Source of the DNA: a virus | IMG/VR virus record: IMGVR_UViG_3300045974_000283 | Span: 96,001-160,000 of that record | Length of the DNA: 64,000 nucleotides | Reading direction: 5' to 3' (one strand) | In this document: in pieces, positions 1 to 64,000 of the stretch | Position numbering within the stretch: the first letter of the stretch is position 1 | How the letters are laid out: the number at the start of each line of letters is the position of its first letter | Position numbers and translations under genes: made by a program | The notes under the pieces: model-generated | Seen by the model: only the letters and a program-made list of their open reading frames with translations | Told to the model about the DNA's origin: nothing | Database searches by the model: none

Positions 1-75
1 AAACGCACTTCCGAGCGCACCGTTCCGTGGATCTACACGCAACTCAAGAAGTCCGTTAGCTTCCAACTCTCCTGA
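1..75 (+). CDS. 3' end of a CDS entering the window (KRTSERTVPWIYTQLKKSVSFQLS*)
   Basis: Frame 1 is open from position 1 to TGA at 73-75 and is followed by a UUCG hairpin. Confidence 0.5.
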   Translation, partial: KRTSERTVPWIYTQLKKSVSFQLS

Positions 76-81
76 CCCACC

Positions 82-95
82 GGGGCTTCGGCCCC
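82..95 (+). terminator. GGGGC-TTCG-GCCCC hairpin (terminator or mRNA 3' stabiliser)
   Basis: Perfect 5-bp stem with a cUUCGg tetraloop just after a stop codon. The U-tract is weak. Confidence 0.5.
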
Positions 96-130
96 TTCCT
101 CCACCATCACCTCACCACAGAAAGCGCATC

Positions 131-760
131 ATGCCCAAAGCCACAAAACTCTCCGTCAAGCAGGCCCGCGACCAGGTTGAGTTCGACAAGGAACGCCACC
201 TTCTGAACTCGTGGAGCTACCTCGACATGCGGTCGTTCGTCACGAATCGCTTGCAGGAGCTCTCGCGCTGCAAGATTGCCAAAGACCGGAAGCGCCTCGC
301 TTGGGGGATGACGTTCACCAACAACGCCCCCGACATCGAGATTCACTTTCCGTCCAACGATGGCAACCACCAGTTCCATCTGCTGAGCGACTACAGCGTG
401 ACGCGTGGCCGCATCATCCTGAAGGTTCTCGCCTCTTACGAAACGAGCCCGGCTCTCATCGAGCGCTTGCAATCGACGGCCAACGTCATCTTCGAATCCA
501 AGCGCGCTGCTCGCAGTAAGAAGGTTCTGGTCACCGAGGCCACTTCTCCGCCTGTCGCTCCGCCTGCTTCGGCAGTCCAGGCGACCGAGACCACGACGCC
601 GGACATGATCTCGATGGTTCTGAAGGTCAAAGCGAAAGCGGACCCGGCCTTCCCCAAGGACGCGACTGACCACGAGCAGGACCTGTTCGTCTCCGGCTAC
701 ATCGCGGCTCTTCGTTCTGTCCTCTGCTTCATCCGGTTCGCCAGTAAGGGGGCAGCATGA
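131..760 (+). CDS. hypothetical protein
   Basis: 209-aa ORF with phage-typical codon usage; ATGA overlap with the next gene. Confidence 0.8.
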   Translation: MPKATKLSVKQARDQVEFDKERHLLNSWSYLDMRSFVTNRLQELSRCKIAKDRKRLAWGMTFTNNAPDIEIHFPSNDGNHQFHLLSDYSVTRGRIILKVLASYETSPALIERLQSTANVIFESKRAARSKKVLVTEATSPPVAPPASAVQATETTTPDMISMVLKVKAKADPAFPKDATDHEQDLFVSGYIAALRSVLCFIRFASKGAA

Positions 761-1248
761 AAGCCTTCGACACTCTGAAAGACAACTGGCGGTTCTTGGC
801 GGTCAACCTGACACCGACGGTGACCCTGATTCTGGCGACGCTCTGCACTCATGTTCTCTTCCAGGTTGAGTCGCCCGTTCTGGCTTTTAGCCTTCAGGCT
901 TGGGTCTCGGTCCAGTGGCTACTTCACGGTCTGTCCATGAACAAGGTTCTGTTCTTCATGGATACCCGGCGAGCGCGTCGAAAAGAGACCCTCGAACGCG
1001 AGGTAGATTTCGCCGACATCGTCGAAGGGTTGAACGCGGCGCAAACAGAAATCGCGGTTCTGCTGGACGATCTTCTGCGCCTCACCACAGAGACGGGTGC
1101 TCTGCCCTCGGTTCAGGTCGCTATCGTGAACCGAGATGCCACCAAGCTGATCACAGCCTATCAACGCAAGATCATCGACCTGATCAACTTTGTCAACAAG
1201 AATCCCGACCCCAAGGTCTTCTATCGCTCCAAAGGCAAAGGAAACTGA
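757..1248 (+). CDS. hypothetical membrane protein (two N-terminal hydrophobic segments plus coiled coil)
   Basis: Hydrophobic segments FLAVNLTPTVTLILATLCTHVLF and LAFSLQAWVSVQWLLHGL; translationally coupled to the upstream gene. Confidence 0.75.
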   Translation: MKAFDTLKDNWRFLAVNLTPTVTLILATLCTHVLFQVESPVLAFSLQAWVSVQWLLHGLSMNKVLFFMDTRRARRKETLEREVDFADIVEGLNAAQTEIAVLLDDLLRLTTETGALPSVQVAIVNRDATKLITAYQRKIIDLINFVNKNPDPKVFYRSKGKGN

Positions 1249-1249
1249 A

Positions 1250-1510
1250 ATGCTTGATTGCATCCCCAAGTTCGAGAACACCGAACAGCAAGCCGAATTC
1301 GTGCAGGCCCTCAAGGCTTATCCAATTCCCACCACTGAAGAGTTGAAATCTGCGATGTCGTGGTTGAACACCCTGAGCAAACCCGACCGCTTTGAATTCA
1401 TCGAGTTCTACCGGGGTTTGTATCCAAATCACCACGGCACGGACGCCATCGGCGTTTCCCGCTTTTGGCGTCTGCGGGTTCGCCCCCTGCTCCCACAAAC
1501 CCCAGCCTGA
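1250..1510 (+). CDS. hypothetical protein (86 aa, MLDCIPKF...)
   Basis: ATG at 1250 directly after the upstream stop; start chosen over the longer ORF-track start. Confidence 0.65.
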   Translation: MLDCIPKFENTEQQAEFVQALKAYPIPTTEELKSAMSWLNTLSKPDRFEFIEFYRGLYPNHHGTDAIGVSRFWRLRVRPLLPQTPA

Positions 1511-1518
1511 AAATAAAC

Positions 1519-1548
1519 TGGCAAATACCCTGAATTCTGTGGTAAAAT
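1519..1548 (+). promoter_or_regulatory. candidate sigma70-type promoter (TGGCAA ... TGn-TAAAAT extended -10)
   Basis: AT-rich intergenic DNA; TG at 1540-41 and TAAAAT at 1543-48; flanked by the inverted repeat AATACCCTG (1524-32) / CAGGGTATT (1560-68). Confidence 0.5.
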
Positions 1549-1599
1549 AACTACATGGGCAGGGTATTCTTTCCAACCCATATTTATGGCCCCGCCGCC

Positions 1600-1611
1600 C
1601 GGTTAATAACC
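1600..1611 (+). promoter_or_regulatory. CGGTTAATAACC element (GTTAAT motif, near-palindromic)
   Basis: Identical 12-mer at 2378-2389; lies about 50 bp upstream of ATG 1658. Confidence 0.5.
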
Positions 1612-1657
1612 CGGCAATTTCAGCAACCCGTTTTCATCCACCACCCCGGAGTTTTCC

Positions 1658-2362
1658 ATGGCATCCATCAAGCCCGTTCCCGCCAAAACCGCCAAGCCTG
1701 CTGCGAAAGTCGCAGCCAAGACGGCTGTGCCAGCTCCCGCTGTGAAGCGCGGATTCCCCGGTCGCAAGACTGCCGATGGCGAAGCGGTTCCCAAGAAGCC
1801 GCTGACCAAGGCCGAAGCCAAGGAGAAGGCCGAAGCGGCCGCTGCTCGCGTCGCTCTCGTCACGCATCAGGCACCGGACGGCTTCAAGTCCTGCACGTTC
1901 GATCTCAAGTTCCGCACCCTGCACGACGGCACCATTGACCCGCAAGTCAAGTGCGAGGCCATCTCGGGCAAGTGGGACAACCCCGAAGCGCGTCGCGTCG
2001 ACATGTCGTTGTACGACACCCAGACCATCATCGGCATTGTGTCACGTCTGTCGGCGATCATGTATTCGACGAACGCCACGCGCCGCCTCCCCGCTGACGC
2101 TGCATTCTCGATCATCGGTCGTTCGGGTGCGAACGGCGAAGGCAACCTCGTCTTCTCATTCCGTCAGGTCGCTCGCGGCAAGGCCACCAAAACGGGCATC
2201 ACGTGGGTTCCCTACACCGACAAGGCTGATCCGCTCTATCGAAAGTTCCGCCGTGCAACGCGATTGCTTCGCGGCGCGTTCGTGGACGCCAAGCCGATGC
2301 CTTCCATCACGGAAATGAAAGCGATGGCGAAAGCCAAGCTCGGCAAGGACGAATCGCTGTAA
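1658..2362 (+). CDS. hypothetical protein with Lys/Ala/Pro-rich (histone H1-like) N-terminus
   Basis: N-terminus MASIKPVPAKTAKPAAKVAAKTAVPAPAVK followed by a globular region. Confidence 0.85.
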   Translation: MASIKPVPAKTAKPAAKVAAKTAVPAPAVKRGFPGRKTADGEAVPKKPLTKAEAKEKAEAAAARVALVTHQAPDGFKSCTFDLKFRTLHDGTIDPQVKCEAISGKWDNPEARRVDMSLYDTQTIIGIVSRLSAIMYSTNATRRLPADAAFSIIGRSGANGEGNLVFSFRQVARGKATKTGITWVPYTDKADPLYRKFRRATRLLRGAFVDAKPMPSITEMKAMAKAKLGKDESL

Positions 2363-2377
2363 AACGAATTGAAGGTG

Positions 2378-2390
2378 CGGTTAATAACCG
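2378..2390 (+). promoter_or_regulatory. CGGTTA-A-TAACCG perfect inverted repeat containing the GTTAAT motif
   Basis: Seen directly; intergenic, upstream of ATG 2473. Confidence 0.5.
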
Positions 2391-2472
2391 TGTCACAATC
2401 GCAGCGTCAGCATAAGGGTCAACGCTGTGCATCCCATCCAAATCCCTTGCATCAACTACCTCGAGGTTTTCC

Positions 2473-3234
2473 ATGTTCAAACTCACCATTGTGGCCCTCT
2501 CGGCCCTGCGCGTCATCGCCGCTGCTCCCCAGCGTCTGCCCGGCAAAGGCAATGACCTCCGCGACGTCGGCGGTCAGCTCATTTCGGTCGACGACATCGT
2601 CGGCGTGGACAGCGACGGCAACACGCTCGTCGGTGGCGTCGCTTCGCTCAGCTACCTGTGCGAAAGCGTTTCCAAGATCGAAGGCGTCTACCAAGTCGAA
2701 CTCGCCGACGGCGGCAAGGCCAGCTTCAAGGAAGTCCCCGGCGTGAAGATCAGCGTCGAGACGGTCGAAGAGGCTGAGGAAGAAGTCGAGCCCGAGCCAG
2801 AACCCGCTCCGGTGCGCGGCAAGAAGCGCAAGCCTGCGCCGGAACCCGAGCCGGAAGAAGACCCGGACTTCGAGGACGACCTCGAAGAAGAACCCGCTCC
2901 GGTGCGCGGCAAGAAGCGCAAGCCTGCTCCCGAGCCGGAACCCGAGCTCGACGATGACCTCGAAGCCGATCCGGAAGACGACGACGGTGAAGGCAACGAT
3001 GACCTCGACGCCGAGGAAGACCTCGAAGAGGAAGAGCCCGCTCCGGTGCGCGGCAAGAAGCCCAAGGCCAAGACGGCTGTCTTTGACGAGGAACTGGACG
3101 ACGGCGAAGGCGACGATGACCTCGAAGAGGAACCCGCTCCTGTCCGTCGCGGTGCCAAGCCTGCTCCGGCTCCGGTTCGCGCTGCCAAGCCCGCTGCGAA
3201 GCCCGCTGGCAAAGCATCCCGCTTCGACTTCTGA
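2473..3234 (+). CDS. hypothetical protein: N-terminal globular domain plus acidic/basic repeat tail
   Basis: RBS GAGG upstream; EPAPVRGKK(R)K units alternate with D/E tracts; ends RFDF. Confidence 0.85.
   Translation: MFKLTIVALSALRVIAAAPQRLPGKGNDLRDVGGQLISVDDIVGVDSDGNTLVGGVASLSYLCESVSKIEGVYQVELADGGKASFKEVPGVKISVETVEEAEEEVEPEPEPAPVRGKKRKPAPEPEPEEDPDFEDDLEEEPAPVRGKKRKPAPEPEPELDDDLEADPEDDDGEGNDDLDAEEDLEEEEPAPVRGKKPKAKTAVFDEELDDGEGDDDLEEEPAPVRRGAKPAPAPVRAAKPAAKPAGKASRFDF
2800..3160 (+). repeat. coding tandem repeat, four degenerate copies of (a)acccgctccggtgcgcggcaagaagc...
   Basis: Copies at about 2801, 2891, 3035 and 3132; the first two are 90 bp apart and in frame. Confidence 0.85.
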
Positions 3235-3254
3235 TCGGCATCACGGCGGCTAGT

Positions 3255-3270
3255 GAGGGCTTCGGCCCTC
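3255..3270 (+). terminator. GAGGGC-TTCG-GCCCTC hairpin
   Basis: Perfect stem with UUCG loop 20 bp after a stop codon. Confidence 0.55.
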
Positions 3271-3303
3271 GCTCAACATCACCCATCCTTTGGAAGTTTT
3301 CTC

Positions 3304-3828
3304 ATGACCCCAAGTACCCAATCCGGCGATGCCGGTTCCAGCACCATCCTGCAGGCGGCGTCCGCCACGCTCGCCGCCTCGCTCGATGAAGTCCAATCCG
3401 ATCTCGAAGCCGACTCCGACGAGACTGACGAAGACGGCTCAGGCGAGCACACCACCGAGACCGTCAGTCTGACCTTCCCAACGGCGGTCACGCCTCCGAT
3501 GTCGTTCCTGGAAACGGGCGAACTTCACGAGCCGTGGTCCATCGCTTTCTACAGCCCGACGTGCTTGATCTGCACGGGCGTCAACCCGCTCGGCACCAAA
3601 CCCGTGGAACGCATGAAGTGCCGCCCCGAGAAGAACAAGCTCTGCCCGTCCGGTCAGGTCATGTTCGAGTTCACGGGCGCACGGCGGCTGGCTCTCAGCC
3701 GTCTGCAGAATGCCAAGGAAAGCAAGGACGCCATCGCCGTCATGGCGGAAGTCCAAGCCATCATGGGCAACGAGCGGCTCACCGAGGCCGACCGCAACTC
3801 CATCCTTTCCACCTGCGGGATCATCTGA
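3304..3828 (+). CDS. hypothetical protein, acidic N-terminus and Cys cluster (CxxC...C...C)
   Basis: ATG 3304 lies downstream of the hairpin; TCLICTG...KCRPEKNKLCP may bind metal. Confidence 0.75.
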   Translation: MTPSTQSGDAGSSTILQAASATLAASLDEVQSDLEADSDETDEDGSGEHTTETVSLTFPTAVTPPMSFLETGELHEPWSIAFYSPTCLICTGVNPLGTKPVERMKCRPEKNKLCPSGQVMFEFTGARRLALSRLQNAKESKDAIAVMAEVQAIMGNERLTEADRNSILSTCGII

Positions 3829-3907
3829 TCCAGTGAACCTTCTGCCCGAGGCACCCGTTATGAGCGGGGCTCGGGCAATTTCATTTCCGCATCAACCAGG
3901 AACTATT

Positions 3908-4768
3908 GTGGCAACAAAGATTGAACTCGTTCGTGTGAATGGCGTCTGCTACCCGATGTCCTCTGCTGACATCGAAAGCCTCTCCGCCGCTGGATACCCT
4001 ATGTGCCGCATCTCGCAGACGGCGCTCGACGCCATCCGCGCGATGTTCAAGAAGTCCGATCTGGAGTTCGAGGTCTACCCTTGGGAAGACACCCACCCGG
4101 AACTCATCCGGCACTTCATATCCATGTGCGATCAGGACTTTGATCTCGCTGGCAAGGTCACCCTCGACCCAGCCTACGATCCGGTCAAGCCTTCGTTCCG
4201 CGTTTTTGTGCAGGAACAGGAACACGTTGAACCCGACACCCCCTCGATTGAAGAAATCGCCCGCACCCGCCTCGCTCGCAAAACCCAGAAGCACCCGATC
4301 CAGGTTCAAGACCTGAGCAAGGCCATCGCAGCGGCCAAGGCCGAGCAGGAACAACTCGTCGCGTCCAACGCTTTCGAGACCCGTCTCCTGCCTCGCCTTC
4401 AGCGGTACGTCGGTCAATACTGCTTCCGCCTCGTTCACACGAAAGCGTCCAAGCCACACGACGGTGGAACTCTCCATCAAGTCGATTTCCGGTACGAACC
4501 GGACATGCCCAATCACACCTTCTACTCATCCGCACCCGACATCAAGTCCGAAGCCTACCTACAGCTCGGCATGTACTATCGCGTTCGCTTCGAAATGAAG
4601 ACGATGGAAATCGACGGCAAGTTCAAGCGCGTCTTGGGCATCGCCGCTCAAGAGCACATCAATGGTGCATGGCAAGGCCCCATGCTCCCGCGCATGTTCC
4701 CCGTTCGCGACGTTGACCACGCCAGCGCCCGCGAACTCGTTTCCTTCATCATGGGGAATCTGCTGTGA
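3908..4768 (+). CDS. hypothetical protein
   Basis: GTG 3908 preceded by CAGGAA; the upstream ATG 3860 is buried in a TGCCCGAG/CTCGGGCA hairpin; stop overlaps the topoisomerase start. Confidence 0.75.
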   Translation: MATKIELVRVNGVCYPMSSADIESLSAAGYPMCRISQTALDAIRAMFKKSDLEFEVYPWEDTHPELIRHFISMCDQDFDLAGKVTLDPAYDPVKPSFRVFVQEQEHVEPDTPSIEEIARTRLARKTQKHPIQVQDLSKAIAAAKAEQEQLVASNAFETRLLPRLQRYVGQYCFRLVHTKASKPHDGGTLHQVDFRYEPDMPNHTFYSSAPDIKSEAYLQLGMYYRVRFEMKTMEIDGKFKRVLGIAAQEHINGAWQGPMLPRMFPVRDVDHASARELVSFIMGNLL

Positions 4769-7290
4769 CCGCCATCAAGACGTCCGCAAAGGCGTATTCC
4801 GCGGAAGACGTTCAGCATCTGGCTGGCGCCGAGGTCATCCGTTCCAAGCCTGCCATGTATCTCGGCGAGCCCGGCCCGGCCTGCGCGTTCACAGTCGTGC
4901 GCGAAGTTGTGGACAACGTGGTTGACGAGGCCCTCAACGGTCACGCTTCTGCCTGCCTGCTCTACGTCGATACCACCGACAAGACGAAGGCTGTCTACAC
5001 GGTCGCCGACAACGGTCGCGGTATCCCGATCGGCATGTCCACGGTCACCGACGCGGTGTCCGGCACGACCCAGAAGCTGCCTGCGCTTCAGGTCGTCACG
5101 GGTCTGATCCACGGCGGTGCCAAAATGGGTCAAGCCGGAACCGCCTACGAGGTCAGTCGTGGCTCACACGGCGTCGGCATCAAGGGCACGAACTTCACCG
5201 CCAAGACGTTCGAGGTCTGGTCGTGCTTCAACGGGAAGTGGCAGTACATCGCCTATCGCAACGGCAAGCTCGTCGTTCCGGTCAAGGCGACGAATGCGCC
5301 TACCCTGCCGCACACCGCCAAGCCCGCAACCCGTGGCACCGTCGTGAAGTTCTCTCCGGACCCGGCCATCATCGGTGCGGATCGGTTCCCCCTCGTGATG
5401 TTCGAAGAGTGGGCGTCTGTCGCTGCCTACTTCACGGACGGCCTGACTGTGACCATCACCGGCAAGGGTATCGAGCGCAAAGACTGGAACTTTCCTGAAG
5501 GCCCGGCCACGTTCGTGTCGACCCGTGTCGGCGAACTGCAATCTGAGCTGATCGACAGCAAGATGCTGACGGTGCGTAACGCGCTCTGCGATGTCGTGCT
5601 CGGTTTCTCGAACTACGACGGCTGCGACTTTGCTGCCTTCACGAACGGCCTGCGCAACCCGGACAAGGGCGTCCACTTCGACGGGGTCTTTGGCTCGCTG
5701 ATGAAAGCCATCACGCCGTTCATCACTGCCCGCCAAAAGTTCGGACTGGCGGAGCTGAAGGAAGGCGTCGTGGGTCTGGTCAACGTCAAGCTGTCTGCCC
5801 CCAAGTTCTCCAGCCAGACCAAGGACAAGCTCGTCGATGAACGCGCTGGCAAGCCGCTGCGCGACCTGCTTGAGGTTGAGTTCGCTGCGTTCTTTGCTGC
5901 GAACAAGGCGATGGCCTCGCGCATCACAGCCAGATGCTCGGAGTTGGCAAGCGCCCGCGCAAAGTTCTCGATGACCAAGAAGGCGCTCATGGATGTCAAG
6001 AAGGCCATCAACGGCGCCCTGCCGTTCAAGGCCATGACCGCACCGCACGCCCGACCGGAACAGCGCGAGTTGTATCTGCTCGAGGGGGACTCGGCATCGG
6101 GAATTTGTCGCGAGGCCCGCAATCCCACGTTCCAGGAGGTCCTTCCTCTTCGTGGCAAGCTGAAGAATGCCTCTCGCACCGAAGAGGCCAAGAACCTCGT
6201 GTCGAGTTCCACTGTGCTCGATATCCTCACCATGCTCGGCTTCGATCCATCCAAGCCTGACTACATGGACCATCTGCGAGTCAAGAACAAACTTGTCATC
6301 CTCACTGACCCTGACCCAGACGGCCCGCTCAACGGCTCGGCCACGTTGCAGGTTCTCGTTCACTCGGACAAGAGCTGGCACACAGTCACGATGCGCGAGC
6401 TCCACGAGTCTCTGCTCTGGCAGGAACTTTCCTACTCGGTGGTGGCCTGGGATCACATCCACCAGAAGTTCGTTCTGGCCCCGGTCTCTGGCACGAATGC
6501 CGTTGACCTGAAGCCGACCGACGATGTCTGCCAAATCGACTTTGGAACCGCTCGGTACTGGACCACACCGAAGCATCGCTGGGTCGCAGCCCGCACTGAG
6601 ATTGCCCCCGTTCGCAACGTGAACTACGAAGGCCAGACTCCACACGAAGGTCAGCTTCAGTTCGTCACTTCCGACAACCTGAAGACTGGTCTCGGTGTTC
6701 TCGCCGCTCGTGAAGTTGGCCGGTACGGTCGCAAGGTGGAGCTGTTCCAACCCAATCACTTGCAGACCCTGTTGATTCCCAACTCCTACGGCACCGAACC
6801 AGACCTCGTGCGCAAGTTCAAGGTGCAGAAGGTTGGCGAACGCAACGACCTGAAGCGGCTCTACTGCCTACAGGTGCCGAAGTATCACAACTTCGTTCTG
6901 TCTTCTGGCGTCGTCTCCGGGAATAGTCACATCAGCACGTTGATCCTCAGCCTCATCTACAAGTTGATGCCTGAGATGTTCGCCAAGAAGATGGTCTATC
7001 AGTGCATCGCGCCGGAGTTCTACGCGATGGTCGGCAAGAAGGCGTTCTACGGCATGAAGGTCGGCGATCTGCGCACCAATCTGGCCGAGGCCGGAGCATC
7101 GCCCAAAACCGCCCTTCACCACATCAAGGGATACGGCGAGCTTCCGGCCAAGCAAGTCGAGGAGGTCGCGTTCAACCCGGCAACGCGCCGCATCATGCGC
7201 ATCGAGATCGTCAACACGGATTCCGGCGTTGAGTTCTTGAGGTTAATGGGCAAGGAAGTCTCGGCCCGCAAACTCCTCCTGGGAATCTGA
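4765..7290 (+). CDS. gyrB: type IIA DNA topoisomerase ATPase/Toprim subunit (GyrB/ParE family), intein-containing
   Basis: GHKL motifs REVVDNVVDE, ADNGRGIP, HGGAK, GSHGVG; Toprim motifs EGDSA, PLRGK and TDPDPDG|SHI, the last split by an intein. Confidence 0.95.
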   Translation: MTAIKTSAKAYSAEDVQHLAGAEVIRSKPAMYLGEPGPACAFTVVREVVDNVVDEALNGHASACLLYVDTTDKTKAVYTVADNGRGIPIGMSTVTDAVSGTTQKLPALQVVTGLIHGGAKMGQAGTAYEVSRGSHGVGIKGTNFTAKTFEVWSCFNGKWQYIAYRNGKLVVPVKATNAPTLPHTAKPATRGTVVKFSPDPAIIGADRFPLVMFEEWASVAAYFTDGLTVTITGKGIERKDWNFPEGPATFVSTRVGELQSELIDSKMLTVRNALCDVVLGFSNYDGCDFAAFTNGLRNPDKGVHFDGVFGSLMKAITPFITARQKFGLAELKEGVVGLVNVKLSAPKFSSQTKDKLVDERAGKPLRDLLEVEFAAFFAANKAMASRITARCSELASARAKFSMTKKALMDVKKAINGALPFKAMTAPHARPEQRELYLLEGDSASGICREARNPTFQEVLPLRGKLKNASRTEEAKNLVSSSTVLDILTMLGFDPSKPDYMDHLRVKNKLVILTDPDPDGPLNGSATLQVLVHSDKSWHTVTMRELHESLLWQELSYSVVAWDHIHQKFVLAPVSGTNAVDLKPTDDVCQIDFGTARYWTTPKHRWVAARTEIAPVRNVNYEGQTPHEGQLQFVTSDNLKTGLGVLAAREVGRYGRKVELFQPNHLQTLLIPNSYGTEPDLVRKFKVQKVGERNDLKRLYCLQVPKYHNFVLSSGVVSGNSHISTLILSLIYKLMPEMFAKKMVYQCIAPEFYAMVGKKAFYGMKVGDLRTNLAEAGASPKTALHHIKGYGELPAKQVEEVAFNPATRRIMRIEIVNTDSGVEFLRLMGKEVSARKLLLGI
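6325..6924 (+). mobile_element. mini-intein (200 aa, Pro1...Asn200), class-3-like, no homing endonuclease
   Basis: Interrupts DPDG|SHI. Block A PLNGSATL, block B TPKHRW, block F LYCLQVPKYHNFVL, block G GVVSGN followed by Ser+1. Confidence 0.9.
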
Positions 7291-7294
7291 CATC

Positions 7295-8941
7295 ATGGCT
7301 ACTCGTCCCGCTCCTCGTCCGGTCCGCCGGACGCAATCAACACCGACATCAGGCCGTCCGGCCGTCAAGCCCACCGAGCGCGTCGCTCGCCGCCGAACTG
7401 CCATCTCGGCTCACGAGGCTGAGATGAGCGAACGGCTGGAAGGCGTCCAGGACTTGCTGGAGTTTGCCAACGACGCCATCCTGCGCTACGGCACCAAGAC
7501 GAACGAAGACCGGGCCATCCCGGCCTATCAGGACGGATGCAAGCCTGTCCAGCGCCGTGCCATCTACGCGGCCCGCCGGGTCGTCAACACAAGGCAAGGC
7601 AAGACGGCTCGCTTGGTCGGTGAGGTCATCGGTACTCTGCACCCGCACGGCGACGCTTCTATCTCTGACGCCATCTCGACGATGGTCACTTCCGAGGTTC
7701 CGTGCTTCGAGGGGTTCGGGAATTGGGGCTCGCTCCTCGACCCGCCCGCTGCCATCCGGTACACTGAGCTGAAGCTCAGTGTCTACGGCCATCAGTTCCT
7801 TCACCCGAACTATCTGCCGGTGATACCGATGGTCCCGAACTACGACGACCAGGACACTGAGCCTGCCTTCCTGCCTGCGCTTCTGCCGAACATCCTGCTC
7901 CAACATGCTTGGGGCATCGGGACCGGTGTGAACACGATTATCCCCGCGTTCACGCCGACGTCGCTTCTCCCGGTCATCATCGACCGCATGAAAGGCAAGG
8001 AGTTCACAGCGGCGGAGCTGGTCAAGCGACTGGAGTTCATGTGGTCATGGGGCGGCAAGGCATCACGCGACAAAGCCAATCTGCAACGCATGGCGGCGCT
8101 GTTCACCGAGACGAACAGTGAGACCATCCACTACGTTCCGCATATCGAAGTGGACGAGGCCAAGCGAACCATCACCATGTTCGGCGCCCCACCGAACCTG
8201 AAGCTGGACACCTTCGTGAAGAAGGTGCAACTGCTGAAGCCAGTGGCTTCGGTGGGCGCCGACAAGAAGGGCGTCGCCTACACCATTCGGGTCAAGCGAG
8301 GCACCTCAGATCAGCTCTGGGCTTTGCTGGTCGCGCGAGTACGCGAACTCGCCAAGTCGAGTGTGTCCTACGCCATCTACGTGGCGAAGCGCACCCCTGT
8401 CGAGGAGACCAAGTTCAAGACGACCTTCCACCGGTTCTCGGTCATCGAACTCATCAACGCCTGGATCGAGTTCCGCCTCGTGCTCGAAGTGCGCTCGCTC
8501 ATGTACCGCATGGAACGTGTGAAGGCGCAAGTGACCAGGCTCAAGCTGATGATGCTCGCAGCTGACAACCTGACCAAGGTTTTTGCTGCGCTCAAGTCGA
8601 AGGACCCTGACACTCATCTGGTCGCCAGCATGAAGATCACGCTCGAAGAGGCAGGCATCATCTTGGGGATGCGTGTCCGTCAGCTGTCAACCCTCGACCG
8701 CAACAAGTGCGCCAAGGCCAAAGACGAACTCGTCGAAGCCTACGCTCAGTTGAAGGCCGCGACCAAGAACCCGGCCCCCGGTGTGATTGCCTATCTGCAA
8801 GCCGCCCTCCAGGCGTTCGAGCAGTCGCAGTACATCATCACGAACTGCGATCAGTGGCGTCTCAAGTCCAGCGCAGCAATGAACAAGGTTCTGTCGTTCG
8901 CCGACGGCACCGACCAAACCGAAGGAGAGCAAGATGACTGA
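7295..8941 (+). CDS. gyrA: type IIA DNA topoisomerase cleavage subunit (GyrA/ParC family), lacking the C-terminal beta-pinwheel
   Basis: RAIPAYQDGCKPVQRR, KTARLVGEVIG-LHPHGD, catalytic AAIRYTE, PNYD, PALLPNILL; 548 aa. Confidence 0.93.
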   Translation: MATRPAPRPVRRTQSTPTSGRPAVKPTERVARRRTAISAHEAEMSERLEGVQDLLEFANDAILRYGTKTNEDRAIPAYQDGCKPVQRRAIYAARRVVNTRQGKTARLVGEVIGTLHPHGDASISDAISTMVTSEVPCFEGFGNWGSLLDPPAAIRYTELKLSVYGHQFLHPNYLPVIPMVPNYDDQDTEPAFLPALLPNILLQHAWGIGTGVNTIIPAFTPTSLLPVIIDRMKGKEFTAAELVKRLEFMWSWGGKASRDKANLQRMAALFTETNSETIHYVPHIEVDEAKRTITMFGAPPNLKLDTFVKKVQLLKPVASVGADKKGVAYTIRVKRGTSDQLWALLVARVRELAKSSVSYAIYVAKRTPVEETKFKTTFHRFSVIELINAWIEFRLVLEVRSLMYRMERVKAQVTRLKLMMLAADNLTKVFAALKSKDPDTHLVASMKITLEEAGIILGMRVRQLSTLDRNKCAKAKDELVEAYAQLKAATKNPAPGVIAYLQAALQAFEQSQYIITNCDQWRLKSSAAMNKVLSFADGTDQTEGEQDD

Positions 8942-9485
8942 CAAACCTAAAGACGAAATCCAGCCGATGGACGCCACGAATTGGGCACCGCTCACCGCGA
9001 TCCGTCCTGAATACGGGCCGGTCGGCCGCATCAACTTTGGACCACTGGACAAAGGCCCACGCTATCCGGAGCAGATGTCCAAGACCGTACAGGTCACAAC
9101 CGCTGGCGTCTGGCCCGGCACCATCGCCTCGGGAGAGATCGAGCGTCAGCAACGCGAAGCCGAGATGAAGGACCGCGCCAAAACCAGGATTGTCTGTGCG
9201 GCTATCCGGCTGCACGACGGCACCGTCCTTCTCGGTGCCCGTCACTACGACGGCCTGATGGTTGAGGCCTTTCGGTTATGGAACGTGGCGCAGTCTTCAG
9301 ACATTGAGTTCCGCAAGGATTACGCCCGGTCCCTGCGCGCTCTCTTGGCCGAAGAAGGCTTCGTCGATCAGCGCGGTGCCTTCTACGATCGCAAGGCTGC
9401 TCTGGAGATCGCCCAAGCCGCTGGTCAACTCCGCTGGCCTAAGCCGCACCCGGAAGACGGGCTCAACTCAACCGACCTCTACTAG
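8934..9485 (+). CDS. conserved-type phage hypothetical protein
   Basis: RIVCAAIR...GARH...EGFVDQRGAFYDRKAALEIAQAAGQL resembles a recurrent small phage protein family (from memory). Confidence 0.8.
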   Translation: MTDKPKDEIQPMDATNWAPLTAIRPEYGPVGRINFGPLDKGPRYPEQMSKTVQVTTAGVWPGTIASGEIERQQREAEMKDRAKTRIVCAAIRLHDGTVLLGARHYDGLMVEAFRLWNVAQSSDIEFRKDYARSLRALLAEEGFVDQRGAFYDRKAALEIAQAAGQLRWPKPHPEDGLNSTDLY

Positions 9486-9493
9486 GACCCACC

Positions 9494-9880
9494 ATGACCA
9501 AGATTACCGGACATCCTAACGACCTCATCATGCAACACTGCATGAACTGGATGGGCGCTCCCCGGCCTGAGTTCGTCTCGACGTCGCTGTTCGCTGTCAT
9601 TCGCCAAGACCTGATGAAACAGGCTGAGCTCCGCGAACGCGATCTCGCCAAAGCCGCAAAGGACTACATGCAGAACCTGCCGCCTCCACACAAACCTTTG
9701 GACGCCGCGCTCAACGTCGCTCGCTATGTAGCGGCTCAGCGTTCACGCTCTGAGAGCTCGCAAATCCACGTTTTTGGCGTCCGCGAGTGGAACGGCGAGG
9801 CCCGTGACCTGGAGCATGCTGCCGAACAGGCCAACGAAGAGGTTGAGGCTGCGAACGCTGCCGCCGACCCGGCGTGTTAA
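9494..9880 (+). CDS. hypothetical protein
   Basis: RBS AGGA; 128-aa ORF. Confidence 0.75.
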   Translation: MTKITGHPNDLIMQHCMNWMGAPRPEFVSTSLFAVIRQDLMKQAELRERDLAKAAKDYMQNLPPPHKPLDAALNVARYVAAQRSRSESSQIHVFGVREWNGEARDLEHAAEQANEEVEAANAAADPAC

Positions 9881-9963
9881 TGGCACCGTATCAACAACCC
9901 GAAACGGACCCTGTCTAGCCACCAACTTCAACACTTTTATTTCGCAAATTTCTCCAAAAAGAC

Positions 9964-9992
9964 TTGCACGCCCATGGATTTAGGCGTAAAAT
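9964..9992 (+). promoter_or_regulatory. strong sigma70-type promoter TTGCAC-N17-TAAAAT with AT-rich UP-like element
   Basis: -35 at 9964-69, exactly 17-bp spacer, -10 at 9987-92; upstream tract acttttatttcgcaaatttctccaaaaa. Confidence 0.8.
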
Positions 9993-10095
9993 GAACTCAT
10001 GGGGCAACCACAATCCCACCCCAAACCGCCAAACAAAGTCGCCGGGCTTTGCAAGGCACACCATCCCACCCGGCATCATCCCTCTGGAGTTTACC

Positions 10096-10569
10096 ATGTC
10101 GAAATCCCTCAACATCGCCCTTCGTGCTGTTTCCGCTGCTGCCGCAGCTCTGGTCAAGGCTGAAGCCGCCCTGAACGCCGCTCTCGGCACCGAAGTCGCA
10201 GCTCCTGCTGCCGCCAAGGTTGCCAAGGTTGCCAAGGCTCCGGTCGCCGAGGTCGTGGCCGAAAAGGCTCCGAGCAAGGCCGCTCTGCGTCGCGCTGCCA
10301 AGGCTGCTGAAGCCGAAGCTGAAGCCGCCGCTGCCGCCAAGGCTGAGCGCGTCGCCGCTCGCAAGACGGCCAAGGCCACCGCCGAGACCATCGAAGCCAA
10401 GCCTGCCAAGGCAGCGAAGGTCGCCAAGGCTCCGGTCGCCGAGGTCGCCGCTCCGGCTGCCAAGGTGGCGAAGGCTCCGAAGGTCGCGAAGGTCGAGGCT
10501 GCTCCCGCTGCCAAAACCGCCAAGACCGCCAAGTCGCCCGCCAAGGCGCAAGCCTTCCCTGGCTTCTGA
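10096..10569 (+). CDS. histone H1-like Ala/Lys/Pro-rich protein (157 aa)
   Basis: RBS GGAG; AKVAKAP/AAK repeats; strong codon bias (GCC/AAG); has its own promoter and terminators. Confidence 0.85.
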   Translation: MSKSLNIALRAVSAAAAALVKAEAALNAALGTEVAAPAAAKVAKVAKAPVAEVVAEKAPSKAALRRAAKAAEAEAEAAAAAKAERVAARKTAKATAETIEAKPAKAAKVAKAPVAEVAAPAAKVAKAPKVAKVEAAPAAKTAKTAKSPAKAQAFPGF

Positions 10570-10571
10570 TC

Positions 10572-10589
10572 AACGGGCTTCGGCCCGTT
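10572..10589 (+). terminator. AACGGGC-TTCG-GCCCGTT hairpin
   Basis: Perfect 7-bp stem immediately after the stop codon. Confidence 0.65.
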
Positions 10590-10599
10590 TCCCACCCGC

Positions 10600-10639
10600 A
10601 CCCCGCGACGTCGAAAGGCGTCAGCGGGGTTTTTCGTTT
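10600..10639 (+). terminator. Rho-independent terminator
   Basis: ACCCCGC-GACGTC-GAAA-GGCGTC-A-GCGGGGT followed by TTTTCGTTT. Confidence 0.8.
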
Positions 10640-10656
10640 GTTCTGCGGAGAATTTC

Positions 10657-11541
10657 ATGCAATACGAAGCCTATGACGCCCAAGCTCGCGTTCAAGTCGC
10701 TCGGATCGTCACGCTCATTGTGGACGCGCAAAAGCCAGAATCCGCAGACCAGCTCGACGAAGCGGTCAAGAATCTGATGAGCACCGATGAGGGCTCGCTG
10801 CTCGGCGAGACGCCTTCGCTGCGTCGCAAGTTCATCGAACTTTGCAACAAAGCCAAAACCCTTTTCCGTGTCGCTGCTGGCAAAGAAGGCGACATCTCGC
10901 GCATGAAGGTGCAAGGCCGCATCATGCCGCTCCTCTCGGAGATTCTGCTTGAAGCAGACCACCTGCTGGAAAGCGAAGTCAACGAGGAATCGTCGGACGA
11001 CGAAGTCCACTTGCTGACGCAATGGCGTCAGTTCTCACGGAATCTGAGTTCGCAGCTCGTTGCGAAGGGCATCGCCTACGGCACCGCCCCACTCATCTGC
11101 CGATTCCCGTTCGATCGGTCAAAGCTCAAGCGCAAGAGCATACCCAACGAGTCGTTCTGCGGTTATACCGTGCTCACGAAGCAGAACGTGCTCGGCATCG
11201 GCCTGGCCTACATTCAGGCTGCAATCGACCGCGAGTGCGAGCTGAGCGGCGAGTCGAAGAAAGCCGCCACGGACAAAGACCGCGAGTCCATCATCAAGGA
11301 CATTCTCGACACCTTCATGCTGCGTCACCACGGCATGATTGTGCTCGGGGAGACCGGTCGTTCCTGGAAGGGTGGTCGCTGGTTCTGGCTGGTCGATTCC
11401 AAGGAACTTGCCATGCTGCGTCAATGCTCATACGGCAGTCCTTCGTCTTCAGGGCTCGGCTCCTGGGGATTTGCCTTCGAGGGCAAGGACGAGCTGAAGC
11501 GAGTGGCCCCTGCCTCGTCCCCGTCATCCACCTCGTTCTGA
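10657..11541 (+). CDS. hypothetical protein
   Basis: RBS GGAG; 294-aa ORF. Confidence 0.8.
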   Translation: MQYEAYDAQARVQVARIVTLIVDAQKPESADQLDEAVKNLMSTDEGSLLGETPSLRRKFIELCNKAKTLFRVAAGKEGDISRMKVQGRIMPLLSEILLEADHLLESEVNEESSDDEVHLLTQWRQFSRNLSSQLVAKGIAYGTAPLICRFPFDRSKLKRKSIPNESFCGYTVLTKQNVLGIGLAYIQAAIDRECELSGESKKAATDKDRESIIKDILDTFMLRHHGMIVLGETGRSWKGGRWFWLVDSKELAMLRQCSYGSPSSSGLGSWGFAFEGKDELKRVAPASSPSSTSF

Positions 11542-11551
11542 GGAGCGCACC

Positions 11552-12007
11552 ATGAGCAACACCTTCAAGCTCGGTCGCATGACCGCGAAATGCGCTGAGG
11601 ATCTGTACGAGCTCACTCGCACTGCTCCGATTGAGTGCTACAAGGCACCATTCGCATTCTTGGAAGACCCCACGGCGCCAGGACCGCAGACTTCGGGGGC
11701 GCCTGCCATCGAGTCCTATCAGGTTGTCACAGGTCGAGCAGTGTTCCATGAGGACGCGCATCGCACGGAGTTCTGCATCATCTGCGAGCCCGTCATCCCC
11801 ACCGTCGATCCGTTCAAGCCGTACTTCATACTCGTTGTGGACCCGGCACGGTCATCGCGGGCGATGAAGTATCTGGTGGGGATTGTCAACGTGCTCGTGG
11901 CGCGCAAAACCGTGTTCCAGTTTGAGCCCGTCTACGCGGATGTCATTTCGAACTACGCCACGCTCTACAACCCCCTTGTCCAAGAGCCCTCGTCCGGAGG
12001 GTTCTAA
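11552..12007 (+). CDS. hypothetical protein
   Basis: RBS GAGGAG; TAATG overlap with the next gene. Confidence 0.8.
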   Translation: MSNTFKLGRMTAKCAEDLYELTRTAPIECYKAPFAFLEDPTAPGPQTSGAPAIESYQVVTGRAVFHEDAHRTEFCIICEPVIPTVDPFKPYFILVVDPARSSRAMKYLVGIVNVLVARKTVFQFEPVYADVISNYATLYNPLVQEPSSGGF

Positions 12008-12546
12008 TGGTCGTTCACACCGGTGACTTGCCACCACCTATCCCAGCAGACGTCAGGCTTGTCCTGCCGTTCTGCTGGATCTGCAAGAGACTCTTCACTG
12101 ACCCTGAGTCAATCAACAGAATCCCCAACCCTGTCGTAAAGCACACGCACCATGTCATCCCGCAAGCCGCTGGTGGAGAAGACGGTCCAACCGTCACTCT
12201 CTGCACCCACCATCACGACGTCCTCCATCGCATCGGAGAAGCCTGGACTTCATCAGTTCAAAAGACTGTCCAGTCAGGGCATACTCTGCTACACGCGCTC
12301 CCTTTACAAGAACGCCCCCGTGTGCTATACTTGGCGCAGGTCGTTGCGAGCGCGCTCGGAGCCGTTGCCAAAGACCCGAACCGTCGGTTCCCTGTTGGCA
12401 CGGAACTCACGCGAGAAGAGTCGCAGCGACTTAATCAGCTGAAGTCCTTCTACGGCGTTTCTTCCAGATCGGAAGCGCTTCGTCTCGCTCTGCGAGATGC
12501 TTACTCAACACGTTTTCCCTTGCTACCCACCGTCACTAGGAGATAG
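12007..12546 (+). CDS. HNH nuclease-like protein with C-terminal ribbon-helix-helix-like DNA-binding segment
   Basis: CWIC...HTHHVIPQAAGG...TVTLCTHHHDVLH; C-terminus FPVGTELTREESQRLNQLKSFYGVSSRSEALRLALRDAY. Confidence 0.75.
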   Translation: MVVHTGDLPPPIPADVRLVLPFCWICKRLFTDPESINRIPNPVVKHTHHVIPQAAGGEDGPTVTLCTHHHDVLHRIGEAWTSSVQKTVQSGHTLLHALPLQERPRVLYLAQVVASALGAVAKDPNRRFPVGTELTREESQRLNQLKSFYGVSSRSEALRLALRDAYSTRFPLLPTVTRR

Positions 12547-12549
12547 ATC

Positions 12550-13293
12550 ATGGCATCATCAGCACCACGCGGCGTCCAGCGCAACGACAGCGAACGCGCC
12601 CTCAAGCAATCGGTCATCCGCATTCAGTGCGGAGACTGCTCGCACTTTCGAGGCTGCGCTCACCCGTCCATGGGAGCCCCGTGCAACACCCTCGGGATTT
12701 CCGAGTCCAGTCCCGCCCCTGATTGCTACGCTCCAAACATCGCGGTGTTCCGTTCGTTCCCGCCTGATGCAATCCGTACCCTCGCGGCGATGACAGCCGC
12801 CATGAGTCCGTCGCAGACACGGGTCTTCATGGGCCTGCTCCGCAACTCCGCTTCAGCTGAGAAGCGCGGGTTCAAACTCCTGCAGACAGTCTACTTCACC
12901 ACCGGGCAAAAGGAAACGCTGTCAGACTTCTACAAGGGATGGGTCTTCGGCGTGTCAGGTGATGGGATGGTGACGCTGGTCGGTCAGCAATACCTCGACT
13001 CCGGCCGCTCGGCCCTGACCGCCGTGCTGCACAAGTCGTCGATCTTCACCAAGAAACAGTTCTCGGCGATGGTGGCTGAACGCATCCGTCGCGGCCTCAT
13101 CGAGAACCCGATGCCTGACCTGTCGCCCAAGGAAGCTGCTATCGCATACGAACCGCCTACGCTTGACACCGCGCAGGAGTTCTTGGAGAGCAAGGCTGAC
13201 GAGACGATCAAAGGCAAGGTCAAGGCCAAGCGGAAACTTCCCGAAGACGGAACCCTCTTCTCCATCAGCCAAAAAGCCTACGAGGAAAACTGA
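12550..13293 (+). CDS. hypothetical protein with N-terminal Cys cluster
   Basis: CGDCSHFRGC...PC...DC; 247 aa; coupled to the next gene. Confidence 0.8.
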   Translation: MASSAPRGVQRNDSERALKQSVIRIQCGDCSHFRGCAHPSMGAPCNTLGISESSPAPDCYAPNIAVFRSFPPDAIRTLAAMTAAMSPSQTRVFMGLLRNSASAEKRGFKLLQTVYFTTGQKETLSDFYKGWVFGVSGDGMVTLVGQQYLDSGRSALTAVLHKSSIFTKKQFSAMVAERIRRGLIENPMPDLSPKEAAIAYEPPTLDTAQEFLESKADETIKGKVKAKRKLPEDGTLFSISQKAYEEN

Positions 13294-14339
13294 TGTCCCA
13301 TCCTTTCCGGTTTCTGCATCGTCTGCCTGTGTGGACGCTTTCATCACCCACCGAGAAAAGGAACCTGTCGGTGTCGTACGCTCAGTACGCGCTGACCGCG
13401 ATATCCAGTCAAGACTGCCACGCCAAGATCAACGAAGTCTGTGTCGCCCACGGGCAGAAGCTTGTTGGTCTGGCGTCCCTCCACAAGTCCGTCCGATACA
13501 ATGGCGACCTCCTCAAGGATTTCAAGTCCGCAGTTTTTGCGCTCTGGTCTGTCTACCAAGGCACGACCGTACCGTTCGAGCTGCCGAAAGCGACGCAAGC
13601 CTACGTCAAGCTGACTGTTGCCGACCCGGCCACCGACCAGTTCTTGCGTGACTGTTGGGACTACGGATGCAGGCCGCTGACGCCCGCTGGCATGGATGAG
13701 CGGATGCTCTCAGCGCTGGAATCTGCGGACTTCAACACCTACCTGCGGAAGTTCATCTACCGCAAGATGCGGTTCATCCTGGACAGCTATGCGGTGACCG
13801 ATGAGCAGATCATTTCCGACCTGAAGAGTAGCGCGATCTTCAACATGCTCCGGGTCTATCCGCACTGGCGAAACCCAGGACACATGATCGCGATATCAAA
13901 GGTGGCGGCGCGCAATCGGGGTCACAACTTCATCAAAGAGATGGCGACCACCTCACGCAACCGTCTGATCAAGAACACTGATGGCACCCACTCCGCTGCC
14001 TTGATGTCGCTGGCACCTGAGGTCGCCGCCTCGCTGACCGGCTCAGAGGTCCCGGCCGCTTCCATGGACGGGTCGATGACACCGCAAGCCGAGCTCGACC
14101 TGCGTCGCAGCCTTTTGCAAGCTGTCGACGGCCTAGAAGGCTGGCAGAAAGCCTTCATCGAGGTATCCATCGGAATTCCCAACAAGGCGTTCTCTGAGTA
14201 CCTCGGCGGGGAAAACGACGAACTCGTCCACTCGCTGAACTTCGGTGAGTACACGGCTCACGCGGCCAACTTCTTCGGTATCACTCAGCGTCAGGTGTCA
14301 TCGCTGTATTCCGAGCTTCGCCAAAACGCTCTCTCCTAG
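13293..14339 (+). CDS. putative sigma-factor-like transcription protein (region 2 and region 4-like)
   Basis: DLKSSAIFNML...ISKVAARNRGHNFIK (region-2-like); LLQAVDGLEGWQKAFIEVSIG...TAHAANFFGITQRQVSSLYSELR (region-4 HTH-like). The CDS is solid; the function is inferred. Confidence 0.55.
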   Translation: MSHPFRFLHRLPVWTLSSPTEKRNLSVSYAQYALTAISSQDCHAKINEVCVAHGQKLVGLASLHKSVRYNGDLLKDFKSAVFALWSVYQGTTVPFELPKATQAYVKLTVADPATDQFLRDCWDYGCRPLTPAGMDERMLSALESADFNTYLRKFIYRKMRFILDSYAVTDEQIISDLKSSAIFNMLRVYPHWRNPGHMIAISKVAARNRGHNFIKEMATTSRNRLIKNTDGTHSAALMSLAPEVAASLTGSEVPAASMDGSMTPQAELDLRRSLLQAVDGLEGWQKAFIEVSIGIPNKAFSEYLGGENDELVHSLNFGEYTAHAANFFGITQRQVSSLYSELRQNALS

Positions 14340-14350
14340 AGGAACTCTGA

Positions 14351-14968
14351 ATGGTCCGCATACTCGGCCTTGACCCCGGCACGAACAACTTCGCTTACTC
14401 GGTTCTGTCGTCGGACGAAGAACTTGATGAGAATGGTCTACTCATCTACCGCATCGAGAAGAGGGGTCTGATCCTCTCCACGGTGCGTGACCTGCGTTCT
14501 GGGGCCATGCGGAAGCAGATGGCAACTTTCCACGAAGCCATCTCAGAGATACTCGCCGGTAACACCCTGGACTTGTGGATCGGCGAACGCTACATGATCC
14601 GTCGAGGTCAAGGGGGCTCTGCCATCGAAAGCATCAACCTGATGCTCGGTTCGCTGGTCGCTCTGCTGGATGTACCGTGCCGCGTGATGCCTGCATCCGA
14701 GTGGAAGAACACCGTCAACAAGATTGCTCCGCTTGAGGAAACCTACGAGGCCCTCAGTGCTGGAGGGGCTCAGTTGAAGACGGACCCGGATCGCATAACG
14801 GTTCACGAGGTAGACGCGGCCCATATCGCAGCGTTCGGCATCGGCAAGGCTCTGAGCGCCCCACCGAACTACTCAATCCTTCGTCAGCTTAACGGGTGCG
14901 CTCCCACACATCTAGGCCTGACCAACAGGATCGTCAAGAAAAAGAAAGTCAAAAGGAAACCAAAGTGA
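14351..14968 (+). CDS. ruvC: RuvC-like Holliday junction resolvase
   Basis: RILGLDPGTNNFAYSV, IGERY, PASEWK and HEVDA carry the RNase H-fold acidic residues. Confidence 0.85.
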   Translation: MVRILGLDPGTNNFAYSVLSSDEELDENGLLIYRIEKRGLILSTVRDLRSGAMRKQMATFHEAISEILAGNTLDLWIGERYMIRRGQGGSAIESINLMLGSLVALLDVPCRVMPASEWKNTVNKIAPLEETYEALSAGGAQLKTDPDRITVHEVDAAHIAAFGIGKALSAPPNYSILRQLNGCAPTHLGLTNRIVKKKKVKRKPK

Positions 14969-15345
14969 CCACACCAGATTGTCCTCTCATCAACGGCAAA
15001 ACCGTATCCGCCTGTCCGCTCGATCGCTGTATGCACAATGTCGACGGGAACTGCAAAGCCCGGATCGAGACAGATTCGCCAGAGGCTGTCGCTGTCCTGT
15101 ACGGGGTCTCTTCGCAGGAAGTTCTCTCCCGTGCTGACATGGTCTGTCGTGCGCTCGCTGCGGATACGTGGTTTGAACATGCCACGGGGCGAGGATTGAC
15201 GGATGGCACCGAGCGTCACTTTGCTGAAGCCACCAATCTGGAAAGAACTGAGGAGTTCAACGCCTGGAATACGTCTTCCTACACCTTCCCACAGATCATC
15301 TCGGTCATCGAATACATGCGTTCACAGGTAGGAACGCCCTGTTAA
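14965..15345 (+). CDS. hypothetical protein
   Basis: GTGA-type overlap with the RuvC stop region; Cys-rich N-terminus. Confidence 0.7.
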   Translation: MTTPDCPLINGKTVSACPLDRCMHNVDGNCKARIETDSPEAVAVLYGVSSQEVLSRADMVCRALAADTWFEHATGRGLTDGTERHFAEATNLERTEEFNAWNTSSYTFPQIISVIEYMRSQVGTPC

Positions 15346-15387
15346 TATTCACGCCAACCACCTTTCACCATCAGCTCAAGGAATACT

Positions 15388-16134
15388 ATGTCCAAACCTT
15401 CCATCCGTTCGTTGTCGCTCGCTGAGCTGACTGCCGTGCGAACTGGCCCGATTTTCGTGATGAACACAGCGAGCTCGGTGGCCCCTCCCGGTGGCGACGT
15501 TCACATCAACGTCCCGCGCTCGGACGGCCAGTCGGCTCCTCCGGTCTCCATCCCGGAAACGTGGCTCCCCGTTGACCTGTGCGCCTCAGCTCCACGCGCC
15601 GCCATCCTTCGCTCGACTTCTTTCATGGGAGCCCTGAACAAGGGAACCATCATGGCGATCAGCGCCGAAGACGCTCAGCAACTGCTGAACTTGCCGAGCG
15701 CTGGCGTCGAGAAGGCCCGCCTCCGCCAGATCAGCGAAGCGCAGCGCGCCGCTCTTGCTGCTCAACGCGTCGGCCGCCAAGGCACAAGCCTCACCATCGG
15801 TGACACCACGACGTCCTCTGCCGACATGGCCGAAGACTCGAACCGCCACTCCAGCAACGACGGTGCGGCCTTCCTCGCGGGGAAGAGTCAACCCAAGAAC
15901 GCTCAGCCTCTGGCACCGCTGATCCCCTCCTTTGAGGAGGACACCCTCACGCCGAACTTCAAGGCCAAGGTCAACAAGCTGGCGATCATGACCGAAGCCG
16001 AGGCGGGCAACGCCCTGCGCAACATGGGTGAGCTGGAGTTCGATCAGGTGCGCTACGTCCTCAAGATGGCGAACCCGAAGCACAAACGCATCATCGCGTG
16101 GGCCAAGACCACGCTCGAAGAACAGGACGAATGA
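15388..16134 (+). CDS. hypothetical protein
   Basis: RBS AAGGA; GTTAAT motif 42 bp upstream. Confidence 0.85.
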   Translation: MSKPSIRSLSLAELTAVRTGPIFVMNTASSVAPPGGDVHINVPRSDGQSAPPVSIPETWLPVDLCASAPRAAILRSTSFMGALNKGTIMAISAEDAQQLLNLPSAGVEKARLRQISEAQRAALAAQRVGRQGTSLTIGDTTTSSADMAEDSNRHSSNDGAAFLAGKSQPKNAQPLAPLIPSFEEDTLTPNFKAKVNKLAIMTEAEAGNALRNMGELEFDQVRYVLKMANPKHKRIIAWAKTTLEEQDE

Positions 16135-16152
16135 TGAACCGAGGAAACCTGG

Positions 16153-16344
16153 ATGCCGGAAGTCGTCGTTGACATCTATCGTGTGGGTCGTCGGTGGACT
16201 TGGCGCATCCGTGCTGGCACCGATGACAATTTGATCATACGAGCACAGTCGCCTCGTTCATTCAGGAACGAGCACTTGGCTTCGGAAGACTTCAACAACT
16301 TCCGAACAATTCTGGCCTCCTCCCAACCCCTGATCCTTTCCTGA
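16153..16344 (+). CDS. small protein, possibly YegP/DUF1508-like
   Basis: VDIYRVGRRWTWRIRAG...IIRAQSPRSF resembles the DUF1508 pattern (by eye); RBS GAGGA. Confidence 0.45.
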   Translation: MPEVVVDIYRVGRRWTWRIRAGTDDNLIIRAQSPRSFRNEHLASEDFNNFRTILASSQPLILS

Positions 16345-16355
16345 CCCTCCTCCCT

Positions 16356-16506
16356 CCGCGCTCGGTTTCCTCCCGGCTGTTTACGAGCGCGGCTTCCCGC
16401 CCCGGTGTTGATGATCGTGCAAGGTGTGATGCACCGGGGCGTCTTTTTATTCGTTAATTCCTCATCGCCCCGTAGTGTCGAAAGATGCTACGGGGCTTTG
16501 TCGTTT
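16356..16506 (+). other. structured intergenic region with three consecutive hairpins around a GTTAAT motif
   Basis: CCGCGCTCG/CGAGCGCGG (16356-92); GCCCCGGTG/CACCGGGGC plus T-tract (16399-16450); GCCCCGTAG..GAAA..CTACGGGGC (16467-96). Confidence 0.7.
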
Positions 16507-16566
16507 CTGGGATGTCGTTGCTTCCGATTGCCATTTTTAGGCATCGTTTTCATACGGAGTTATGCC

Positions 16567-16881
16567 ATGTCTTTGACCGTTCTCGCCACCGCCAAACCCG
16601 TCACCTCCGCTGCCAAAGCTCAGTACCCGAAACTCCTCGAATTCCTCATGGAAGCCTGCTCGCCGGAAGCCATGGACTACGAAGGTGGCGTCAAGAAGTT
16701 CGAGGACGAAGCAGCGGCGATGCTTGACCGTATGGCCCAACAGAATGAAGGCGACTTCATCTTTCTTGACAAGATGCTTTCTTCTATTCCCAAGCCTCAG
16801 TGGGACTTGGTGAGCCCGGAGTTCCTGGAAGATGCAGGCCTCGCGCTGCGGAAGGTTCTCAAGCAAGCCGAGAAGATCTGA
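16567..16881 (+). CDS. hypothetical protein (104 aa)
   Basis: ATG 16567 with RBS GGAG; the longer ORF-track start runs through the hairpins. Confidence 0.75.
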   Translation: MSLTVLATAKPVTSAAKAQYPKLLEFLMEACSPEAMDYEGGVKKFEDEAAAMLDRMAQQNEGDFIFLDKMLSSIPKPQWDLVSPEFLEDAGLALRKVLKQAEKI

Positions 16882-16895
16882 TCGAGTCCTAGAAC

Positions 16896-18260
16896 ATGCC
16901 AATCAACTCACGGACCCGAGCGCGCACCCTCCCGCCGAACTACGGGTCTGTGGATGTTGCCGCTACCACGCTTCAAGATGTTCTGCCGACGCAGCGCCTG
17001 AAGTATCACAACGCTTTTCAGGTCAACGGCTTCACGGGCATCATCTACTTTCGCCTTCGCAGCGGATTGCAGTGTCACTGCCGGAGCCGTCGATCCACGT
17101 TCGAGTCACGCCTCAACGAGGACGGCACCGCGAAGCCCGGTTTCATGAACGAGCTGCTCGTTGGCGGTGAGCGCTTCGGTGTTCTGCCCTACGGAGACCG
17201 CTACGCTGATGTTCAGCCGGACGCTACGCCTCTCGGCTCGGCGGTCAACGCCATCCGCCAAGGCGCTCGCGTTCCGGTAGGATCCAAGAACGAAGGCCTG
17301 CTCTTCAGCATCGAACAACCGGACCCAGGACTGCCGAGCATCTTCGCCAGCAACGAGCCTGTCCCGAAGCAGAAGAACCAGTCGGCGATGTTCTCCGGTA
17401 CGGACTCGTTCACATCAGATCCGTCGCGTGCTCAAGGCACCACGGTCGTCGACTCCGGGCTCAGCCCCTCGACAGGCCCTATGAACGACTCGGAGCTGGA
17501 AGACGTCACCACCCTGATCGACACCGGATACGGCGAGGGTTTCAACGATCTGTCCTGCCCTATCTGCATGGGCGTCGGTTTCGTCGGAGGCTACTCGGTG
17601 CTGAACGGCCACCGTCTTGTGCTCACACATTCGACACCCGGCTGCGATCTTACGGATGCTGACCTCGACACGCTGCCTACGGTAGCGCTCATCACGGGGA
17701 CTCGTTCCGTCTACACCGCCATCCTTCCCGCTCATGTTCTCAGCGTCGACGCCCTTCGTCTTTGGAACGGCGCTCAGGTCATTGCGCCGCTCGCGCTCAA
17801 GGTGGACGGGTTCACTCTCGTTCAGCCTTCCGACCTGAGGCGCTTCTGCGACGGCCGCGTTCACACGTTCGACATCACGTTCGCCGAGCCAACCACCTAC
17901 ACGCACCTTGAGATCCAGCTGAACAGCGCCCAAAACCAAAAGCTGTTCGACCTACCCAAGACCACTGAGAGCGCTTCTCTGCAAGATCGCCTGGACAAGA
18001 TGCAGGACTTCTCGGTCCTGTTCTCGCCGATGGTTCCTGTGTTGCACCCCGGCGACCTGCTCGCTGAGACGACATACAACCGCGTCTTGCAGATTCTCAA
18101 CGTGTCCGGCCAGAACACCGCTCAGCGCTCTGTGCTCGGGTGGACGGCTGAGACCCGTGTGGTGCAACCGCAAGAACTTCTTTCGCTCCTCCCGCGCCAC
18201 CGCAAGGAGCAACCCAATTCACCGGTTCCCGCGATTCCCCGCCTCAACCGTGATCTTTGA
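16896..18260 (+). CDS. putative virion structural protein (neck/head-closure-like)
   Basis: 454 aa with CHC...CPICMGVGFVGGY and a beta-rich C-terminus; lies in a putative structural block. Function inferred. Confidence 0.6.
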   Translation: MPINSRTRARTLPPNYGSVDVAATTLQDVLPTQRLKYHNAFQVNGFTGIIYFRLRSGLQCHCRSRRSTFESRLNEDGTAKPGFMNELLVGGERFGVLPYGDRYADVQPDATPLGSAVNAIRQGARVPVGSKNEGLLFSIEQPDPGLPSIFASNEPVPKQKNQSAMFSGTDSFTSDPSRAQGTTVVDSGLSPSTGPMNDSELEDVTTLIDTGYGEGFNDLSCPICMGVGFVGGYSVLNGHRLVLTHSTPGCDLTDADLDTLPTVALITGTRSVYTAILPAHVLSVDALRLWNGAQVIAPLALKVDGFTLVQPSDLRRFCDGRVHTFDITFAEPTTYTHLEIQLNSAQNQKLFDLPKTTESASLQDRLDKMQDFSVLFSPMVPVLHPGDLLAETTYNRVLQILNVSGQNTAQRSVLGWTAETRVVQPQELLSLLPRHRKEQPNSPVPAIPRLNRDL

Positions 18261-18277
18261 CTTCTCAAGAGACAACC

Positions 18278-21229
18278 ATGACCAAATCCCTTGTCACCGC
18301 TGATGACGTGAGCCAAGCAAACCCACGGGCTCTGGACGATATTCAACAGACCCTTGACCATGTCAACGAGGAGATCGACGCGCTGGAGGTTCAGTTCAAG
18401 GCGCAGATGAAGGTTATGTCGGCCCTCATGTTTGAGATCAATCAGACCGAGACGATGCAGTCGCCCACGCCACGGAGCCTGGCCGACCTCAACATCAAGG
18501 TGGAAGACCTCACCAAGCTGACCGAGAGCTACGAGATCATTGACGGTATGCAGGCCATGCTGAAGACGCTGACGGCCACCGCCTCGCAGCTTCAGGTCAT
18601 GTTCCCTGGCGACAGCGGCCCGGCCAAGAAGATGCTGTCCGAGACCCTGATCCTGCAGAAGAAGGTCAAGGACCGCATCAACGACGCTGCCAAGTTCATC
18701 TCCGGTCTGGCGGCTGACAAGGCCCCCAAGGTGTTCGACAAGTTCACCGACGGCATCGGCACCCTCATCGCTCGTTGCATCTCCTACGGCGACGTGGAGA
18801 ATTTCCTCTATATGTTCACCACGAAGGGTGGACAGGTGGCCTTCGCCCACTACTTCCGCATGCTCCGTGCGGTGGATGAGAACGGCAACGACTTCCCCGA
18901 GCTCTACATCGTCATCTCCATGCTCGTCGGTACTGCGCCCACGTTCTACATGACGACGCTGACCGAGATGGAAACCCCGTCGGAAATCCTCTTCGCCCGT
19001 CAGGTGAGCAACCTGCGCGAAGTGGCCCGGAGCCTGCACTCGCTGCTCGCCATGGACTCCTTCCAGAACACCATCGGTTCGACTCCTCTGCCGCTTATCA
19101 TCAAGAAGGAGAAGCTCACGCCGGAGATGTTCAACAGCGCCGAACACATCGACCGCGTCTATGTGGAAGAGGAACTCGGCACTCTGGTGTTCCGACTGAA
19201 GCCCACCATCAAGGACAAGGACAGCGATCTGGCTCGGTCCATCGTGGCTCAGCTCTACACCGATACCCTGAAGATCGTCAGCAAGTTCAACGGCAAGATG
19301 CGCCCGCGCTGCACCGAACGCGACGGCCGCGTCGAAGTCGTGTTCTGGGCTCAACGCGGAGCTGAGGCCCCTGCCGCTACGGCAGATGACCTGGAAGCCC
19401 TCCAGGTCCGTTTCAAGCTCGGTGATGTTGCCACCAAGAAGATCCTGCGCATCCTCAACCGTGAGAACGCCTCCGTCAAGGTGAAGGCGGCTATGACTGC
19501 GCCTGTCCGCAACGTCGTGGACACTCTGATGAAATCCATCAAGGGTGGAGACCTGAACGAAGGCAACGGTCAAGTCGGCGACTGGCCGATCGGCGTTGAC
19601 TTCATGGGTGTCTCAGAAGAACTGATCGCTCAGATCGATGCTCAGTTCAAGAAGCTGAAATTCGTTGAAGGCCCCGGTCGGCCCGGAAGCGGTCTGGTCA
19701 AGAAATTCAAGAACAAGGAGGGCACCGTCGAGGTCCTCGTCCACTGCCTGAATCCTCTTGGTGGACAACGCCTGCCCGGCTTCGATCTCCACAAGAACGC
19801 TCCGTCGACTGTCGGCATGAGCATCGTGACCGTGGACGTCATCAACACGTCGATGGCTGAGCCTGTGACGGCTGCGCGCGTGTCCTCGGCGTCCAAACCC
19901 AATTACCGTCCTTGCAGGACTCTGTCCGAACTCTCGGCGGAACTGCCCGGATCAGAGTGGGATGCCCCCTTGGATCGATACGTCGTGCCCTGCCAGAGCG
20001 CTGGCGCTCTGGTGGGAATCGTCCATATGCTCGCTCAGAAGAACTTCGAGACCTATTACTCGGCGGACGGCAACCGGGTAAACCTCATTGGACCCCACAA
20101 TTTCCGCGGATCTTTGTTGTGGTACAAGGAAGCTCGTAAGGTGATGCTCAGCGGAAAGGACATCCGAGGTGACGAGGTCAGCGAACCTACCCACGCGTCC
20201 GTCAGCAAGCGCGTCAAGGCCAACGTGTACGAGTGGCAGATGAAAGCCATCGACGTCGTCAAGAAGGCTTCGCGTTCCAAGGACTGGCAGATGGGCAAGC
20301 TGCGCACTCATGACTCAGTGTCGTGGGTCTGTTGCCCTACCGAGCGCCACCTGAGCGCCGAGATCTGCCTGGACTACGTCGTCATGTTCCTGTCCCAACA
20401 GTTCGGCAACCCGGTCTTCAATGAGAATTCCGCTGGGCAAACCTACAAGTGGACGATGCCCGATGCCACCGACAAGGGCTGCACGAACTTCGTCGTCATC
20501 CAGTCTAAGACCGCTGCCAAGGGTTGCCTCACCGCGACCTTCGGTCACACGCAGTCCGGCACCCGCCGCATGTCGTCGGTCACAGCCGCTGTCACCAAGA
20601 CCACCGAGCAAGCTCGCATCAAGGACAACGACGAATACATGTGGAGGCAGTACACGGGACCAAGCATCTCGCTGAACTTCCGTGGCAAGCCGCTTCCGCT
20701 GGAACGTGGCGAGAAGATCGGCCTGCGCCTGTCCTCGAATGGCAAGTCCAAGCGCATGGTGATCGAGCGCCTCGGCTTGACCCGTGTGTTCACGCTGGAT
20801 GAGAATCTTGAAAAGCAACTCATCCCCAATGTGAAGATCTGCAAGGCTCCTTCCATGCTCTTCGCCTCCACGGGCAAGAAGCTGACGGCGTCGGGCGAAG
20901 CAGCCCGTGCTTCCTACGGCGATGCGCTGGATGATCTCCAGGACGCGGTGGCCCCGATGAACGCCAAAGCCAAGAAAATGTTTGAGGGCATCAAGCACGG
21001 CGTCGGCTCGGACTGGTCGCTGGACTACACGCCCGGCAACATGGACGAAGACGCAGCGATCGTGTTCAAGAACCTTGGCAACCCCAAGAAGACCTTCACG
21101 GTCAACGTGATCATCGACGGCACCTTCTGCGTCGTGAGCCGTTCCGCGTCCGGTCAGCTGATCTTCAGTCCAAGTCTGAAGTCCGTTGCCGATCTCAACA
21201 AACTCATCGGCCCCAAGCTGCTCGGTTAA
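18278..21229 (+). CDS. large hypothetical, probably virion (head/internal) protein, 983 aa
   Basis: Coiled-coil N-terminus and multi-domain body; ATG 18278 with RBS AAGAGA. Confidence 0.8.
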   Translation: MTKSLVTADDVSQANPRALDDIQQTLDHVNEEIDALEVQFKAQMKVMSALMFEINQTETMQSPTPRSLADLNIKVEDLTKLTESYEIIDGMQAMLKTLTATASQLQVMFPGDSGPAKKMLSETLILQKKVKDRINDAAKFISGLAADKAPKVFDKFTDGIGTLIARCISYGDVENFLYMFTTKGGQVAFAHYFRMLRAVDENGNDFPELYIVISMLVGTAPTFYMTTLTEMETPSEILFARQVSNLREVARSLHSLLAMDSFQNTIGSTPLPLIIKKEKLTPEMFNSAEHIDRVYVEEELGTLVFRLKPTIKDKDSDLARSIVAQLYTDTLKIVSKFNGKMRPRCTERDGRVEVVFWAQRGAEAPAATADDLEALQVRFKLGDVATKKILRILNRENASVKVKAAMTAPVRNVVDTLMKSIKGGDLNEGNGQVGDWPIGVDFMGVSEELIAQIDAQFKKLKFVEGPGRPGSGLVKKFKNKEGTVEVLVHCLNPLGGQRLPGFDLHKNAPSTVGMSIVTVDVINTSMAEPVTAARVSSASKPNYRPCRTLSELSAELPGSEWDAPLDRYVVPCQSAGALVGIVHMLAQKNFETYYSADGNRVNLIGPHNFRGSLLWYKEARKVMLSGKDIRGDEVSEPTHASVSKRVKANVYEWQMKAIDVVKKASRSKDWQMGKLRTHDSVSWVCCPTERHLSAEICLDYVVMFLSQQFGNPVFNENSAGQTYKWTMPDATDKGCTNFVVIQSKTAAKGCLTATFGHTQSGTRRMSSVTAAVTKTTEQARIKDNDEYMWRQYTGPSISLNFRGKPLPLERGEKIGLRLSSNGKSKRMVIERLGLTRVFTLDENLEKQLIPNVKICKAPSMLFASTGKKLTASGEAARASYGDALDDLQDAVAPMNAKAKKMFEGIKHGVGSDWSLDYTPGNMDEDAAIVFKNLGNPKKTFTVNVIIDGTFCVVSRSASGQLIFSPSLKSVADLNKLIGPKLLG

Positions 21230-21241
21230 GGACTTCTGATC

Positions 21242-22759
21242 GTGCCCCAATCCTCTGTCACCCAAATCTTCGTCAAGGACCTCGTCCCCAAGACAATCAC
21301 ACTCCTGGGTGACGCGGTCCTGGCCGACGACGAGACCTTCGTCTCCTGCAACCTTTCCACACTGACGCCTACCACGAGCCCTCCTCTGGCTCTCGTCGGC
21401 AGTCCAATTTTCGCGGGCGACTTCCGTTCCGTCGCCATCGACCTCACTGGCGGAACCCTCGGCACGACCTACGCGGTCAACTTCGAGCTGCAAACTGACG
21501 CCGCCCGGACAGTGATCATCACGGCGGCGGTGCTCGTCCAGCAGAACCTGATCTACCCGTACACGCAACCCGCACCGTCAGCGTTCCAGACGCTGATCGA
21601 CTCCATCCAAGCGGGCGACGCGGCCTCCGGCAAGGCGTTCTTCATCATGCCCACGGGCTCCACGCCTGCGGCCTCGGGCTACGTCACCTGGGACCTGGTT
21701 GATGTTCAAGGCACCGTCTTGGCGATGGGCAACGCCTACGACTACGTCTACACGGCCGGAAGCTTCAGCGACACCGTCGAAGCGAACGCTATCGTCGCGA
21801 TCCCGTCCACGGTGCCGCCTACCGAGCAGAACAGCCGCTATCAACTGCGGTGGACGCTGAATATCTCCGGTTCGGCCCCGGTTGTTTCGTACGAGAACAT
21901 CCGTGTGCTCGGTCTCGGCAACTCCGAGATCGGTCTCGGTTCACCTGATCTTGTGGAGATCCTTGGTGACGTCGCCCGTGCGGAACTGATCGTTGATCGT
22001 CCGTTCCCCGTTGTCTCCTTGGAGCTTTACCAATTTGATACAAAGGTGCTCGGGCCTCTCACCGTTCCCGCTGGTCAGCCTGTCTCTTCGGGCTGGCACT
22101 ACGCTACGGACGTCGCCCTGAACTCGGCTTTCGTCGCCTCGCTCGATCCGTACTCGGTCATCTGGCGGTGCGGCAACAACGCTCAGTCCTCGTCCTACTC
22201 CGAGCGCGTCAGCTCGAAGCTGTTCGTGGTGAGCCCATCAATGCTGCAAGCGGTGGACGACATCCGCTCGTTCGTGGCGAAGTCGCGCTCCACGCTCCGG
22301 GTGCAACACGACATCATGTTCGACCACGCGACGGTGATGACTTGGCTGCGTCGTGGCCGCGACTGGTTCAACGCTGCGGGCGGCATCGTCACCGAGTTCA
22401 ACATGACCCGTGCTACCGGGGCGATGCGCGAGTTCTGGCTGCGCTACGCTGAGGTCGCTGCCCTGCAAGCGCAATACCTTGCTGAAGGTGAGAAGACCTT
22501 CGAGTTCTCCGGACAGGACATCACCTTGAGCGTTGACCACGCTCAGTACTACGAGTCCATGGCGAACACCATCCGTGACGGCATCGCCGATGCGGTCAAG
22601 GATTTCAAGAAGTTTGTCCAGATCAAAGGCGTCTCGGGCGGTGACGGTGATATGACCGGAATCAGCGCGGGAACCTTCGGTCACATGGGCGGCGTCGGCC
22701 TGTCCCGAAACGTCCTCTCTCCTCGGTTCCCTGGACCGAACAACCGTTACAACTATTGA
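21242..22759 (+). CDS. putative virion structural protein (beta-rich N-terminus, adaptor-like helical C-terminus)
   Basis: T/V/S/G-rich Ig-like composition; C-terminus AQYLAEGEKTFEFSGQDITLSVDHAQYY. Confidence 0.65.
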   Translation: MPQSSVTQIFVKDLVPKTITLLGDAVLADDETFVSCNLSTLTPTTSPPLALVGSPIFAGDFRSVAIDLTGGTLGTTYAVNFELQTDAARTVIITAAVLVQQNLIYPYTQPAPSAFQTLIDSIQAGDAASGKAFFIMPTGSTPAASGYVTWDLVDVQGTVLAMGNAYDYVYTAGSFSDTVEANAIVAIPSTVPPTEQNSRYQLRWTLNISGSAPVVSYENIRVLGLGNSEIGLGSPDLVEILGDVARAELIVDRPFPVVSLELYQFDTKVLGPLTVPAGQPVSSGWHYATDVALNSAFVASLDPYSVIWRCGNNAQSSSYSERVSSKLFVVSPSMLQAVDDIRSFVAKSRSTLRVQHDIMFDHATVMTWLRRGRDWFNAAGGIVTEFNMTRATGAMREFWLRYAEVAALQAQYLAEGEKTFEFSGQDITLSVDHAQYYESMANTIRDGIADAVKDFKKFVQIKGVSGGDGDMTGISAGTFGHMGGVGLSRNVLSPRFPGPNNRYNY

Positions 22760-22773
22760 ACACTGGAACCACC

Positions 22774-23418
22774 ATGAAAATCCCTGCCCAAGTCTCCAAG
22801 GCCATCAAGAACGTCAACGAGTACCTCCAGTCTCGGGGCCTGAAGTGCGATACCTGGAACGGCGCGATGCCGCCCGTTCCACCGAACATCATCATCCAGC
22901 CGCTGAAGCCCTACTACACGGTTCAGTTGAACACGTCTGATGACCAAGGCACCACTTTGCGTGGACTGCGATCCATGATCAAGATGGGATTCGACAAGAG
23001 CCCGGCCACGGACTGTCTGTACACAAAGCACACGCCCGCTGGGACGGTGCAGGTCTGGTACTCGAAGACCAGACCCGGCGTCATCAGCATTGGGGTGCAG
23101 ATCGAGGACAAGACTCCTGAGTCCGTTCGCTTCTGGACGGCCATCAAGCTCCTCCCGGTCTGGAAAGATTCCAAGCCATCGATCAAGCAGAGAGAATCTG
23201 TCACGGTGTTTGAACGCGCCTGCGAAGAGTTCCGCGTGGGCTACGGCTCTGACTTGCTCGCCGTTGCCTTGAAGTACCTGATCGTCAAGGACACCACCGC
23301 AATCCGCAAGATCGCGGACACCGAAAATCAGTTCAACGAAGAAGCCGGTGAAGCTCCGAGCACTCCAGTTCGATGCGCTCAAGCTCTGTTGCAAGGCGTC
23401 TTCGCTTACATCGGTTGA
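22774..23418 (+). CDS. hypothetical protein
   Basis: ATG 22774 with RBS GGA. Confidence 0.75.
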   Translation: MKIPAQVSKAIKNVNEYLQSRGLKCDTWNGAMPPVPPNIIIQPLKPYYTVQLNTSDDQGTTLRGLRSMIKMGFDKSPATDCLYTKHTPAGTVQVWYSKTRPGVISIGVQIEDKTPESVRFWTAIKLLPVWKDSKPSIKQRESVTVFERACEEFRVGYGSDLLAVALKYLIVKDTTAIRKIADTENQFNEEAGEAPSTPVRCAQALLQGVFAYIG

Positions 23419-23430
23419 CCTGGAGCCAAC

Positions 23431-24213
23431 ATGGCCGACGCCTTTGACCTTTCCCGTTCCCAGCTCTTCGGCTGGAACAACCCTGCCAAGGGCGCTCGTC
23501 ATGTGGCGTCGCCCTTCGAGGGCTCTCTGGTTCACGACGAAGGCTCTACCTACACGAGCGCTCCGGGCGCGCTGGCCTTCGAAAACGAGCTCGCTGCTAT
23601 CTCGGACGCCTACCACATCTCTCCGAACCCGGCGGACTATTTCTTCCGCCCGGTGCCTGCGATCATCTCGGACATCCCGAATCGCAACGGCATCGGCTTC
23701 CCGCTGAAGTCCCTCACCAAGTGGAACGCTCAACAGGGTAGGCTCGCCTACATGACCTGGAAGGGCAAACCCATGTATGAGGAGCACGGGAAGTATCACC
23801 AAGACCCTGAGAACCCGGACATCACCAAAGCCCTCGGCGTCATCGTGGACGTTTCCCTGCGGCCCCTTCGCGGCTTCGGTGGCAACCGTCTGTGGAAGGT
23901 GATGATGCTCGCGGCCCTCGACCGCACTGCCAAGGAAAAGACCCACACGAAAGACCTCGTGGGGATGGTCGAGCGGCAAGAGGTTAATACCTACAGCATG
24001 GGAGCGCTCGTCAGCGCTTACACCTGCTCGATTTGCAACTCCGCCATCGGTCGCTGCACTCACGTCGACGAGGAAGACGCCACGTTCTTCCAAGTACAGA
24101 ACGGCGTGATCGCTCACCGCCTCTGCTGGGACATCGAGGGCTGCGAACTGTCTGTCGTCATGGACCCCGCTGTCGGTCTCGCTGCCAGTGACTACGTCCG
24201 CCTGAAATACTGA
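23431..24213 (+). CDS. putative prohead (capsid maturation) protease
   Basis: SDIPNRNG, GKPMYEEH, TYSMGALVSAYTCSICN...CTH and ELSVVMDPA match the phage U9/U35-type protease motif order (His...Ser-Met-Gly...ExSxVxxPA). Confidence 0.7.
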   Translation: MADAFDLSRSQLFGWNNPAKGARHVASPFEGSLVHDEGSTYTSAPGALAFENELAAISDAYHISPNPADYFFRPVPAIISDIPNRNGIGFPLKSLTKWNAQQGRLAYMTWKGKPMYEEHGKYHQDPENPDITKALGVIVDVSLRPLRGFGGNRLWKVMMLAALDRTAKEKTHTKDLVGMVERQEVNTYSMGALVSAYTCSICNSAIGRCTHVDEEDATFFQVQNGVIAHRLCWDIEGCELSVVMDPAVGLAASDYVRLKY

Positions 24214-24224
24214 CAAGGAACACC

Positions 24225-24971
24225 ATGATCCCGCAATACTTTCTCCCTGTCTCGACGCCGGACAACCGCGTCATCGGAACGGTCCCCATCAGCCTAACCA
24301 CCTTCGATGGCACCGAGACGAGCGTCACCGTCGGCGACGTCGTCTACCCCCTGAAGCGTACTCGGTTCGAGACGCCCCGCGTGCTTGGCAAGATCATCGA
24401 CTACATGGCGATTGCTGCCACGGTGACCGAAGAGCGCGCTGGCCGCTTCAAGAACTTCGCCAACTACGTCGCTCAGCAGTACGACCAGATTTGGATTCCG
24501 CTGAACAGCACGGTCAACGACCGGATGCAGACCAAGGGCGACCTGACCAAGCTGCTCGAAGGCATTCGCAAGTCATCGGCGACGTCCACTCCCGGCGTCT
24601 CGGTGCCCACACCCGGCGACCTCGCTGTGTCGTGGTATGGCAACGCACCGTTCGCCAACACGCCTCAGCAAACCTTCCTGGACCTCACTTGGGCTGCTCT
24701 GCTCGGCGTGTCCTCGGTGGATGTTCCGGCAATCGCTTCGGTCACGCTCGGCGACCTGTCCAGCCATCCCGGTTCGACCATCGACCTCCGTGCGGCGCTG
24801 GTATATCCGTCTGGCAACCCAACGATCCCCGGAGCGCCCGTTGCCACGCGAGTTCGCATCATGCGCCTGCGCCCCTCTGGTGTGACACCCGGCGACTACG
24901 TCTGGCCGCTGACGCTGACTTCCCCCACGGGTGACACCGTGACCATTACGATCACCCTGACCGTTGTCTGA
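24225..24971 (+). CDS. putative virion structural/decoration protein
   Basis: T/P/V-rich, Ig-like C-terminal strand pattern; RBS AAGGA. Confidence 0.65.
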   Translation: MIPQYFLPVSTPDNRVIGTVPISLTTFDGTETSVTVGDVVYPLKRTRFETPRVLGKIIDYMAIAATVTEERAGRFKNFANYVAQQYDQIWIPLNSTVNDRMQTKGDLTKLLEGIRKSSATSTPGVSVPTPGDLAVSWYGNAPFANTPQQTFLDLTWAALLGVSSVDVPAIASVTLGDLSSHPGSTIDLRAALVYPSGNPTIPGAPVATRVRIMRLRPSGVTPGDYVWPLTLTSPTGDTVTITITLTVV

Positions 24972-24979
24972 GGACCACC

Positions 24980-25582
24980 ATGAGCATTCAAGTTTACGCG
25001 ACGCGAGTCGTCGCTGCAGATTCCTCACTGAAGGACGCTGCGATCCAAGCGATGCTGTACCAGATGCGTCATGAGATGATGGCAAGCGCTATCACCCTCA
25101 AGAAGTTTTGTCAGCGTGGATTTGTTGAAGACGTCCTCGATGATGCGGCTCTTGTGGACGGCGGTCCCTTGAGTGTCGTTGCCAAGGATCCGTCTCTGAG
25201 AAAATCTTTTCTGGCAATACCTTTCGCCAAGTGGGACGAGTTCTACAAGAAGAAGTTCTCAGGAAACCTATCTTTCAAGGGTCTTCTGAAGCCTGAGGTC
25301 AAGCTCCTGAAGGAAATCACGTACCGAACGGGCTATACCATCGATGTGGAAGCCCTGTCAGGTGCCAACAACTCCAACCCAATCACCCTCAAGGTGATCT
25401 CGCCCAACAAGATCGCCATCGGTTCCGGCGGTCGCGGATGGGACAGCCCGGTCTTCACTGCGCAAGATCTCGCAAGCCTCGGCATGACCGTCGACTCTGT
25501 GAAGGAGATGTTTGCCAGGTTCGGCCTTGGAACCGCGAAGCGTGAAGTTCAGCGCAAGCCCAAGATGCTCGGTCCCGATTGA
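24980..25582 (+). CDS. hypothetical protein
   Basis: RBS GAGGA; 200 aa. Confidence 0.8.
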   Translation: MSIQVYATRVVAADSSLKDAAIQAMLYQMRHEMMASAITLKKFCQRGFVEDVLDDAALVDGGPLSVVAKDPSLRKSFLAIPFAKWDEFYKKKFSGNLSFKGLLKPEVKLLKEITYRTGYTIDVEALSGANNSNPITLKVISPNKIAIGSGGRGWDSPVFTAQDLASLGMTVDSVKEMFARFGLGTAKREVQRKPKMLGPD

Positions 25583-25596
25583 TACTGGAGCCCACC

Positions 25597-25908
25597 ATGT
25601 CCGAAACCACCTTGACCGACGGCTCGCCCGTCACGCCTGACCACCGCGAGATCAACCCCGCCACGGGTCAACAGAAAGCCTACGTCGTGCTCAGCGACGA
25701 GGAACGCGCGAAGGGTTTCATCCGCCCGGTACGTGACTCCTATGTCCACAATACCTGCGGCGCTGTGACCAAGATGGGCCGCACCATCGCGGAGACCTAC
25801 GCCCGCGACCCAAAGTTCTACGCTGGAACGTTCTGCTGCGTCTGCAGGGCTCACTTCCCGCTGATGCAGTTCAAGTGGGACAACACCGACATCGTTCTCG
25901 GAACATGA
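25597..25908 (+). CDS. conserved-type phage hypothetical, Cys/His metal-binding
   Basis: YVHNTCG...ETYARDPKFYAGTFCCVCRAHFP; RBS GGAG. Confidence 0.8.
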   Translation: MSETTLTDGSPVTPDHREINPATGQQKAYVVLSDEERAKGFIRPVRDSYVHNTCGAVTKMGRTIAETYARDPKFYAGTFCCVCRAHFPLMQFKWDNTDIVLGT

Positions 25909-26120
25909 CCGATCCCCTGAAGTGCGCTATCGTCATTGATAGATGGAAGTTTGACATCTTCCATCGGGTGCTCACGCAGTCTGGATACACCTACGAGCAT
26001 ATGCAAGGTCCGGTTCCCAACACGATACTTCTCTCCGTGCTGACCAACAACGCGGTCGCTCTGAAGGAAGTTGTTACGCGAGCCAACGAAGAAGCCGCCC
26101 TCACTTGGAAGACGACATGA
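25905..26120 (+). CDS. hypothetical protein (71 aa)
   Basis: ATGA overlaps at both ends. Confidence 0.7.
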   Translation: MTDPLKCAIVIDRWKFDIFHRVLTQSGYTYEHMQGPVPNTILLSVLTNNAVALKEVVTRANEEAALTWKTT

Positions 26121-26635
26121 CCAATTCAGGAACCCGCGTCGTGGCTGCGGAAAACGCCGCGAAGCCCGCCGAACGGGTTCTCCTCCTGTGGGATATCTAC
26201 TCGCCCACGCTGGAAGCCCGCCTCATCTCCGATCTGCTACGCCTCATCGGTACGCTGCCTCTAGGCTCGACCGTGTCAGTGATGAAAGGCGCGGCCAAGA
26301 CGAACGCCGGATCCGTCCAGCGTCTGGTAGAACGTCTCGGTTTCGAGTTCAGCTACTGGAAGCCCGGTCAGCCCCTCACGGCGATCATGCGGTACTTCAA
26401 GGACACCCCGCCTGACCTTCCCGACTACGACTACGGAACCGCCGTGTTCGATCGTCCGATGGGCGGTCCTCGGTTCGAGACCACGATGCACACGCCGGAC
26501 CCCGCGCCGCCCCCTCAGGTCTACGTGCCGATCAACGACCCCTATCCCAAGTTCCGCTCGCGTGTCCCTCAAGGCACTCCGTCCACCGGAAACCTTCCGT
26601 GGTGGGCATGGACCAATAACGTGGTGATCGAATAA
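26117..26635 (+). CDS. hypothetical protein, Pro-rich C-terminus
   Basis: Translationally coupled on both sides. Confidence 0.75.
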   Translation: MTNSGTRVVAAENAAKPAERVLLLWDIYSPTLEARLISDLLRLIGTLPLGSTVSVMKGAAKTNAGSVQRLVERLGFEFSYWKPGQPLTAIMRYFKDTPPDLPDYDYGTAVFDRPMGGPRFETTMHTPDPAPPPQVYVPINDPYPKFRSRVPQGTPSTGNLPWWAWTNNVVIE

Positions 26636-29148
26636 TGCAAATCGTCTACTCTGATTACATCCGTGGCATGAACGCGATGGCGGGTGGCAACTATGTCACC
26701 GCGTTCAGCATCCCTGGTCCGCTCGGCGCCTTCTTCAAGTCGGTCAAGTCGGAGCTGACCTCGCTCGCCAACGACATCAAGGTCGAGTTCAAGGACGTCC
26801 TCAAGTGCTTCGCCAACGGTGAAGCCTTCAAGCTGTTCAAGGCCCTGAAGTTCAGTCTGACGGCGCTGCTCAAGGGCATCCGCACGTTCGTGGCTCTGCT
26901 ACCTCGTGGCATCACGAGTTTCTTCCAAGAACTGCATGATGCAGGCTACGTCGAGAAGCTGCGCACAGGTGCAGTCAAGGTGGACGAGATTCTCCACAAG
27001 TATCCTGTCTTGAAGAAGCTCGCCGGACCTGTGATGGCTGGCCTACTCTTCTGGATGTGGACTTCGATGGCGTTCACGGGCGACCCGTGGACGGACTTTG
27101 ACGTCTCGCACATCGGTGATGCGATGCTCGGTCATTACAGCATTGAGACACTGTTCACGTCTCCTGCGGGCTTGACGGGTCTGGCGCTGCTCGCGGCTGG
27201 AATCACGATGCCCGGCCTGCCTATCTCGTGGCTTGGCGTCACCTTGTTCAACACGCTGATCGCCATCGCGTTCACGCTCGGGAAGAAGTACGCCCCAGCT
27301 GTCGCACCGAAGATCCGCACTTTGATTCCGAAGGGCAAGTTCGACAAGCGCGACACTTCGAGCCCGCCTCTTGAAACCGAAACCGCCAACGTGAAGGCCC
27401 GTATGTCCATTCGTGAAATGCAAATCGCTGCGCTGAGCCCCAAGGCTTATGCCATGTTCAAGGGAAAGATCGCCGAGCTCAACCAGGACCTCGTCGGCAT
27501 CTACCACATGATCAAGACGGACGGCAAGTTTCCGCCTCCGCTCTACCTCGTTCAGCAGGCCAACAAGCTGCGTCGCGTTGCCAACAATCCGGCGAACGTT
27601 CAGAACTTCAAGGACCTCATCAAGTTCATGGAAGTGACCCTTGGCACGGCGATGCTTAAGCGCAAGGTGCAGGCCGACGGCAGCATCTTCACGGTCGAGA
27701 TGCGTGACGCCGCCAAGCAGATGATGCGCGAGGCCACCAAACGGATCGAGGACTTCGCCAACGACATGGACAGCCTGGACGCTAACGGTCCGCAATCTTC
27801 TGTTCCGGCGCTGCTCACCTCGTATGTGGACTACTTCGTATATCAGCTGAGTATGTTGTCGATCAACGGCTTCATCATCAAGGCCGAGCTGACCAACGCC
27901 AAGAAAGTCGGCGTTCTGCTGGACAAGAACAAGACCCGTAGCGTCATCCCGCGGAAGGTCAAGGAACTCCTTGATGAGGGCACCCCGGCTCCCGCTTCCC
28001 CGCTCTCAGTACCCGGTCAGTCTCTTGTGACTCTGTACGCGGTGTTTCTGATGAACCTCAAGCAAAACGATCCCAGTGTCAGCAAGCCCCAAGCTGAATC
28101 GCTTTTCCACAAGTGCATCGGCCGACTCCGAAACGGAACCTATCTGGCCAACGAAACCGAGGCATTCCTGAGGACCATGTCCCCAGCAGAACGCCGTGAA
28201 TTTGCCTTGAACCCTGAAGATTCTCCGCGAGGTTCTGCCCGTGGGAACGCCAACGCGTTCTTGGATGAACTCGTCGAAGAGGCGATGGGTCTGATCGAGA
28301 GCGCGGGTGAGGACGAAGATGAAGCTCCGCGCAGCCTTTATCCACCGAAGCCCGCCGCCCCGGCCCCCGCCACACCTGCCAAGGTGATCAAGCCCTTCGG
28401 CCCTCCGTACCTTGACGCCAAGAGAGTTCCTTATCTCTCCCAGCTTGCGCACTACATTGTGCGCTATCTGTGGGAGGAAGACGATATCGATCGCGCAGCG
28501 GAAGCCATCGGGTGGGATGATGCCACTCTCAACGCCGAGTACAGGGAACGCGCTGAGCTGGAACTCGGTCTGGTCGCTCAGGATCTCTACACCTCGTTCA
28601 TACCCGCGCTCGTGGAACTGGACGCTCACCTCCGACGCGGCAGCGTCAACGGTGAGAAGGCCATCTTTGACTCTGTCAAGACCTCCAAAGACGGGATGCC
28701 TACCGATGAGGCTATAAACGCGAAGGTCAACCTCAAGAGGAACCCCCTCTCGGAGGCCGCGACCAAAATCTTGAAGCGGATGTTCACGGCCAAGAAACTG
28801 GTCATTGCAACCATCATGCTTCGCTTGAAGAAACAACAGAAGAATCCGGCGCTGGCCCCGAGTTTTGCGGTGGGCCTCCCCCTCACACCCGCGAATGTCT
28901 ATGAAACGCTCTCGAAGTCCAGCGGCCTGAACTGGTCTGATCTGCTCACCAGCATGGGGTACACGAACATCTACCGGAACCCAAATGAATTGGGTCTTCG
29001 TGGAAGCCTCGAGGACTGCCTCGAAAAGCTGCGGAAAGCTGGCAAAGTTCGCACGGAGTCTTACGCGGGCGAGGACACCGTCTTCATCGCTATCCAGCGG
29101 CCCGCTGCCCCCAAGAAACCGCCGTCTGGCAACATCCCCACCTTCTGA
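26635..29148 (+). CDS. large hypothetical protein (837 aa) with hydrophobic N-terminal segments
   Basis: LAGPVMAGLLFWMW and GLTGLALLAAGITMPGLPISWLGVTLFNTLIAIAF; remainder helical. Confidence 0.85.
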   Translation: MQIVYSDYIRGMNAMAGGNYVTAFSIPGPLGAFFKSVKSELTSLANDIKVEFKDVLKCFANGEAFKLFKALKFSLTALLKGIRTFVALLPRGITSFFQELHDAGYVEKLRTGAVKVDEILHKYPVLKKLAGPVMAGLLFWMWTSMAFTGDPWTDFDVSHIGDAMLGHYSIETLFTSPAGLTGLALLAAGITMPGLPISWLGVTLFNTLIAIAFTLGKKYAPAVAPKIRTLIPKGKFDKRDTSSPPLETETANVKARMSIREMQIAALSPKAYAMFKGKIAELNQDLVGIYHMIKTDGKFPPPLYLVQQANKLRRVANNPANVQNFKDLIKFMEVTLGTAMLKRKVQADGSIFTVEMRDAAKQMMREATKRIEDFANDMDSLDANGPQSSVPALLTSYVDYFVYQLSMLSINGFIIKAELTNAKKVGVLLDKNKTRSVIPRKVKELLDEGTPAPASPLSVPGQSLVTLYAVFLMNLKQNDPSVSKPQAESLFHKCIGRLRNGTYLANETEAFLRTMSPAERREFALNPEDSPRGSARGNANAFLDELVEEAMGLIESAGEDEDEAPRSLYPPKPAAPAPATPAKVIKPFGPPYLDAKRVPYLSQLAHYIVRYLWEEDDIDRAAEAIGWDDATLNAEYRERAELELGLVAQDLYTSFIPALVELDAHLRRGSVNGEKAIFDSVKTSKDGMPTDEAINAKVNLKRNPLSEAATKILKRMFTAKKLVIATIMLRLKKQQKNPALAPSFAVGLPLTPANVYETLSKSSGLNWSDLLTSMGYTNIYRNPNELGLRGSLEDCLEKLRKAGKVRTESYAGEDTVFIAIQRPAAPKKPPSGNIPTF

Positions 29149-29150
29149 TC

Positions 29151-29432
29151 ATGGCGAAGCGACCGTTCATCAAGCGGTCGGCTTCCGGGGTTTCACGCAT
29201 CACCCGCGACGAGTACGGGCCTGAATGGCGCTCCACTACCAAAGCGGTCGCCACTCGTGAGGGTCATTCGTGCTTTGACTGCGGGACGAAGCGCCCGGAG
29301 GACGGCCCCTACGAGACCCACCACATCATTCCGCTGAGTCGCGGTGGAACAACTACCAAGGCCAATTTGATATACCTGTGCAAGCGGCACCACGACAAAC
29401 GTCATCCCGGTCACACAATCAGGCGGCGATAG
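29151..29432 (+). CDS. small HNH endonuclease (packaging-associated type)
   Basis: YGPEW...CFDCG...THHIIPLSRGG...NLIYLCKRHHDKRH; 93 aa. Confidence 0.9.
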   Translation: MAKRPFIKRSASGVSRITRDEYGPEWRSTTKAVATREGHSCFDCGTKRPEDGPYETHHIIPLSRGGTTTKANLIYLCKRHHDKRHPGHTIRRR

Positions 29433-29478
29433 CCTGTTAATGGGCTCGCCCGCTCTACCACTCACCAGGAACCCTCTC

Positions 29479-30192
29479 ATGGCCCTCGACGTTCTTTCCA
29501 CCACGCAAACCCAGAAGATCGACGACTCCGTTTCGCCGAGTGAAAATTTCTCCCACGTTGCCGACGAGTACCGTGTTGACTCTTCCACTGGCAACGTGAC
29601 CGCCGCCTCCGAAGGTGACGGCCAGGACGACGGTTTCAATCTCGGCGCTCCGGTCGATGACACTGCCCTGCTCCAGCTGATCAACGCTTGGCTGATGATC
29701 AACCCCGTGCCATCCGGCAATGAGGTCGTCTCGTTCATCATGTCCTTGGGCTTCGACTTCGAGCACGACTCGGAAGCCTTCAACAACATGATCGACATCG
29801 TGACTGACATGATCACGGGCGAAGGCCAGGACCTGTCAGACTCCGCACCTGAATCCGAATCGGATGACACTGCCTTTCCCATCTTCGATCCAGCAGACGG
29901 CCTCACTTTTGAGGACAGCGATTTCGGCGATGATGAAGACGAAGAAGACCTCGAACACGAGACTGACGGCGAGGGTTTCTTTATTGAGTCCGCTGCCGAC
30001 GACACGAACACCCCGGAACCCCGGGACACCGACACCACTGAAGACAACCCCTCACTCGAACTCGGCGCCGCCGAGCCAGACGCTCTGGCAGACGGCCTGA
30101 ACAACGACGGCACCACGGTCACGGGCGAAGACCCCGAAGCCGAAGCCCTCCGCAACGACGGCAAGCCTGTCCAGGACGCCGATCAATCCTGA
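29479..30192 (+). CDS. highly acidic hypothetical protein (scaffold-like)
   Basis: ATG 29479 with RBS CAGGA and GTTAAT 38 bp upstream; D/E-rich. Confidence 0.8.
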   Translation: MALDVLSTTQTQKIDDSVSPSENFSHVADEYRVDSSTGNVTAASEGDGQDDGFNLGAPVDDTALLQLINAWLMINPVPSGNEVVSFIMSLGFDFEHDSEAFNNMIDIVTDMITGEGQDLSDSAPESESDDTAFPIFDPADGLTFEDSDFGDDEDEEDLEHETDGEGFFIESAADDTNTPEPRDTDTTEDNPSLELGAAEPDALADGLNNDGTTVTGEDPEAEALRNDGKPVQDADQS

Positions 30193-30217
30193 TCCCTTTC
30201 TTTCCCAAGGAACCACC

Positions 30218-31045
30218 ATGTTTGCAACGATTCACGAACACTCGCCCGTCAGCCCCCGTCTGGCTCTCGTCACTGCCTCCTTCGTGGGTGGTGACGTTTC
30301 TCGTCAAGACGAAATGCTCGACGCCATCACTGCTTCCCTCGGCGGCTCTGCTGTCGCGGTGCGCGGAAGCTGGTCTTGGGTTGACCCTGAGCACAAAGAG
30401 ACCGCCATCGGCTTCGTCTCCTCGGCTCGCCAGACCGTGGTGATCGAAGGCCAAGAGCCCGACCCCTCCAAGTTCCACCGCGTCCAAGCCAATGTCTACG
30501 TTGACAAGGGCGACGAAACCGTCTGGAACATGGCCGAAGGCGCTGGCGGCAAGTACCTCACGCGCTCGGGTCAAGACGACCTGCGCTCCGTGCTGGAAGC
30601 CGCCCGTCACAGCCCGACGGGTTCGACCCCGCGTCTGGCTCGCATCAACCGCGCGAACGCTACCGTTCACGACGTCGTTGGCTTTGTGGCTGAAGGCCGC
30701 AACGTGGCCGAGATGGACTACGGCGTCGTCGTGGAAGTTGGCAATGGCGCGCTGATGGTCATGTCCACGCTGCAAGACGGCGCTTTGGTCACCGTGCCGG
30801 AAACCCATGTGGCTTCGGTCATGGAACTCACGCCCGAAGGTCGTCCGCAAGTCAGCGCCTCGGCTGTCACGCGCATCAAGGCCTCGCGCGTCACCGCTGC
30901 CGACGGCATGAACGACACCTCGTTTGATCGCAGTATGAACCCGGCTGGTCCGCTCACGCCCCAGGAATACTGGAAGCTGGCCTATCGCGACCAGAACTAC
31001 ATCAACATGATCCTCAAGCAAGTGGCGGAAGTCGCTGCTCTGTAA
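30218..31045 (+). CDS. hypothetical, probably abundant virion/head protein
   Basis: RBS AAGGA, strong codon bias, followed by a terminator. Confidence 0.85.
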   Translation: MFATIHEHSPVSPRLALVTASFVGGDVSRQDEMLDAITASLGGSAVAVRGSWSWVDPEHKETAIGFVSSARQTVVIEGQEPDPSKFHRVQANVYVDKGDETVWNMAEGAGGKYLTRSGQDDLRSVLEAARHSPTGSTPRLARINRANATVHDVVGFVAEGRNVAEMDYGVVVEVGNGALMVMSTLQDGALVTVPETHVASVMELTPEGRPQVSASAVTRIKASRVTAADGMNDTSFDRSMNPAGPLTPQEYWKLAYRDQNYINMILKQVAEVAAL

Positions 31046-31066
31046 GGCGGTCGACATCGTCTCAAT

Positions 31067-31106
31067 ACGGGGACGCTGCCTAACGGTGGCGTCCCCGTTT
31101 TCGTTT
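31067..31106 (+). terminator. Rho-independent terminator
   Basis: ACGGGGACGC-loop-GCGTCCCCGT followed by TTTCGTTT. Confidence 0.85.
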
Positions 31107-31117
31107 CTGGGAACATC

Positions 31118-31981
31118 ATGCTCAAAGCTCGCGGCTTCACCGTCATCCAACCCAAACAAACCAAGCCACCCCTCCCCAAGAACAAGCCTCGTGTGGCGGA
31201 TCCTGATGAGGACGACATCCCGCCTTGGGAGTCGTCCGCCAAGAAGCGCCCGCCCAAGCGCACCATGAGCGATGTCGTTCCCAAGCTGGCCGCGAAGAAA
31301 GCCTCTGAGCCCACTCAACGCAAAGCCCGCCGAGCTGACCCTGTCGAAGACCTTGACCCCGATCCACCCTCACGACAAGTCCGGCCGCAACGCACAGCTC
31401 CCATTGTTCTCGCAGATCAGAGTGCTCCCCGTAGGAATGCAGTCGCACCGCGTCCTAAGCCTGTCGTGGTCCCTGATGCTCAGTTCGACCAGGAGAGCGT
31501 GAAGGCCCTAAAGTCGCGCTTCGGCAACAAGGCCCAGACCATTCTGGACATGCTGGATTCCGACGAGGAAACGGATGGCGCCGTGTCCCTGCTAAGCCGC
31601 TCGCTCGTGCAAACCCTCGTCGGCGTTCTGCCTATGGCGGAGAGCAACGTGCGCGAGTCCCGTGGTGCCAAGGGCATCTATCAGCTCAACCAACTCGTTT
31701 CGGGTATCCGCGAGATGATGGTGGACCTGCAAGCGCTGCGTGACAAGGGCAACCTCGGCCGCTCCGTCGTTGACCGTCATGTGCGCCCAGCCTACATGGA
31801 CATGAGCGTTCAGGTCATGCAGTCGTTCACTCTAATCGAGTCCTTTGCACAATCGCGGATGAAGAGCGCCGATTACAGGGAATTCCGGGCTCATGTGGAC
31901 GAAGTGAAGAAGAACCTCGCTGGATATCTCACAGCTCAATACGCAGACCTTCGAGAGGGTGTTGCGAGCTCGCTGACATGA
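31118..31981 (+). CDS. hypothetical protein (disordered N-terminus, helical C-terminus; small-terminase-like architecture possible)
   Basis: 287-aa ORF; function unproven. Confidence 0.75.
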   Translation: MLKARGFTVIQPKQTKPPLPKNKPRVADPDEDDIPPWESSAKKRPPKRTMSDVVPKLAAKKASEPTQRKARRADPVEDLDPDPPSRQVRPQRTAPIVLADQSAPRRNAVAPRPKPVVVPDAQFDQESVKALKSRFGNKAQTILDMLDSDEETDGAVSLLSRSLVQTLVGVLPMAESNVRESRGAKGIYQLNQLVSGIREMMVDLQALRDKGNLGRSVVDRHVRPAYMDMSVQVMQSFTLIESFAQSRMKSADYREFRAHVDEVKKNLAGYLTAQYADLREGVASSLT

Positions 31982-32062
31982 CCAGCCTGTAAATGCGCCC
32001 CTACCCCATTTTTATGCCCAAAGCCCCCTGCCGATAAACGACCGTCTCATCCGCGAGGAGAT

Positions 32063-32758
32063 ATGAGTGACTTCCAACATCTGACGCATCTAGGCATTGA
32101 TACGAGTGTCATGCCAACTCACCTGTCTCTGCCCAAGGCGTTCAACCAAGACGCTCATCATCTCTGGGTCGATGCTTACAACTCCGATCTGGTCCAGCGC
32201 GGCATCGAGGAGAAGGTCAAGTCGCCTGCTCTGTGGCAGAAGCTCGTTCGCCAGTTCCTATCCCGCTGCGAAGAAGCCGACACGTTCCCGTACACAGGAC
32301 GCGCCGATGTCAACGACTCCTCTAAAGCGGCGCTACAAGCTGCCCGCAAGAGCCTCGTTGACTTCTTCCACAGCATGGGCATCTTCGAGCGCATCAAGAT
32401 CCGCTCTGTGGAACGCACGGTGCGCTTCACCAGCGACAGCTTCGTGCTGGAGGCCGTTGCCTACCTTCGAGAGATCGAAGACCCCACCTTTCAAGAGTGG
32501 ATGCGGCGTCAACCAAATCCTGGCTTCCAGTCCGGTCAAGGCTGCATCCGCCGCCCGCTTGGCAAGGGCACCACGGTGGAGTTCTGCGAAGACCGCAAGC
32601 GAGGCCCCCGCCTGACCTACCGCATCCAGGGTATCTCGCCGATCCGACTCAGTGATCCGCGATACTCCCGCAACAAGCTGCAGAATCACGTCCTTGATTC
32701 GATGTGGAAACCCCTCATCGAAGCTTATCCCATCCGTTCGATCCACCATTCCTATTGA
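32063..32758 (+). CDS. hypothetical protein
   Basis: RBS GAGGAG; CCTGTAAATG motif variant about 70 bp upstream. Confidence 0.8.
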   Translation: MSDFQHLTHLGIDTSVMPTHLSLPKAFNQDAHHLWVDAYNSDLVQRGIEEKVKSPALWQKLVRQFLSRCEEADTFPYTGRADVNDSSKAALQAARKSLVDFFHSMGIFERIKIRSVERTVRFTSDSFVLEAVAYLREIEDPTFQEWMRRQPNPGFQSGQGCIRRPLGKGTTVEFCEDRKRGPRLTYRIQGISPIRLSDPRYSRNKLQNHVLDSMWKPLIEAYPIRSIHHSY

Positions 32759-32769
32759 CTGGAACCCAC

Positions 32770-35700
32770 ATGACCTTCTCGCACACCTTTCACATGCGTC
32801 GCCCGGCTCCCGCCGCGCCGCGAGTTCCTCTGCGGAGCTCGGCGCTTTCGCAGCGCGCTGCCAAGCTGGTGACCGCCCGCTCGGCCTTCTCGGATGAGGA
32901 ACTTCGCCCGGTCTCGAACCTGAAGATTACCCACAAGTTCCCGGCCGGTGAAGACCGTTCGGGTGCCATGAAGTTTTATCGTGGTGCCATCAAGTACGGC
33001 AAGAAGAACATCAACCACGCCCTGTGGACGCAAGCTGGATGCTGCGTGATGTTCGGTGGCGTTCAGTGGGCTCGCCCCAATGAACCGCAGATGAAGAAGA
33101 AACAGTTTCGCTACTTGATCGTCGGCGAAGAGGCAATCATCGACTCCGCCGCTCCTGGTCTGGTGTCCGTAAAGATGGAGACCGACGGTGCTCTGGTGAA
33201 GATGCCTGCGGCCACGTTCCCCAAGTCGCATGCGCAGATGGCTCAGTTCCTTCCGACCTTCACGGCTGCGGAAGACCCGATGCGGAACATCCCGTTCACC
33301 GAGAACTTGATCACTGACGGTCAGTTCATTCCTGCCAAGCAACTCCTGGCTCTCGCCAAGGGCTCGCTGGCCGAAGCGGCCTGCCGCGAGCTGGCTGACA
33401 TCCCTGACGCTGGCATCGAGTTCCGCAGCGATGGCGCGGACTGGAATCTTCTGGTCGTGCTGAAGTTCACCCGCGCTCAAGTGTCGGCGATGACGCAGAC
33501 CGACTGGCTGATGGTGCGCCCGGTTGACTTCTTCAACATGATGCACGAGTGGGCCAACACGCGGATGAACCGCTACGGCAAGGCGCTCGCTCTCTTCTCG
33601 ATGCCGCTGTCCCGCATCGCCAAGACCCTGCCTGAGAACGGCGATCCCCGCGTCTCGGAAGACTTGGGCATCATGATCGACGAGAAGGCCGACTACTGGT
33701 TCCTGCCGAAGAAGGCCAACAACATCACTCGTTACGAGTCAGAACATCTGGGTCAGATCAGCCGCCCCGACGGTTCGTTCTCGCTTATGCCGCTGGCCTC
33801 CGAGGGAGACGTTCGTCCGACCCAGCCTCAGTCGGGCCTCGTGCTGTGCGACTGGACCAACTACAAGATGTCCTACGTCAACGGCGAGGGACGGTTGGAG
33901 ATCAAGAACACCGATCGCTGCATCGCCGCGCTTCCGCAGCATTACCTGCGAGTGCTGAACTTCCGGCTCTCGTCCGATTTTGCGATGAACGTCTGGACTC
34001 AGTCCCTGCTGATCGCTCAGAAAGTGCTGAACAAGACGTACTCGGGTCAGGCTTACGACTTGTCGTTCAAGTTCATCGTGAGCGCCATCCTGAGCGAGAT
34101 CACTTCCGATCCGGAAAACGAGGGTGGGCAACACAGCGTCGAAGACCTGAGGATCCAAGACCTCTACGTCTACAAGGACCGCATCCCCGTGCTCCAGTAC
34201 TTCTGGGAAGCCATCGAAGAGATCTGCGTCTACTCGCAAACCTCGATCGAGAACCTCTACTCGAAGTACGCCTTCACCACGATCAGCCAACTGGTTGCCA
34301 CCCTTCAGATTCTGACCAAGATCGCCCCGAAGCGAGCCGAACTCATGGCCGCCGACCGCGAGCGCCAAAAGGCTTATCAGGACCGCTCTGTCGATCCCAA
34401 CTACAACATCGGTGAGCTCCCGCTGATCTCGACCGATCCGGCTGGTCGTGCAATGATGCCCCACCAGACTCGGGTTGCCTCGCGTCTGCGCAACTCCCCA
34501 CCGTTCGCGATGATCGCCGTGGACGCGGGTGGCGGCAAGACCATCTCGATCATCTCGGACTTCCTGAAAGAGTTCCGCGATGGCACCGTCAAGCGCGGTC
34601 TCATCATGTGCCCGCCGCACCTCGTTGCTCAGTACGTCAAGGAGTTCCTGTACCTGACGGACAGCAAGGTCAACGTCATCGCGATCAACACGTTCACCAT
34701 CAAGACGCACGGCATCGAAGGTCTGCGCAAGCTCCTGCTGACGGCCCCTCCCAACAGCGTGGTCGTCACCGACTATGACCTTGCCAACTCGCGTGACAAG
34801 GTCATGAAGGTCTGCTACGGCACCCAGTCCTCGGGCGTCTACTACCTCGTGGACATGCTGCGCCAGTTCCGCTTCGACTACGTCGCGTTCGACGAAGCGC
34901 ACTACCTGAAGAAGTCTGGCGCCGAACGCACTCGCTCAGTCGCTCGCTTGACGGTCGACATCCCCATCAAGCGTCTGGCTTCAGGTACGATGACGCCGAA
35001 CTCGCCGATGGACATCGCCGGTCTGGCTGGTCTGTGCGATCCGACCATTTTCCCGGTGGACGACTTCGAGAAGACCTACAAGAAGGAGACGCTGCGCAAG
35101 GGTCGCAAGGTCATGCTGTATGACACCGCTGCCATTCGCGCCCGGCTGGAACAGGACATCGCCTTCGTGCAGATCAAGCGCAAGGAGTGGGCCGCATGGC
35201 TTCCGCAGCTCGTCGAGAAGGCTCACGCGGTTACGCTGTCTCCGGCTCAACAAGCTGTCTACGACACCGTGCTCCACCAAGTCATGGAGGAGATCCAGGC
35301 CAAGCTCGCCAGCGGCAACAACACCGCCCTGAACGATCTGCTGCTCGGTGTCAAGAAGGGTGAAGACGACGAGGATGACGGCGCTCCGGCTGGCAAGAAG
35401 GAAGACGACGATGACTCGTCTCCCGACGACGGCGTGGACATCGACTCGCTACTCAACCCGATGCTTTTCCGCCTGGAATCGTTCTCGTCGAACCCGGCCG
35501 GTGACGTGTACGGCGGAACCATACTGACGGGTGACGACCGCTTCTCGCCGAAGGTGGGCAAGATGGTGGATATCATCCGCGACCACCTCGACGCGGGTAC
35601 TCCTGGCAAGGTTCTGGTGTTCTGCAACTACAACCAGGAGGTTGACGGCATCATGGAAGCCCTCCCTGAGGACATCCGTGCCATGACGGTTCACTACTTT

Positions 35701-37350
35701 GCCTCAGACAAAGAAGCCTGCGCTGCTGAGTTCGAAAGCAATCCGAACAAGATGGTCATGATCGGCATCGAAGTTTCGATGAACACGGGCTTGAACCTCC
35801 AGTTCTGCTCGCGTCTGATCCGTATGTCTACCGTGTGGACCCCCGGCGCGCTGGAACAGGGCAACGCACGGGTTCAGCGTCCGAACCTGAAGTCGGCCGA
35901 GAACCGCGCGAACGTGTTCATCGACTGGGTCGTCTGCGACCGCACGATCGACGTCACCAAGCAAGCCTACCTGCTCACCAAGGTGATGCACATCGGCAAG
36001 TTCGACGAAGCGACCAACCCACTGTTCGCGAGTGTCAACCCGCCGCCTCTGAACAAGATGTCTCTGGCAAACATCGCCAGCTCCAACACGGCAACAGCGG
36101 TGGACGTTCAAGACGTCTATGAGACTTACGGCGAGTTCAAGCAGGCTCAGTTCGAGGACTATCGGCAGTTCCGTGAAAAGAACAAAGCAGACGCCGGTCC
36201 TGATGGTCGCCCGCAGATGCAGCGTCTGATTCCGGGTCCCAACCCGGAAGGCTCGAAGCTGATGTACCGCATCCCCTACGTCCCCGGCCTTGACCTGTTC
36301 AAGACGGAAGACTTGGGCCTCAAGCGGTATGACCATCTGCTGCGCTTGAACGAAGCCGAGCTGGCTGACGACGGTGACGATGCTGACGACGAGAAGGACG
36401 ATTCGGCTACGCTGACTGAGAACCAGAAGATGCGTGGCATGGGCGTTCACACCGAGTTCGGCGAGGGCATCATCGTCCGCGTCAACAAGAAGAAGCTCCG
36501 TGTTCAACTGACGAACGGCAGCGTCGTCACGGTTCGCAAGCTGGCAGCGTTCGTCATCACGCGCAAGCAGACCAACGCCATCGACATGCGAGCTGCGATT
36601 CTGAACCAGATCGAAGGCATCCCCAACGACGCCCCGGTCTCGGTTCCTGCTCAGGGTAAGCCAAAGGTCAAGAAGGAAGCTCCGAAGGCTGAAGAGCCCA
36701 AGGCCCGCACGGCTGCTTCGATCAAGTTCGCGCTGGAGATCGTGGTCGTCAACGACTTCTTGGGTGTTCAGTTCAAGAATGCCATCAAGAACTCGGACGC
36801 GGCTGAGTATCTGGAAGGCCGGAAGTTCGGCGCTCCTCCTGAGTTCTTCTACGCTGCAATGAAGACGCCTGACGTCATGCTCAAGCAATTCACCAAGTGG
36901 AAAGACGCGGGCTTCTCGGTGGACAAGGCTTTCAGCACTTCCTGCCATGACCTCTACGAGAACTTCATCAAACGCAAAGCTTCCCTCGGCCACATGGTCG
37001 GTCTGGCCACGAAGGCTGAGCTGACGAACTTCGTCACCATGAAGCTGAAGCCCCAGAACAGCAAGACGCTGCTCAAGCCTTATCCGATCGTGACTGAGGA
37101 AGAAGTTCTGTTGGCTCTGCCAGCGACGGGTCACCCGGCGTCTGTCGAAGCCATCACGAAGCGCGTTCCTGGCATGGTCTGGAAGAAGGCGGCTGCTGAC
37201 TCCATCCGTCAGCGGTTCTTCACGAGCCCTGACGAACTGGCTGACGTCATGCGCGGGTTCATCAACGACGGTGTCACCATCACCAACCTCGATGAGCTCC
37301 GCAAGAATTGGGCCGCTCTGATGACGCGTCGCAAGAAGATGAAGCTGTAA
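32770..37350 (+). CDS. large SNF2/Rad54-family SF2 ATPase (1526 aa)
   Basis: Q-motif MMPHQ, Walker A VDAGGGKT, ICPPHLV-like motif Ia (MCPPHLVAQY), DEAHYLK, SGTMTPN, GLNLQ, WTPGALEQGNARVQR. Confidence 0.9.
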   Translation: MTFSHTFHMRRPAPAAPRVPLRSSALSQRAAKLVTARSAFSDEELRPVSNLKITHKFPAGEDRSGAMKFYRGAIKYGKKNINHALWTQAGCCVMFGGVQWARPNEPQMKKKQFRYLIVGEEAIIDSAAPGLVSVKMETDGALVKMPAATFPKSHAQMAQFLPTFTAAEDPMRNIPFTENLITDGQFIPAKQLLALAKGSLAEAACRELADIPDAGIEFRSDGADWNLLVVLKFTRAQVSAMTQTDWLMVRPVDFFNMMHEWANTRMNRYGKALALFSMPLSRIAKTLPENGDPRVSEDLGIMIDEKADYWFLPKKANNITRYESEHLGQISRPDGSFSLMPLASEGDVRPTQPQSGLVLCDWTNYKMSYVNGEGRLEIKNTDRCIAALPQHYLRVLNFRLSSDFAMNVWTQSLLIAQKVLNKTYSGQAYDLSFKFIVSAILSEITSDPENEGGQHSVEDLRIQDLYVYKDRIPVLQYFWEAIEEICVYSQTSIENLYSKYAFTTISQLVATLQILTKIAPKRAELMAADRERQKAYQDRSVDPNYNIGELPLISTDPAGRAMMPHQTRVASRLRNSPPFAMIAVDAGGGKTISIISDFLKEFRDGTVKRGLIMCPPHLVAQYVKEFLYLTDSKVNVIAINTFTIKTHGIEGLRKLLLTAPPNSVVVTDYDLANSRDKVMKVCYGTQSSGVYYLVDMLRQFRFDYVAFDEAHYLKKSGAERTRSVARLTVDIPIKRLASGTMTPNSPMDIAGLAGLCDPTIFPVDDFEKTYKKETLRKGRKVMLYDTAAIRARLEQDIAFVQIKRKEWAAWLPQLVEKAHAVTLSPAQQAVYDTVLHQVMEEIQAKLASGNNTALNDLLLGVKKGEDDEDDGAPAGKKEDDDDSSPDDGVDIDSLLNPMLFRLESFSSNPAGDVYGGTILTGDDRFSPKVGKMVDIIRDHLDAGTPGKVLVFCNYNQEVDGIMEALPEDIRAMTVHYFASDKEACAAEFESNPNKMVMIGIEVSMNTGLNLQFCSRLIRMSTVWTPGALEQGNARVQRPNLKSAENRANVFIDWVVCDRTIDVTKQAYLLTKVMHIGKFDEATNPLFASVNPPPLNKMSLANIASSNTATAVDVQDVYETYGEFKQAQFEDYRQFREKNKADAGPDGRPQMQRLIPGPNPEGSKLMYRIPYVPGLDLFKTEDLGLKRYDHLLRLNEAELADDGDDADDEKDDSATLTENQKMRGMGVHTEFGEGIIVRVNKKKLRVQLTNGSVVTVRKLAAFVITRKQTNAIDMRAAILNQIEGIPNDAPVSVPAQGKPKVKKEAPKAEEPKARTAASIKFALEIVVVNDFLGVQFKNAIKNSDAAEYLEGRKFGAPPEFFYAAMKTPDVMLKQFTKWKDAGFSVDKAFSTSCHDLYENFIKRKASLGHMVGLATKAELTNFVTMKLKPQNSKTLLKPYPIVTEEEVLLALPATGHPASVEAITKRVPGMVWKKAAADSIRQRFFTSPDELADVMRGFINDGVTITNLDELRKNWAALMTRRKKMKL

Positions 37351-37355
37351 ACACA

Positions 37356-37378
37356 ACGGGGCGGATGATCCGCCCCGT
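37356..37378 (+). terminator. ACGGGGCGGA-TGA-TCCGCCCCGT hairpin
   Basis: 10-bp perfect stem after the SNF2 stop; weak U-tract. Confidence 0.6.
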
Positions 37379-37402
37379 CTCCACCAACTCAGGAGAACAC
37401 CC

Positions 37403-37783
37403 ATGTCTGATGAACAAGTTGAACTCAATCTCACCCAGAAGATCAAAGCGTTTCTGATTTCCACCGGAGCGGCGCAGACGCCCGGAACGGAACTCAGCGG
37501 TCACGAGGAAACGCACTTCTGCGCTCTCGTCGAACTGCGCACGGGAACCCCTGCGCACATCGTGCGCGACAACGTGGCGATCATCGAAGGCTTCATCAAC
37601 TCCGGCATCGGAGCTGCGGACCCCGTCGAAGCGCCTGCGGTGGAAGCCGTGGTCGAAGAGCCGAAAGCTGCGACCACGCCGCCTGAGCCTCCCAAAGAAC
37701 CCGTGGTTGACCCGGTCGCCGGCCCCGTTGTTGACCCCGTCGCTGGCACCCCTGTCGCCAGCTCCGAAGGAGCAGCAGAATGA
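37403..37783 (+). CDS. hypothetical protein, Pro/Val-rich tail
   Basis: RBS CAGGAG. Confidence 0.8.
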   Translation: MSDEQVELNLTQKIKAFLISTGAAQTPGTELSGHEETHFCALVELRTGTPAHIVRDNVAIIEGFINSGIGAADPVEAPAVEAVVEEPKAATTPPEPPKEPVVDPVAGPVVDPVAGTPVASSEGAAE

Positions 37784-38127
37784 CCATCTTCGCTGCGAAG
37801 CATCGGCCCGCGAAAGGCCCGTTCGTTGCGTCGATCATCAAGAACGGGACCAACGACGAGTTCGCTTACATGAGCGTCGCTGGTCTGGCCCGTCCCGGTG
37901 CCACCAACTACGGCTATCGCTTTCAGGCCAAGGGCTCCTCGGTCGAGGTCGCTTTCACGCTCGACGATCCGATCAAGGCTACGAACCCGGCTTCTCAAGG
38001 CTCGGTGGCTTGGGAAGTAGTGTCGACAGTGGCACCCGGCACCTCAGTTCAGGTGGACTCCACTTCCGGCACCGCCTTCCGGTTCAAGTTTGTGGACCCC
38101 GGCTCCATCACGGTCTCGTCGCTGTGA
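37780..38127 (+). CDS. hypothetical beta-rich protein (possible virion accessory)
   Basis: ATGA overlap; RBS GAAGGAG. Confidence 0.8.
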   Translation: MTIFAAKHRPAKGPFVASIIKNGTNDEFAYMSVAGLARPGATNYGYRFQAKGSSVEVAFTLDDPIKATNPASQGSVAWEVVSTVAPGTSVQVDSTSGTAFRFKFVDPGSITVSSL

Positions 38128-38180
38128 TCGGCCAACTGGCTCACGGTTAATGGGTTCATGCCAACACTGGATTCCATACC

Positions 38181-38684
38181 GTGAGCCACCTTCTGATCTA
38201 CCTCGCCCGCCTGCAAGACGCTGGATACCAAGAGCTCAACCTCAGGCTCGGAGTTCGCAAAGACCGCACCCGGACCATGACGGTCATCACGCCTCCTTCG
38301 GTCTTCAACGTGTTCTCGAAACCGAACGTGGCCCCGTCCACCCCTCGCGTCTTCAACCTTGATGGCGAGGACCCGGTCCTTCGCGCAGTGACCGATGACC
38401 TCCTGTACGATTCGGACGACCTGCCTATCACGCCAGAGGCAGTCGCTCTCGCCATCAAGGACCATCCGCATCTGAAGATCGACATCGAGGAGTTCGCGGC
38501 CGACGCCAACAAAGCGCTTGAGGCGATGAAGGCAGACCCCAATCCTGACGACGACCCTCCGACCGCTGAGATGGAAGCAAGTGTCGCCCGTCTCACCGAG
38601 CGCGTCAAGTACATGATGAAGGGCATGGACATGGCGTCCAAGCCGGTGTTCGTTCGATCCAAACCAAAGGGCAAACCTCTGTGA
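38181..38684 (+). CDS. hypothetical protein
   Basis: GTG start 30 bp after a GTTAAT motif; overlaps the next start. Confidence 0.7.
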   Translation: MSHLLIYLARLQDAGYQELNLRLGVRKDRTRTMTVITPPSVFNVFSKPNVAPSTPRVFNLDGEDPVLRAVTDDLLYDSDDLPITPEAVALAIKDHPHLKIDIEEFAADANKALEAMKADPNPDDDPPTAEMEASVARLTERVKYMMKGMDMASKPVFVRSKPKGKPL

Positions 38685-38938
38685 ACGCTGATCCTTTTGA
38701 TACTGCTCAAGAGCAGGAAGCCGCCTTTACCCAAGAAGCCATGTGGAGGGCTTCCAAGGCAGCGGAAGCCCCCAAACGATTACCCAAGACCCCCGGCCTG
38801 TGTGACTTCTGCGAAGAGTCCACGCCATCCGCACTTCACCTTTTCTGTTCCACTGACTGCCGAGACCAAGATGCCAAAGAATGCCGTATTCGATCCAGAC
38901 GGGGTCTCACGAGTCAACTTCAACATCAAGATCGATGA
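38681..38938 (+). CDS. TraR/DksA-like C4 zinc-finger protein
   Basis: N-terminal DxxDxA (DPFDTA) coiled-coil tip; CDFC...FCSTDC zinc finger; 85 aa. Confidence 0.6.
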   Translation: MNADPFDTAQEQEAAFTQEAMWRASKAAEAPKRLPKTPGLCDFCEESTPSALHLFCSTDCRDQDAKECRIRSRRGLTSQLQHQDR

Positions 38939-39242
38939 TTCTATTCACGTCGAGCTGAATAACCCCGGCAAGGTGCAAGCACTGACCAACGATGTCATCG
39001 CGTTTGTCAACATCGTGGACCAGCAGACCGTCGGCAGCATCCCGGCCTACCAGACGAAGGGGTTCCGCTGCGCCGCCGCTCAGAAACATTTGGAAGCTGG
39101 CCTGCCGTTGTTCCTCTTGGCCTCCGGTTGGAACAACGTGTCCTCGCGTATGGAAATCGACGAGGAACAGACGGTGCTGATCCATCTGAAGAATCACTGC
39201 GATTTGCTCGCCAAGTCTGCCAGCGGCTACCTGAGCCATTGA
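38871..39242 (+). CDS. hypothetical protein
   Basis: Phage-like codon usage; start uncertain because it overlaps the previous gene by 68 bp. Confidence 0.6.
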   Translation: MPKNAVFDPDGVSRVNFNIKIDDSIHVELNNPGKVQALTNDVIAFVNIVDQQTVGSIPAYQTKGFRCAAAQKHLEAGLPLFLLASGWNNVSSRMEIDEEQTVLIHLKNHCDLLAKSASGYLSH

Positions 39243-39402
39243 GGCTAGAACCCGCGCCCCAAGCAAAGCCAAAACACCCCTCTTTTTCATAGGCTGGACG
39301 GTCTAAAACGAAGGGTTTTCCGCGTCTAGCAGGGTTTGCCCATACACCCGAAAATACCCTCGTTTTCCGGTGATTCCTCCTTCACCTCATAAGCGTCCCC
39401 AT

Positions 39403-40431
39403 ATGGCATTCCAACGTCACAGAGAAGTCCCGCATGTGGGAATTCTTCCCGGGTCTGCCTCGTCTATCGAACATGCTATCGACGCTGTCTACGGACATGT
39501 TCTTGACAACGGATACACTCATTCGCACACTGACCCCGAACGCACGAACCGCCTGAGGATATCCTCGTTCCCTTTCTGCGCTCGCGCTTGGTGGCTGAAT
39601 CAACCAAACTCCCGCAATCGCACCCGCCGCTCCACTGGCATCGGCCAGTATTTCACCTCCGTGGGGACCGCCGTTCACCACGTTATCCAATCGTGCGCCT
39701 CCACGCTCGCTGGACCCTGCCACTCGCCCGTCGAGGAGGATCACAAGGTACATCGGTTCCCCGGCGGAGCTCTGCTCATCCAGTCTTGGAAATGCAAGAA
39801 CTGCCGCGCCTCTGTCGAGTTCGGCCCTCGCCCCAAGACCTGCGCCTACTGCAAGGAAGACGTCTTCATAGGCGACGAGACCGAGGTTGAGTTCGGCAAG
39901 TTCACGCTCGGGCATATGGACGGCACTATCGCTTTCCCGCACGAGAAGGACGCCCCGTACTCGAAGAAGTGGTTTCACATTCCGATCGACTACAAGACGT
40001 CCTCGAAGGCTGTCCTTGAAGGTGGGAAGCTGCCCTACCCCACGAACGAGGACCAACTCCTTAGCTACGGATGCATCCTGCACCGAGACGGCTACAACGT
40101 GCCCGGCACCGTGCTCATCTACATCTGCCGCGACAACCCGAACAACCGAAAGGTCTGCTTCTCCAAGCTCGACGTCGCCAAGCAAGAGCAGAAGATGCTC
40201 GGCTACGAAGCCACCTACAAAGCGGCTCGCAAGGTGAAGACAATCGAGGAGTTCATGGAACTCGGCCAGCGTACGAAGGACGACTTCGAGCGCTCGTGCG
40301 ACTACTGCCAGTTCAAGCCCATGTGTATGAAAGAGACGCTAGGCAAGGGCGACGACGTCATCAAGGCGCAAGCTGCGAGCGTCGTCAAGTTCCTCAACGG
40401 CCGTCGTATGTGGGACTACCCGAAGTTCTAA
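39403..40431 (+). CDS. Cas4-like PD-(D/E)xK exonuclease with inserted zinc ribbon
   Basis: RISSFPFCARAWW (first Cys), GTAVH, GHMDG...IDYKTS, QLLSYG, C-terminal CDYCQFKPMC; insert CKNC...CAYC. Confidence 0.85.
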   Translation: MAFQRHREVPHVGILPGSASSIEHAIDAVYGHVLDNGYTHSHTDPERTNRLRISSFPFCARAWWLNQPNSRNRTRRSTGIGQYFTSVGTAVHHVIQSCASTLAGPCHSPVEEDHKVHRFPGGALLIQSWKCKNCRASVEFGPRPKTCAYCKEDVFIGDETEVEFGKFTLGHMDGTIAFPHEKDAPYSKKWFHIPIDYKTSSKAVLEGGKLPYPTNEDQLLSYGCILHRDGYNVPGTVLIYICRDNPNNRKVCFSKLDVAKQEQKMLGYEATYKAARKVKTIEEFMELGQRTKDDFERSCDYCQFKPMCMKETLGKGDDVIKAQAASVVKFLNGRRMWDYPKF

Positions 40432-40432
40432 C

Positions 40433-40621
40433 ATGAGCACGACACCCTTCACCCGCGTCTGTCGCTACTGCCGTCAGCCAATCCGCCGCGTCTACGGGCT
40501 CATATGGCACGATGGCTCTTCCACCAAGTTTCCGCAATACTGCCCGGTCTATGGTGGAGCGCTCTCCACCCTTCTGCACGAGCCTGCGCCTGTTAATGAT
40601 GGCACGAGCAAGGAGCAATGA
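40433..40621 (+). CDS. small Zn-ribbon-type hypothetical protein
   Basis: CRYC...WH...C; 62 aa. Confidence 0.55.
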   Translation: MSTTPFTRVCRYCRQPIRRVYGLIWHDGSSTKFPQYCPVYGGALSTLLHEPAPVNDGTSKEQ

Positions 40622-41019
40622 TGTCAGTCCGAAGAGCCAAGAAAACACCGCGAACTCGCTACGAATCCAAGGCGTATCGAGGCTATCTGAAAGCGGCTGC
40701 GTATCACTCGTCGACCAGCATGTTCTTCAACTTCATGTTAGACGTGATAAAAACGTCGGGCATAACCAGAAAGCTTCTAGGCCTCGCTGGCTATGATCCA
40801 TCAGTCTCTCCCCGAGAGAAGGATCCCGAACTTGAAAAGTACGACCGTCGTAAGCGCGTCTACGAGATACCGAGTCATTGGGCTACGGAACCCGTCCAGT
40901 TCTACTTCCCAGAGTACACCATCCCAATCAACCGATTCTTCGAACAGGAACCGCCGTGTCAGTCCCCGCCAAACCTCACGACCGATTCGTCCTGTGCCCC
41001 TTGTTCACCCCGCTTATGA
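40618..41019 (+). CDS. hypothetical protein
   Basis: RBS AAGGAG and GTTAAT upstream; codon usage more AT-rich than neighbours. Confidence 0.55.
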   Translation: MMSVRRAKKTPRTRYESKAYRGYLKAAAYHSSTSMFFNFMLDVIKTSGITRKLLGLAGYDPSVSPREKDPELEKYDRRKRVYEIPSHWATEPVQFYFPEYTIPINRFFEQEPPCQSPPNLTTDSSCAPCSPRL

Positions 41020-41188
41020 CGGGTCCTCAGCGCCGCGCCGTCTGGTCGCGATGGGCTCATGCTCGTGGAACCGACTGGAGTAGGTGACGATCGGGACGGC
41101 CGCACCTGAGACAGCTACAAGGCTGTCGTATCTCTCCAGGAGTTCCCGACAAGAAGCGGCACCACACCATAAACCCCAAGGAGTTCCT

Positions 41189-41599
41189 ATGTCCGACATC
41201 CAAAACACCCCTCCCGTCCAACACGCATCCACCCAGAACGCCGGATGGGCCTATCTGCTCATGAAGGTTCTTACCGAACTTCTCCCACCCACTATCGGGG
41301 CTAAAGGACCGCGCCGTCATGTCCTCTGCTTGACTGCACCGGAAGACCTTGAGAAAGGTCCGATGGAAGTTCTCATTGCCTGCGAGGAAAGGCCCGTTGC
41401 TATCACCCTTTCTGATGAAGACTTGGTGAAGAACCCTCAAGAGCTCGCCGTCGAAATCCGCGACCTCATCATGGGTCCGGCCGAGACGGCCGAGACGCCC
41501 AAGTCGCCAGAGGCCATCGTTTGGGAGCAGGGCTACAACGCTGCCTTCATGTACATGAACACCGACGCAACTGACATCCCTGCCAACCCTTACCTCTGA
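41189..41599 (+). CDS. hypothetical protein
   Basis: ATG 41189 with RBS AAGGAG. Confidence 0.75.
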   Translation: MSDIQNTPPVQHASTQNAGWAYLLMKVLTELLPPTIGAKGPRRHVLCLTAPEDLEKGPMEVLIACEERPVAITLSDEDLVKNPQELAVEIRDLIMGPAETAETPKSPEAIVWEQGYNAAFMYMNTDATDIPANPYL

Positions 41600-41604
41600 T
41601 CATC

Positions 41605-41958
41605 ATGGAAAAGATCCTTCCTCAAGAATCCATGCTCAGCGTGGTCCGCTTCGTTGGTGGCCTTCAGATCATCGGCGACGTTCGACGCCAGCTGAACGGC
41701 CTCTACATCGACAGGGCCCTGGAGATCATGGTCGCTCAGGTGCCCATGAATGGGCCGCAAGGCATCGCCGTGCAGAACATCGTTCAGTTGGTCCCGATCA
41801 GTGCGGCTGCCTCAGGCAAGGGAGAGAACATCGGTCCGTTCAAGGACGACGTCATCCTGCTCTGTAAGCCGATGCCCCGCGAAGCGCAACTCGCGCAGCA
41901 ATACATGAACGCCACCACGGGACTCATCTTCGCACCGGGAATGATGCCACCACGCTGA
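41605..41958 (+). CDS. hypothetical protein (small beta-barrel, Sm-like pattern)
   Basis: 117 aa, ending QYMNATTGLIFAP. Confidence 0.75.
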   Translation: MEKILPQESMLSVVRFVGGLQIIGDVRRQLNGLYIDRALEIMVAQVPMNGPQGIAVQNIVQLVPISAAASGKGENIGPFKDDVILLCKPMPREAQLAQQYMNATTGLIFAPGMMPPR

Positions 41959-41981
41959 CCATCGCCATCACGGAGTCCCTC

Positions 41982-42959
41982 ATGGACAAAGTCCTCATCG
42001 CCATCGACGGCAACTGGCTCGTCCACCGCTCCCTGAGCATGTGCGCCAAGGTGCCGGAGGAAGCCCGCCCTCGCGTCGTGGCTCGTCAGCTCGTGTCGTG
42101 GGCTTACAACTACGCCGCGAAGGTTCGAGCCACGCACGGCTTCGTCGCCTTCGACGGTGGTGACATCTTCCGCCGCAAGATCTGGCCTCTGTACAAGGCC
42201 AACCGCAAGACGCTCCTCGTCAACGGCCAACCCGTATCCGACGAGGAGCGCGACCGCCTGATCAGCTCAGGTGCCCCAATCGAAATCCAAGACCGCCCGG
42301 ATCTCTACGCCTCCATGACACTGGCGCGTGAGACCCTGCGGTCTTTTGATTTTCCTGTCCTACATCCAACACGCCTTGAGGCCGACGACGCTCTTGCCTC
42401 GGCCGCTGCACTGGCTGAGCGAACGGGTGACCTACGCCACGCCTACCTCTGCACCCGCGACAAGGACATTGTTGGCTCGATAAACGAGAAGGCTTCGCAG
42501 TGGATGCCCGGCAAAGCCGACGAAGCACCGGAGGTCGTCTCCTTGGCAAACGTAGGCGACCGTCTCGCCAGGATCGTGGGGATACGGGCCGCCAAGTGGA
42601 CGCCTCGCAAGTTCCGCGAGTATCAGGTTCTGGTCGGTGACCCCACTGACTACATCCCTGAGATCATCTCGCCGGGTCAAGCGGTCAGTCTGCTGAATCG
42701 GATCAACAGTCTTGGTGATTGGCTCTACTCCGCGTCGGACGGCATCCAGTTCTGCAAGAAGCATAGCGCTGCCATCATTCGGAACCGTGAGCTTGTCATC
42801 ATGGACAACACTCTCATCCCGGACTTGGCACCGCTGCGCATACCCAAGCCCCGCACTGATGTCGAGCGCCTTCACGCCCCGGCTGCTCTGGCGGCGATGC
42901 ACGACTATCACAAGCTCATGGCTATCAACCCCAATCGTTCGCTCTTTGGAAAGAGGTAG
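41982..42959 (+). CDS. 5'-3' exonuclease / flap endonuclease (Pol I N-terminal / T4 RNase H family)
   Basis: IDGNWLVHR, AFDGG..FRRKIWPLYKANR, EADD, TRDKD, LVGDPTDYIP. Confidence 0.92.
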   Translation: MDKVLIAIDGNWLVHRSLSMCAKVPEEARPRVVARQLVSWAYNYAAKVRATHGFVAFDGGDIFRRKIWPLYKANRKTLLVNGQPVSDEERDRLISSGAPIEIQDRPDLYASMTLARETLRSFDFPVLHPTRLEADDALASAAALAERTGDLRHAYLCTRDKDIVGSINEKASQWMPGKADEAPEVVSLANVGDRLARIVGIRAAKWTPRKFREYQVLVGDPTDYIPEIISPGQAVSLLNRINSLGDWLYSASDGIQFCKKHSAAIIRNRELVIMDNTLIPDLAPLRIPKPRTDVERLHAPAALAAMHDYHKLMAINPNRSLFGKR

Positions 42960-43014
42960 ACCATGCGCGACCGCACCTTCGCTGACTTTGTTCTTTTCAC
43001 CGGAATCACTCAAC

Positions 43015-43929
43015 ATGACCAAGAACGCACTGAAGACCGTCGCTCAGCCGATCCCCTTCCCGCCCCACATGGAACAAGCGGCCTTCTGGATTCGGGAGCG
43101 GGAGAGCATCCGCCAGAAGAAGGACTCCGGCCTGCCGCCTCCGTGGACTCAAGATCCAATGATGGCGGGGACGAGATGGTGCAACGTGAGGCGGATGGAC
43201 GATAAGGTCAGCAAGTGGCTTCTCGATCACTTCTACGTCAAGAACCTTCCGCCAGCTCAGATGGCCGTCGGCGCGGCACTGGCTCGCCTCATCAATCGTC
43301 CTGAGACACTCATCCGCATGTGTCCCTCAGGTTATCAAGGCTTCGACAACGCCCGGTTCCGCAAGGTGCTCCGAGCCATGAAGGCTGCGAAGGAGCAGAT
43401 CTTCACCGGCGTCTACATCATCAACGGTGCGCAAGCCAACGGCCGCGACAAGTGGGAGCTCGTGCTCGACAACCTCGACGGGATGCGCCGCGCTCTCAAA
43501 GACAAGGACCTCGATCTGTCGTCCATGTCCGCAGTCCACACAAAGCTGATGGAGACCAAGGGTCTGGGCTCTTTCTTGGCAGGTCAAGTCGTTGCTGACC
43601 TGCGACACGTTCTGCCTCAAGGTCAATGGCTCGACCGCAACACTTGGGCTCCCGTCGGTCCCGGTTCCACGAAGGGCCTCAACTACGTGTTCAACACACC
43701 CGGTGAGCGCACGACGCAAGCTCGCTTCAACGAGCTTCTCCCGATCTATGTCAAGGCGGTTAATAAGATGCCCGGCATCGCTGCCATCGCCCGCGAACGG
43801 AAGCTCGAAGCGCATGACTACCAAAATACGCTATGTGAAATTTCCAAGTGGGCGCGCCTGCGTGAAGGCGGACGTTCGAAGAACAAGTATCAAGCGAAGC
43901 CGCCCGGTGAACAGCTGACCCTTCTGTGA
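43015..43929 (+). CDS. aGPT-Pplase / 5hmdU-DNA hypermodification family enzyme (HhH glycosylase-like fold)
   Basis: FWIRERESIRQKKDSGLPPPWTQDP..RWCNVRRMDDKVSKW; GLGSFLAGQVVADL; GPGSTKGL; YQNTLCEISKW. Confidence 0.85.
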   Translation: MTKNALKTVAQPIPFPPHMEQAAFWIRERESIRQKKDSGLPPPWTQDPMMAGTRWCNVRRMDDKVSKWLLDHFYVKNLPPAQMAVGAALARLINRPETLIRMCPSGYQGFDNARFRKVLRAMKAAKEQIFTGVYIINGAQANGRDKWELVLDNLDGMRRALKDKDLDLSSMSAVHTKLMETKGLGSFLAGQVVADLRHVLPQGQWLDRNTWAPVGPGSTKGLNYVFNTPGERTTQARFNELLPIYVKAVNKMPGIAAIARERKLEAHDYQNTLCEISKWARLREGGRSKNKYQAKPPGEQLTLL

Positions 43930-43935
43930 GGCATC

Positions 43936-44787
43936 ATGAGTGAACTAGCCATCTACATCCCGAGTCGGAGCCGCTTCGAGAAGTCCCTTACCTTGAAATA
44001 CTTGACTCCGAACTGGGACAAGGGACCGATCTATCTCGTGGTGCCCGCTGAGCAGCGCAAGGACTATCGGTTTCTCGCCAAACAATACGGCGTGACCATC
44101 CTGCCGTGCTCGGAGTCTGGCATCGCCTTGACGCGTCTGTTCTGCGGTGAACACGCCACGGACAAGTTCATCATGTTCGATGACGACCTCCGCTTCTCCT
44201 ACCGACCCAAGCGGAACAAGGAGACGGGCATCGACCAGACGGGCAAGAACGCTCAAGGACTAAGGCTTTACAAGGCCGAAGGCAGCCAGATCACGCGAAT
44301 GCTGACCATCGCTGAGACGCTGCTCGACAGATACGCTCACATCGGGGTCTCGCCTCGCGCGGGCAACCAATCGATGCCTCTGCCGATACGCGAGTGCGCT
44401 CGCCCGCTACGCGTCCTTGGCTACCGCAAGCGAGAGTTCCTCTCATGTGAACACGGCCGCGTCGCGATCATGGAAGATTTTGATGTCACACTTCAGTTGT
44501 TGACGCGTGGCTACAAGAACGCCTTGATCACGACGCATGTGAACGATCAGCTCGCGACGAACACGGAAGGAGGCTGCTCCGATTATCGCACCGAGAAACT
44601 TCACAACACGAATGTCAAGAAGATGCACTCCCTGTGGGGAGTGCCGATCACCAAGATCGTCGAGAAGAAGAACGTCAGTGCAGCGGCCTTGGCAGCGGGT
44701 CTCGCCGCCCGCAAAGAGCTGAACATCCAATGGATCAAAGCCTGGAAATCCTCCGGCAAAGACCTCAAACCCAGACTATCACGGTGA
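43936..44787 (+). CDS. GT-A glycosyltransferase, TET/JBP-associated (TAGT/GREB1-like) type
   Basis: IYIPSRSR, GIALTR, FIMFDDDL (DxD), MEDFDVTLQLLTRGY, GGCS..RT. Confidence 0.85.
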   Translation: MSELAIYIPSRSRFEKSLTLKYLTPNWDKGPIYLVVPAEQRKDYRFLAKQYGVTILPCSESGIALTRLFCGEHATDKFIMFDDDLRFSYRPKRNKETGIDQTGKNAQGLRLYKAEGSQITRMLTIAETLLDRYAHIGVSPRAGNQSMPLPIRECARPLRVLGYRKREFLSCEHGRVAIMEDFDVTLQLLTRGYKNALITTHVNDQLATNTEGGCSDYRTEKLHNTNVKKMHSLWGVPITKIVEKKNVSAAALAAGLAARKELNIQWIKAWKSSGKDLKPRLSR

Positions 44788-44790
44788 CCC

Positions 44791-45777
44791 ATGGACATCT
44801 ATCCTGTTGACCCTCCTTTCAGCCTTCAAGTCGAGCCCACTGAGGGCTGCTCGTTGGCTTGCTCATTCTGCGGCATCGCTTCTATCCGCGACAATGGAGC
44901 CAACGCCAACGAGGGCGTCCACGGCAAGAACTCCGCTCCCTACAAGCACATGGAGCGGGCCACCCTGATCCGACTGATGAAAGAAGTGAAGCGGCTCAAG
45001 TGGAATCCCCGCATCGAGTTCGCGATGCACGGTGAGCCTTCGATGCACCCTGACCTTCCTGGACTGGTCTCGGCGACCCGGAAGATTCTCGGCAATTCAG
45101 CTCACATCATGATCACCAGCAATGGCTCAGGTCTGACCACGCCTGAGAAGATCAACGCGTTGATAGCGGCTGGCCCGAACACGCTGGCGCTGGACGACTA
45201 CAAGCACGCCAAGTTCATGCCGAAGATCAAGGAGTTCGTGCGGACTCTTGGTCACACTGTGTTCGACTATCCGGCTGACAAGGAAGGCAACCCGCACCAT
45301 CGCAACAAGGGCAGTCGCATCGTCCTGATCAACGACATCAGTGAGAACACCGACGGCAACCATCAACTGACGAACCAAGGCGGAAGCTCGTTCGATGCTT
45401 TGACCGAGCCGCTCGTGCGTCGCTGCGCCAAGCCGTTCCGCGAGCTGTCTGTGCGCTGGGACGGCAATGTCGCCATCTGCTGTGACGATTGGGTCGGAGC
45501 CTACAAGATCGGCAACACGAACGAGCTGCCGCTCGACGAAATCTGGCTGCACCCGCGTTTCGAGGCGGCTCGCCGTCGCCTGTACGCCAAGGACCGCGAC
45601 TTCGGCCCGTGCAAGGGCTGCAACGTGAAGACCATGCGCGACGGCCTGCTCCCCGACAAGATGGGGAAGGGCGAGATGAAGGGCGTCTCTCCGGCCAGCG
45701 AGGCGCACCTGCGAGCGGCTCTGCGCGGTCGCATCTTCTCGATCAAGGAAGTCAAGGAAGTCAAGAGCGTCGCATGA
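44791..45777 (+). CDS. radical SAM enzyme with SPASM/twitch domain
   Basis: EPTEGCSLACSFC (CxxxCxxC), FAMHGEP, TSNG; C-terminal CAKPF...DGNVAICCDDW...IGN...IW...PCKGC. Confidence 0.92.
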   Translation: MDIYPVDPPFSLQVEPTEGCSLACSFCGIASIRDNGANANEGVHGKNSAPYKHMERATLIRLMKEVKRLKWNPRIEFAMHGEPSMHPDLPGLVSATRKILGNSAHIMITSNGSGLTTPEKINALIAAGPNTLALDDYKHAKFMPKIKEFVRTLGHTVFDYPADKEGNPHHRNKGSRIVLINDISENTDGNHQLTNQGGSSFDALTEPLVRRCAKPFRELSVRWDGNVAICCDDWVGAYKIGNTNELPLDEIWLHPRFEAARRRLYAKDRDFGPCKGCNVKTMRDGLLPDKMGKGEMKGVSPASEAHLRAALRGRIFSIKEVKEVKSVA

Positions 45778-46994
45778 AAACAGTCCTCGTCCTCGACCTG
45801 CTCTACTACGATGTTCATCCGACCGTCCACAAGAACGGTGTCACGCCCACCGCTCTTGAGGAGGCCTCCGTTCTGGCAGCGCACGGGTATCGGGTGATCT
45901 TCGGGTGCGCTGGCTCCAACTTGAACCGGCTGAAGAAAGCGTATCCTGAGGTCGAGTTCGTCAACCTGTTCCCGCAGACCTATGCCAGCATGCTCGATGA
46001 CGACAAGCACACGGTTGAGAGTTCTGGCTTCTCTCCGACGGTGGCAGCTAAGATCAAAGAGATCGTCATCAACGAGAAGATCTGGGTCATCTCGTGCTCG
46101 TCGATGCGTCAGCTGCTCAAGCATCTGGAGAAAGTAGACCTACCGTGCCCTGTCGTGTACACGATGCACTTCTGGCCTCAGCCAAATCTGATGTTCCACG
46201 CGAGCACGGTCGGTGGTCTGCTGGCGATCCGTGAGAACCCCAAGTTCTACATCTGTGCCAACACCGAGTTCACGATGGAGCAGCACCTTGAGCAGTCGCG
46301 GCTTGCTCACGCGAAGGGCTTGATTCGTGGTTCCGCTCTCGCGGCCTACGATCGCTTTGAGGGCAACTACTCGGACAGCTTCTGGAGACGCATGACCTGT
46401 AGCGACTCGGTGCCGGACATCCCAGTCTGCAACGTACCCTCCGGTCGCCTCATAGTTGCCAGTCGCACCCACAAGGCCAAGAACCCTGTCTTCTGCTCGG
46501 CAAGTCCCCTGATCGACTTCCACCTTCTGGTCTATGAGAACCCAGACAAGGACGCTCAAGCCATCCTGGACAAGATGGCGTCGGTGGGTGCCAGCGTGCA
46601 ACGCAACACCCCTCAGGTCAAGCTCTACAAGCTGATGGCGCGCAGCTCAGGGGTCGTGGTCTCATGCACGTTCGAGACCTTCGCTCGTACATCTTTCGAA
46701 GCGGCCTGCTCGGGCGTCCCTAGTCTGGTGTTCGTGGACAAGACAGGCAAACACGCCGTCCATTCCTGGAGCCAGCAAGCGGGCGTTCAGTTCGACTCGT
46801 TCCGTTTCGCCGACCTGAAAGACCGCAAGAACCGATTCAAGGCAGCGGTCGAGCATGTCGCCACAGGCTGGTCGTATGAGGAACGGCTGGAGCTCAAGCG
46901 GAGAGTTCGCAGCTACTTCAGCGCCAAGAACTTCGTGGCCGAGCGTACCTCTGCGTTCAAGGCGGCATGGTCCAAAATGAAAGCGTCCTCATGA
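45774..46994 (+). CDS. GT-B glycosyltransferase (GT4-like)
   Basis: N-terminal G-V...LAAHGYRVIF; C-terminal ETFARTSFEAACSGVP (ExF/GxxxxEA signature); ATGA-coupled. Confidence 0.8.
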   Translation: MKTVLVLDLLYYDVHPTVHKNGVTPTALEEASVLAAHGYRVIFGCAGSNLNRLKKAYPEVEFVNLFPQTYASMLDDDKHTVESSGFSPTVAAKIKEIVINEKIWVISCSSMRQLLKHLEKVDLPCPVVYTMHFWPQPNLMFHASTVGGLLAIRENPKFYICANTEFTMEQHLEQSRLAHAKGLIRGSALAAYDRFEGNYSDSFWRRMTCSDSVPDIPVCNVPSGRLIVASRTHKAKNPVFCSASPLIDFHLLVYENPDKDAQAILDKMASVGASVQRNTPQVKLYKLMARSSGVVVSCTFETFARTSFEAACSGVPSLVFVDKTGKHAVHSWSQQAGVQFDSFRFADLKDRKNRFKAAVEHVATGWSYEERLELKRRVRSYFSAKNFVAERTSAFKAAWSKMKASS

Positions 46995-48007
46995 TCAACA
47001 TCCTTCACTGTTCGCCGTGGCCCATAGGCGGCGCAACGTCGTACACAGTTCACCTCGCATCTGTCTTCGAGAAGACAGGTGTCCCTCACCGGATCATCCG
47101 CTTGGCAAAGAAGACTGAGCGCAAGTCCCGTGAGATGGGTTCCTACGGGGTTTCTTATGTCAACACCTCCGTCGAGGACGCGGCCAAGCTGGACGGCAAG
47201 TTCCTGCTCGCATCAGCGCCAACGGATGAAGACATGGGGCTGGCCTGCGCCAAGCTAGTCGAGCGTTCCCGTGGTGCCTACGTCTTCCACGATCCCAACG
47301 AGTTCGGCATGTACCCTCATTGGGACGCCAGAAAGCGATGGGGCTCTCGGTGCCGGGCAAGCGTCATCTGCATCCGCGAGCAGGGTCGTGTTCATATCCC
47401 CGAGGGCGTGTTCATTCCCCACCCATACGTCCGCACCTTCTCCAAGAAGACTCACAACGATGCCAAGACCAAGACGGCTGTCAGCGTCGCGCGGGTGAGC
47501 GGTGTCAAGAAAGCCCACTGGATCATCGAAGCGAACCAGACCCTACACGAAGCCGCCCGCGTTGACCTACGCGGAGAGGTCAATCGCATGTGGTGGAAGT
47601 TCACCATCGAGAAGAAGTTCCCCGGCATCCAACTGCCTGAGAACGCTGGCTTTCCCCGCATCATGGGTGCCGCTGCTGAGATCTGCAAACCCTATCAGCT
47701 GATGGTCGATCTGACCATCTTCAAAGAGGACGGCGGCGGAACTCAGTACGCGATGCTCGAAGCCATCGACGCGGGCGCTGTTCCCGTGATGACCAAGGAA
47801 TGGTGCTCGTATCCGGGCAAGGCCAGTGACCTCGTGATCCAGATCACCGACACGGATGGCCTGAAACGCCTCTTGAAGTCCTCACGGAAAGGCGTGCTCA
47901 TGAGCGACATCGACGGCCTTCGCCAGTCGAACTACGAGTATCTCGATTCCGTCCACTCACCCAAAGCGGTCAGCCGCGCCTACGTCTCAGCCCTGGAGTC
48001 TGCATGA
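46991..48007 (+). CDS. second GT-B glycosyltransferase
   Basis: HCSPWPIGGATSY loop; ARVSGVKK; DGGGTQYAMLEAIDAGAVPV. Confidence 0.8.
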   Translation: MINILHCSPWPIGGATSYTVHLASVFEKTGVPHRIIRLAKKTERKSREMGSYGVSYVNTSVEDAAKLDGKFLLASAPTDEDMGLACAKLVERSRGAYVFHDPNEFGMYPHWDARKRWGSRCRASVICIREQGRVHIPEGVFIPHPYVRTFSKKTHNDAKTKTAVSVARVSGVKKAHWIIEANQTLHEAARVDLRGEVNRMWWKFTIEKKFPGIQLPENAGFPRIMGAAAEICKPYQLMVDLTIFKEDGGGTQYAMLEAIDAGAVPVMTKEWCSYPGKASDLVIQITDTDGLKRLLKSSRKGVLMSDIDGLRQSNYEYLDSVHSPKAVSRAYVSALESA

Positions 48008-48630
48008 AAGTTCTCGTCACGGGAAACCCCCGAAGTGGCACCCTGTCCCTCAGTCTGACGCTGCGCAAAGCCGGACTCGATGTCGGCCACGAGCGCATGG
48101 GCAAGGACGGTACGGTGTCGTGCTTCTTCTTCAAGCAAGTCGAATACTACCCCCGGGAAGGTGGAACCGAGAACCGTCACCTGACCGACGGCAAGGATGA
48201 CAACTTCGATGAAGCCGAGTTCGACTTCGCTTACCATCTGGTGCGCAATCCGCTCAAGTGCATCCCATCTATGCAGAAGATCGTCAACCGTCGCCACCGA
48301 CAGTGGATACGGGACATCGGCATCTGCGAGTGGGACCCCAAGAACCAGTCGAACATAGAGTGGTGCGCCTTGGCGTGGTATCACACGAATCTGTACATCG
48401 AGCAGAACCTGAACTTCCCTCGGCTGCGGGTGGAGACCCTCTTGAAAGACTGGCCCAATGAACTGTGCCCGCGTCCAACCGAGATCAAACACTCGCACAA
48501 GAGCTCGGGCTTTCGCAAAGCTGCACCGATCACTCCGGCTCAGCTCACGGATATATCGGGAGCGGCCCTTTCCAAATCCATCCTCGACATGGCGCGCCGC
48601 TACGGCTACGCCAAGTCCGACCTTCAGTAG
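48004..48630 (+). CDS. sulfotransferase-fold protein
   Basis: VLVTGNPRSGT (5'-PSB loop), VGHE, HLVRNP (3'-PB motif), AWYHTN; ATGA-coupled to the GT-B gene. Confidence 0.75.
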   Translation: MKVLVTGNPRSGTLSLSLTLRKAGLDVGHERMGKDGTVSCFFFKQVEYYPREGGTENRHLTDGKDDNFDEAEFDFAYHLVRNPLKCIPSMQKIVNRRHRQWIRDIGICEWDPKNQSNIEWCALAWYHTNLYIEQNLNFPRLRVETLLKDWPNELCPRPTEIKHSHKSSGFRKAAPITPAQLTDISGAALSKSILDMARRYGYAKSDLQ

Positions 48631-48647
48631 TTCAACCCGGAGTTCAC

Positions 48648-49448
48648 ATGACATCACCTTCACAATTAGTTTTTCCAAAAGCGACCTACCGTAGTGTTCG
48701 CGGGGTCATACCCGATAGAGTTTTCACTGTCACCGAGGTCAGGCCGAACGAAAGTTCTCCGAGCGCATCCATCATCTGTTACACCGACGGCCAAACAGGC
48801 ACCTGGATGATGGACCAGAGATCTTTCCTTGAGGAATTCGTTCTGCTCAAGCCTTACGAACCGGAGCCGCCTTTCAAGGTCACCGCTGGCACCCTCTACC
48901 GCCACACCAAGTCCGGCCTCCTTGGTTCCCTGTGGTCCTTGAACGGCTACCGAGCGCTCTTCGAAGTCATGCTTGTGGAGGGTGACGTTCGGTTGCGCCG
49001 GGTCTCGGTCGACCGAGAGCTCCAAGCGAACTTCGAGTCTGGAGTCGACGAGTTCCGGGACCAGACACTGAACCTCCTGTACCCGCCCGCGTCGATCGTG
49101 ATCTTCACGCACCTGTCGTTCCTCCAGTCGTTCACGCCCGTCCAGTTCAAACTTCAGCGGCCTGAGGACCCCAAGCCGAAGCCCCCAAGTTCTGGCCGAC
49201 CGGAGTGGCTGATCCGCATCGACGTCGAGGCAGGCGAGCTGAGCGTCAAGATGCAGAAGCTCACCACGTTCCTGTGTGAAGTTCACCTGCTTCCCGAAGG
49301 CCGCAAGCCCACGGCTTCACAAGAACTGCTGATGCGCCTGCAACTGGACGCCATGCGCCTCTACTACCAGATCCTGCTGAATCGTCTCAAGGACGGTGAG
49401 GACGCGATGGCCGACGCTCAGGTCGTTCACCATATAGGCAACGCATGA
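48648..49448 (+). CDS. hypothetical multi-domain protein with C-terminal helical hairpin
   Basis: RBS GGAG; C-terminus ELSVKMQKLTTFL...LMRLQLDAMRLYYQILLNRL. Confidence 0.7.
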   Translation: MTSPSQLVFPKATYRSVRGVIPDRVFTVTEVRPNESSPSASIICYTDGQTGTWMMDQRSFLEEFVLLKPYEPEPPFKVTAGTLYRHTKSGLLGSLWSLNGYRALFEVMLVEGDVRLRRVSVDRELQANFESGVDEFRDQTLNLLYPPASIVIFTHLSFLQSFTPVQFKLQRPEDPKPKPPSSGRPEWLIRIDVEAGELSVKMQKLTTFLCEVHLLPEGRKPTASQELLMRLQLDAMRLYYQILLNRLKDGEDAMADAQVVHHIGNA

Positions 49449-49774
49449 CTGATGCTGTCCAACCCCCAGAAGAAACCAAGCCGCCTCTGACCGAGTTTCA
49501 ACGCGGCGCTCGGGCGATGTTCGACTACTTCCATATCCGGGCGGCGAACAACTGGCATGGCAACCCGAAGGTCCAGGAGCAGTGCGCCAAGGAAAACACC
49601 CTGCTCCTGAGCTGGGTTGAGGACGCCCTTGAGAGTGTGGATCCCGCCATCCACGCCGAGTGGAAAACTCTCCAGGAAGCCACCAAGAGCGCCTATCACC
49701 AAGGGTATCTCGACGCCTTGGCAACGAAACAGTCCCACAATGCTCCACCGACAACAAAGGCGTCCGTCGTATGA
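49445..49774 (+). CDS. hypothetical protein
   Basis: ATGA overlaps at both ends. Confidence 0.75.
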   Translation: MTDAVQPPEETKPPLTEFQRGARAMFDYFHIRAANNWHGNPKVQEQCAKENTLLLSWVEDALESVDPAIHAEWKTLQEATKSAYHQGYLDALATKQSHNAPPTTKASVV

Positions 49775-50220
49775 CCCCGCACAAACAACTCAACCTCCAC
49801 AAGCCGCTTGAAGGCCAGATCGGCGACTGCTTCCGCACGGTCATTGCCTGCTTGCTCGACCTGCACCCTTCGGACGTACCTCACTTCTACCAAGAGGTCT
49901 GGCACGAGCCCGATGCTGCTCAGACTGCTGAACGCGAACTTCGCAAGTTCTTGCGGCACTATGACCTGGACTTCATCGAGGTTGCCTACAAGGACACCTT
50001 GCTGAACGTCATGGAAGCGCAAGCGATCATGAACCCCGGCATCTACTACCTGCTGACAGGAAACTCAGCGAACGGCGTCGGTCACGTGGTCATCTGCTGC
50101 GGAGACCAGATCGTCCACGACCCGGCCATTGACAATTCCGGTATCGTTGGCCCTTCCGACACCGGGAACTATCACATCACGTGGCTCGTGCCAAGTCTCA
50201 TGCGCCGCCTTGCCTGTTAA
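49771..50220 (+). CDS. hypothetical protein with papain/C39-like Cys-His pattern
   Basis: GDCFRTVIACLL...VPHF...GHVVICCGDQIVHDP. Confidence 0.7.
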   Translation: MTPHKQLNLHKPLEGQIGDCFRTVIACLLDLHPSDVPHFYQEVWHEPDAAQTAERELRKFLRHYDLDFIEVAYKDTLLNVMEAQAIMNPGIYYLLTGNSANGVGHVVICCGDQIVHDPAIDNSGIVGPSDTGNYHITWLVPSLMRRLAC

Positions 50221-50257
50221 TGGCCCCGCTTCACAACCCTCACTGAAGATTTCCATC

Positions 50258-51457
50258 ATGAACAAACCGACCCCGGTCACCGATCTCAACGGCGCGATCA
50301 CGCTCGCAGCCACAAGCCCGGACAGCCATCTGTTCCGGCTGCTCTACCTTCTCCAGTCCGAACAGTATCACGGCGTCGTGGCCCAGACCGAGAGCCGCAA
50401 CGGCCCCGTCCTGCGCTTCACGGTGCCTGTCATCACTTCGTGGATTTGCCCCGATCAGCGCGTGAGCTTCTGGGACAAGCGCGATGCCAATCCATTCTTC
50501 CACTACATGGAAGCGATCTGGATGTTGGCGGGCCGCGACGACGTTGCCTTCCCGTCCTACTTTGCCAAGCAGATCAAGCAATTCTCCGACGACGGTGAGA
50601 CCTTGAACGGTGCCTACGGCTATCGCTGGCGCAACTTCTTCGACAACGGCAACTTCGATCAACTCGAAGACGCCATCGCTCAGCTCAAGGCGAATCCCTC
50701 GTCGCGTCGCGTCATCCTGCAGATGTGGCACGCGGTCGCTGATCCGCAGAGCGCCGCTGAGGGCTCGAAGGACGTCCCCTGCAATATCTCGGTGATGTTC
50801 GATGCCGTCAACGGCAAGCTGAACATGACCGTCGTCTGCCGCTCCAACGACATCATCTGGGGTGCCACGGGCGCGAACGTGGTCCACTTCTCGATTCTGC
50901 ACGAGTACGTCTCGGCGGCTGCGGGCCTGCGCGCTGGCACCTATCATCAGGTGAGCAACAACCTTCACGTCTACACCGAGTTCCCGGTCTCGAAGCCGCT
51001 GCTGGAAGCCACGGACGATCCGACACCGGAAGAACTGCGCGGTGACTATCCGGGCGAGGCGCTCGACCTGTACGCGGCGCGTGAGAACGGTCTTTTCCCG
51101 ATGCCGCTGTTCCGTTCGAACGAAGTGGTCGATGCCGACGAGTTCGATGATGTCCTGCTGGATACAGACTTCCTGGACGCGATTCGGGAAGAGTTCGACG
51201 AGGATAGTGTTTCGCGTCAGCAGAACATCCAAGCGTACATTGACGCCTTGAAGGAAATGGCGATTACCGGAGCTGGATGGCGGCAACACGCCAACGTGAT
51301 GCAGGCTGCTTTCATCATGCACCGCGAGCTTGGTCAAACCTCTGAGGCCATCGAGTACCTCAAGGAAGCCAACATCGGCCCCGACTGGAAGCTCGCATGT
51401 GTCAACTGGCTCCAACGCCGTCTGGACGCCGCCAAGGCAAAGGAGATCGCAGCATGA
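50258..51457 (+). CDS. thymidylate synthase-superfamily enzyme, probable dUMP hydroxymethylase (5hmdUMP synthase)
   Basis: SRNG, ANPFFHYMEAIWMLAG, GAYGYRWR, SRRVILQMW, catalytic KDVPCN, RSNDIIWGATGAN (Asn suggests dUMP specificity), NNLHVY. Confidence 0.85.
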   Translation: MNKPTPVTDLNGAITLAATSPDSHLFRLLYLLQSEQYHGVVAQTESRNGPVLRFTVPVITSWICPDQRVSFWDKRDANPFFHYMEAIWMLAGRDDVAFPSYFAKQIKQFSDDGETLNGAYGYRWRNFFDNGNFDQLEDAIAQLKANPSSRRVILQMWHAVADPQSAAEGSKDVPCNISVMFDAVNGKLNMTVVCRSNDIIWGATGANVVHFSILHEYVSAAAGLRAGTYHQVSNNLHVYTEFPVSKPLLEATDDPTPEELRGDYPGEALDLYAARENGLFPMPLFRSNEVVDADEFDDVLLDTDFLDAIREEFDEDSVSRQQNIQAYIDALKEMAITGAGWRQHANVMQAAFIMHRELGQTSEAIEYLKEANIGPDWKLACVNWLQRRLDAAKAKEIAA

Positions 51458-52149
51458 AAGACCGCTTGATTGGCTTGGGTCTCCCGCACGACCCCGAGTT
51501 CGCCGCTCGGGTTCAGTCATTCACGGCTGTCCACGCTCATGTTCGTGGCTGCGCGACCAAGCGCTACCACACTGAGCCCACGCTGCAGAACGAGACGGTC
51601 GGCGCTCACGTCGGCTTCATGGTCGGTGCGGCCTTCATCATCTACGACACGCCTTCGCTGGCGCTACTCAAGGCCATCAGCCTGCACGATCACATGGAAG
51701 CCATCACTGGCGACATGCCCGCGCCGATGAAGGTCCGGAGGCCCGAGCTGAAAGCCATCATCGACGAACTGGAGATGGAGTTCCACGGCGAGTCGAAGCT
51801 GCCCGGCTGGCCCATGCTTGACGCGCACGAAGAACGGCAACTGAAGGTCTTGGACCGCCTGTCAGGAGTCGCCTGCGCCTCGCAAGAACTTCGCATGGGC
51901 AACTGGAGCGTCCACCACGTTCTGGGTGCCTTCTGCGGTTACTTCGCGACGCTGAAGCCCGAATGGAAGGAGCTCTACTTCTTCGAGGGTCTTCTGGACA
52001 CCGCACCGAATCGCAACCGGGCTGTCCCCGACGACACAAAGCGTCTGTTCGAGGCGATGGTCAAGAGCGTCCGTGAGGCGGCGTCTCCCAAATACCGCAC
52101 GAACCCCAAGCCGGACGGCATGTCTTCCCTCGGTCCAATCGCGAGCTGA
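51454..52149 (+). CDS. HD-domain 5'-deoxynucleotidase (YfbR-like)
   Basis: RYHT...ETVGAH...LHDHMEAITGDMPAPMK...LKVLDRL; ATGA-coupled to the TS homologue. Confidence 0.85.
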   Translation: MKDRLIGLGLPHDPEFAARVQSFTAVHAHVRGCATKRYHTEPTLQNETVGAHVGFMVGAAFIIYDTPSLALLKAISLHDHMEAITGDMPAPMKVRRPELKAIIDELEMEFHGESKLPGWPMLDAHEERQLKVLDRLSGVACASQELRMGNWSVHHVLGAFCGYFATLKPEWKELYFFEGLLDTAPNRNRAVPDDTKRLFEAMVKSVREAASPKYRTNPKPDGMSSLGPIAS

Positions 52150-52152
52150 ATC

Positions 52153-52455
52153 ATGGGCCACTACCTTAGCGAGATGCAGTGCAACGACTGCGGTCGCGTC
52201 CGCTGCGAGTGCAAGCGCAAGCCGGACCCGGAGCCGGAGTGGACGATCAACGACAAGTTCGAGGTCGTTCACCGTGACACGATATCTCTCATGTATCGGT
52301 CTCGGGCAACTTGGTTCTATACCAAGGAAGCTGCTGAAAACATGGTCTTGCCTACTCTCGAGGACAGTATCAAGATGGCGCAGGAACGCATTGAGCAAGA
52401 CAAGAAACGGGTCGCCAAGCTGAAAGACCTACGCAAGAAACTGGAGTCCAAATGA
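52153..52455 (+). CDS. hypothetical protein (CxxC..CxC plus coiled coil)
   Basis: 100-aa ORF coupled to the next gene. Confidence 0.7.
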   Translation: MGHYLSEMQCNDCGRVRCECKRKPDPEPEWTINDKFEVVHRDTISLMYRSRATWFYTKEAAENMVLPTLEDSIKMAQERIEQDKKRVAKLKDLRKKLESK

Positions 52456-52640
52456 CATCTCTCACCCTCATGAACATTGGAGTGGGCCTGCTCGGCGTCG
52501 CCGTTCTGCTCCACGGCGGGATCTCTTTCTTCTCGACAGGCTACTCGAAGGCCGGGTACATAGCGCTTGTCAGCGTCTGCTGTACGTCCATCGTTTGCAT
52601 GTTGTCAGCGCTCACATGGGTTCAGTTCTTCCACCCCTAG
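52452..52640 (+). CDS. small two-TM membrane protein
   Basis: 62 aa, two hydrophobic segments. Confidence 0.6.
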   Translation: MTSLTLMNIGVGLLGVAVLLHGGISFFSTGYSKAGYIALVSVCCTSIVCMLSALTWVQFFHP

Positions 52641-52673
52641 CAATTTTAGGGGTTCCAACACCCGGAGACTTCC

Positions 52674-53135
52674 ATGTCGCTCACCGCTGCCCAGATTCTC
52701 AAGTCCCTCGCCCGAGTGCCACCCGGCAAAGACGGCGAGGACCGTTTCGATCGTGCCACCCGCGTGAAGGTAACCGAGCTCAAGCGCGGCAAGGTCAAGA
52801 CGAACGGCAACATCCGCTTCCTGTGCAAGACCAAGACCCCGGAACACGTCAAGGGTCGCCTCATCGTGGAGACTTACGTCACCTCGGTCGAGTTCAAGAT
52901 GCAGGGCAAGATGGCGGGCAAGTACGTCATTGTCTCCTGCGGATGCCCGGACTTCTGCTTCATGTGGGAATACAACCTCACGCAGAAGGATGCGTCCATG
53001 ATCAAGTACGGCAACGGCGAGGCCCCCACGAAGCCGATTCCTATCGGCATGTGCAAGCATCTGATCCGCACCTTCGATCAGCTCGTGACAAAGGCTCAAG
53101 TCGACTCCAAATTCGTACTCCCGGTGACCACATGA
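52674..53135 (+). CDS. SWIM zinc-finger protein
   Basis: VSCGCPDF...MCKH (CxC-x(n)-CxH); RBS GGAG. Confidence 0.8.
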   Translation: MSLTAAQILKSLARVPPGKDGEDRFDRATRVKVTELKRGKVKTNGNIRFLCKTKTPEHVKGRLIVETYVTSVEFKMQGKMAGKYVIVSCGCPDFCFMWEYNLTQKDASMIKYGNGEAPTKPIPIGMCKHLIRTFDQLVTKAQVDSKFVLPVTT

Positions 53136-54109
53136 GCAATAACTACGCACACAGCACCAACTTCGCCGGGATGAAGAATGTCGCAGAGCAGTTCGACTCG
53201 AACCTGACCTCCGCACAGTATCTTCAGGCGTTGGACAGCCTCCTGTTCCGCGCCTACTCGCCGATCATAATGGCGACCAACTCATTCGACGCCCTCGTGG
53301 GTCAGCTCATCGGCTGGCAAGAAACTACACGCAAGCGCAAGGTCTCGTTCCAGCATCGGGACGAGTTCATTCCCATCGCACTGACTTGGCTGTGTCTACC
53401 GTCTCGGGAAGAGAAGGCCGCACGGGCTGCGGATCTGCTGCTGGACCGGGCTGCTCTAGCTGAGTTCGTCGAAACCTTCATAAGCTCGATGGATCGATTC
53501 GAGCAGGCGTCCAACCTCCTGCTGACCGACAAGGACGGCAACCCGTGTTCCATCGATGAGCACATGGCCTTCGCCCACTCCGTCGTGGACTCGTGTGGTG
53601 CGCCATCCATAGGTGTTCTGCTAAACGCCATCACCGAGAGCAAGCTCTACATCAGCCGTTATCACAAGTTCGCGGAAGCCATCATGACGCGGTTCACCCG
53701 CCTCTGCCTGATGACTGCTCAGCGCGACTACGTGAACGTCTTCGGGCACTCCATTGATTTGAACGACGCTGTCCAGGTCTACATGATGGTGGCCCGCCGC
53801 GCCATCGACAAGTGTGACCCGCGCCAAGGCGTCCTCACCTCGCACATCCAGTCCTGGCTCAAGTCCGGTCGCTCCATCATCGCCGACCAACAGAAAGGCG
53901 ACGGCAGCGCCATCACGCTGGATGACACCGAGGAAGAACCTTACGAGGGCTCCGAGGCGGAAGCGGTCAGTCGCAGCGAACATTCAAGCCGCGTCAGCGA
54001 GATCGCCCGTCTTGTTGACCCCGAAGGCTACGGTCGAGCTTGGCTCGGCCTGAACGAATCACCAACCTGGATACGCTCACAAATGGAAGCCCTCACCACG
54101 CATCAGTAA
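53132..54109 (+). CDS. sigma70 region-2-like protein (putative phage sigma factor)
   Basis: LNDAVQVYMMVARRAIDKCDPRQGVLTSHIQSWL parallels the region 2.2-2.3 pattern DLxQ..L.RA.DKFDP..G....Y...W; ATGA-coupled to the SWIM gene. Confidence 0.65.
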   Translation: MSNNYAHSTNFAGMKNVAEQFDSNLTSAQYLQALDSLLFRAYSPIIMATNSFDALVGQLIGWQETTRKRKVSFQHRDEFIPIALTWLCLPSREEKAARAADLLLDRAALAEFVETFISSMDRFEQASNLLLTDKDGNPCSIDEHMAFAHSVVDSCGAPSIGVLLNAITESKLYISRYHKFAEAIMTRFTRLCLMTAQRDYVNVFGHSIDLNDAVQVYMMVARRAIDKCDPRQGVLTSHIQSWLKSGRSIIADQQKGDGSAITLDDTEEEPYEGSEAEAVSRSEHSSRVSEIARLVDPEGYGRAWLGLNESPTWIRSQMEALTTHQ

Positions 54110-54157
54110 ACCTTCACAACCATCACGCGTCCCCTTCACACAAACCGAAAGTTCACC

Positions 54158-54823
54158 ATGTCCACCAAGAAAACCAAGGCTCCGGCCAAGGCTGCACCCG
54201 CCCCGGCGTCCAAGCCTGTTCTCAAGAACGCACCGAAGCCCGCTGCGAAAACTGCCGCTCCGGCCGCGAAGCCTGCTCCCGGGGCGAAACCCAAGAAGGT
54301 CAATCCTGCTGAGCTGAAGGTCGCCGCCAAGGAACTTGGTCTGGTGAAGAAAGCCCTCAAGGGTGCAATCGCTGCAACGCCGAAGCCGCCCAAGACGTCC
54401 AGACCCTTAAAGCCGATTCTGATCGTTCCGATCTTCCCGGCTGTCACTGGCCTAGGAATCCTGAAGGTCACGGAAGTCGCCGGTGAGTTCAACAACCGGC
54501 TCGAACTTCTGCTGCGCTCCCTGCCGCTGCAACTGGCCGTCCACTACCGTCAGCGCGCGACGCCGTTCATCGGCTCCGACATGCAGAAGCCCATGACCGG
54601 TGTCTACATCGGTTTCCTGGCAAGTCAATCAATTCCCGCACCCGCTTTCGTCTACTACTCCAGCCAACTCGACCGCTGGTCCTACTTCCACGACACCTGG
54701 GACGGTATGCTTTCGGCCATGAACGGCGGCAACGATGCCCCTGGCCTGCGCCCCGCAAGCAAGAAGGCGATCCCCGATATCTTCTACTGGTCTGGGTTCA
54801 ACCACGACCCGATGGAAGTCTGA
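54158..54823 (+). CDS. hypothetical protein with histone H1-like N-terminus
   Basis: KKTKAPAKAAPAPASKP...KPAAK repeats over about 80 aa. Confidence 0.8.
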   Translation: MSTKKTKAPAKAAPAPASKPVLKNAPKPAAKTAAPAAKPAPGAKPKKVNPAELKVAAKELGLVKKALKGAIAATPKPPKTSRPLKPILIVPIFPAVTGLGILKVTEVAGEFNNRLELLLRSLPLQLAVHYRQRATPFIGSDMQKPMTGVYIGFLASQSIPAPAFVYYSSQLDRWSYFHDTWDGMLSAMNGGNDAPGLRPASKKAIPDIFYWSGFNHDPMEV

Positions 54824-54848
54824 ACTTCACACCCACCAAGGAACACCC

Positions 54849-55769
54849 ATGCAAGCTCCACTCCCACTGAAAGAGCTCTACGAAGCTCAGGTCGCGCTCA
54901 ACGCCAAGACCCTCCCGGCCTTCCTGCCCTGCGGCGCGGCAAAGAAAGTCTTCATCGATGCGCGTGACCAATCTATCCGCCTCCCGGTAGACTTCAAGCA
55001 AGCCATGCAGCGCGAGCTCGATGAGCTGGCCGTCGTGCTGCCCTTCGGCCACTGGAAGGATACCGCCAAGCAGATGCGCGCCATCAGCTTCAACGACTTC
55101 CAAAATCTCCTCCTGGAACTGGTGGACATTTTCCACTTCCTGATGAGCGAGAACTTGGTCGAAGTGGCTTCGGTCTGCAACGACGGTCAACCTGATCTTG
55201 ACGTGATCGTCAAGCACTCGGTGGCTCGCCACACAGAGGCCCTCCTGTTCCTGGCACCCCGTGACCCGTCGATCACGACCTTCGCAGACGTCTGGCACAA
55301 GGTGAACGAGAACGGCCAGATGAACATCGGCGACTTCTGCACACTCGCCAACCTGAACACTGAGGTGAGCAGTTTCAGCGCTCGGCTGGCCCCCGGTGCC
55401 ACGCTCGAATCGGAGCGCGTGATCTACAACTTCCACACCCTCCTGAGCATGTTCGGCTTCTCGAACGATGACCTGCTCACGGTCTATCGCGGCAAGGGCG
55501 TTCTCAACGAGTTCCGCCAGTGCAACGGCTACCGCGACGGCAGCTACATCAAGCAATGGAAGGGCGCTGGAACTTCCACCATCGAGGACAACGTGGTGAT
55601 GCTCGGCATGATCAGCCGGAGCATTCCGGCCTTCCTGCCCGATGGTGTCGAGCCCTACGACTTCTCACCCGGCGAACTGTTCATGATGTTGGACGCCGAG
55701 TACAAGGCGATGAAGGCTGTCCTGGAGTCGAAGAGCCGCACCTTCAAAACTTCAGACGCCCACTCTTGA
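54849..55769 (+). CDS. dut: dimeric all-alpha dUTPase
   Basis: QVALN, ELDEL...HWK, LELVDIFHFLMS, YRGKGVLNEFRQCNGYRDGSYIKQW, EDN. Confidence 0.88.
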   Translation: MQAPLPLKELYEAQVALNAKTLPAFLPCGAAKKVFIDARDQSIRLPVDFKQAMQRELDELAVVLPFGHWKDTAKQMRAISFNDFQNLLLELVDIFHFLMSENLVEVASVCNDGQPDLDVIVKHSVARHTEALLFLAPRDPSITTFADVWHKVNENGQMNIGDFCTLANLNTEVSSFSARLAPGATLESERVIYNFHTLLSMFGFSNDDLLTVYRGKGVLNEFRQCNGYRDGSYIKQWKGAGTSTIEDNVVMLGMISRSIPAFLPDGVEPYDFSPGELFMMLDAEYKAMKAVLESKSRTFKTSDAHS

Positions 55770-55825
55770 ACTTTCGAGGCCGGGCTGTTAATGCACGGCC
55801 AACTTCCACAACCCATAGGTGAACT

Positions 55826-56197
55826 ATGCCAACTGAACAAGAAATCGAAGCCGAGATTGTGCGCAAGGGCCTCACGGCTCCGCGCATCACCCCGATCTTC
55901 ATCGACAGTCTCATCGTCAAGGAAGACTACCACGTTTTCCCCGGCTCCCGAGTGACGGTCTGCGCGTTGTTCCTCAAGAACGGCTACGTCGTCGTCGGCG
56001 AAGGCGCGGCTGCGCACTCCGCAAACTTCGATGCTGAGACCGGCCGTCAAGCTGCTCGCAGAGTCGCTCGCGAGAAGATCTGGCCGCTGGCCGGATACGC
56101 CCTGCGCGAGCAGCTGACACAGGCTCACGATCTGGCGCTCGAAGTCGCGGCCGAGGCACAGGCGGAAGCTGACGCTCAGGCTCAAACAGCTCTCTGA
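55826..56197 (+). CDS. N4 Gp49 / Sf6 gp66 family protein
   Basis: TAPRITP..IDSLI..EDY...VTVCALFLKNGY.VVGE.A.....NFDAETGRQAAR..A.EKIWPLAGYALREQL. Confidence 0.85.
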   Translation: MPTEQEIEAEIVRKGLTAPRITPIFIDSLIVKEDYHVFPGSRVTVCALFLKNGYVVVGEGAAAHSANFDAETGRQAARRVAREKIWPLAGYALREQLTQAHDLALEVAAEAQAEADAQAQTAL

Positions 56198-56223
56198 ATT
56201 TCTCAACACCTTACGAGGTATCA

Positions 56224-57789
56224 ATGGCTACAGCAACCAAACGAAAAGCATCTGGCAAGGACTTCGACGACGTCCCGACGAGTGGCTACGGGGACAAGTC
56301 CCGCAAGCCCACTGAGCAGGTCCAGATGCTCAACACGCCTGACGGCAAGTGGACTCTCTTCCGCCCGATCGGCCCCGCTTACAGCTACGCGGGTCACTGG
56401 ATCACGGTGACGAAGAAGGACGGCAAAATTTCGCAGTTCTACATGGCCTGCGCGGCATGGGATCCCGAGAGTGTCCAACGGCAAGGCGGCAACGGCGCGG
56501 AACACTGCAAGTTCTGCGCACTGGAAGCGTTCTACAAAGAGAACGACACGCCACGGGACGACCGGAAGTCGCGATTCACGGTGGACCACTACGCGAACGT
56601 CATCTCTCGTGTCGAGCAGAAGCGCAAGCCGGAAGACGCCTACATCTCCGAGGACGAGGCCGCAACGGGCTTCAAGACTCTAGACTCCGACTCCTGGACC
56701 CCGGTGCGCGTCGTGCGCATGACCGACAACGTGGTGCGGAAGGTCAAGGGCATCCGCGAGCTGAACGTTCATGAAGACCCCGAGACCGGCGACTCGCAAA
56801 CCTATCCGGCTTCCCACAAGAAGTTTGGCTGTGACATTCAGCTGAAGTACACGGCCAAGAATCCGCCTGCAACTCGGTACGAGACCAATCGCGGCAACCC
56901 CACACCGCTGAAGAAGTCCGAAGCTGCCTACCTGATCTGGGACTTGAGCGACCTGACCGACTACCCGACCACGGCCGAGATGGCTGCTGAGTTCGACTCG
57001 TGGGCTGCACGGAACCATGTCGTGATCCCCGGCCTGACCAAGAAGGTCGCAGGCAAGGGCAAGCCTGCCCCGGTCGATGACGAGGACAGCGAGGACGAAG
57101 ACGAAGTTCCGAAGGCCAAAGCCAAGCGCAAACCTGCTCCGGTGGCCGACGAGTTCGATGATGACGGTGAAGATGAGGCTCCGGCTCCCAAGGCAAAAGC
57201 CAAGAAGAAGCCTGCGGTCGTTGAAGATGACGACGAGTTCGGCAATGATGACGACGAAGACGAAGCGCCTCCTCCCAAGGCGAAAAAGCCCGCTCCAAAG
57301 CGTCAAGCTGAACCCGAAGACGACTTCGAGGACGATGATGACACTCCTCCTCCGAAAGCCAAGGCCAAACCCGCATCCAAGAAACCGGCACCCGTCGAAG
57401 ACGACGATGACGACTTCGAAGACGATACGCCTGCTCCGCCCAAGGCCAAGAAGCCCGCTGCGAAGAAACCTCCTGTCGTCGAGGACGACGATGACTTCGA
57501 GGAAGAGGACGCTCCGCCTCCGAAGGCCAAGGCGAAGCCCGGCAAGAAGCCTCCGGTGGTCGAGGATGATGACGATGACTTCGAGGATGACACGCCGACT
57601 CCACCCAAGGCCAAGAAGCCCGCTGCCGCTCCTGCCAAGAAGAAGCCTGCTCCAGTGGAAGACGACGACTTCGAGGAAGAGGACGAGCCGCCTGCCCGCA
57701 AGCCTGCGGCGAAAGCCAAGCCTGCGGCTGTCGCGGCCAAGAAGAAGCCGCGTCCTCCCGTCGACGATGACGATGAGTTCGAAGACTGA
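56224..57789 (+). CDS. single-stranded DNA-binding protein (T4 gp32-like) with very long acidic/basic repeat tail
   Basis: FRPIGP...HW...CAAW...HCKFC...YANVI...GCDIQLK; about 250-aa tail of KAKKPA / EDDDDFE blocks; located in the recombination module. Confidence 0.75.
   Translation: MATATKRKASGKDFDDVPTSGYGDKSRKPTEQVQMLNTPDGKWTLFRPIGPAYSYAGHWITVTKKDGKISQFYMACAAWDPESVQRQGGNGAEHCKFCALEAFYKENDTPRDDRKSRFTVDHYANVISRVEQKRKPEDAYISEDEAATGFKTLDSDSWTPVRVVRMTDNVVRKVKGIRELNVHEDPETGDSQTYPASHKKFGCDIQLKYTAKNPPATRYETNRGNPTPLKKSEAAYLIWDLSDLTDYPTTAEMAAEFDSWAARNHVVIPGLTKKVAGKGKPAPVDDEDSEDEDEVPKAKAKRKPAPVADEFDDDGEDEAPAPKAKAKKKPAVVEDDDEFGNDDDEDEAPPPKAKKPAPKRQAEPEDDFEDDDDTPPPKAKAKPASKKPAPVEDDDDDFEDDTPAPPKAKKPAAKKPPVVEDDDDFEEEDAPPPKAKAKPGKKPPVVEDDDDDFEDDTPTPPKAKKPAAAPAKKKPAPVEDDDFEEEDEPPARKPAAKAKPAAVAAKKKPRPPVDDDDEFED
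57050..57789 (+). repeat. coding repeats encoding PPKAKAKKP-APVEDDDDDFE units
   Basis: At least six gacgacgacttcgag-type blocks, all in frame. Confidence 0.85.
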
Positions 57790-57814
57790 CCTCACAGTCC
57801 GTTGAATCGCACTG

Positions 57815-57847
57815 AAGGGCCGACCGCTGTGTCGGCCCTTTTCGTTT
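57815..57847 (+). terminator. Rho-independent terminator
   Basis: AAGGGCCGAC-CGCTGT-GTCGGCCCTT followed by TTCGTTT. Confidence 0.85.
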
Positions 57848-57864
57848 CTACCCCGGAGTTTTAG

Positions 57865-59442
57865 ATGCCCAGACCCAAACAGAAGCTTCTGCTAGACATC
57901 AACCAAGAAGAGATGACCAAGAAACGAGCCCGCAAGGTGGCGCTTGCTGAGGTGGAAGAAGCCGACGAGGACGACGATGAAGAGGTCGAAGTCGCGGACG
58001 AGGTCGTCGACCAGACAGGCAAACGCGTTGACCGTTCCATGGAGATCATGGGTCTGCTTCGCGAGATGGAGAAGGTCGTCCACATCAACGCCGTAAGCTT
58101 CGGCGAAGAAACGCGGATGCACACGAGCCTGCTGTGCCTCGACCTGCTCATCGGTGGAGGCATCGCTCCCGGATGGTACACCTTCTCCGGCCCCGAGCAA
58201 TCGGCCAAGACGACAGCGGCCATCAGCATCTCAGCGGCATCAGCTGATCAGGACGTTGACCTGCGCGTACTTTGGGACGCTGAGAACTCTTCTGGTTCCT
58301 CCACGGACTACGTCGCTCGCATCTTCTCAACGGTGGGTTCCAAGCAATCGGTCGACAGCGTCTTCGGCGTTCGCGATGACAAGGGCGTCTACATCGTCCC
58401 ACCGAAGATCTACTACCGGGATGATCCTGAGGGTGCCAAGCTGTTCTCGTGGTTGCGTGGAGTACTCACGCGCCTACCAGACAAACGCTTCGAAAACGGC
58501 GATTGGTGGTACGTCTATGACGACGCGAAAGACATCATGAAGATGAAGGCCAAGTTGAAGGCCCTCGACTACAAGATTGATGTCAAGATGACGGCCCGCA
58601 ATCCTGGACTGTGGGTGAAAGCCCCGAGTAGTAGTCTGCAGCTCCTCATCGTGTTGGACTCTCTGCCGTCCCTACTCCCGCCGTCGCAAGAAGACGACGA
58701 AGCTGACAACTCACTGGCCGTGATGGCCCGCTTCTTCTCTAAGGAACTCCCTCGCGTCAAGGGTCTGTTCCGAGCCAAACGCTGTGCGATGGTTGCCATC
58801 AATCAGCTCCGCACCAATCCGATGCAACGCTTCGGCAACCCAGAAGGTGAGCCCGGAGGCCAAGCGCTAAAGTTCTTTTCTGACGTTCGTCTCAAGTTCT
58901 ATCCGAACGCTCTGTCGGCGGCTCCCTTTGCACCCAAGGCGGCTGAGGACGGCAAGGGCAAGTTCGAGTCCGAACCTTCGGTGTGCGGAACCGGCACGGA
59001 TACCTATCGCTACATCAGCGTCGACACGATCAAGAACAAGCTGTCCACTCCGGGTCGCACGAAGACTTGGCTGCGTCTGTGGGTCAGCGACAAGGACGGT
59101 CACGGCATGGGCTACGACCCGGTCTTCGACACCTTCTACTACCTGCACCAGACTGGTCAGGTCATGGGCAAGCGCTCTGTGATGAAGCTGAACATCCAGG
59201 GTCTGGGCGAGGCACCGAAGACGAATACGTGGGCGGAGTTCAAGCAGATGGTCATCGGCACCGCCGCTCAGAAGAAAGCTGCCTTCGCCAAGATCGGCTA
59301 CAAGGCGGTTGACTTGCGACGTGGATGTCTGGGTCAAATCCGTCGTGGTGTCGGTTCGGAACTACTGCTGGCAAACGCCAAGAAGCTCCTCGCCGCTCCC
59401 AAGGAGAAGATCGAACGCACGGCTGACAAAGACGAGGAGTGA
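57865..59442 (+). CDS. recA: RecA/UvsX-family recombinase
   Basis: LDLLIGGGI, GPEQSAKT, DAE, IVLDSL, AINQLR, GGQALKFFSDVRL, KNKL. Confidence 0.92.
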   Translation: MPRPKQKLLLDINQEEMTKKRARKVALAEVEEADEDDDEEVEVADEVVDQTGKRVDRSMEIMGLLREMEKVVHINAVSFGEETRMHTSLLCLDLLIGGGIAPGWYTFSGPEQSAKTTAAISISAASADQDVDLRVLWDAENSSGSSTDYVARIFSTVGSKQSVDSVFGVRDDKGVYIVPPKIYYRDDPEGAKLFSWLRGVLTRLPDKRFENGDWWYVYDDAKDIMKMKAKLKALDYKIDVKMTARNPGLWVKAPSSSLQLLIVLDSLPSLLPPSQEDDEADNSLAVMARFFSKELPRVKGLFRAKRCAMVAINQLRTNPMQRFGNPEGEPGGQALKFFSDVRLKFYPNALSAAPFAPKAAEDGKGKFESEPSVCGTGTDTYRYISVDTIKNKLSTPGRTKTWLRLWVSDKDGHGMGYDPVFDTFYYLHQTGQVMGKRSVMKLNIQGLGEAPKTNTWAEFKQMVIGTAAQKKAAFAKIGYKAVDLRRGCLGQIRRGVGSELLLANAKKLLAAPKEKIERTADKDEE

Positions 59443-59445
59443 CCC

Positions 59446-60501
59446 GTGGGCAAACCCCTGAAAATAGTCGGCATCGGCGATCTGCATCTTGACGGCAAGA
59501 TGGCTTCGCATGTGCCCGAATACAATCGCGTCTGCATAGACGAGGTTCGGGCTATCATCGACACCGAGTACCGCAAGGGCTTTAAGATCTTTGCCCTCCT
59601 CGGTGACGTCTTCGACACCGAGGTTCCCAGCACTAACGGTGACACGGGCGGCTATCGCCTGCTCGTGAAGCTGTTCACGGAGTTCCACTATGTTTCTTTC
59701 CTGGTTATCGGGGGCAACCACGACGTTGACAGTCAAAGCACAGAGTACTCGCATTCGCTGTCGCTACTGCAAACTCTCGTCGATACGGGATGCCTGCCCA
59801 ATGTCACTGTCGCCATACGGGATCCTCTTGAGGTCTACCAAGAGACCGGGACGCCTGTGCTCCTGCTTCCGTGGCCTCACGAAGAGGCTCGCGAAGGTTC
59901 ATGCAACCTCATGCACACGGAGTTCGCGGGCTGCACAAGGGACAACGGGCAGCCGACCAAGGTAAAAACTCCAGTGCCTGAGCACTTCTGTGTCATCGGT
60001 CATCTGCACACGGCACAGAACACCCTCGACGTTCACTGGCCCGGTACGCTGAACCAGAAGAACTTCGGTGAGGGTGTAGACAAGCGATACATGAAGGTCT
60101 GGTGGACCGGCGACAAGCGCACCACGAAGGTGGAGTACGTTCGCCACGCTCCGTCCTACATCCTGCGCAACGTGGTCATCAACTCTTTGGAGGAGTACGA
60201 GGCGTTCGTGGTGGAAGCCAAGGCCGCACCGGAGTCGACCCTCTTCAAGGTCTTCGTGAACAGCCGACAGGTCCTACTCCCGGTTAATGCGTTCGCCGGG
60301 CTACCTTCCGTGGTCAAGCACAATCACTTCCAGTCCAAAGCTGAGCTCAACGCGGGTCTCGCGGGCGACCTCCACCTTGAGGACAGCCAGAGGCAACACG
60401 TTGACCTCGTTGGTTCGTATCAGGACTGGATGCGTCGCAACGACGTAGACCCTGCGGTCGGCAGTCGTTCCCTTGAACTCCTCGAATCCTTCATCACATG
60501 A
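59446..60501 (+). CDS. sbcD: SbcD/Mre11 (gp47-like) metallophosphoesterase nuclease
   Basis: GDLH, LGDVFD, GGNHD, MH, GHLH; GTG start. Confidence 0.9.
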   Translation: MGKPLKIVGIGDLHLDGKMASHVPEYNRVCIDEVRAIIDTEYRKGFKIFALLGDVFDTEVPSTNGDTGGYRLLVKLFTEFHYVSFLVIGGNHDVDSQSTEYSHSLSLLQTLVDTGCLPNVTVAIRDPLEVYQETGTPVLLLPWPHEEAREGSCNLMHTEFAGCTRDNGQPTKVKTPVPEHFCVIGHLHTAQNTLDVHWPGTLNQKNFGEGVDKRYMKVWWTGDKRTTKVEYVRHAPSYILRNVVINSLEEYEAFVVEAKAAPESTLFKVFVNSRQVLLPVNAFAGLPSVVKHNHFQSKAELNAGLAGDLHLEDSQRQHVDLVGSYQDWMRRNDVDPAVGSRSLELLESFIT

Positions 60502-61589
60502 CACAGACCGCCCTTCACCTAAAGTACCGACCCAAGACCCTCGACCAAGTCATAGGCCACGCCAAGGCGGTCCGCGCGATGACGAGCGCCGTCGAGACCG
60601 GGAAGTGGCCCTCGGCGGTGGCCTTCTTCGGCCCTCCATCAGCAGGCAAGACGACGCTGGCCTACGCCCTCGGCTGCTCGGCCTTCGGGGCCACGACCGT
60701 CGAGAACAACTCGCACCCCGCGTTCACCGAGGTCGTTGGCACCGACAGCAAGACCATCGACGATGTCCGTGCGCTGATCGCCCTGTCGAAGACCCGACCC
60801 ATGCGAGGCAACCGTCGGTTCATCCTGATCGACGAGGCGCACGGTCTGCTCTCCAACGCTCAGGCCGCTGGAGCACTGCTCGGTGCGCTGGAACGACCCC
60901 CGGCTTCCACGACCTGGATTCTGTGCTCGATGGAACCGGACAAGTTCCGCGGCTCCACGGTGGGCAACGCCATGCTTTCCCGCCTGACGAAGTTCAACCT
61001 GAGCAAGCCGACAGAAGCCGACCTGATGGCTCAGGCGATGCGTATCGCCAAGGGCGAGAAGATGGCGAAGTTCTTGGACAAGGCGGTCCTTGCTCAGGTG
61101 GTCCAGGCCAGCGAGGGCATGATGCGCGAGGTTGCGAACCTGCTGCAATGCCTGCAACTGGAGTCGTCCTCGCTGGAGCCCGGCACTAAGTTCACGGCGG
61201 CGGACGTATCCGGAGTCCTCAGCTCCGCAACGTCGGCCGACCAAGACGAGACCATCGCAGCGTTCCTCACAGCGGTCTACGCGGGTCAGCTCAGTACGGC
61301 GGCGACACACGCCCTGAACGTGACCGAAGGGTTCCGCTTCATCAACGCCATGCTGCAAGCGCACTGGACGGCGATGAACATCCGCTTCATGAACGGCGAG
61401 CGCCATCCGCGTCTTCAGGTGTACGGTGCGGCCAAGACCCTCACGGCTTTCCTCATGGCGACCAAGCCTGCTTCGGCCGTCATGCTGAAAATTCACCACG
61501 AGCTCTGCGAGCTGAAAGCGCGTTCGCAAGCCTTCGCGGTGCCTGAGCAGTTCCTCTTCACCGACTTCCTCTATCGGGTGGCAGCATGA
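60498..61589 (+). CDS. AAA+ clamp loader subunit (DnaX gamma/tau / RFC-like)
   Basis: KYRPKTLDQVIGH, GPPSAGKTT, IDDVR, IDEAH, LSR, GMMRE. Confidence 0.92.
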   Translation: MTQTALHLKYRPKTLDQVIGHAKAVRAMTSAVETGKWPSAVAFFGPPSAGKTTLAYALGCSAFGATTVENNSHPAFTEVVGTDSKTIDDVRALIALSKTRPMRGNRRFILIDEAHGLLSNAQAAGALLGALERPPASTTWILCSMEPDKFRGSTVGNAMLSRLTKFNLSKPTEADLMAQAMRIAKGEKMAKFLDKAVLAQVVQASEGMMREVANLLQCLQLESSSLEPGTKFTAADVSGVLSSATSADQDETIAAFLTAVYAGQLSTAATHALNVTEGFRFINAMLQAHWTAMNIRFMNGERHPRLQVYGAAKTLTAFLMATKPASAVMLKIHHELCELKARSQAFAVPEQFLFTDFLYRVAA

Positions 61590-61999
61590 TCAGCAAACCT
61601 CCAACCGTTCAAGAACTCCTCAGTCAGACAGCTGGAGTTGCGACATGCCTCGTTTGCGGAAAGAACCGCCGCCTTGACCAACCTGAGAATATGTGCGGCT
61701 GCACTATCTCGCGGCCCAAGCCAGCGGGACTCGCTCCGGGCGACATGGCCGACTTCTGGCACGAAGGCTCTCAGCGCTACTACCGGGCGAGGGTGGACCG
61801 CGAGCTGACCGAAGAGGAAGTTCACGGGCATCCCTTGGAACAAGAGCCGGACTACACGTTCACCGTGACTCACAACGTATCGTTCATCTCTGACAAGTAC
61901 GTTCCAGACCCGGCTGCTCAGTGCTCCTGCGGCGAGGCGCATCGGGGTGGAGCTATCGCATGGTTCTGCCTGAAGCACGGCAACACGAAGGTGGACTGA
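61586..61999 (+). CDS. hypothetical Cys/His-rich protein
   Basis: CLVC...CGC and CSCG...H...C..H; ATGA overlap. Confidence 0.7.
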   Translation: MISKPPTVQELLSQTAGVATCLVCGKNRRLDQPENMCGCTISRPKPAGLAPGDMADFWHEGSQRYYRARVDRELTEEEVHGHPLEQEPDYTFTVTHNVSFISDKYVPDPAAQCSCGEAHRGGAIAWFCLKHGNTKVD

Positions 62000-62000
62000 C

Positions 62001-62207
62001 ATGGCCTACGATGACAAGAACAAGACCATCATGCAACCCCAGATTCCCAATGAGCCCGCTGAACTAGCGGCTGTCCGACGCGCGAACAACCCGAGCAACG
62101 AACCTGTCGGTCACTTCACCGGGCGCTGCCGTCACTGCGGCTCCAAAGATCTCTGGGACGACAACCTTCACTACGGCTGCAACTCCTGCAAAGCCCTGCT
62201 GAGCTGA
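62001..62207 (+). CDS. small Zn-ribbon protein
   Basis: CRHCGSKDLWDDNLHYGCNSC. Confidence 0.7.
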   Translation: MAYDDKNKTIMQPQIPNEPAELAAVRRANNPSNEPVGHFTGRCRHCGSKDLWDDNLHYGCNSCKALLS

Positions 62208-62209
62208 AC

Positions 62210-64000
62210 ATGCGAACCTTCAAGCGCCTGACCCTTCGGGGCTTTCCGTTCTTCAAGGACCAGACGTTTGAGTTGAACGCCAACCCGCTCACCGTCATCA
62301 CGGGCCTCAACTTGGAGGGCGTGACCAAGCGGGCGGGAGGCCCGGCCAACACAAACTTCACGGGCAAGTCCCTGTTCTTCTCGCAACTGCGCGACCTGTT
62401 CTTCCCGTCTGGTGCCTCAGGCAAGGCCAAGGACAAGATCCGTTCCGGCGAAGTCGAGCTTCTGATAGACGTCGGCAACCTAGCCTTCGAGATCGTGCGC
62501 TACGGCAAGGGCAAGGGCGACCGCTTTCGCATCACGAAGAACGGGAAAGACGTCACGCCTACAACCTCTGCCGATCAAGCGGCCTACGTCGCGCGCATCC
62601 TCGGCATGTCGCAAGACACCTACGAGGTCACCTACTACCTCGACCATCTGAAGCCTCATGCCCTGCGCACGGGCGACACCGCTCAGCGCAAGGCGTTCTT
62701 CACCGAGTTCTTCGAACTGTACGCGGCCGACGAGGTCCGCAAGAAGATCAGTACGAAGCGCTCCGAGATACGGCGGGACTCAGCGGTCTTGGTCGAGCTA
62801 CGCGACCAACTGAAGGCGATCCCGGAGGACGACGGTGCCACGATCCAGGCTTCGCTCGACAAGTGGCAAGGCCGCGTCACCGCGATGACCAATCTGCTGG
62901 AAGCCCTCCGCGAGCGCCGGGCGCTGCACGACTTCCGCACTCAACACGCTTCGGCGCTGTCGTATCTTGAGGCGCAGCGCTGCACCTCTGTGAAGGTGGC
63001 CCGCCACAAGCTCGCTTCGATGGAAGCCTCGGCAGAAGCAGGACGCAAAGCCCTCGCCGACGTCCGTGCTCAGGCCCGCTACTCGGTAGAGTTGGACGAC
63101 TACCATCAGGCGCAAGTCGGTCGGCTGGAGTTCTTGCAGTCGCTGAATGTCGAAAGCGACGAGGACCTCGAAGCCAAGACCGAGATCATGGCCCGCCGTC
63201 TGCGGAAGGCCGAAGCAGAACACCTCGCAGCCCGCACCGAAACTCAACGTGCTGACCATGCCTACGCCAAGGTGATGCTGGAATACCGTGATGCTGTCCA
63301 GTCGATGCGTGACGCCAAGAGCAGTCTGATCGAACTGAACGAGCGCGGCCCGAACGGAACCTGCGCCACCTGCGGTCAGGAAACGACCAACGAGCACTTC
63401 GACGCCGAGGTCTCTGCGGCCAAGAAGAAAATCCGTTCAGGTCAGACCCTAGTCGCCAGCCTCGAAGAGAAGCTCAAGACTGCGATGGCGGAACAGACTG
63501 CTTCCACCGAGAAGCTCGCCATCTGGGAAGGTCGTGTAGACGCCACCACGCGCAAGCTCGAAGCCTACGAGAAGGTTCCGCCGATTCCTGTGGAGCCGAA
63601 GCGGCCCAATGGCATGAGCAAGGACGCCCCGAGTCCGGCCAAGCTGCAGAAACTTCTGGACGAGCTGACCCCTACCATCAGCGCCCTGCAAGACCTGCTC
63701 GACGAATCGGTGCGGCCCCTGCTGCTCCAGCACTTCGGCAGCACAGACGAGCCCTACTCCAACGAGGAGTGGGACCGCATCAGCGACAAACTGCGCAAGG
63801 CGCAAGTATCAGTGGGCGTCCTGGAATCCAGGCAGAGCGCTCTGTTCGAGGCGGCTACCCTGCGCGAGAGCCTGACCAAGCGCATCGCCGAGCTGGAGGA
63901 CTCGGTCAAGGACACAGAGCCTATCAACGTGCTCTACAAAGCCTTCTCGTCCAACACGGGCGTCAAGACTCTGCAGATACGTTCCACCTGCGCGATCCTC
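62210..64000 (+). CDS. sbcC: SbcC/Rad50 (gp46-like) SMC ATPase, 3' truncated by the window
   Basis: Absent from the ORF track because it has no stop. Manual translation gives MRTFKRLTLRGFPFFKD...TVITGLN...NFTGKS, long coiled coils and a zinc hook CATCG near 63360. Confidence 0.9.
   Translation, partial: MRTFKRLTLRGFPFFKDQTFELNANPLTVITGLNLEGVTKRAGGPANTNFTGKSLFFSQLRDLFFPSGASGKAKDKIRSGEVELLIDVGNLAFEIVRYGKGKGDRFRITKNGKDVTPTTSADQAAYVARILGMSQDTYEVTYYLDHLKPHALRTGDTAQRKAFFTEFFELYAADEVRKKISTKRSEIRRDSAVLVELRDQLKAIPEDDGATIQASLDKWQGRVTAMTNLLEALRERRALHDFRTQHASALSYLEAQRCTSVKVARHKLASMEASAEAGRKALADVRAQARYSVELDDYHQAQVGRLEFLQSLNVESDEDLEAKTEIMARRLRKAEAEHLAARTETQRADHAYAKVMLEYRDAVQSMRDAKSSLIELNERGPNGTCATCGQETTNEHFDAEVSAAKKKIRSGQTLVASLEEKLKTAMAEQTASTEKLAIWEGRVDATTRKLEAYEKVPPIPVEPKRPNGMSKDAPSPAKLQKLLDELTPTISALQDLLDESVRPLLLQHFGSTDEPYSNEEWDRISDKLRKAQVSVGVLESRQSALFEAATLRESLTKRIAELEDSVKDTEPINVLYKAFSSNTGVKTLQIRSTCAIL

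Follow-up and report, generated by a model that had tools for sequence, protein, structure and literature searches.

A candidate glycosyltransferase-type thymidine hypermodification locus with a sulfotransferase gene in an uncultured phage

Introduction

What would a phage make with three glycosyltransferases (GTs), a radical SAM enzyme and a sulfotransferase encoded beside a predicted dUMP hydroxymethylase? These genes occur in the window, the 64,000-nucleotide stretch of DNA analysed here, taken from a 178 kb IMG/VR record of an uncultured giant phage. The genome is estimated to be 74% complete and is distant kin of the Ralstonia jumbo phage phiRSL1. The sequence-only reading proposed that thymine is replaced by 5-hydroxymethyluracil (5hmU) and then hypermodified. 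This interpretation is supported by the hydroxymethylase signature and by comparative genomics; the final chemical product is inferred.

Organization of the locus

Six genes (g1-g6) are open on the + strand from 43015 to 48630, and the tailoring genes are translationally coupled along with g1. Start and stop codons overlap in ATGA at 45774, 46991 and 48004, and the two intergenic gaps are 6 nt (43929/43936) and 3 nt (44787/44791). A thymidylate-synthase homolog begins 1.6 kb after the end of g6 and is followed by genes for an HD-domain protein and a dUTPase-family enzyme. The sequence-only reading had described this layout, and both the six-gene run and the downstream set are confirmed. Profiles, folds or motifs bear out each of its family assignments. 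It omitted three small coupled ORFs on the + strand (48648-49448, 49445-49774 and 49771-50220) between g6 and the hydroxymethylase gene. The first ORF matches a crAss001_48-like C-terminal domain, the sole hit for the three, and they have no homologs among the related loci. The linkage described in the sequence-only reading is not due to chance: these genes are found together again in 11 other phage loci.

Nucleotide-pool genes

The thymidylate-synthase homolog (50258..51457, + strand, 399 aa; PF00303; phrog_5131, E 5.6e-100) is a predicted dUMP 5-hydroxymethylase. It is most closely related to phiRSL1 ORF230 (42% identity) and is 38-40% identical to the enzymes of PaMx11/M6-like phages, whose DNA contains 5hmdU-derived bases (PMC8989533). 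Cys146, Asp169 and Asn177 are invariant in the window and all 12 sulfotransferase loci, as is an Asp at the L143 position. Under published residue criteria (PMC13326640), these four positions predict a uracil substrate and a hydroxymethyl product. Assignment as a 5-hydroxy-dCMP synthase is rejected, since Asn177 and Asp169 are kept. A search for a TET/JBP or C5-methyltransferase route to hydroxymethylpyrimidine found none.

The hydroxymethylase gene is ATGA-coupled at 51454 to a gene for an HD-domain (YfbR-like) deoxynucleotide phosphohydrolase (51454..52149, + strand; PF12917, 31.4 bits). This protein matches dNMP phosphatase families among the phrogs and is a homolog of PaMx11 gp52, and its gene is kept after the synthase homolog in most loci. 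A dimeric dUTPase-family (dUTPase_2) nucleotide pyrophosphatase is encoded at 54849..55769 (+ strand; PF08761, E 3.7e-11); its match to NCBIfam dUTPaseEpsil (E 2.5e-17) is below the family cut-off.

In the 178 kb record, at an estimated 74% completeness, no genes for NDP-sugars or PAPS are seen, and the host must therefore supply both donors. Searches of the record with PF18748 and an iterated HMM find no 5-hmdU kinase, and amino-acid:DNA transferase (ADDT) and APS kinase are likewise not found in it.

HMUDK_hel and related loci

The first gene of the run, g1 (43015..43929, + strand, 304 aa; PF18723, E 2.6e-42), encodes a stand-alone HMUDK_hel protein. The PF18723 family is labelled aGPT-Pplase clade 1 in deposited phage records, the name used by Lee et al., and is a constant hallmark of 5hmU-DNA modification clusters. 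Homologs of g1 include PaMx11 gp50 (approximately 31% identity), YuA gp14, phiW-14 gp72 and phiRSL1 ORF231. The family has an invariant L-C-E motif (C274/E275 in g1).

In 12 phage loci, the sulfotransferase family of g6 lies beside HMUDK_hel and the hydroxymethylase. Ten of the 12 loci found through the sulfotransferase also have HMUDK_hel and the synthase homolog, and two more come from a set of 80 HMUDK_hel loci. Where HMUDK_hel is present, the sulfotransferase directly adjoins a GT gene in 10 of 12 loci, at least one GT is encoded in 11 of 12, and none of the 12 contains a 5-hmdU DNA kinase or ADDT. In locus L013, no GT is present in the 1.1 kb left upstream of HMUDK_hel before the contig ends; an APS-kinase-like gene is beside the sulfotransferase and a PIG-L sugar deacetylase is on the contig. 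Sugar-donor genes (APH-like kinase, nucleotidyltransferase) occur in L005, L010, L015, L016 and phiRSL1.

Among the 80 HMUDK_hel loci, 31 contain a P-loop kinase (four of these also a GT) and 35 contain a GT without a kinase. A GT with neither kinase nor sulfotransferase is present in 33 of the 80 (33 of the 35 GT-type clusters). The window locus belongs to this large glycosyltransferase-type class. Because clusters of this type are without 5-hmdU kinase and amino-acid:DNA transferase, M6/ViI chemistry does not apply to them. Synteny ties the GTs, sulfotransferase and radical SAM enzyme to HMUDK_hel and the hydroxymethylase in many unrelated phages.

Glycosyltransferases

The GT-A enzyme g2 (43936..44787, + strand, 283 aa, FDDD motif) belongs to the TAGT family (PF20691, E 4.5e-15, 56.6 bits with a cut-off of 27.5; phrog_842, E 7.5e-36). 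Its homologs are present in 9 of the 11 other sulfotransferase loci and as phiRSL1 ORF237/234/233. The GT-B enzyme g4 (45774..46994, + strand, 406 aa) is GT4-like: its Atlas model has a TM of 0.72-0.76 to GT4/BshA clusters over approximately 350 residues, and PF00534 is present in its feature neighbours. No homolog of g4 occurs in the other sulfotransferase loci.

The second GT-B enzyme, g5 (46991..48007, + strand, 338 aa; AF2 model pLDDT 93.9), is a conserved partner of the sulfotransferase, with 49 homologs and a presence in 7 of the 12 sulfotransferase loci. It has no homolog among 50,697 deposited phage records. Foldseek matches it to GT4 enzymes (E 1e-9) and to T4 AGT-DNA complexes (TM 0.68-0.72). 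In the VIA search, T4 DNA alpha-glucosyltransferase is nominally the best structural match (1ya6, Z 24.3, 316 residues aligned, rmsd 3.5), with other GT4 enzymes tied within 1 Z.

These enzymes could have a target other than DNA. If so, the pool genes and g1 alone would concern DNA, and the GTs, sulfotransferase and radical SAM enzyme would modify host envelope glycans (a superinfection block), virion proteins or a small molecule. Glycans or metabolites are indeed the usual substrates of BtrN-like enzymes, sulfotransferases and GT4-like GT-B enzymes. The sulfotransferase family is also large (3273 representatives at E<=1e-3), has one member joined to a GT2 domain in a bacterial-type GT2-TPR fusion, and is present in two phage records (L014 and L017) with neither HMUDK_hel nor the synthase homolog. 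A target outside DNA is nevertheless very unlikely. The tailoring genes are coupled to g1, and a dozen unrelated phages have them between the HMUDK_hel and hydroxymethylase genes, within replication modules (DNA polymerase, helicase, nucleases). TAGT enzymes are known DNA glycosyltransferases (10.1101/2023.12.21.572611), and the nominal best matches of g5 are DNA-bound complexes.

Sulfotransferase

By motifs and predicted fold, g6 (48004..48630, + strand, 208 aa) is a true PAPS-type sulfotransferase. It has a 5'-PSB loop (PRSGT, residues 9-13), H29-E30 and a 3'-PB motif (R81-x7-S89). An alignment of 21 homologs shows no variation in the two PAPS-binding motifs or the putative His-Glu base. The AF2 model has a pLDDT of 92.5, and its best seven VIA matches are all sulfotransferases (Z 8.0-10.1), followed by kinases at Z 6-8. 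Homologs of g6 carry PF13469/PF17784, and none is found among the 50,697 deposited phage records. Gene adjacency and the analogy with phiRSL1 are what suggest the predicted acceptor, a glycan on 5hmU.

Sulfate could instead be an activating group. Sulfotransferases have the P-loop kinase fold, as the kinase matches reflect, and CurM-type sulfotransferases, in which sulfate serves as a leaving group, are among the best structural matches of g6. In an unlikely alternative, g6 acting with g1 would sulfate the 5-hydroxymethyl of 5hmU in DNA and so stand in for the ATP-dependent 5-hmdU DNA kinase. Loss of the sulfate ester would follow, possibly after attack of the conserved g1 Cys on C6, a nucleophile would be added, and the GTs would decorate the resulting product or other 5hmU residues. 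The absence of 5-hmdU kinase, ADDT and APS kinase from the record is consistent with this, and sulfotransferase and kinase are never together in the loci examined. A swap of partners is plausible because the window g1 groups with two kinase-type loci in a quick tree (SH-aLRT 99). The L-C-E motif of g1 is similar to the Cys/Glu pair that is essential in clade 2 enzymes, whose mechanism proceeds through a C6 thiol adduct and an exocyclic methylene (PMC8989533). A g1+g6 complex prediction lends weak support with a score of 0.42 (best control 0.00); its runs agree in at least 1% of contacts, and the partner pLDDT is at least 85. Among solved complexes 58 of 80 attain this mark, as do 2 of 110 mismatched pairs, but with scores of 0.60 or below only 7 of the 80 attain it, together with both passing mismatches. 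By the statement of the tool itself, a score of this level is more often wrong than right.

Several observations argue against activation by sulfate. Since 33 of the 80 loci have a GT with neither kinase nor sulfotransferase, HMUDK_hel needs no anionic-group transferase and the sulfotransferase is an apparent add-on to glycosylation clusters. No transferase for the displacement step accompanies it, and in most loci it adjoins GT genes, not g1. The profile comparison of HMUDK_hel with PaMx11 ADDT is not significant (E 0.13). The phiRSL1 enzyme is a Sulfotransfer_2 protein, and this is a carbohydrate-sulfating family.

It is also doubtful that 5hmU is glycosylated without any sulfation of DNA, with g6 inactive or acting elsewhere (on a free sugar nucleotide or protein) and a neutral mono- to trisaccharide as the product. 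The 33 of 35 GT-type clusters without any sulfotransferase would fit, as would the lack of a PAPS-supply gene in the window genome. The invariant motifs and putative base of g6 and its close adjacency to GT genes speak against it. So does the presence in like clusters of two unrelated sulfotransferase families, twice with an APS kinase (phiRSL1 and L013).

Radical SAM enzyme

The g3 protein (44791..45777, + strand, 328 aa) is a radical SAM enzyme with a SPASM/twitch auxiliary-cluster domain (PF04055, PF13186), and its translation contains CxxxCxxC. Among PDB sequences it matches only the C-terminal domain of BtrN (E 1.5e-6). Orthologs in L004, L008 and L011 are 37-44% identical, and the enzyme is confined to GT-containing clusters, whether a sulfotransferase is present or absent. 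The sequence-only reading drew a parallel with the radical SAM enzyme of phage M6. The enzyme family stands and the M6 parallel does not: g3 does not match the M6 gp53 isomerase at E<=1e-3, and its only relatives are BtrN-like.

Proposed pathway

Most likely, the conserved gene set replaces thymine with 5hmU and then adds sugars in DNA; these sugars are probably sulfated. The full reading, O-glycosylation of 5hmU in DNA with sulfation of the glycan and its tailoring by the radical SAM enzyme, has about an even chance of being correct. We would likewise give equal weight for and against the locus being the tailoring cassette and nucleotide-pool module of a GT-type thymidine hypermodification pathway in a phiRSL1-like jumbo phage.

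In the first step, judged from active-site residues and relatives, the synthase homolog would convert dUMP to 5-hydroxymethyl-dUMP. The HD phosphohydrolase and dUTPase-family enzyme would deplete dTMP/dTTP and dUTP, and 5hmU would therefore replace T during replication. Family, fold and synteny suggest that g2 and/or the T4-AGT-like g5 would then O-glycosylate 5hmU on DNA with host NDP-sugars, and that g4 may lengthen the chain to at most three sugars. For g6, the motifs, fold and neighbouring genes point to transfer of sulfate from host PAPS to a sugar hydroxyl. In the weakest step, g3 may oxidise or rearrange a sugar carbon. In all such clusters g1 is the constant partner of the hydroxymethylase; its probable part is the handling of 5hmU in DNA on behalf of whatever tailoring enzymes a cluster has.

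The convergence of the two sulfotransferase families, of the window type and of phiRSL1, counts for this pathway. Against it count an HMUDK_hel protein for which the pathway has no specific step, a g4 that is not kept elsewhere, L013 without a visible GT, the sulfotransferases of L014 and L017 without HMUDK_hel or synthase homolog, and the missing NDP-sugar and PAPS genes. If the pathway is correct, it would yield a sulfated glycosyl-5hmU, bulky and anionic, which would block host nucleases. The sequence-only reading had taken the combination of three GTs and a sulfotransferase in such a locus as one not known to be characterised; the literature searched contains no description of the combination. 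Sulfated, sugar-decorated 5hmU would be a DNA modification not yet described.

Comparison with known systems

The thymidine hypermodification systems of M6, ViI, PaMx11, phiW-14 and SP10 (PMC5889632, PMC8989533; Lee et al. 2018, 2021) share with the window pre-replicative 5hmdU from a thymidylate-synthase-family dUMP hydroxymethylase, a neighbouring HD protein, an adjoining aGPT-Pplase clade 1 / HMUDK_hel gene and, as predicted for the window, tailoring on the DNA polymer. Unlike them, the window has no P-loop 5-hmdU DNA kinase, amino-acid:DNA transferase, or PLP, FAD and acetyltransferase enzymes. It has instead three GTs, a sulfotransferase and a BtrN-like radical SAM enzyme.

The nearest cultured relative is phiRSL1 (NC_010811), with the cluster at ORF230-238. 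Identity is 42% for the synthase homolog, 43% for a RecA-like protein, 34% for SSB and 31% for a sigma-like protein, and the order of these genes is shared. Both clusters contain HMUDK_hel, TAGT glycosyltransferases, a sulfotransferase and the hydroxymethylase. The phiRSL1 block has three TAGT genes, Sulfotransfer_2 (76.8 bits), its own APS_kinase (57.1 bits) and sugar-activation genes, whereas it is without the GT-B and radical SAM enzymes of the window. Its sulfotransferase is unrelated to the g6 family, and the clusters are convergent. The literature searched gives no account of phiRSL1 DNA chemistry.

Glycosylation of 5hmC by T4 alpha/beta-glucosyltransferases and TET-associated TAGT clusters (Burke 2021; Pyle 2023/2024) shares the TAGT GT-A and AGT-like GT-B enzymes. 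These systems add mono- to trisaccharides to 5-hydroxymethylpyrimidine in DNA, and such GTs are often near thymidylate synthase (Pyle et al.); the Pyle paper does not mention a sulfotransferase or radical SAM enzyme. The predicted acceptor in the window differs in being 5hmU made before replication, given that the synthase homolog retains Asn177 and that the search for TET/JBP or C5-methyltransferase routes found none.

Kinetoplastid base J (beta-D-glucosyl-hydroxymethyluracil, described in PMC13229309) shares glucosylated 5hmU in DNA. Its glucosyl transfer is by a GT-A of the TAGT lineage. JBP dioxygenases form its 5hmU after replication, and it bears one neutral glucose; in the window, a dUMP hydroxymethylase would supply 5hmU, with additional sugars, sulfate and radical chemistry predicted.

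In RB69 and DLP3 (arabinosylated 5-hydroxycytosine) and Rhizobium phage RL38J1 (hexosylated 5hoC), a thymidylate-synthase homolog likewise supplies a hydroxylated pyrimidine that several phage GTs extend (PMC13326640). Those enzymes have Asp at 177 and Asn at 169, whereas the window enzyme has Asn177 and Asp169.

Gene Organization

The locus is a new form of phage thymidine hypermodification, for which the chemistry is predicted. Its six genes are open on the + strand as the sequence-only reading had described, with ATGA overlaps at 45774, 46991 and 48004. They encode an HMUDK_hel protein (g1, 43015–43929), a TAGT GT-A glycosyltransferase (g2, 43936–44787), a radical SAM/SPASM enzyme (g3, 44791–45777), two GT-B glycosyltransferases (g4, 45774–46994; g5, 46991–48007) and a sulfotransferase (g6, 48004–48630). 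A 6 nt gap precedes g2 and a 3 nt gap precedes g3. Upstream of the cluster is a 5'-3' exonuclease gene. The linkage described downstream is also present: the thymidylate-synthase homolog (50258–51457) shares an ATGA overlap at 51454 with the gene of a YfbR-like HD protein, and a dUTPase_2 gene starts at 54849. Three small coupled ORFs (48648–50220), the first of which ends in a crAss001_48-like domain, lie between g6 and the synthase homolog. Homologs of these ORFs are absent from related clusters.

The window covers bases 96001–160000 of its parent record, which is 177,837 bp long with an estimated completeness of 74%, and G+C is approximately 59% all along the window. There is no DNA-level match to deposited phages (megablast, 9.1 kb region as query). 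By gene order and protein similarity, the window is distantly related to the Ralstonia jumbo phage phiRSL1, with identities of 42% for the synthase homolog, 43% for the RecA-like protein, 34% for SSB and 31% for the sigma-like protein. Two ORFs of 153 aa and 325 aa (52674–54109), both without a Pfam match, are homologous to phiRSL1 ORF226 and ORF224; the latter bears the annotation RNA polymerase sigma factor. In the SSB-like protein (56224–57789), the first 270 residues are 34% identical to phiRSL1 ORF222. Its C-terminal half, approximately 250 residues, is built of repeat units that are acidic or rich in lysine, proline and alanine (PPPKAKAK..., DDDDDFED).

Predicted Hydroxymethylase and Nucleotide Pool

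The synthase homolog matches PF00303 (85.2 bits). In an alignment with E. coli ThyA, it keeps Cys146, Arg166, Ser167, Asp169, Asn177, His207 and Tyr209 (ThyA numbering). Three residues ahead of the catalytic Cys, it contains an Asp where ThyA has Leu143, and the full motif is D-V-P-C-N ... R-S-N-D ... G-A-N. Asn177 is associated with uracil specificity and Asp with cytosine specificity, an acidic residue at 143 accompanies hydroxymethyl rather than methyl products, and 5-hydroxy-dCMP synthases are marked by Asn at 169 (PMC13326640). Because of its residues at 177, 143 and 169, the homolog reads as a dUMP hydroxymethylase. Retention of Asn177 rules out a dCMP hydroxymethylase, and retention of Asp169 rules out a 5-hydroxy-dCMP synthase. 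A plain thymidylate synthase is ruled out by the Asp at the Leu143 position.

The enzymes of phiRSL1 and of PaMx11/M6-like phages are closest to this protein, and the DNA of the PaMx11/M6-like phages carries 5hmdU-derived bases (PMC8989533). The HD protein is similar to PaMx11 gp52 and to families of dNMP phosphatases. Its presence alongside the dUTPase-family enzyme fits the classical route by which 5hmU phages exclude T. No match to a TET/JBP dioxygenase (PF12851) is found in the 178 kb record.

The HMUDK_hel Protein

Translated g1 matches PF18723 (HMUDK_hel) over its full length (E = 2.6e-42, 145.5 bits), and this HMUDK_hel/aGPT-Pplase clade 1 gene stands near the hydroxymethylase gene. A homolog in a deposited Glutamicibacter phage record is labelled aGPT-Pplase clade 1. 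PaMx11 gp50, which adjoins the kinase gp49, is also a g1 homolog. The earlier placement of g1 in the aGPT-Pplase family is correct at the level of the family, but g1 is not the clade 2 amino-acid:DNA transferase (ADDT; PF18724). In M6/PaMx11, the aGPT-Pplase pair has been described as paralogous, and M6 gp55 is dispensable in lysate reconstitutions (PMC8989533). From gene position, we infer that M6 gp55 is the clade 1 protein. HMUDK_hel is apparently dispensable in vitro in M6 and is constant in both cassette types described below.

A search for the P-loop 5-hmdU DNA kinase (PF18748) across the 177,837 bp record, estimated to be 74% complete, gives nothing at E ≤ 1. Searches of this record with PaMx11 gp49 and with an iterated HMM from 33 kinases also return no match. 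The sole match to ADDT (PF18724, formerly aGPT-Pplase clade 2) scores 12.1 bits and is elsewhere in the genome, and an iterated ADDT HMM finds nothing.

HMUDK_hel proteins contain an invariant L-C-E-x-x-K near the C-terminus (g1 residues 273–278). It resembles the E-x-x-L-C of the PaMx11 amino-acid:DNA transferase, in the same relative place. A profile comparison of the L-C-E motif with the ADDT catalytic Cys/Glu gives E = 0.13 (hhalign).

Glycosyltransferases and the Radical SAM Enzyme

The folds and families proposed from sequence for g2 through g6 are all borne out. The g2 protein matches the TAGT GT-A family PF20691 (56.6 bits against a cut-off of 27.5, residues 5–208) and phrog_842, and its translation contains an FDDD motif of the DxD kind. 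Its partner is the thymidylate-synthase homolog rather than a TET/JBP dioxygenase. Neither g4 nor g5 has a Pfam match, and a Pfam domain is present in none of the 49 g5 homologs. The Atlas model of g4 is a GT-B fold that aligns with GT4 enzymes at TM 0.72–0.76. A search of IMG/VR with the single g4 protein as pattern gives no match.

The AF2 model of g5 (pLDDT 93.9) is also a GT-B fold. In Foldseek, it matches GT4 enzymes at an E of about 1e-9 (1.3e-9) and the DNA-bound T4 alpha-glucosyltransferase (AGT) at TM 0.68–0.72. Five T4 AGT entries top the VIA ranking for g5 (Z 23.8–24.3, 311–319 residues aligned; the best, Z 24.3, covers 316 of 338 residues); other GT4 enzymes score within one Z unit of them, which amounts to a tie. 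The g5 family profile has no significant match among PDB sequences, and no g5 homologs are found by tblastn in 50,697 deposited phage records.

The g3 protein contains radical SAM (PF04055, 46.8 bits) and SPASM (PF13186, 49.7 bits) domains, with the cluster motif C20-x3-C24-x2-C27 and a Cys-rich auxiliary domain. Its sole solved sequence relative is BtrN, a sugar-type dehydrogenase. In the 50,697 phage records, g3 matches only six Campylobacter phage records, some of them annotated as BtrN (tblastn, E ≤ 1e-3). The M6 isomerase is absent among these matches, which rules out a glycinyl-thymine isomerase of the M6 gp53 type.

Sulfotransferase

In the VIA ranking of 48,161 chains against the g6 AF2 model (pLDDT 92.5), ranks 1–7 are all sulfotransferases. 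Their Z scores fall from 10.1 (168 residues aligned, rmsd 3.7) to 8.0, followed by P-loop kinases with approximately 110 residues aligned. Foldseek returns only weak rows (E 0.05–0.3). The protein has no Pfam or NCBIfam match at E ≤ 0.01, and its family profile has no significant match among PDB sequences. Several homologs match PF13469/PF17784 (Sulfotransfer_3/4), mostly weakly. Three elements are invariant or nearly so in the 21 close homologs: a P-R-S-G-T loop (residues 9–13), H29-E30 and R81-N-P-x5-S89. We take these to be the 5'-phosphosulfate loop, the candidate catalytic base and the 3'-phosphate motif, respectively.

No g6 homologs are found by tblastn in the 50,697 deposited phage records. 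In IMG/VR, the single protein used as a pattern finds no match, and relatives were recovered with the g6 alignment only. In metagenomes, the family is large, with 132 representatives at E ≤ 1e-30, rising to 3273 at E ≤ 1e-3. Searches of the 178 kb record for genes of PAPS supply and of NDP-sugars find none.

One 66 kb phage record, rated complete, has two sulfotransferase domains in tandem in a 446 aa protein. A nearby 729 aa protein has a radical-SAM-like/DUF1848-like part at its N-terminus, fused to a TAGT domain (both within L017:9284–13640). Neither a thymidylate-synthase homolog nor a TET/JBP gene is found in this record.

Sulfotransferase Loci in Other Phages

Contigs with g6 homologs and a profile-derived IMG/VR scan yielded 11 loci beyond the window, and HMMs built from the loci were run on all ORFs. 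The phages that carry these loci differ considerably in size and backbone. HMUDK_hel and the synthase homolog are on the same strand within a few kb in nine of the 11 and in the window, and all 12 synthase homologs carry the hydroxymethylase signature. A family A polymerase, an SNF2 helicase and a PD-(D/E)XK nuclease are upstream in many loci. The g5-type GT-B is present in seven loci and a second GT-B type in three (L008, L011 and L049). Most loci contain TAGT, and most contain the HD gene. The g3-type radical SAM enzyme is found in four loci. An APH-like kinase and a nucleotidyltransferase, presumably serving sugar activation, are also found in four.

Twelve loci contain both a sulfotransferase and HMUDK_hel. 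Kinase and ADDT genes are absent from all of these. One or more glycosyltransferases (GT) are encoded in 11, and in 10 a GT gene directly adjoins the sulfotransferase gene. One locus (L013:596–3022) has the order PIG-L-like deacetylase, HMUDK_hel, 127 aa APS-kinase-like P-loop protein, sulfotransferase, synthase homolog, HD. It was not accepted as a GT-free cluster of HMUDK_hel and sulfotransferase only; the contig ends 1.1 kb upstream and a PIG-L sugar deacetylase is present. That the tailoring enzymes act on a target other than DNA is unlikely, given that their genes are coupled to g1 and recurrently placed between HMUDK_hel and the hydroxymethylase.

In phiRSL1, the cluster ORF230–238 (NC_010811, 163104–171498) joins a hydroxymethylase and HMUDK_hel (ORF231) to three TAGT genes, an APH-like protein and a nucleotidyltransferase. 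Also encoded there are a Sulfotransfer_2 enzyme (ORF232, 76.8 bits) and a member of the APS_kinase family (ORF238, 57.1 bits; cut-off 21.1). The phiRSL1 sulfotransferase is unrelated to g6, and therefore two families have been recruited independently to like clusters. The APS-kinase-like gene of L013 stands between HMUDK_hel and the g6-type sulfotransferase. These putative PAPS-supply genes in phiRSL1 and L013 argue for genuine sulfuryl transfer.

Cassette Types

An IMG/VR scan seeded with HMUDK_hel gave 536 relatives, and the analysis covered the best 80 loci. Among these 80, the P-loop kinase is present in 31 (14 of them with ADDT; four with a glycosyltransferase), a glycosyltransferase without the kinase in 35 (two with a sulfotransferase), and neither is detected in 14. 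The GT type, approximately 35 of these 80 clusters, is uncharacterised. In the loci analysed, the sulfotransferase is confined to GT-type clusters. From this class split, therefore, HMUDK_hel and the hydroxymethylase are a constant core to which a kinase-type or GT-type cassette is attached.

In the HMUDK_hel tree (quick maximum-likelihood search, midpoint root; labels sensitive to where contigs end), partner type switches many times. At least five changes of sulfotransferase label are required by well-supported branches. The window copy clusters with two kinase-type loci (SH-aLRT 99, quick tree). The two cassette types have been swapped many times onto the core.

A minimal trio of TAGT, HMUDK_hel and synthase homolog is very common among the best 80 of the 536 loci, and it predicts base-J-like glycosyl-5hmU in many uncultured phages. 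Rare mixed clusters (L056, L085 and L086) have the order synthase homolog, HMUDK_hel, P-loop kinase, second-type GT-B. One locus (L050) contains two copies of HMUDK_hel, one by a kinase and ADDT and the other by TAGT.

The main rival to a sulfated glycan is that sulfate, instead of phosphate, activates the 5-hydroxymethyl carbon. In its favour are the kinase missing from the record and the L-C-E motif of g1. The predicted g1 and g6 complex lends it weak support, scoring 0.42 against 0.00 for the best control; a pass of this kind is more often wrong than right if the pairing was not already likely. Two points speak against this rival: among the best 80 of 536, 33 GT-type clusters have neither kinase nor sulfotransferase, and no displacement transferase accompanies the sulfotransferase.

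Predicted Modification and Known Systems

The locus pattern best fits a pathway in which 5hmU in DNA is first O-glycosylated and the glycan is then sulfated by the sulfotransferase. The radical SAM enzyme, found only in GT-containing clusters, may provide a sugar-tailoring step. It is quite possible, if a little short of probable, that 5-hydroxymethyluracil bears a sulfated oligosaccharide in the virion DNA of this phage, of metagenomic relatives with the module and, through convergence, of phiRSL1. Such a base, made by a phage-specific sulfotransferase family acting on the polymer and altered by the radical SAM enzyme, would bring a sulfate ester into the known natural DNA modifications for the first time. 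In the literature searched, no account of phiRSL1 DNA modification chemistry was found; phiRSL1 is in culture, and the prediction is therefore directly testable.

Whether a phage escapes a given nuclease defence, restriction and CRISPR included, depends on its DNA hypermodifications. These modifications are also a source of enzymes for DNA labelling and sequencing chemistry. The literature searched contains no paper joining sulfotransferase, phage and hypermodification and nothing relevant on glycosylated 5hmU in phages. Pyle et al. noted GT-A and GT-B genes near thymidylate synthases and mention neither a sulfotransferase nor a radical SAM enzyme (10.1101/2023.12.21.572611).

If the prediction is true, three enzyme types would be new to DNA: a DNA-glycan sulfotransferase, a BtrN-like radical SAM enzyme and a 5hmU-specific GT-B. 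In known thymidine hypermodifications, amino acids or polyamines are added via a phosphorylated intermediate. Known DNA glycans are on cytosine derivatives, or are a single glucose on 5hmU in trypanosomes. A sulfated, radical-SAM-tailored glycan on 5hmU would be a new chemical class, that of anionic, sulfated DNA.

Follow-up and report, generated by a model that had tools for sequence, protein, structure and literature searches.

A compact PAPS-type sulfotransferase gene at the end of a phage 5hmdU hypermodification operon

We identified a compact protein of 208 aa, P0001, for which our data support a sulfotransferase fold with a PAPS pocket. It is encoded in a 64,000-nucleotide stretch of DNA from a large uncultured phage (the window; positions 96,001 to 160,000 of IMG/VR record IMGVR_UViG_3300045974_000283). 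Its fold, its conserved cofactor motifs, the structure of its operon and its co-occurrence with a GT-B glycosyltransferase gene are observations. Because the sulfotransferase ends an operon for the replacement of thymine by hydroxymethyluracil and the attachment of sugars, the phage DNA probably carries sulfated sugars. We give about an even chance to P0001 being a compact, PAPS-dependent tailoring sulfotransferase in a post-replicative, glycosyl-type hypermodification of 5hmdU in phage DNA; in what order the steps occur, and that virion DNA contains sulfate, is inferred. The function we consider likeliest is that it O-sulfates a sugar carried by glycosylated 5hmdU in DNA, with PAPS from the host, the acceptor being inferred from the gene neighbourhood only.

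Conserved motifs and predicted fold of P0001

The open reading frame at 48004-48630 of the plus strand, translated without an internal stop, is a real and conserved gene: a first search gave 22 homologues at E<=1e-3, and an exhaustive one 3264 cluster representatives. Its parts are as follows.

48004..48630, plus strand: P0001, a compact PAPS-type sulfotransferase of 208 aa, assigned from homologues, motifs and predicted structure
48019..48042, plus strand: 5'-phosphosulfate-binding loop T-G-N-P-R-S-G-T (residues 6-13, with R10, S11, G12 and T13), aligning with the PRSGS/T loop of CurM-ST, OLS-ST, TPST1/2 and Cpz8
48088..48093, plus strand: H29-E30, 98% conserved in the family alignment, 20 residues past R10, candidate catalytic base (role putative)
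48235..48270, plus strand: 3'-phosphate-binding motif H-L-V-R-N-P-L-K-C-I-P-S (R81 and S89, spacing 8), aligning with HLVRHPYAVIES of OLS-ST and CurM-ST

An earlier note on this DNA had read TGNPRSGT and HLVRNP (residues 78-83, nt 48235-48252) as the 5' and 3' motifs of PAPS-dependent sulfotransferases, a reading that held up on alignment. The best columns among 147 sequences were R81 and P83 (100%), S89 (96%), R10 (93%), G12 (92%) and T13 (91%). Since homologues are numerous and the motif residues make up the best-conserved columns, the motifs are more than a chance match. In the A2 family profile the phosphosulfate-binding loop and a VRxPxxxIxS motif align to CurM-ST and OLS-ST, the best sequence-profile matches. 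P9-R10-S11-G12-T13 meets the P-[KR]-S-G-[TS] pattern of a 5'-phosphosulfate loop, and R81/S89, around which the model places strand 75-80 and helix 83-93, meet that of a 3'-phosphate site, in which a strand-end Arg is followed eight residues later by a Ser on the next helix. H29/E30 lie at the end of predicted strand 27-29; they may correspond to E99 of TPST2 and E60 of CurM-ST, a match proposed without a residue-level superposition. The pI was about 9-10 in 8 of the 9 family members checked, a supporting detail, since such basic proteins would be expected of a DNA-associated enzyme.

Searched alone against Pfam, NCBIfam and PDB sequences, P0001 gave nothing significant. Under Pfam gathering scores it reached 14.5 bits with Sulfotransfer_4 (cut-off 22.8) and 13.4 bits with Sulfotransfer_3 (cut-off 27), and the family is therefore divergent beyond current Pfam models. 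PHROGs returned one weak match of unknown function. No relative was found by tblastn of P0001 against 50,697 cultured or deposited phage records, and neither megablast of the operon nor tblastn of the neighbouring AGT-like GT-B protein matched any cultured phage. The family is large, yet none of its members is among the 50,697 deposited phage genomes, and it has therefore been missed by culture-based work.

An AF2 model of P0001 had a pLDDT of 92. In an exhaustive structure search of 48,161 chains its top eight matches were all sulfotransferases (Z 10.0-7.9), namely TPST1 (10.0), OLS-ST (9.8), TPST2 (9.5), tick TPST (9.4), Cpz8 (8.7), a Schistosoma ST (8.4), Stf9 (8.0) and NST (7.9). The alignments comprised 147-169 residues and ran across 1-208 in five of the eight, and across 1-172 or 1-203 in the others. 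All named structural neighbours in the Atlas carried Sulfotransfer_1, _2, _3 or _4, with TM 0.53-0.66 to sulfotransferase clusters; the E-values from Foldseek against the PDB were all weak. The relatives' profile matches, the motif alignment to the CurM and olefin-synthase STs and the structure comparison together support a sulfotransferase fold with a PAPS pocket, from which PAPS binding and sulfate transfer are inferred. P0001 has the fold, the PRSG[TS] loop, the VRxP...S motif and, putatively, an acidic/His pair ~20 residues past the loop arginine in common with TPST1/2, CurM-ST/OLS-ST and Cpz8. It differs from them in being only 208 aa long, in lacking long acceptor lids and in sequence (identity 14-19%), as well as in its acceptor, presumed to be a group on DNA, where theirs are a peptide, acyl-ACP or nucleoside antibiotic.

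The same note had proposed a sulfotransferase fold, which these results support, and had kept as an alternative a P-loop kinase activating 5hmU. The fold is indeed related to that of nucleotide kinases, and we found no other 5hmdU kinase in the record. However, dephospho-CoA, shikimate and guanylate kinases (Z 5.8-7.8) aligned over 102-127 residues and only within 1-157, whereas the sulfotransferases span 1-208. The Walker-A lysine is absent from the loop G7-N-P-R-S-G12-T13-L14, its position being taken by T in 91% of the 147 sequences, and R81 and S89 fit a 3'-phosphate site that kinases do not have. Neither the kinase profiles PF18748 and PF18751 nor any other kinase family appeared among the Pfam matches of P0001 and 22 relatives; Sulfotransfer_3, in contrast, was matched by 19 of 23 relatives at E<=1 (best E 9.9e-8). 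Phosphorylation of 5hmdU by P0001 is, on this evidence, scarcely tenable.

The operon and its neighbours

P0001 is encoded by the last gene of an operon in the order PF18723, TAGT, rSAM-SPASM, GT4-like GT-B, AGT-like GT-B and sulfotransferase, with a dUMP-hydroxymethylase-like gene downstream.

43015..43929, plus strand: PF18723 protein (Pfam 'HMUDK_hel', formerly aGPT-Pplase clade 1); Pfam E 2.6e-42, phage homologues
43936..44787, plus strand: TAGT-family (TET/JBP-associated, GT-A type) glycosyltransferase; Pfam PF20691 E 4.5e-15, PHROG 842 E 7.5e-36
44791..45777, plus strand: radical SAM enzyme with a SPASM/twitch domain; Pfam Radical_SAM and SPASM, in NCBIfam only generic SPASM/twitch
45774..46994, plus strand: GT4-like GT-B glycosyltransferase, 406 aa; Atlas feature score 0.98, structural TM 0.72-0.76 to GT4/BshA-type clusters, no Pfam match
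46991..48007, plus strand: AGT-like GT-B glycosyltransferase, 338 aa; nearest Atlas clusters carry PF11440 AGT (score 0.99) and are phage DNA alpha-glucosyltransferases
48648..49448, plus strand: 266-aa protein with a crAss001_48-related C-terminal domain; Pfam PF21825 E 1.2e-9
50129..51457, plus strand: thymidylate-synthase (TS) homologue, dUMP hydroxymethylase-like, true start uncertain; Pfam E 7e-24, PHROG 5131 E 8e-100
51397..52149, plus strand: YfbR-like HD 5'-deoxynucleotidase, which comes after the TS homologue in most related loci; Pfam PF12917 E 2.5e-7

The stop of the rSAM-SPASM gene overlaps the ATG of the next gene (ATGA at 45774). As the earlier note had stated, the sulfotransferase gene is coupled to a GT-B gene in this way, its ATG at 48004 overlapping the TGA of the AGT-like open reading frame 46991-48007 (gcATGAaa, ATGA at 48004-48007). 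The 266-aa gene begins 17 nt past the sulfotransferase stop and is preceded by GGAG. Between 41000 and 52500, a scan for promoters and terminators gave no signal beyond that expected from shuffled sequence. Complex prediction for the GT-B protein with the sulfotransferase scored 0.00, which gives no verdict and is not evidence either way.

The PF18723 protein, of the HhH DNA-glycosylase-like base-flipping type, is a homologue of PaMx11 gp50, M6 gp55 and RSL1 ORF231 (tblastn E 5e-23 to the last). It has an invariant Cys-Glu (C274, E275; LCE in alignment A4), and its model (pLDDT 78.5) retrieved only HhH glycosylases in the top Foldseek rows, with weak E-values. The rSAM enzyme was also considered as a relative of the M6 isomerase, to which it has no detectable relationship; only weak BtrN-like matches, from Campylobacter phages, were seen.

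The absence of PAPS-synthesis genes, remarked on earlier for the window, extends to the whole 177.8-kb virus record (74% complete), in which we found no gene for an APS kinase, an ATP sulfurylase or a PAPS_reduct (CysD/CysH-type) protein. The record also lacks a P-loop 5hmdU kinase and a clade-2 amino-acid:DNA transferase (ADDT); the PF18748 profile had no match in it, nor did a PaMx11 gp49 query. The CheckV-complete relative G003 likewise has neither the kinase nor ADDT and keeps PF18723. Thus, of the features of a canonical thymidine cluster (5-HMUDK and ADDT), the window has the TS-like hydroxymethylase and the aGPT-Pplase-family gene, without the kinase and ADDT.

From these gene families, a pathway may be inferred in which the TS homologue, the HD nucleotidase and dUTPase-type enzymes would supply 5hmdUTP, and 5hmdU would be built into DNA instead of T. 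TAGT, the AGT-like GT-B enzyme or both would then glycosylate the 5-hydroxymethyl group on DNA, the GT4-like enzyme would extend the glycan, and P0001 would sulfate a hydroxyl of a sugar with PAPS made by the host. In P0001, R10, S11, G12 and T13 would hold the 5'-phosphosulfate and R81 and S89 the 3'-phosphate, with H29/E30 as the putative base, while the rSAM-SPASM enzyme might change the sugar further.

Related loci and known systems

Among relatives of P0001 with 30-50% identity, 15 of the 16 loci with informative flanks were 5hmdU hypermodification clusters. This conserved context supports the place in a DNA-modification operon that the earlier note had assigned to the gene. We compared 90 PF18723 loci, 12 with the sulfotransferase and 78 without. 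The AGT-like GT-B gene was present in 8/12 of the former versus 1/78 of the latter (Fisher p=5.5e-8), and any GT in 9/12 versus 30/78 (p=0.027). The values overstate independence, because the two sets of loci were sampled differently and some loci are closely related. In two loci (L003 and L046) an unassigned ~310-aa protein stands beside the sulfotransferase in place of GT-B; hhalign of this neighbour against the GT-B alignment gave a probability below 1%, the aligned part being confined to an EX7E-like stretch at the C terminus. These two loci, like L005 with its lack of a recognised GT, count against a sugar acceptor.

Sugar as the target is supported by the coupling to and co-occurrence with GT-B, by a distant family member fused to GT2 and TPR domains, and by the best viral structural match (E 2.3e-9), to one domain of a 'capsular polysaccharide synthesis protein' from Megaviridae. 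PAPS use is supported by locus L005, where the sulfotransferase directly follows a 127-aa APS-kinase gene (PF01583, 47 bits), and by cultured Ralstonia jumbo phage RSL1 (NC_010811), in whose cluster three TAGTs, PF18723 and a TS homologue are accompanied by an APS kinase and a Sulfotransfer_2 enzyme.

The window is syntenic with RSL1 ORF229-238. Identities are 42% for the TS homologue (RSL1 ORF230), 42% for RecA-like, 34% for SSB, 30% for sigma-like and 28% for PF18723 proteins, and the window TAGT matches RSL1 ORF237 and ORF234. Both clusters have TAGT, a sulfotransferase, PF18723 and the TS homologue, and to that extent the window fits an RSL1-type sulfo-glycosyl 5hmdU cluster. The RSL1 sulfotransferase (Sulfotransfer_2, 285 aa), however, belongs to a different family and is not orthologous to P0001; RSL1 alone has the APS kinase, an APH-like kinase and an NTP transferase, and it lacks the AGT-like GT-B and rSAM enzymes. 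We found no report in the literature on the chemistry of RSL1 DNA.

The modified base of phage T4 is 5hmC. Like the systems of the T4 alpha/beta-glucosyltransferases and the kinetoplastid base J glucosyltransferase, the window pairs glycosyltransferases, here AGT-like GT-B and TAGT-type GT-A, with a supply of hydroxymethyl-pyrimidine; we know of no sulfation step in the T4 and base J systems. The thymidine hypermodification clusters of M6, ViI, PaMx11, phiW-14 and SP10 (Lee et al. 2018, 2021; PMC5889632, PMC8989533) share with the window the TS homologue, the HD nucleotidase, PF18723 and the post-replicative logic, and both may have a radical SAM tailoring enzyme. In contrast to those clusters, the window has three glycosyltransferases and a sulfotransferase instead of a P-loop 5hmdU kinase or amino-acid:DNA transferase. 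A sulfotransferase is not mentioned in either paper.

The acceptor and the fate of the sulfate

Sulfate, esterified to the 5-hydroxymethyl group or to a sugar carbon, might instead serve as a chemical handle on DNA and be lost through substitution by PF18723 or radical elimination by the rSAM-SPASM enzyme; we regard this as possible, though unlikely. One such scheme has the sulfotransferase act on the 5-hydroxymethyl of 5hmdU itself, giving 5-sulfooxymethyl-dU whose sulfate is displaced by the Cys-Glu of PF18723, so that in kinase-less clusters it fills the role that the 5hmdU DNA kinase has for ADDT. The best profile matches and one of the top structural matches are CurM-ST/OLS-ST, which install sulfate as a leaving group. 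PF18723 is kept in the record and in G003 in the absence of kinase and ADDT, and its invariant Cys-Glu resembles the catalytic Cys247 of ADDT (PMC11472151). All 12 sulfotransferase-bearing PF18723-type loci contain the same invariant trio of TS homologue, sulfotransferase and PF18723, with a 5hmdU kinase in 0/12 versus 23/78 loci without the sulfotransferase (p=0.03), and L005 has the trio and the APS kinase with no recognised GT. However, of 79 PF18723 loci sampled without bias, 29 had TAGT but neither kinase nor sulfotransferase; clusters can therefore manage without both, and the sulfotransferase is a dispensable addition, not an activator that they need. As such TAGT clusters proved common when 80 further PF18723 loci were annotated, we down-weighted replacement of the kinase by the sulfotransferase. 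The sulfotransferase, moreover, coexists with P-loop kinase and ADDT in three amino-acid-type clusters (L006, L009 and L017), and the GT-B gene is its strongest association. Direct sulfation of 5hmdU is on balance unlikely.

Those amino-acid-type clusters, which include an amidoligase (L006) or a GATase (L009 and L017), also speak for another acceptor on the DNA adduct, either an amino-acid or linker hydroxyl or amine, or a sugar position from which the rSAM enzyme then eliminates the sulfate as a transient activation. No GT adjoins the sulfotransferase in these three, which weighs against the sugar reading, although in L009 a match to the TAGT model lies ~0.8 kb downstream. Tyrosylprotein sulfotransferases are among the top structural matches, rSAM-SPASM co-occurs with the sulfotransferase (5/12 versus 4/78 loci, p=0.0017), and the rSAM gene lies directly 3' of it in L001, L014 and L015. 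Against such an acceptor, the window has no ADDT, its rSAM gene lies upstream of the GT-B glycosyltransferase genes, and none of our data identify it, which makes it quite unlikely. The GT2/TPR-fused member, located in a phage head-tail module, and the giant-virus relative within a polysaccharide synthesis protein would also fit a target other than DNA (a glycan of the host envelope or of a virion protein, or a small molecule), the operon location being incidental. Yet P0001 is translationally coupled inside the operon, and the close subfamily, although its sequences diverge over 30-50%, keeps to 5hmdU clusters and to a place there that is flanked by PF18723 and the TS homologue; we consider a non-DNA target very improbable.

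Phage DNA hypermodifications govern the action of restriction enzymes, CRISPR nucleases and sequencing chemistries on the genome, and the known thymine adducts are amines, amino acids and sugars. O-sulfation of DNA-borne sugars, the function we favour for P0001, would place a strongly anionic group in the major groove; our literature search found no report of such a modification, of sulfated phage DNA or of DNA sulfation as a modification. If sulfate is a handle, DNA bases would be activated for hypermodification in a second way, driven by PAPS and running alongside that of the ATP-driven 5hmdU kinase. RSL1, cultured and syntenic, with an unrelated sulfotransferase in a like cluster, is a direct experimental entry point, and a DNA-directed sulfotransferase would be a new enzyme class for 5hmU/5hmC labelling.

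Fold and family of the sulfotransferase-like protein

The gene at 48004-48630 (+ strand) encodes a protein of 208 residues, P0001, and the TGNPRSGT and HLVRNP motifs from which the earlier note had proposed a sulfotransferase are indeed present, at residues 6-13 and 78-83. A word-indexed search returned 22 homologues; identity is 97% for one of them and 30-50% for the remainder. With an exhaustive profile search the family grew to 3264 cluster representatives at E<=1e-3, of which 131 also pass E<=1e-30; most measure 190-260 aa. P0001 alone fell under the Pfam thresholds; among its relatives, 19 of 23 matched Sulfotransfer_3 (best E 9.9e-8) and 16 matched Sulfotransfer_4. In an alignment of 147 family sequences G36, R81 and P83 are invariant, and conservation is 90% or higher at R10, G12, T13, H29, E30, S39, I87, S89, E144 and Y202. 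Three elements thus form the conserved core: the PRSGT loop, R81 together with S89, and the H-E pair lying 20 residues past R10. The profile of the family alignment gave 14 weak matches to PDB sequences, 11 of them sulfotransferases. In the profile alignments CurM-ST and OLS-ST show a PRSGS loop where the family has PRSGT, and hlVRhPlkcIaS of the family aligns to HLVRHPYAVIES. H29/E30 may, by analogy rather than by superposition, correspond to the glutamate that is catalytic in TPST2 and CurM-ST.

The earlier note had also offered an alternative, a P-loop kinase activating 5hmU, with fold comparison as one of the proposed checks. We compared an AlphaFold model of P0001, built on the family alignment (pLDDT 92, pTM 0.89), exhaustively with 48,161 chains. 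The top eight were all sulfotransferases (TPST1, Z 10.0; OLS-ST, 9.8; TPST2, 9.5; tick TPST, 9.4; Cpz8, 8.7; Schistosoma ST, 8.4; Stf9, 8.0; NST, 7.9), aligning 147-169 residues of P0001, mostly across the entire chain. Nucleotide kinases also matched, but ranked lower (Z 5.8-7.8), with 102-127 residues aligned, confined to residues 1-157. Every named structural neighbour in the ESM Atlas belonged to a sulfotransferase family, and a threonine occupies the position where the Walker-A lysine would be. We therefore rejected P0001 as a kinase, and hold its sulfotransferase fold and cofactor site with high confidence.

The operon and its counterpart in Ralstonia phage RSL1

Genes upstream of the sulfotransferase gene:
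43015-43929, +, PF18723 (HhH-glycosylase-like) protein
43936-44787, +, TAGT (TET/JBP-associated GT-A) glycosyltransferase
44791-45777, +, rSAM-SPASM enzyme
45774-46994, +, GT4-like GT-B glycosyltransferase
46991-48007, +, AGT-like GT-B glycosyltransferase

All are spaced by 3-6 nt or ATGA overlaps. The ATGA coupling of the sulfotransferase gene to a GT-B gene, claimed earlier, was read at the junction as gcATGAaa, where the start ATG of P0001 overlaps the TGA of ORF 46991-48007; the rSAM gene is likewise coupled to the following gene (45774) and, from the coordinates, the GT4-like to the AGT-like gene at 46991. Downstream lie a crAss001_48-type C-terminal-domain protein, a thymidylate synthase (TS) homologue, a YfbR-like HD nucleotidase and a dUTPase_2 protein. 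The first of these, immediately 3' (48648-49448), encodes 266 aa, and its C-terminus matches the crAss001_48 domain (PF21825), of no known function.

Neither a P-loop 5hmdU kinase nor a clade-2 transferase was found in the 177.8-kb virus record (74% complete). APS kinase, ATP sulfurylase and PAPS_reduct (CysD/CysH-type) genes were also not found there, extending beyond the window the earlier statement that PAPS-synthesis genes are missing; the enzyme would thus depend on PAPS made by the host.

Synteny links the window to a region of RSL1, a cultured jumbo phage (identities: TS homologue 42%, RecA-like 42%, SSB 34%, sigma-like 30%, PF18723 28%), and the virus (59% GC) is itself probably a jumbo phage distantly related to RSL1. 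Gene order is shared between window 50129-59442 and RSL1 156-171 kb for the TS homologue, sigma-like protein, SSB and RecA-like recombinase, whose identities span 30-42%. In RSL1, ORF229-238 include three TAGT genes, a Sulfotransfer_2 gene (E 3.9e-21) and an APS kinase gene (57 bits), beside those for PF18723, a TS homologue, an APH-like kinase and an NTP transferase. The RSL1 sulfotransferase is of another family than P0001, for which a tblastn search of 50,697 phage records gave nothing, and RSL1 has its own PAPS supply (the APS kinase), whereas none was found in our record. The strongest argument that sulfation is part of the pathway is that two unrelated sulfotransferases occur in glycosyl-type clusters homologous to each other, and that one of these clusters brings its own PAPS supply. 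We consider it well supported that P0001 belongs to a 5hmdU hypermodification pathway. No report tying a sulfotransferase to phage DNA hypermodification was found in the literature searched, which did not cover Iyer et al. 2013.

Gene sets around sulfotransferase and PF18723 relatives

PF18723, named aGPT-Pplase clade 1 in earlier papers, has homologues in PaMx11 gp50, phiW-14 gp72 and, via the phiW-14 annotation note, M6 gp55, which was not required in a published reconstitution (PMC8989533). A Cys-Glu is invariant in ten aligned PF18723 proteins and is reminiscent of Cys247, the catalytic residue in the clade-2 enzyme (PMC11472151). The only structural matches of a PF18723 model (pLDDT 78.5) were HhH DNA glycosylases, with weak E-values. 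Longer proteins (P0164-P0171) carry PF18723 fused with a family-A DNA polymerase, primase-helicase or N6/N4 DNA methylase domain, which suggests a replication-coupled role.

We compared 17 further loci with a sulfotransferase family member, one coming from the PF18723 search and one too short to inform. The order PF18723, sulfotransferase, TS homologue was kept in 11 of the 17 and in the window, with varying intervening genes; these 12 loci carried AGT-like GT-B (8), TAGT (7) and rSAM-SPASM (5) genes. L005 is a viral contig of 22.6 kb in which PF18723 is preceded by a PIG-L-like deacetylase gene; a miniature APS kinase gene lies directly 5' of the sulfotransferase gene, and a TS homologue is also present. 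The kinase (2031-2414; 127 aa; PF01583, 47 bits) has an intact P-loop (GxxGxGKT) and DGDxxR and ICPYR (ISPY-like) motifs. Three amino-acid-type clusters combine an ADDT (amino-acid:DNA transferase), a P-loop kinase and a sulfotransferase with an amidoligase (L006) or a GATase (L009, L017). The sulfotransferases of L009 (9284-10624) and L017 (2913-4295) bear an N-terminal domain of ~240 aa of no known family, within a recurrent GATase_6 - ADDT - fusion - Ploopntkinase3 cluster; the N-terminal domain of P0140 begins with a degenerate P-loop-like stretch. A distant family member, encoded at L018:7001-8788, is a fusion with GT2 and TPR domains; its gene sits in a phage head-tail module, between tail and unknown genes, suggesting sulfo-glycosylation of a non-DNA target.

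In place of the AGT-like GT-B, L003 (7079-8017) and L046 (11612-12544) have, beside the sulfotransferase, a conserved ~310-aa protein (the pair 43% identical), whose only resemblance to a GT-B donor-binding motif lies in a C-terminal FYECLGAGIPVLMD stretch. APH-like kinase and MobA/LicC-like nucleotidyltransferase genes (with a HAD-like gene) recur (L007:10549-12628, L008:6714-7933, RSL1 ORF235-236), pointing to phage-made activated donors for glycosyltransferases.

Co-occurrence and the likely acceptor

To 80 fetched IMG/VR loci with PF18723 relatives, as to all loci, we applied HMMs from our own alignments, and 90 PF18723 loci were compared, 12 with and 78 without the sulfotransferase. Sampling differed between the two groups, some of the loci are nearly identical to one another, and genes may be missed where flanks are truncated.

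Genes in PF18723 loci with and without the sulfotransferase (Fisher p)
AGT-like GT-B: 8/12 with, 1/78 without, p 5.5e-8
rSAM: 5/12 with, 4/78 without, p 0.0017
Any GT: 9/12 with, 30/78 without, p 0.027
P-loop kinase: 0/12 with, 23/78 without, p 0.03

In the PF18723-based sample (L020-L099; 79 loci) a kinase occurred in 23 and TAGT in 29, never together. PF18723 thus serves two kinds of cluster, kinase-type and TAGT-type, which are alternatives to each other. For the kinase-less kind the Pfam name of PF18723, 'kinase helical domain', is ill-suited.

The acceptor can only be inferred. That the hydroxymethyl group itself is sulfated, as an activating step, ranks behind sulfation of a sugar, and we think it unlikely: PF18723, TAGT and a TS homologue commonly occur with neither kinase nor sulfotransferase, which argues that the latter is no obligatory kinase substitute, and its optional, glycosyltransferase-associated occurrence speaks against such a role. 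Other acceptors, or a transient sulfate, rank lower still and appear doubtful. The sulfotransferase looks like an accessory gene accompanying one particular glycosyltransferase, and the sugar on glycosylated 5hmdU is its most likely acceptor, an inference for which our confidence is evenly balanced.
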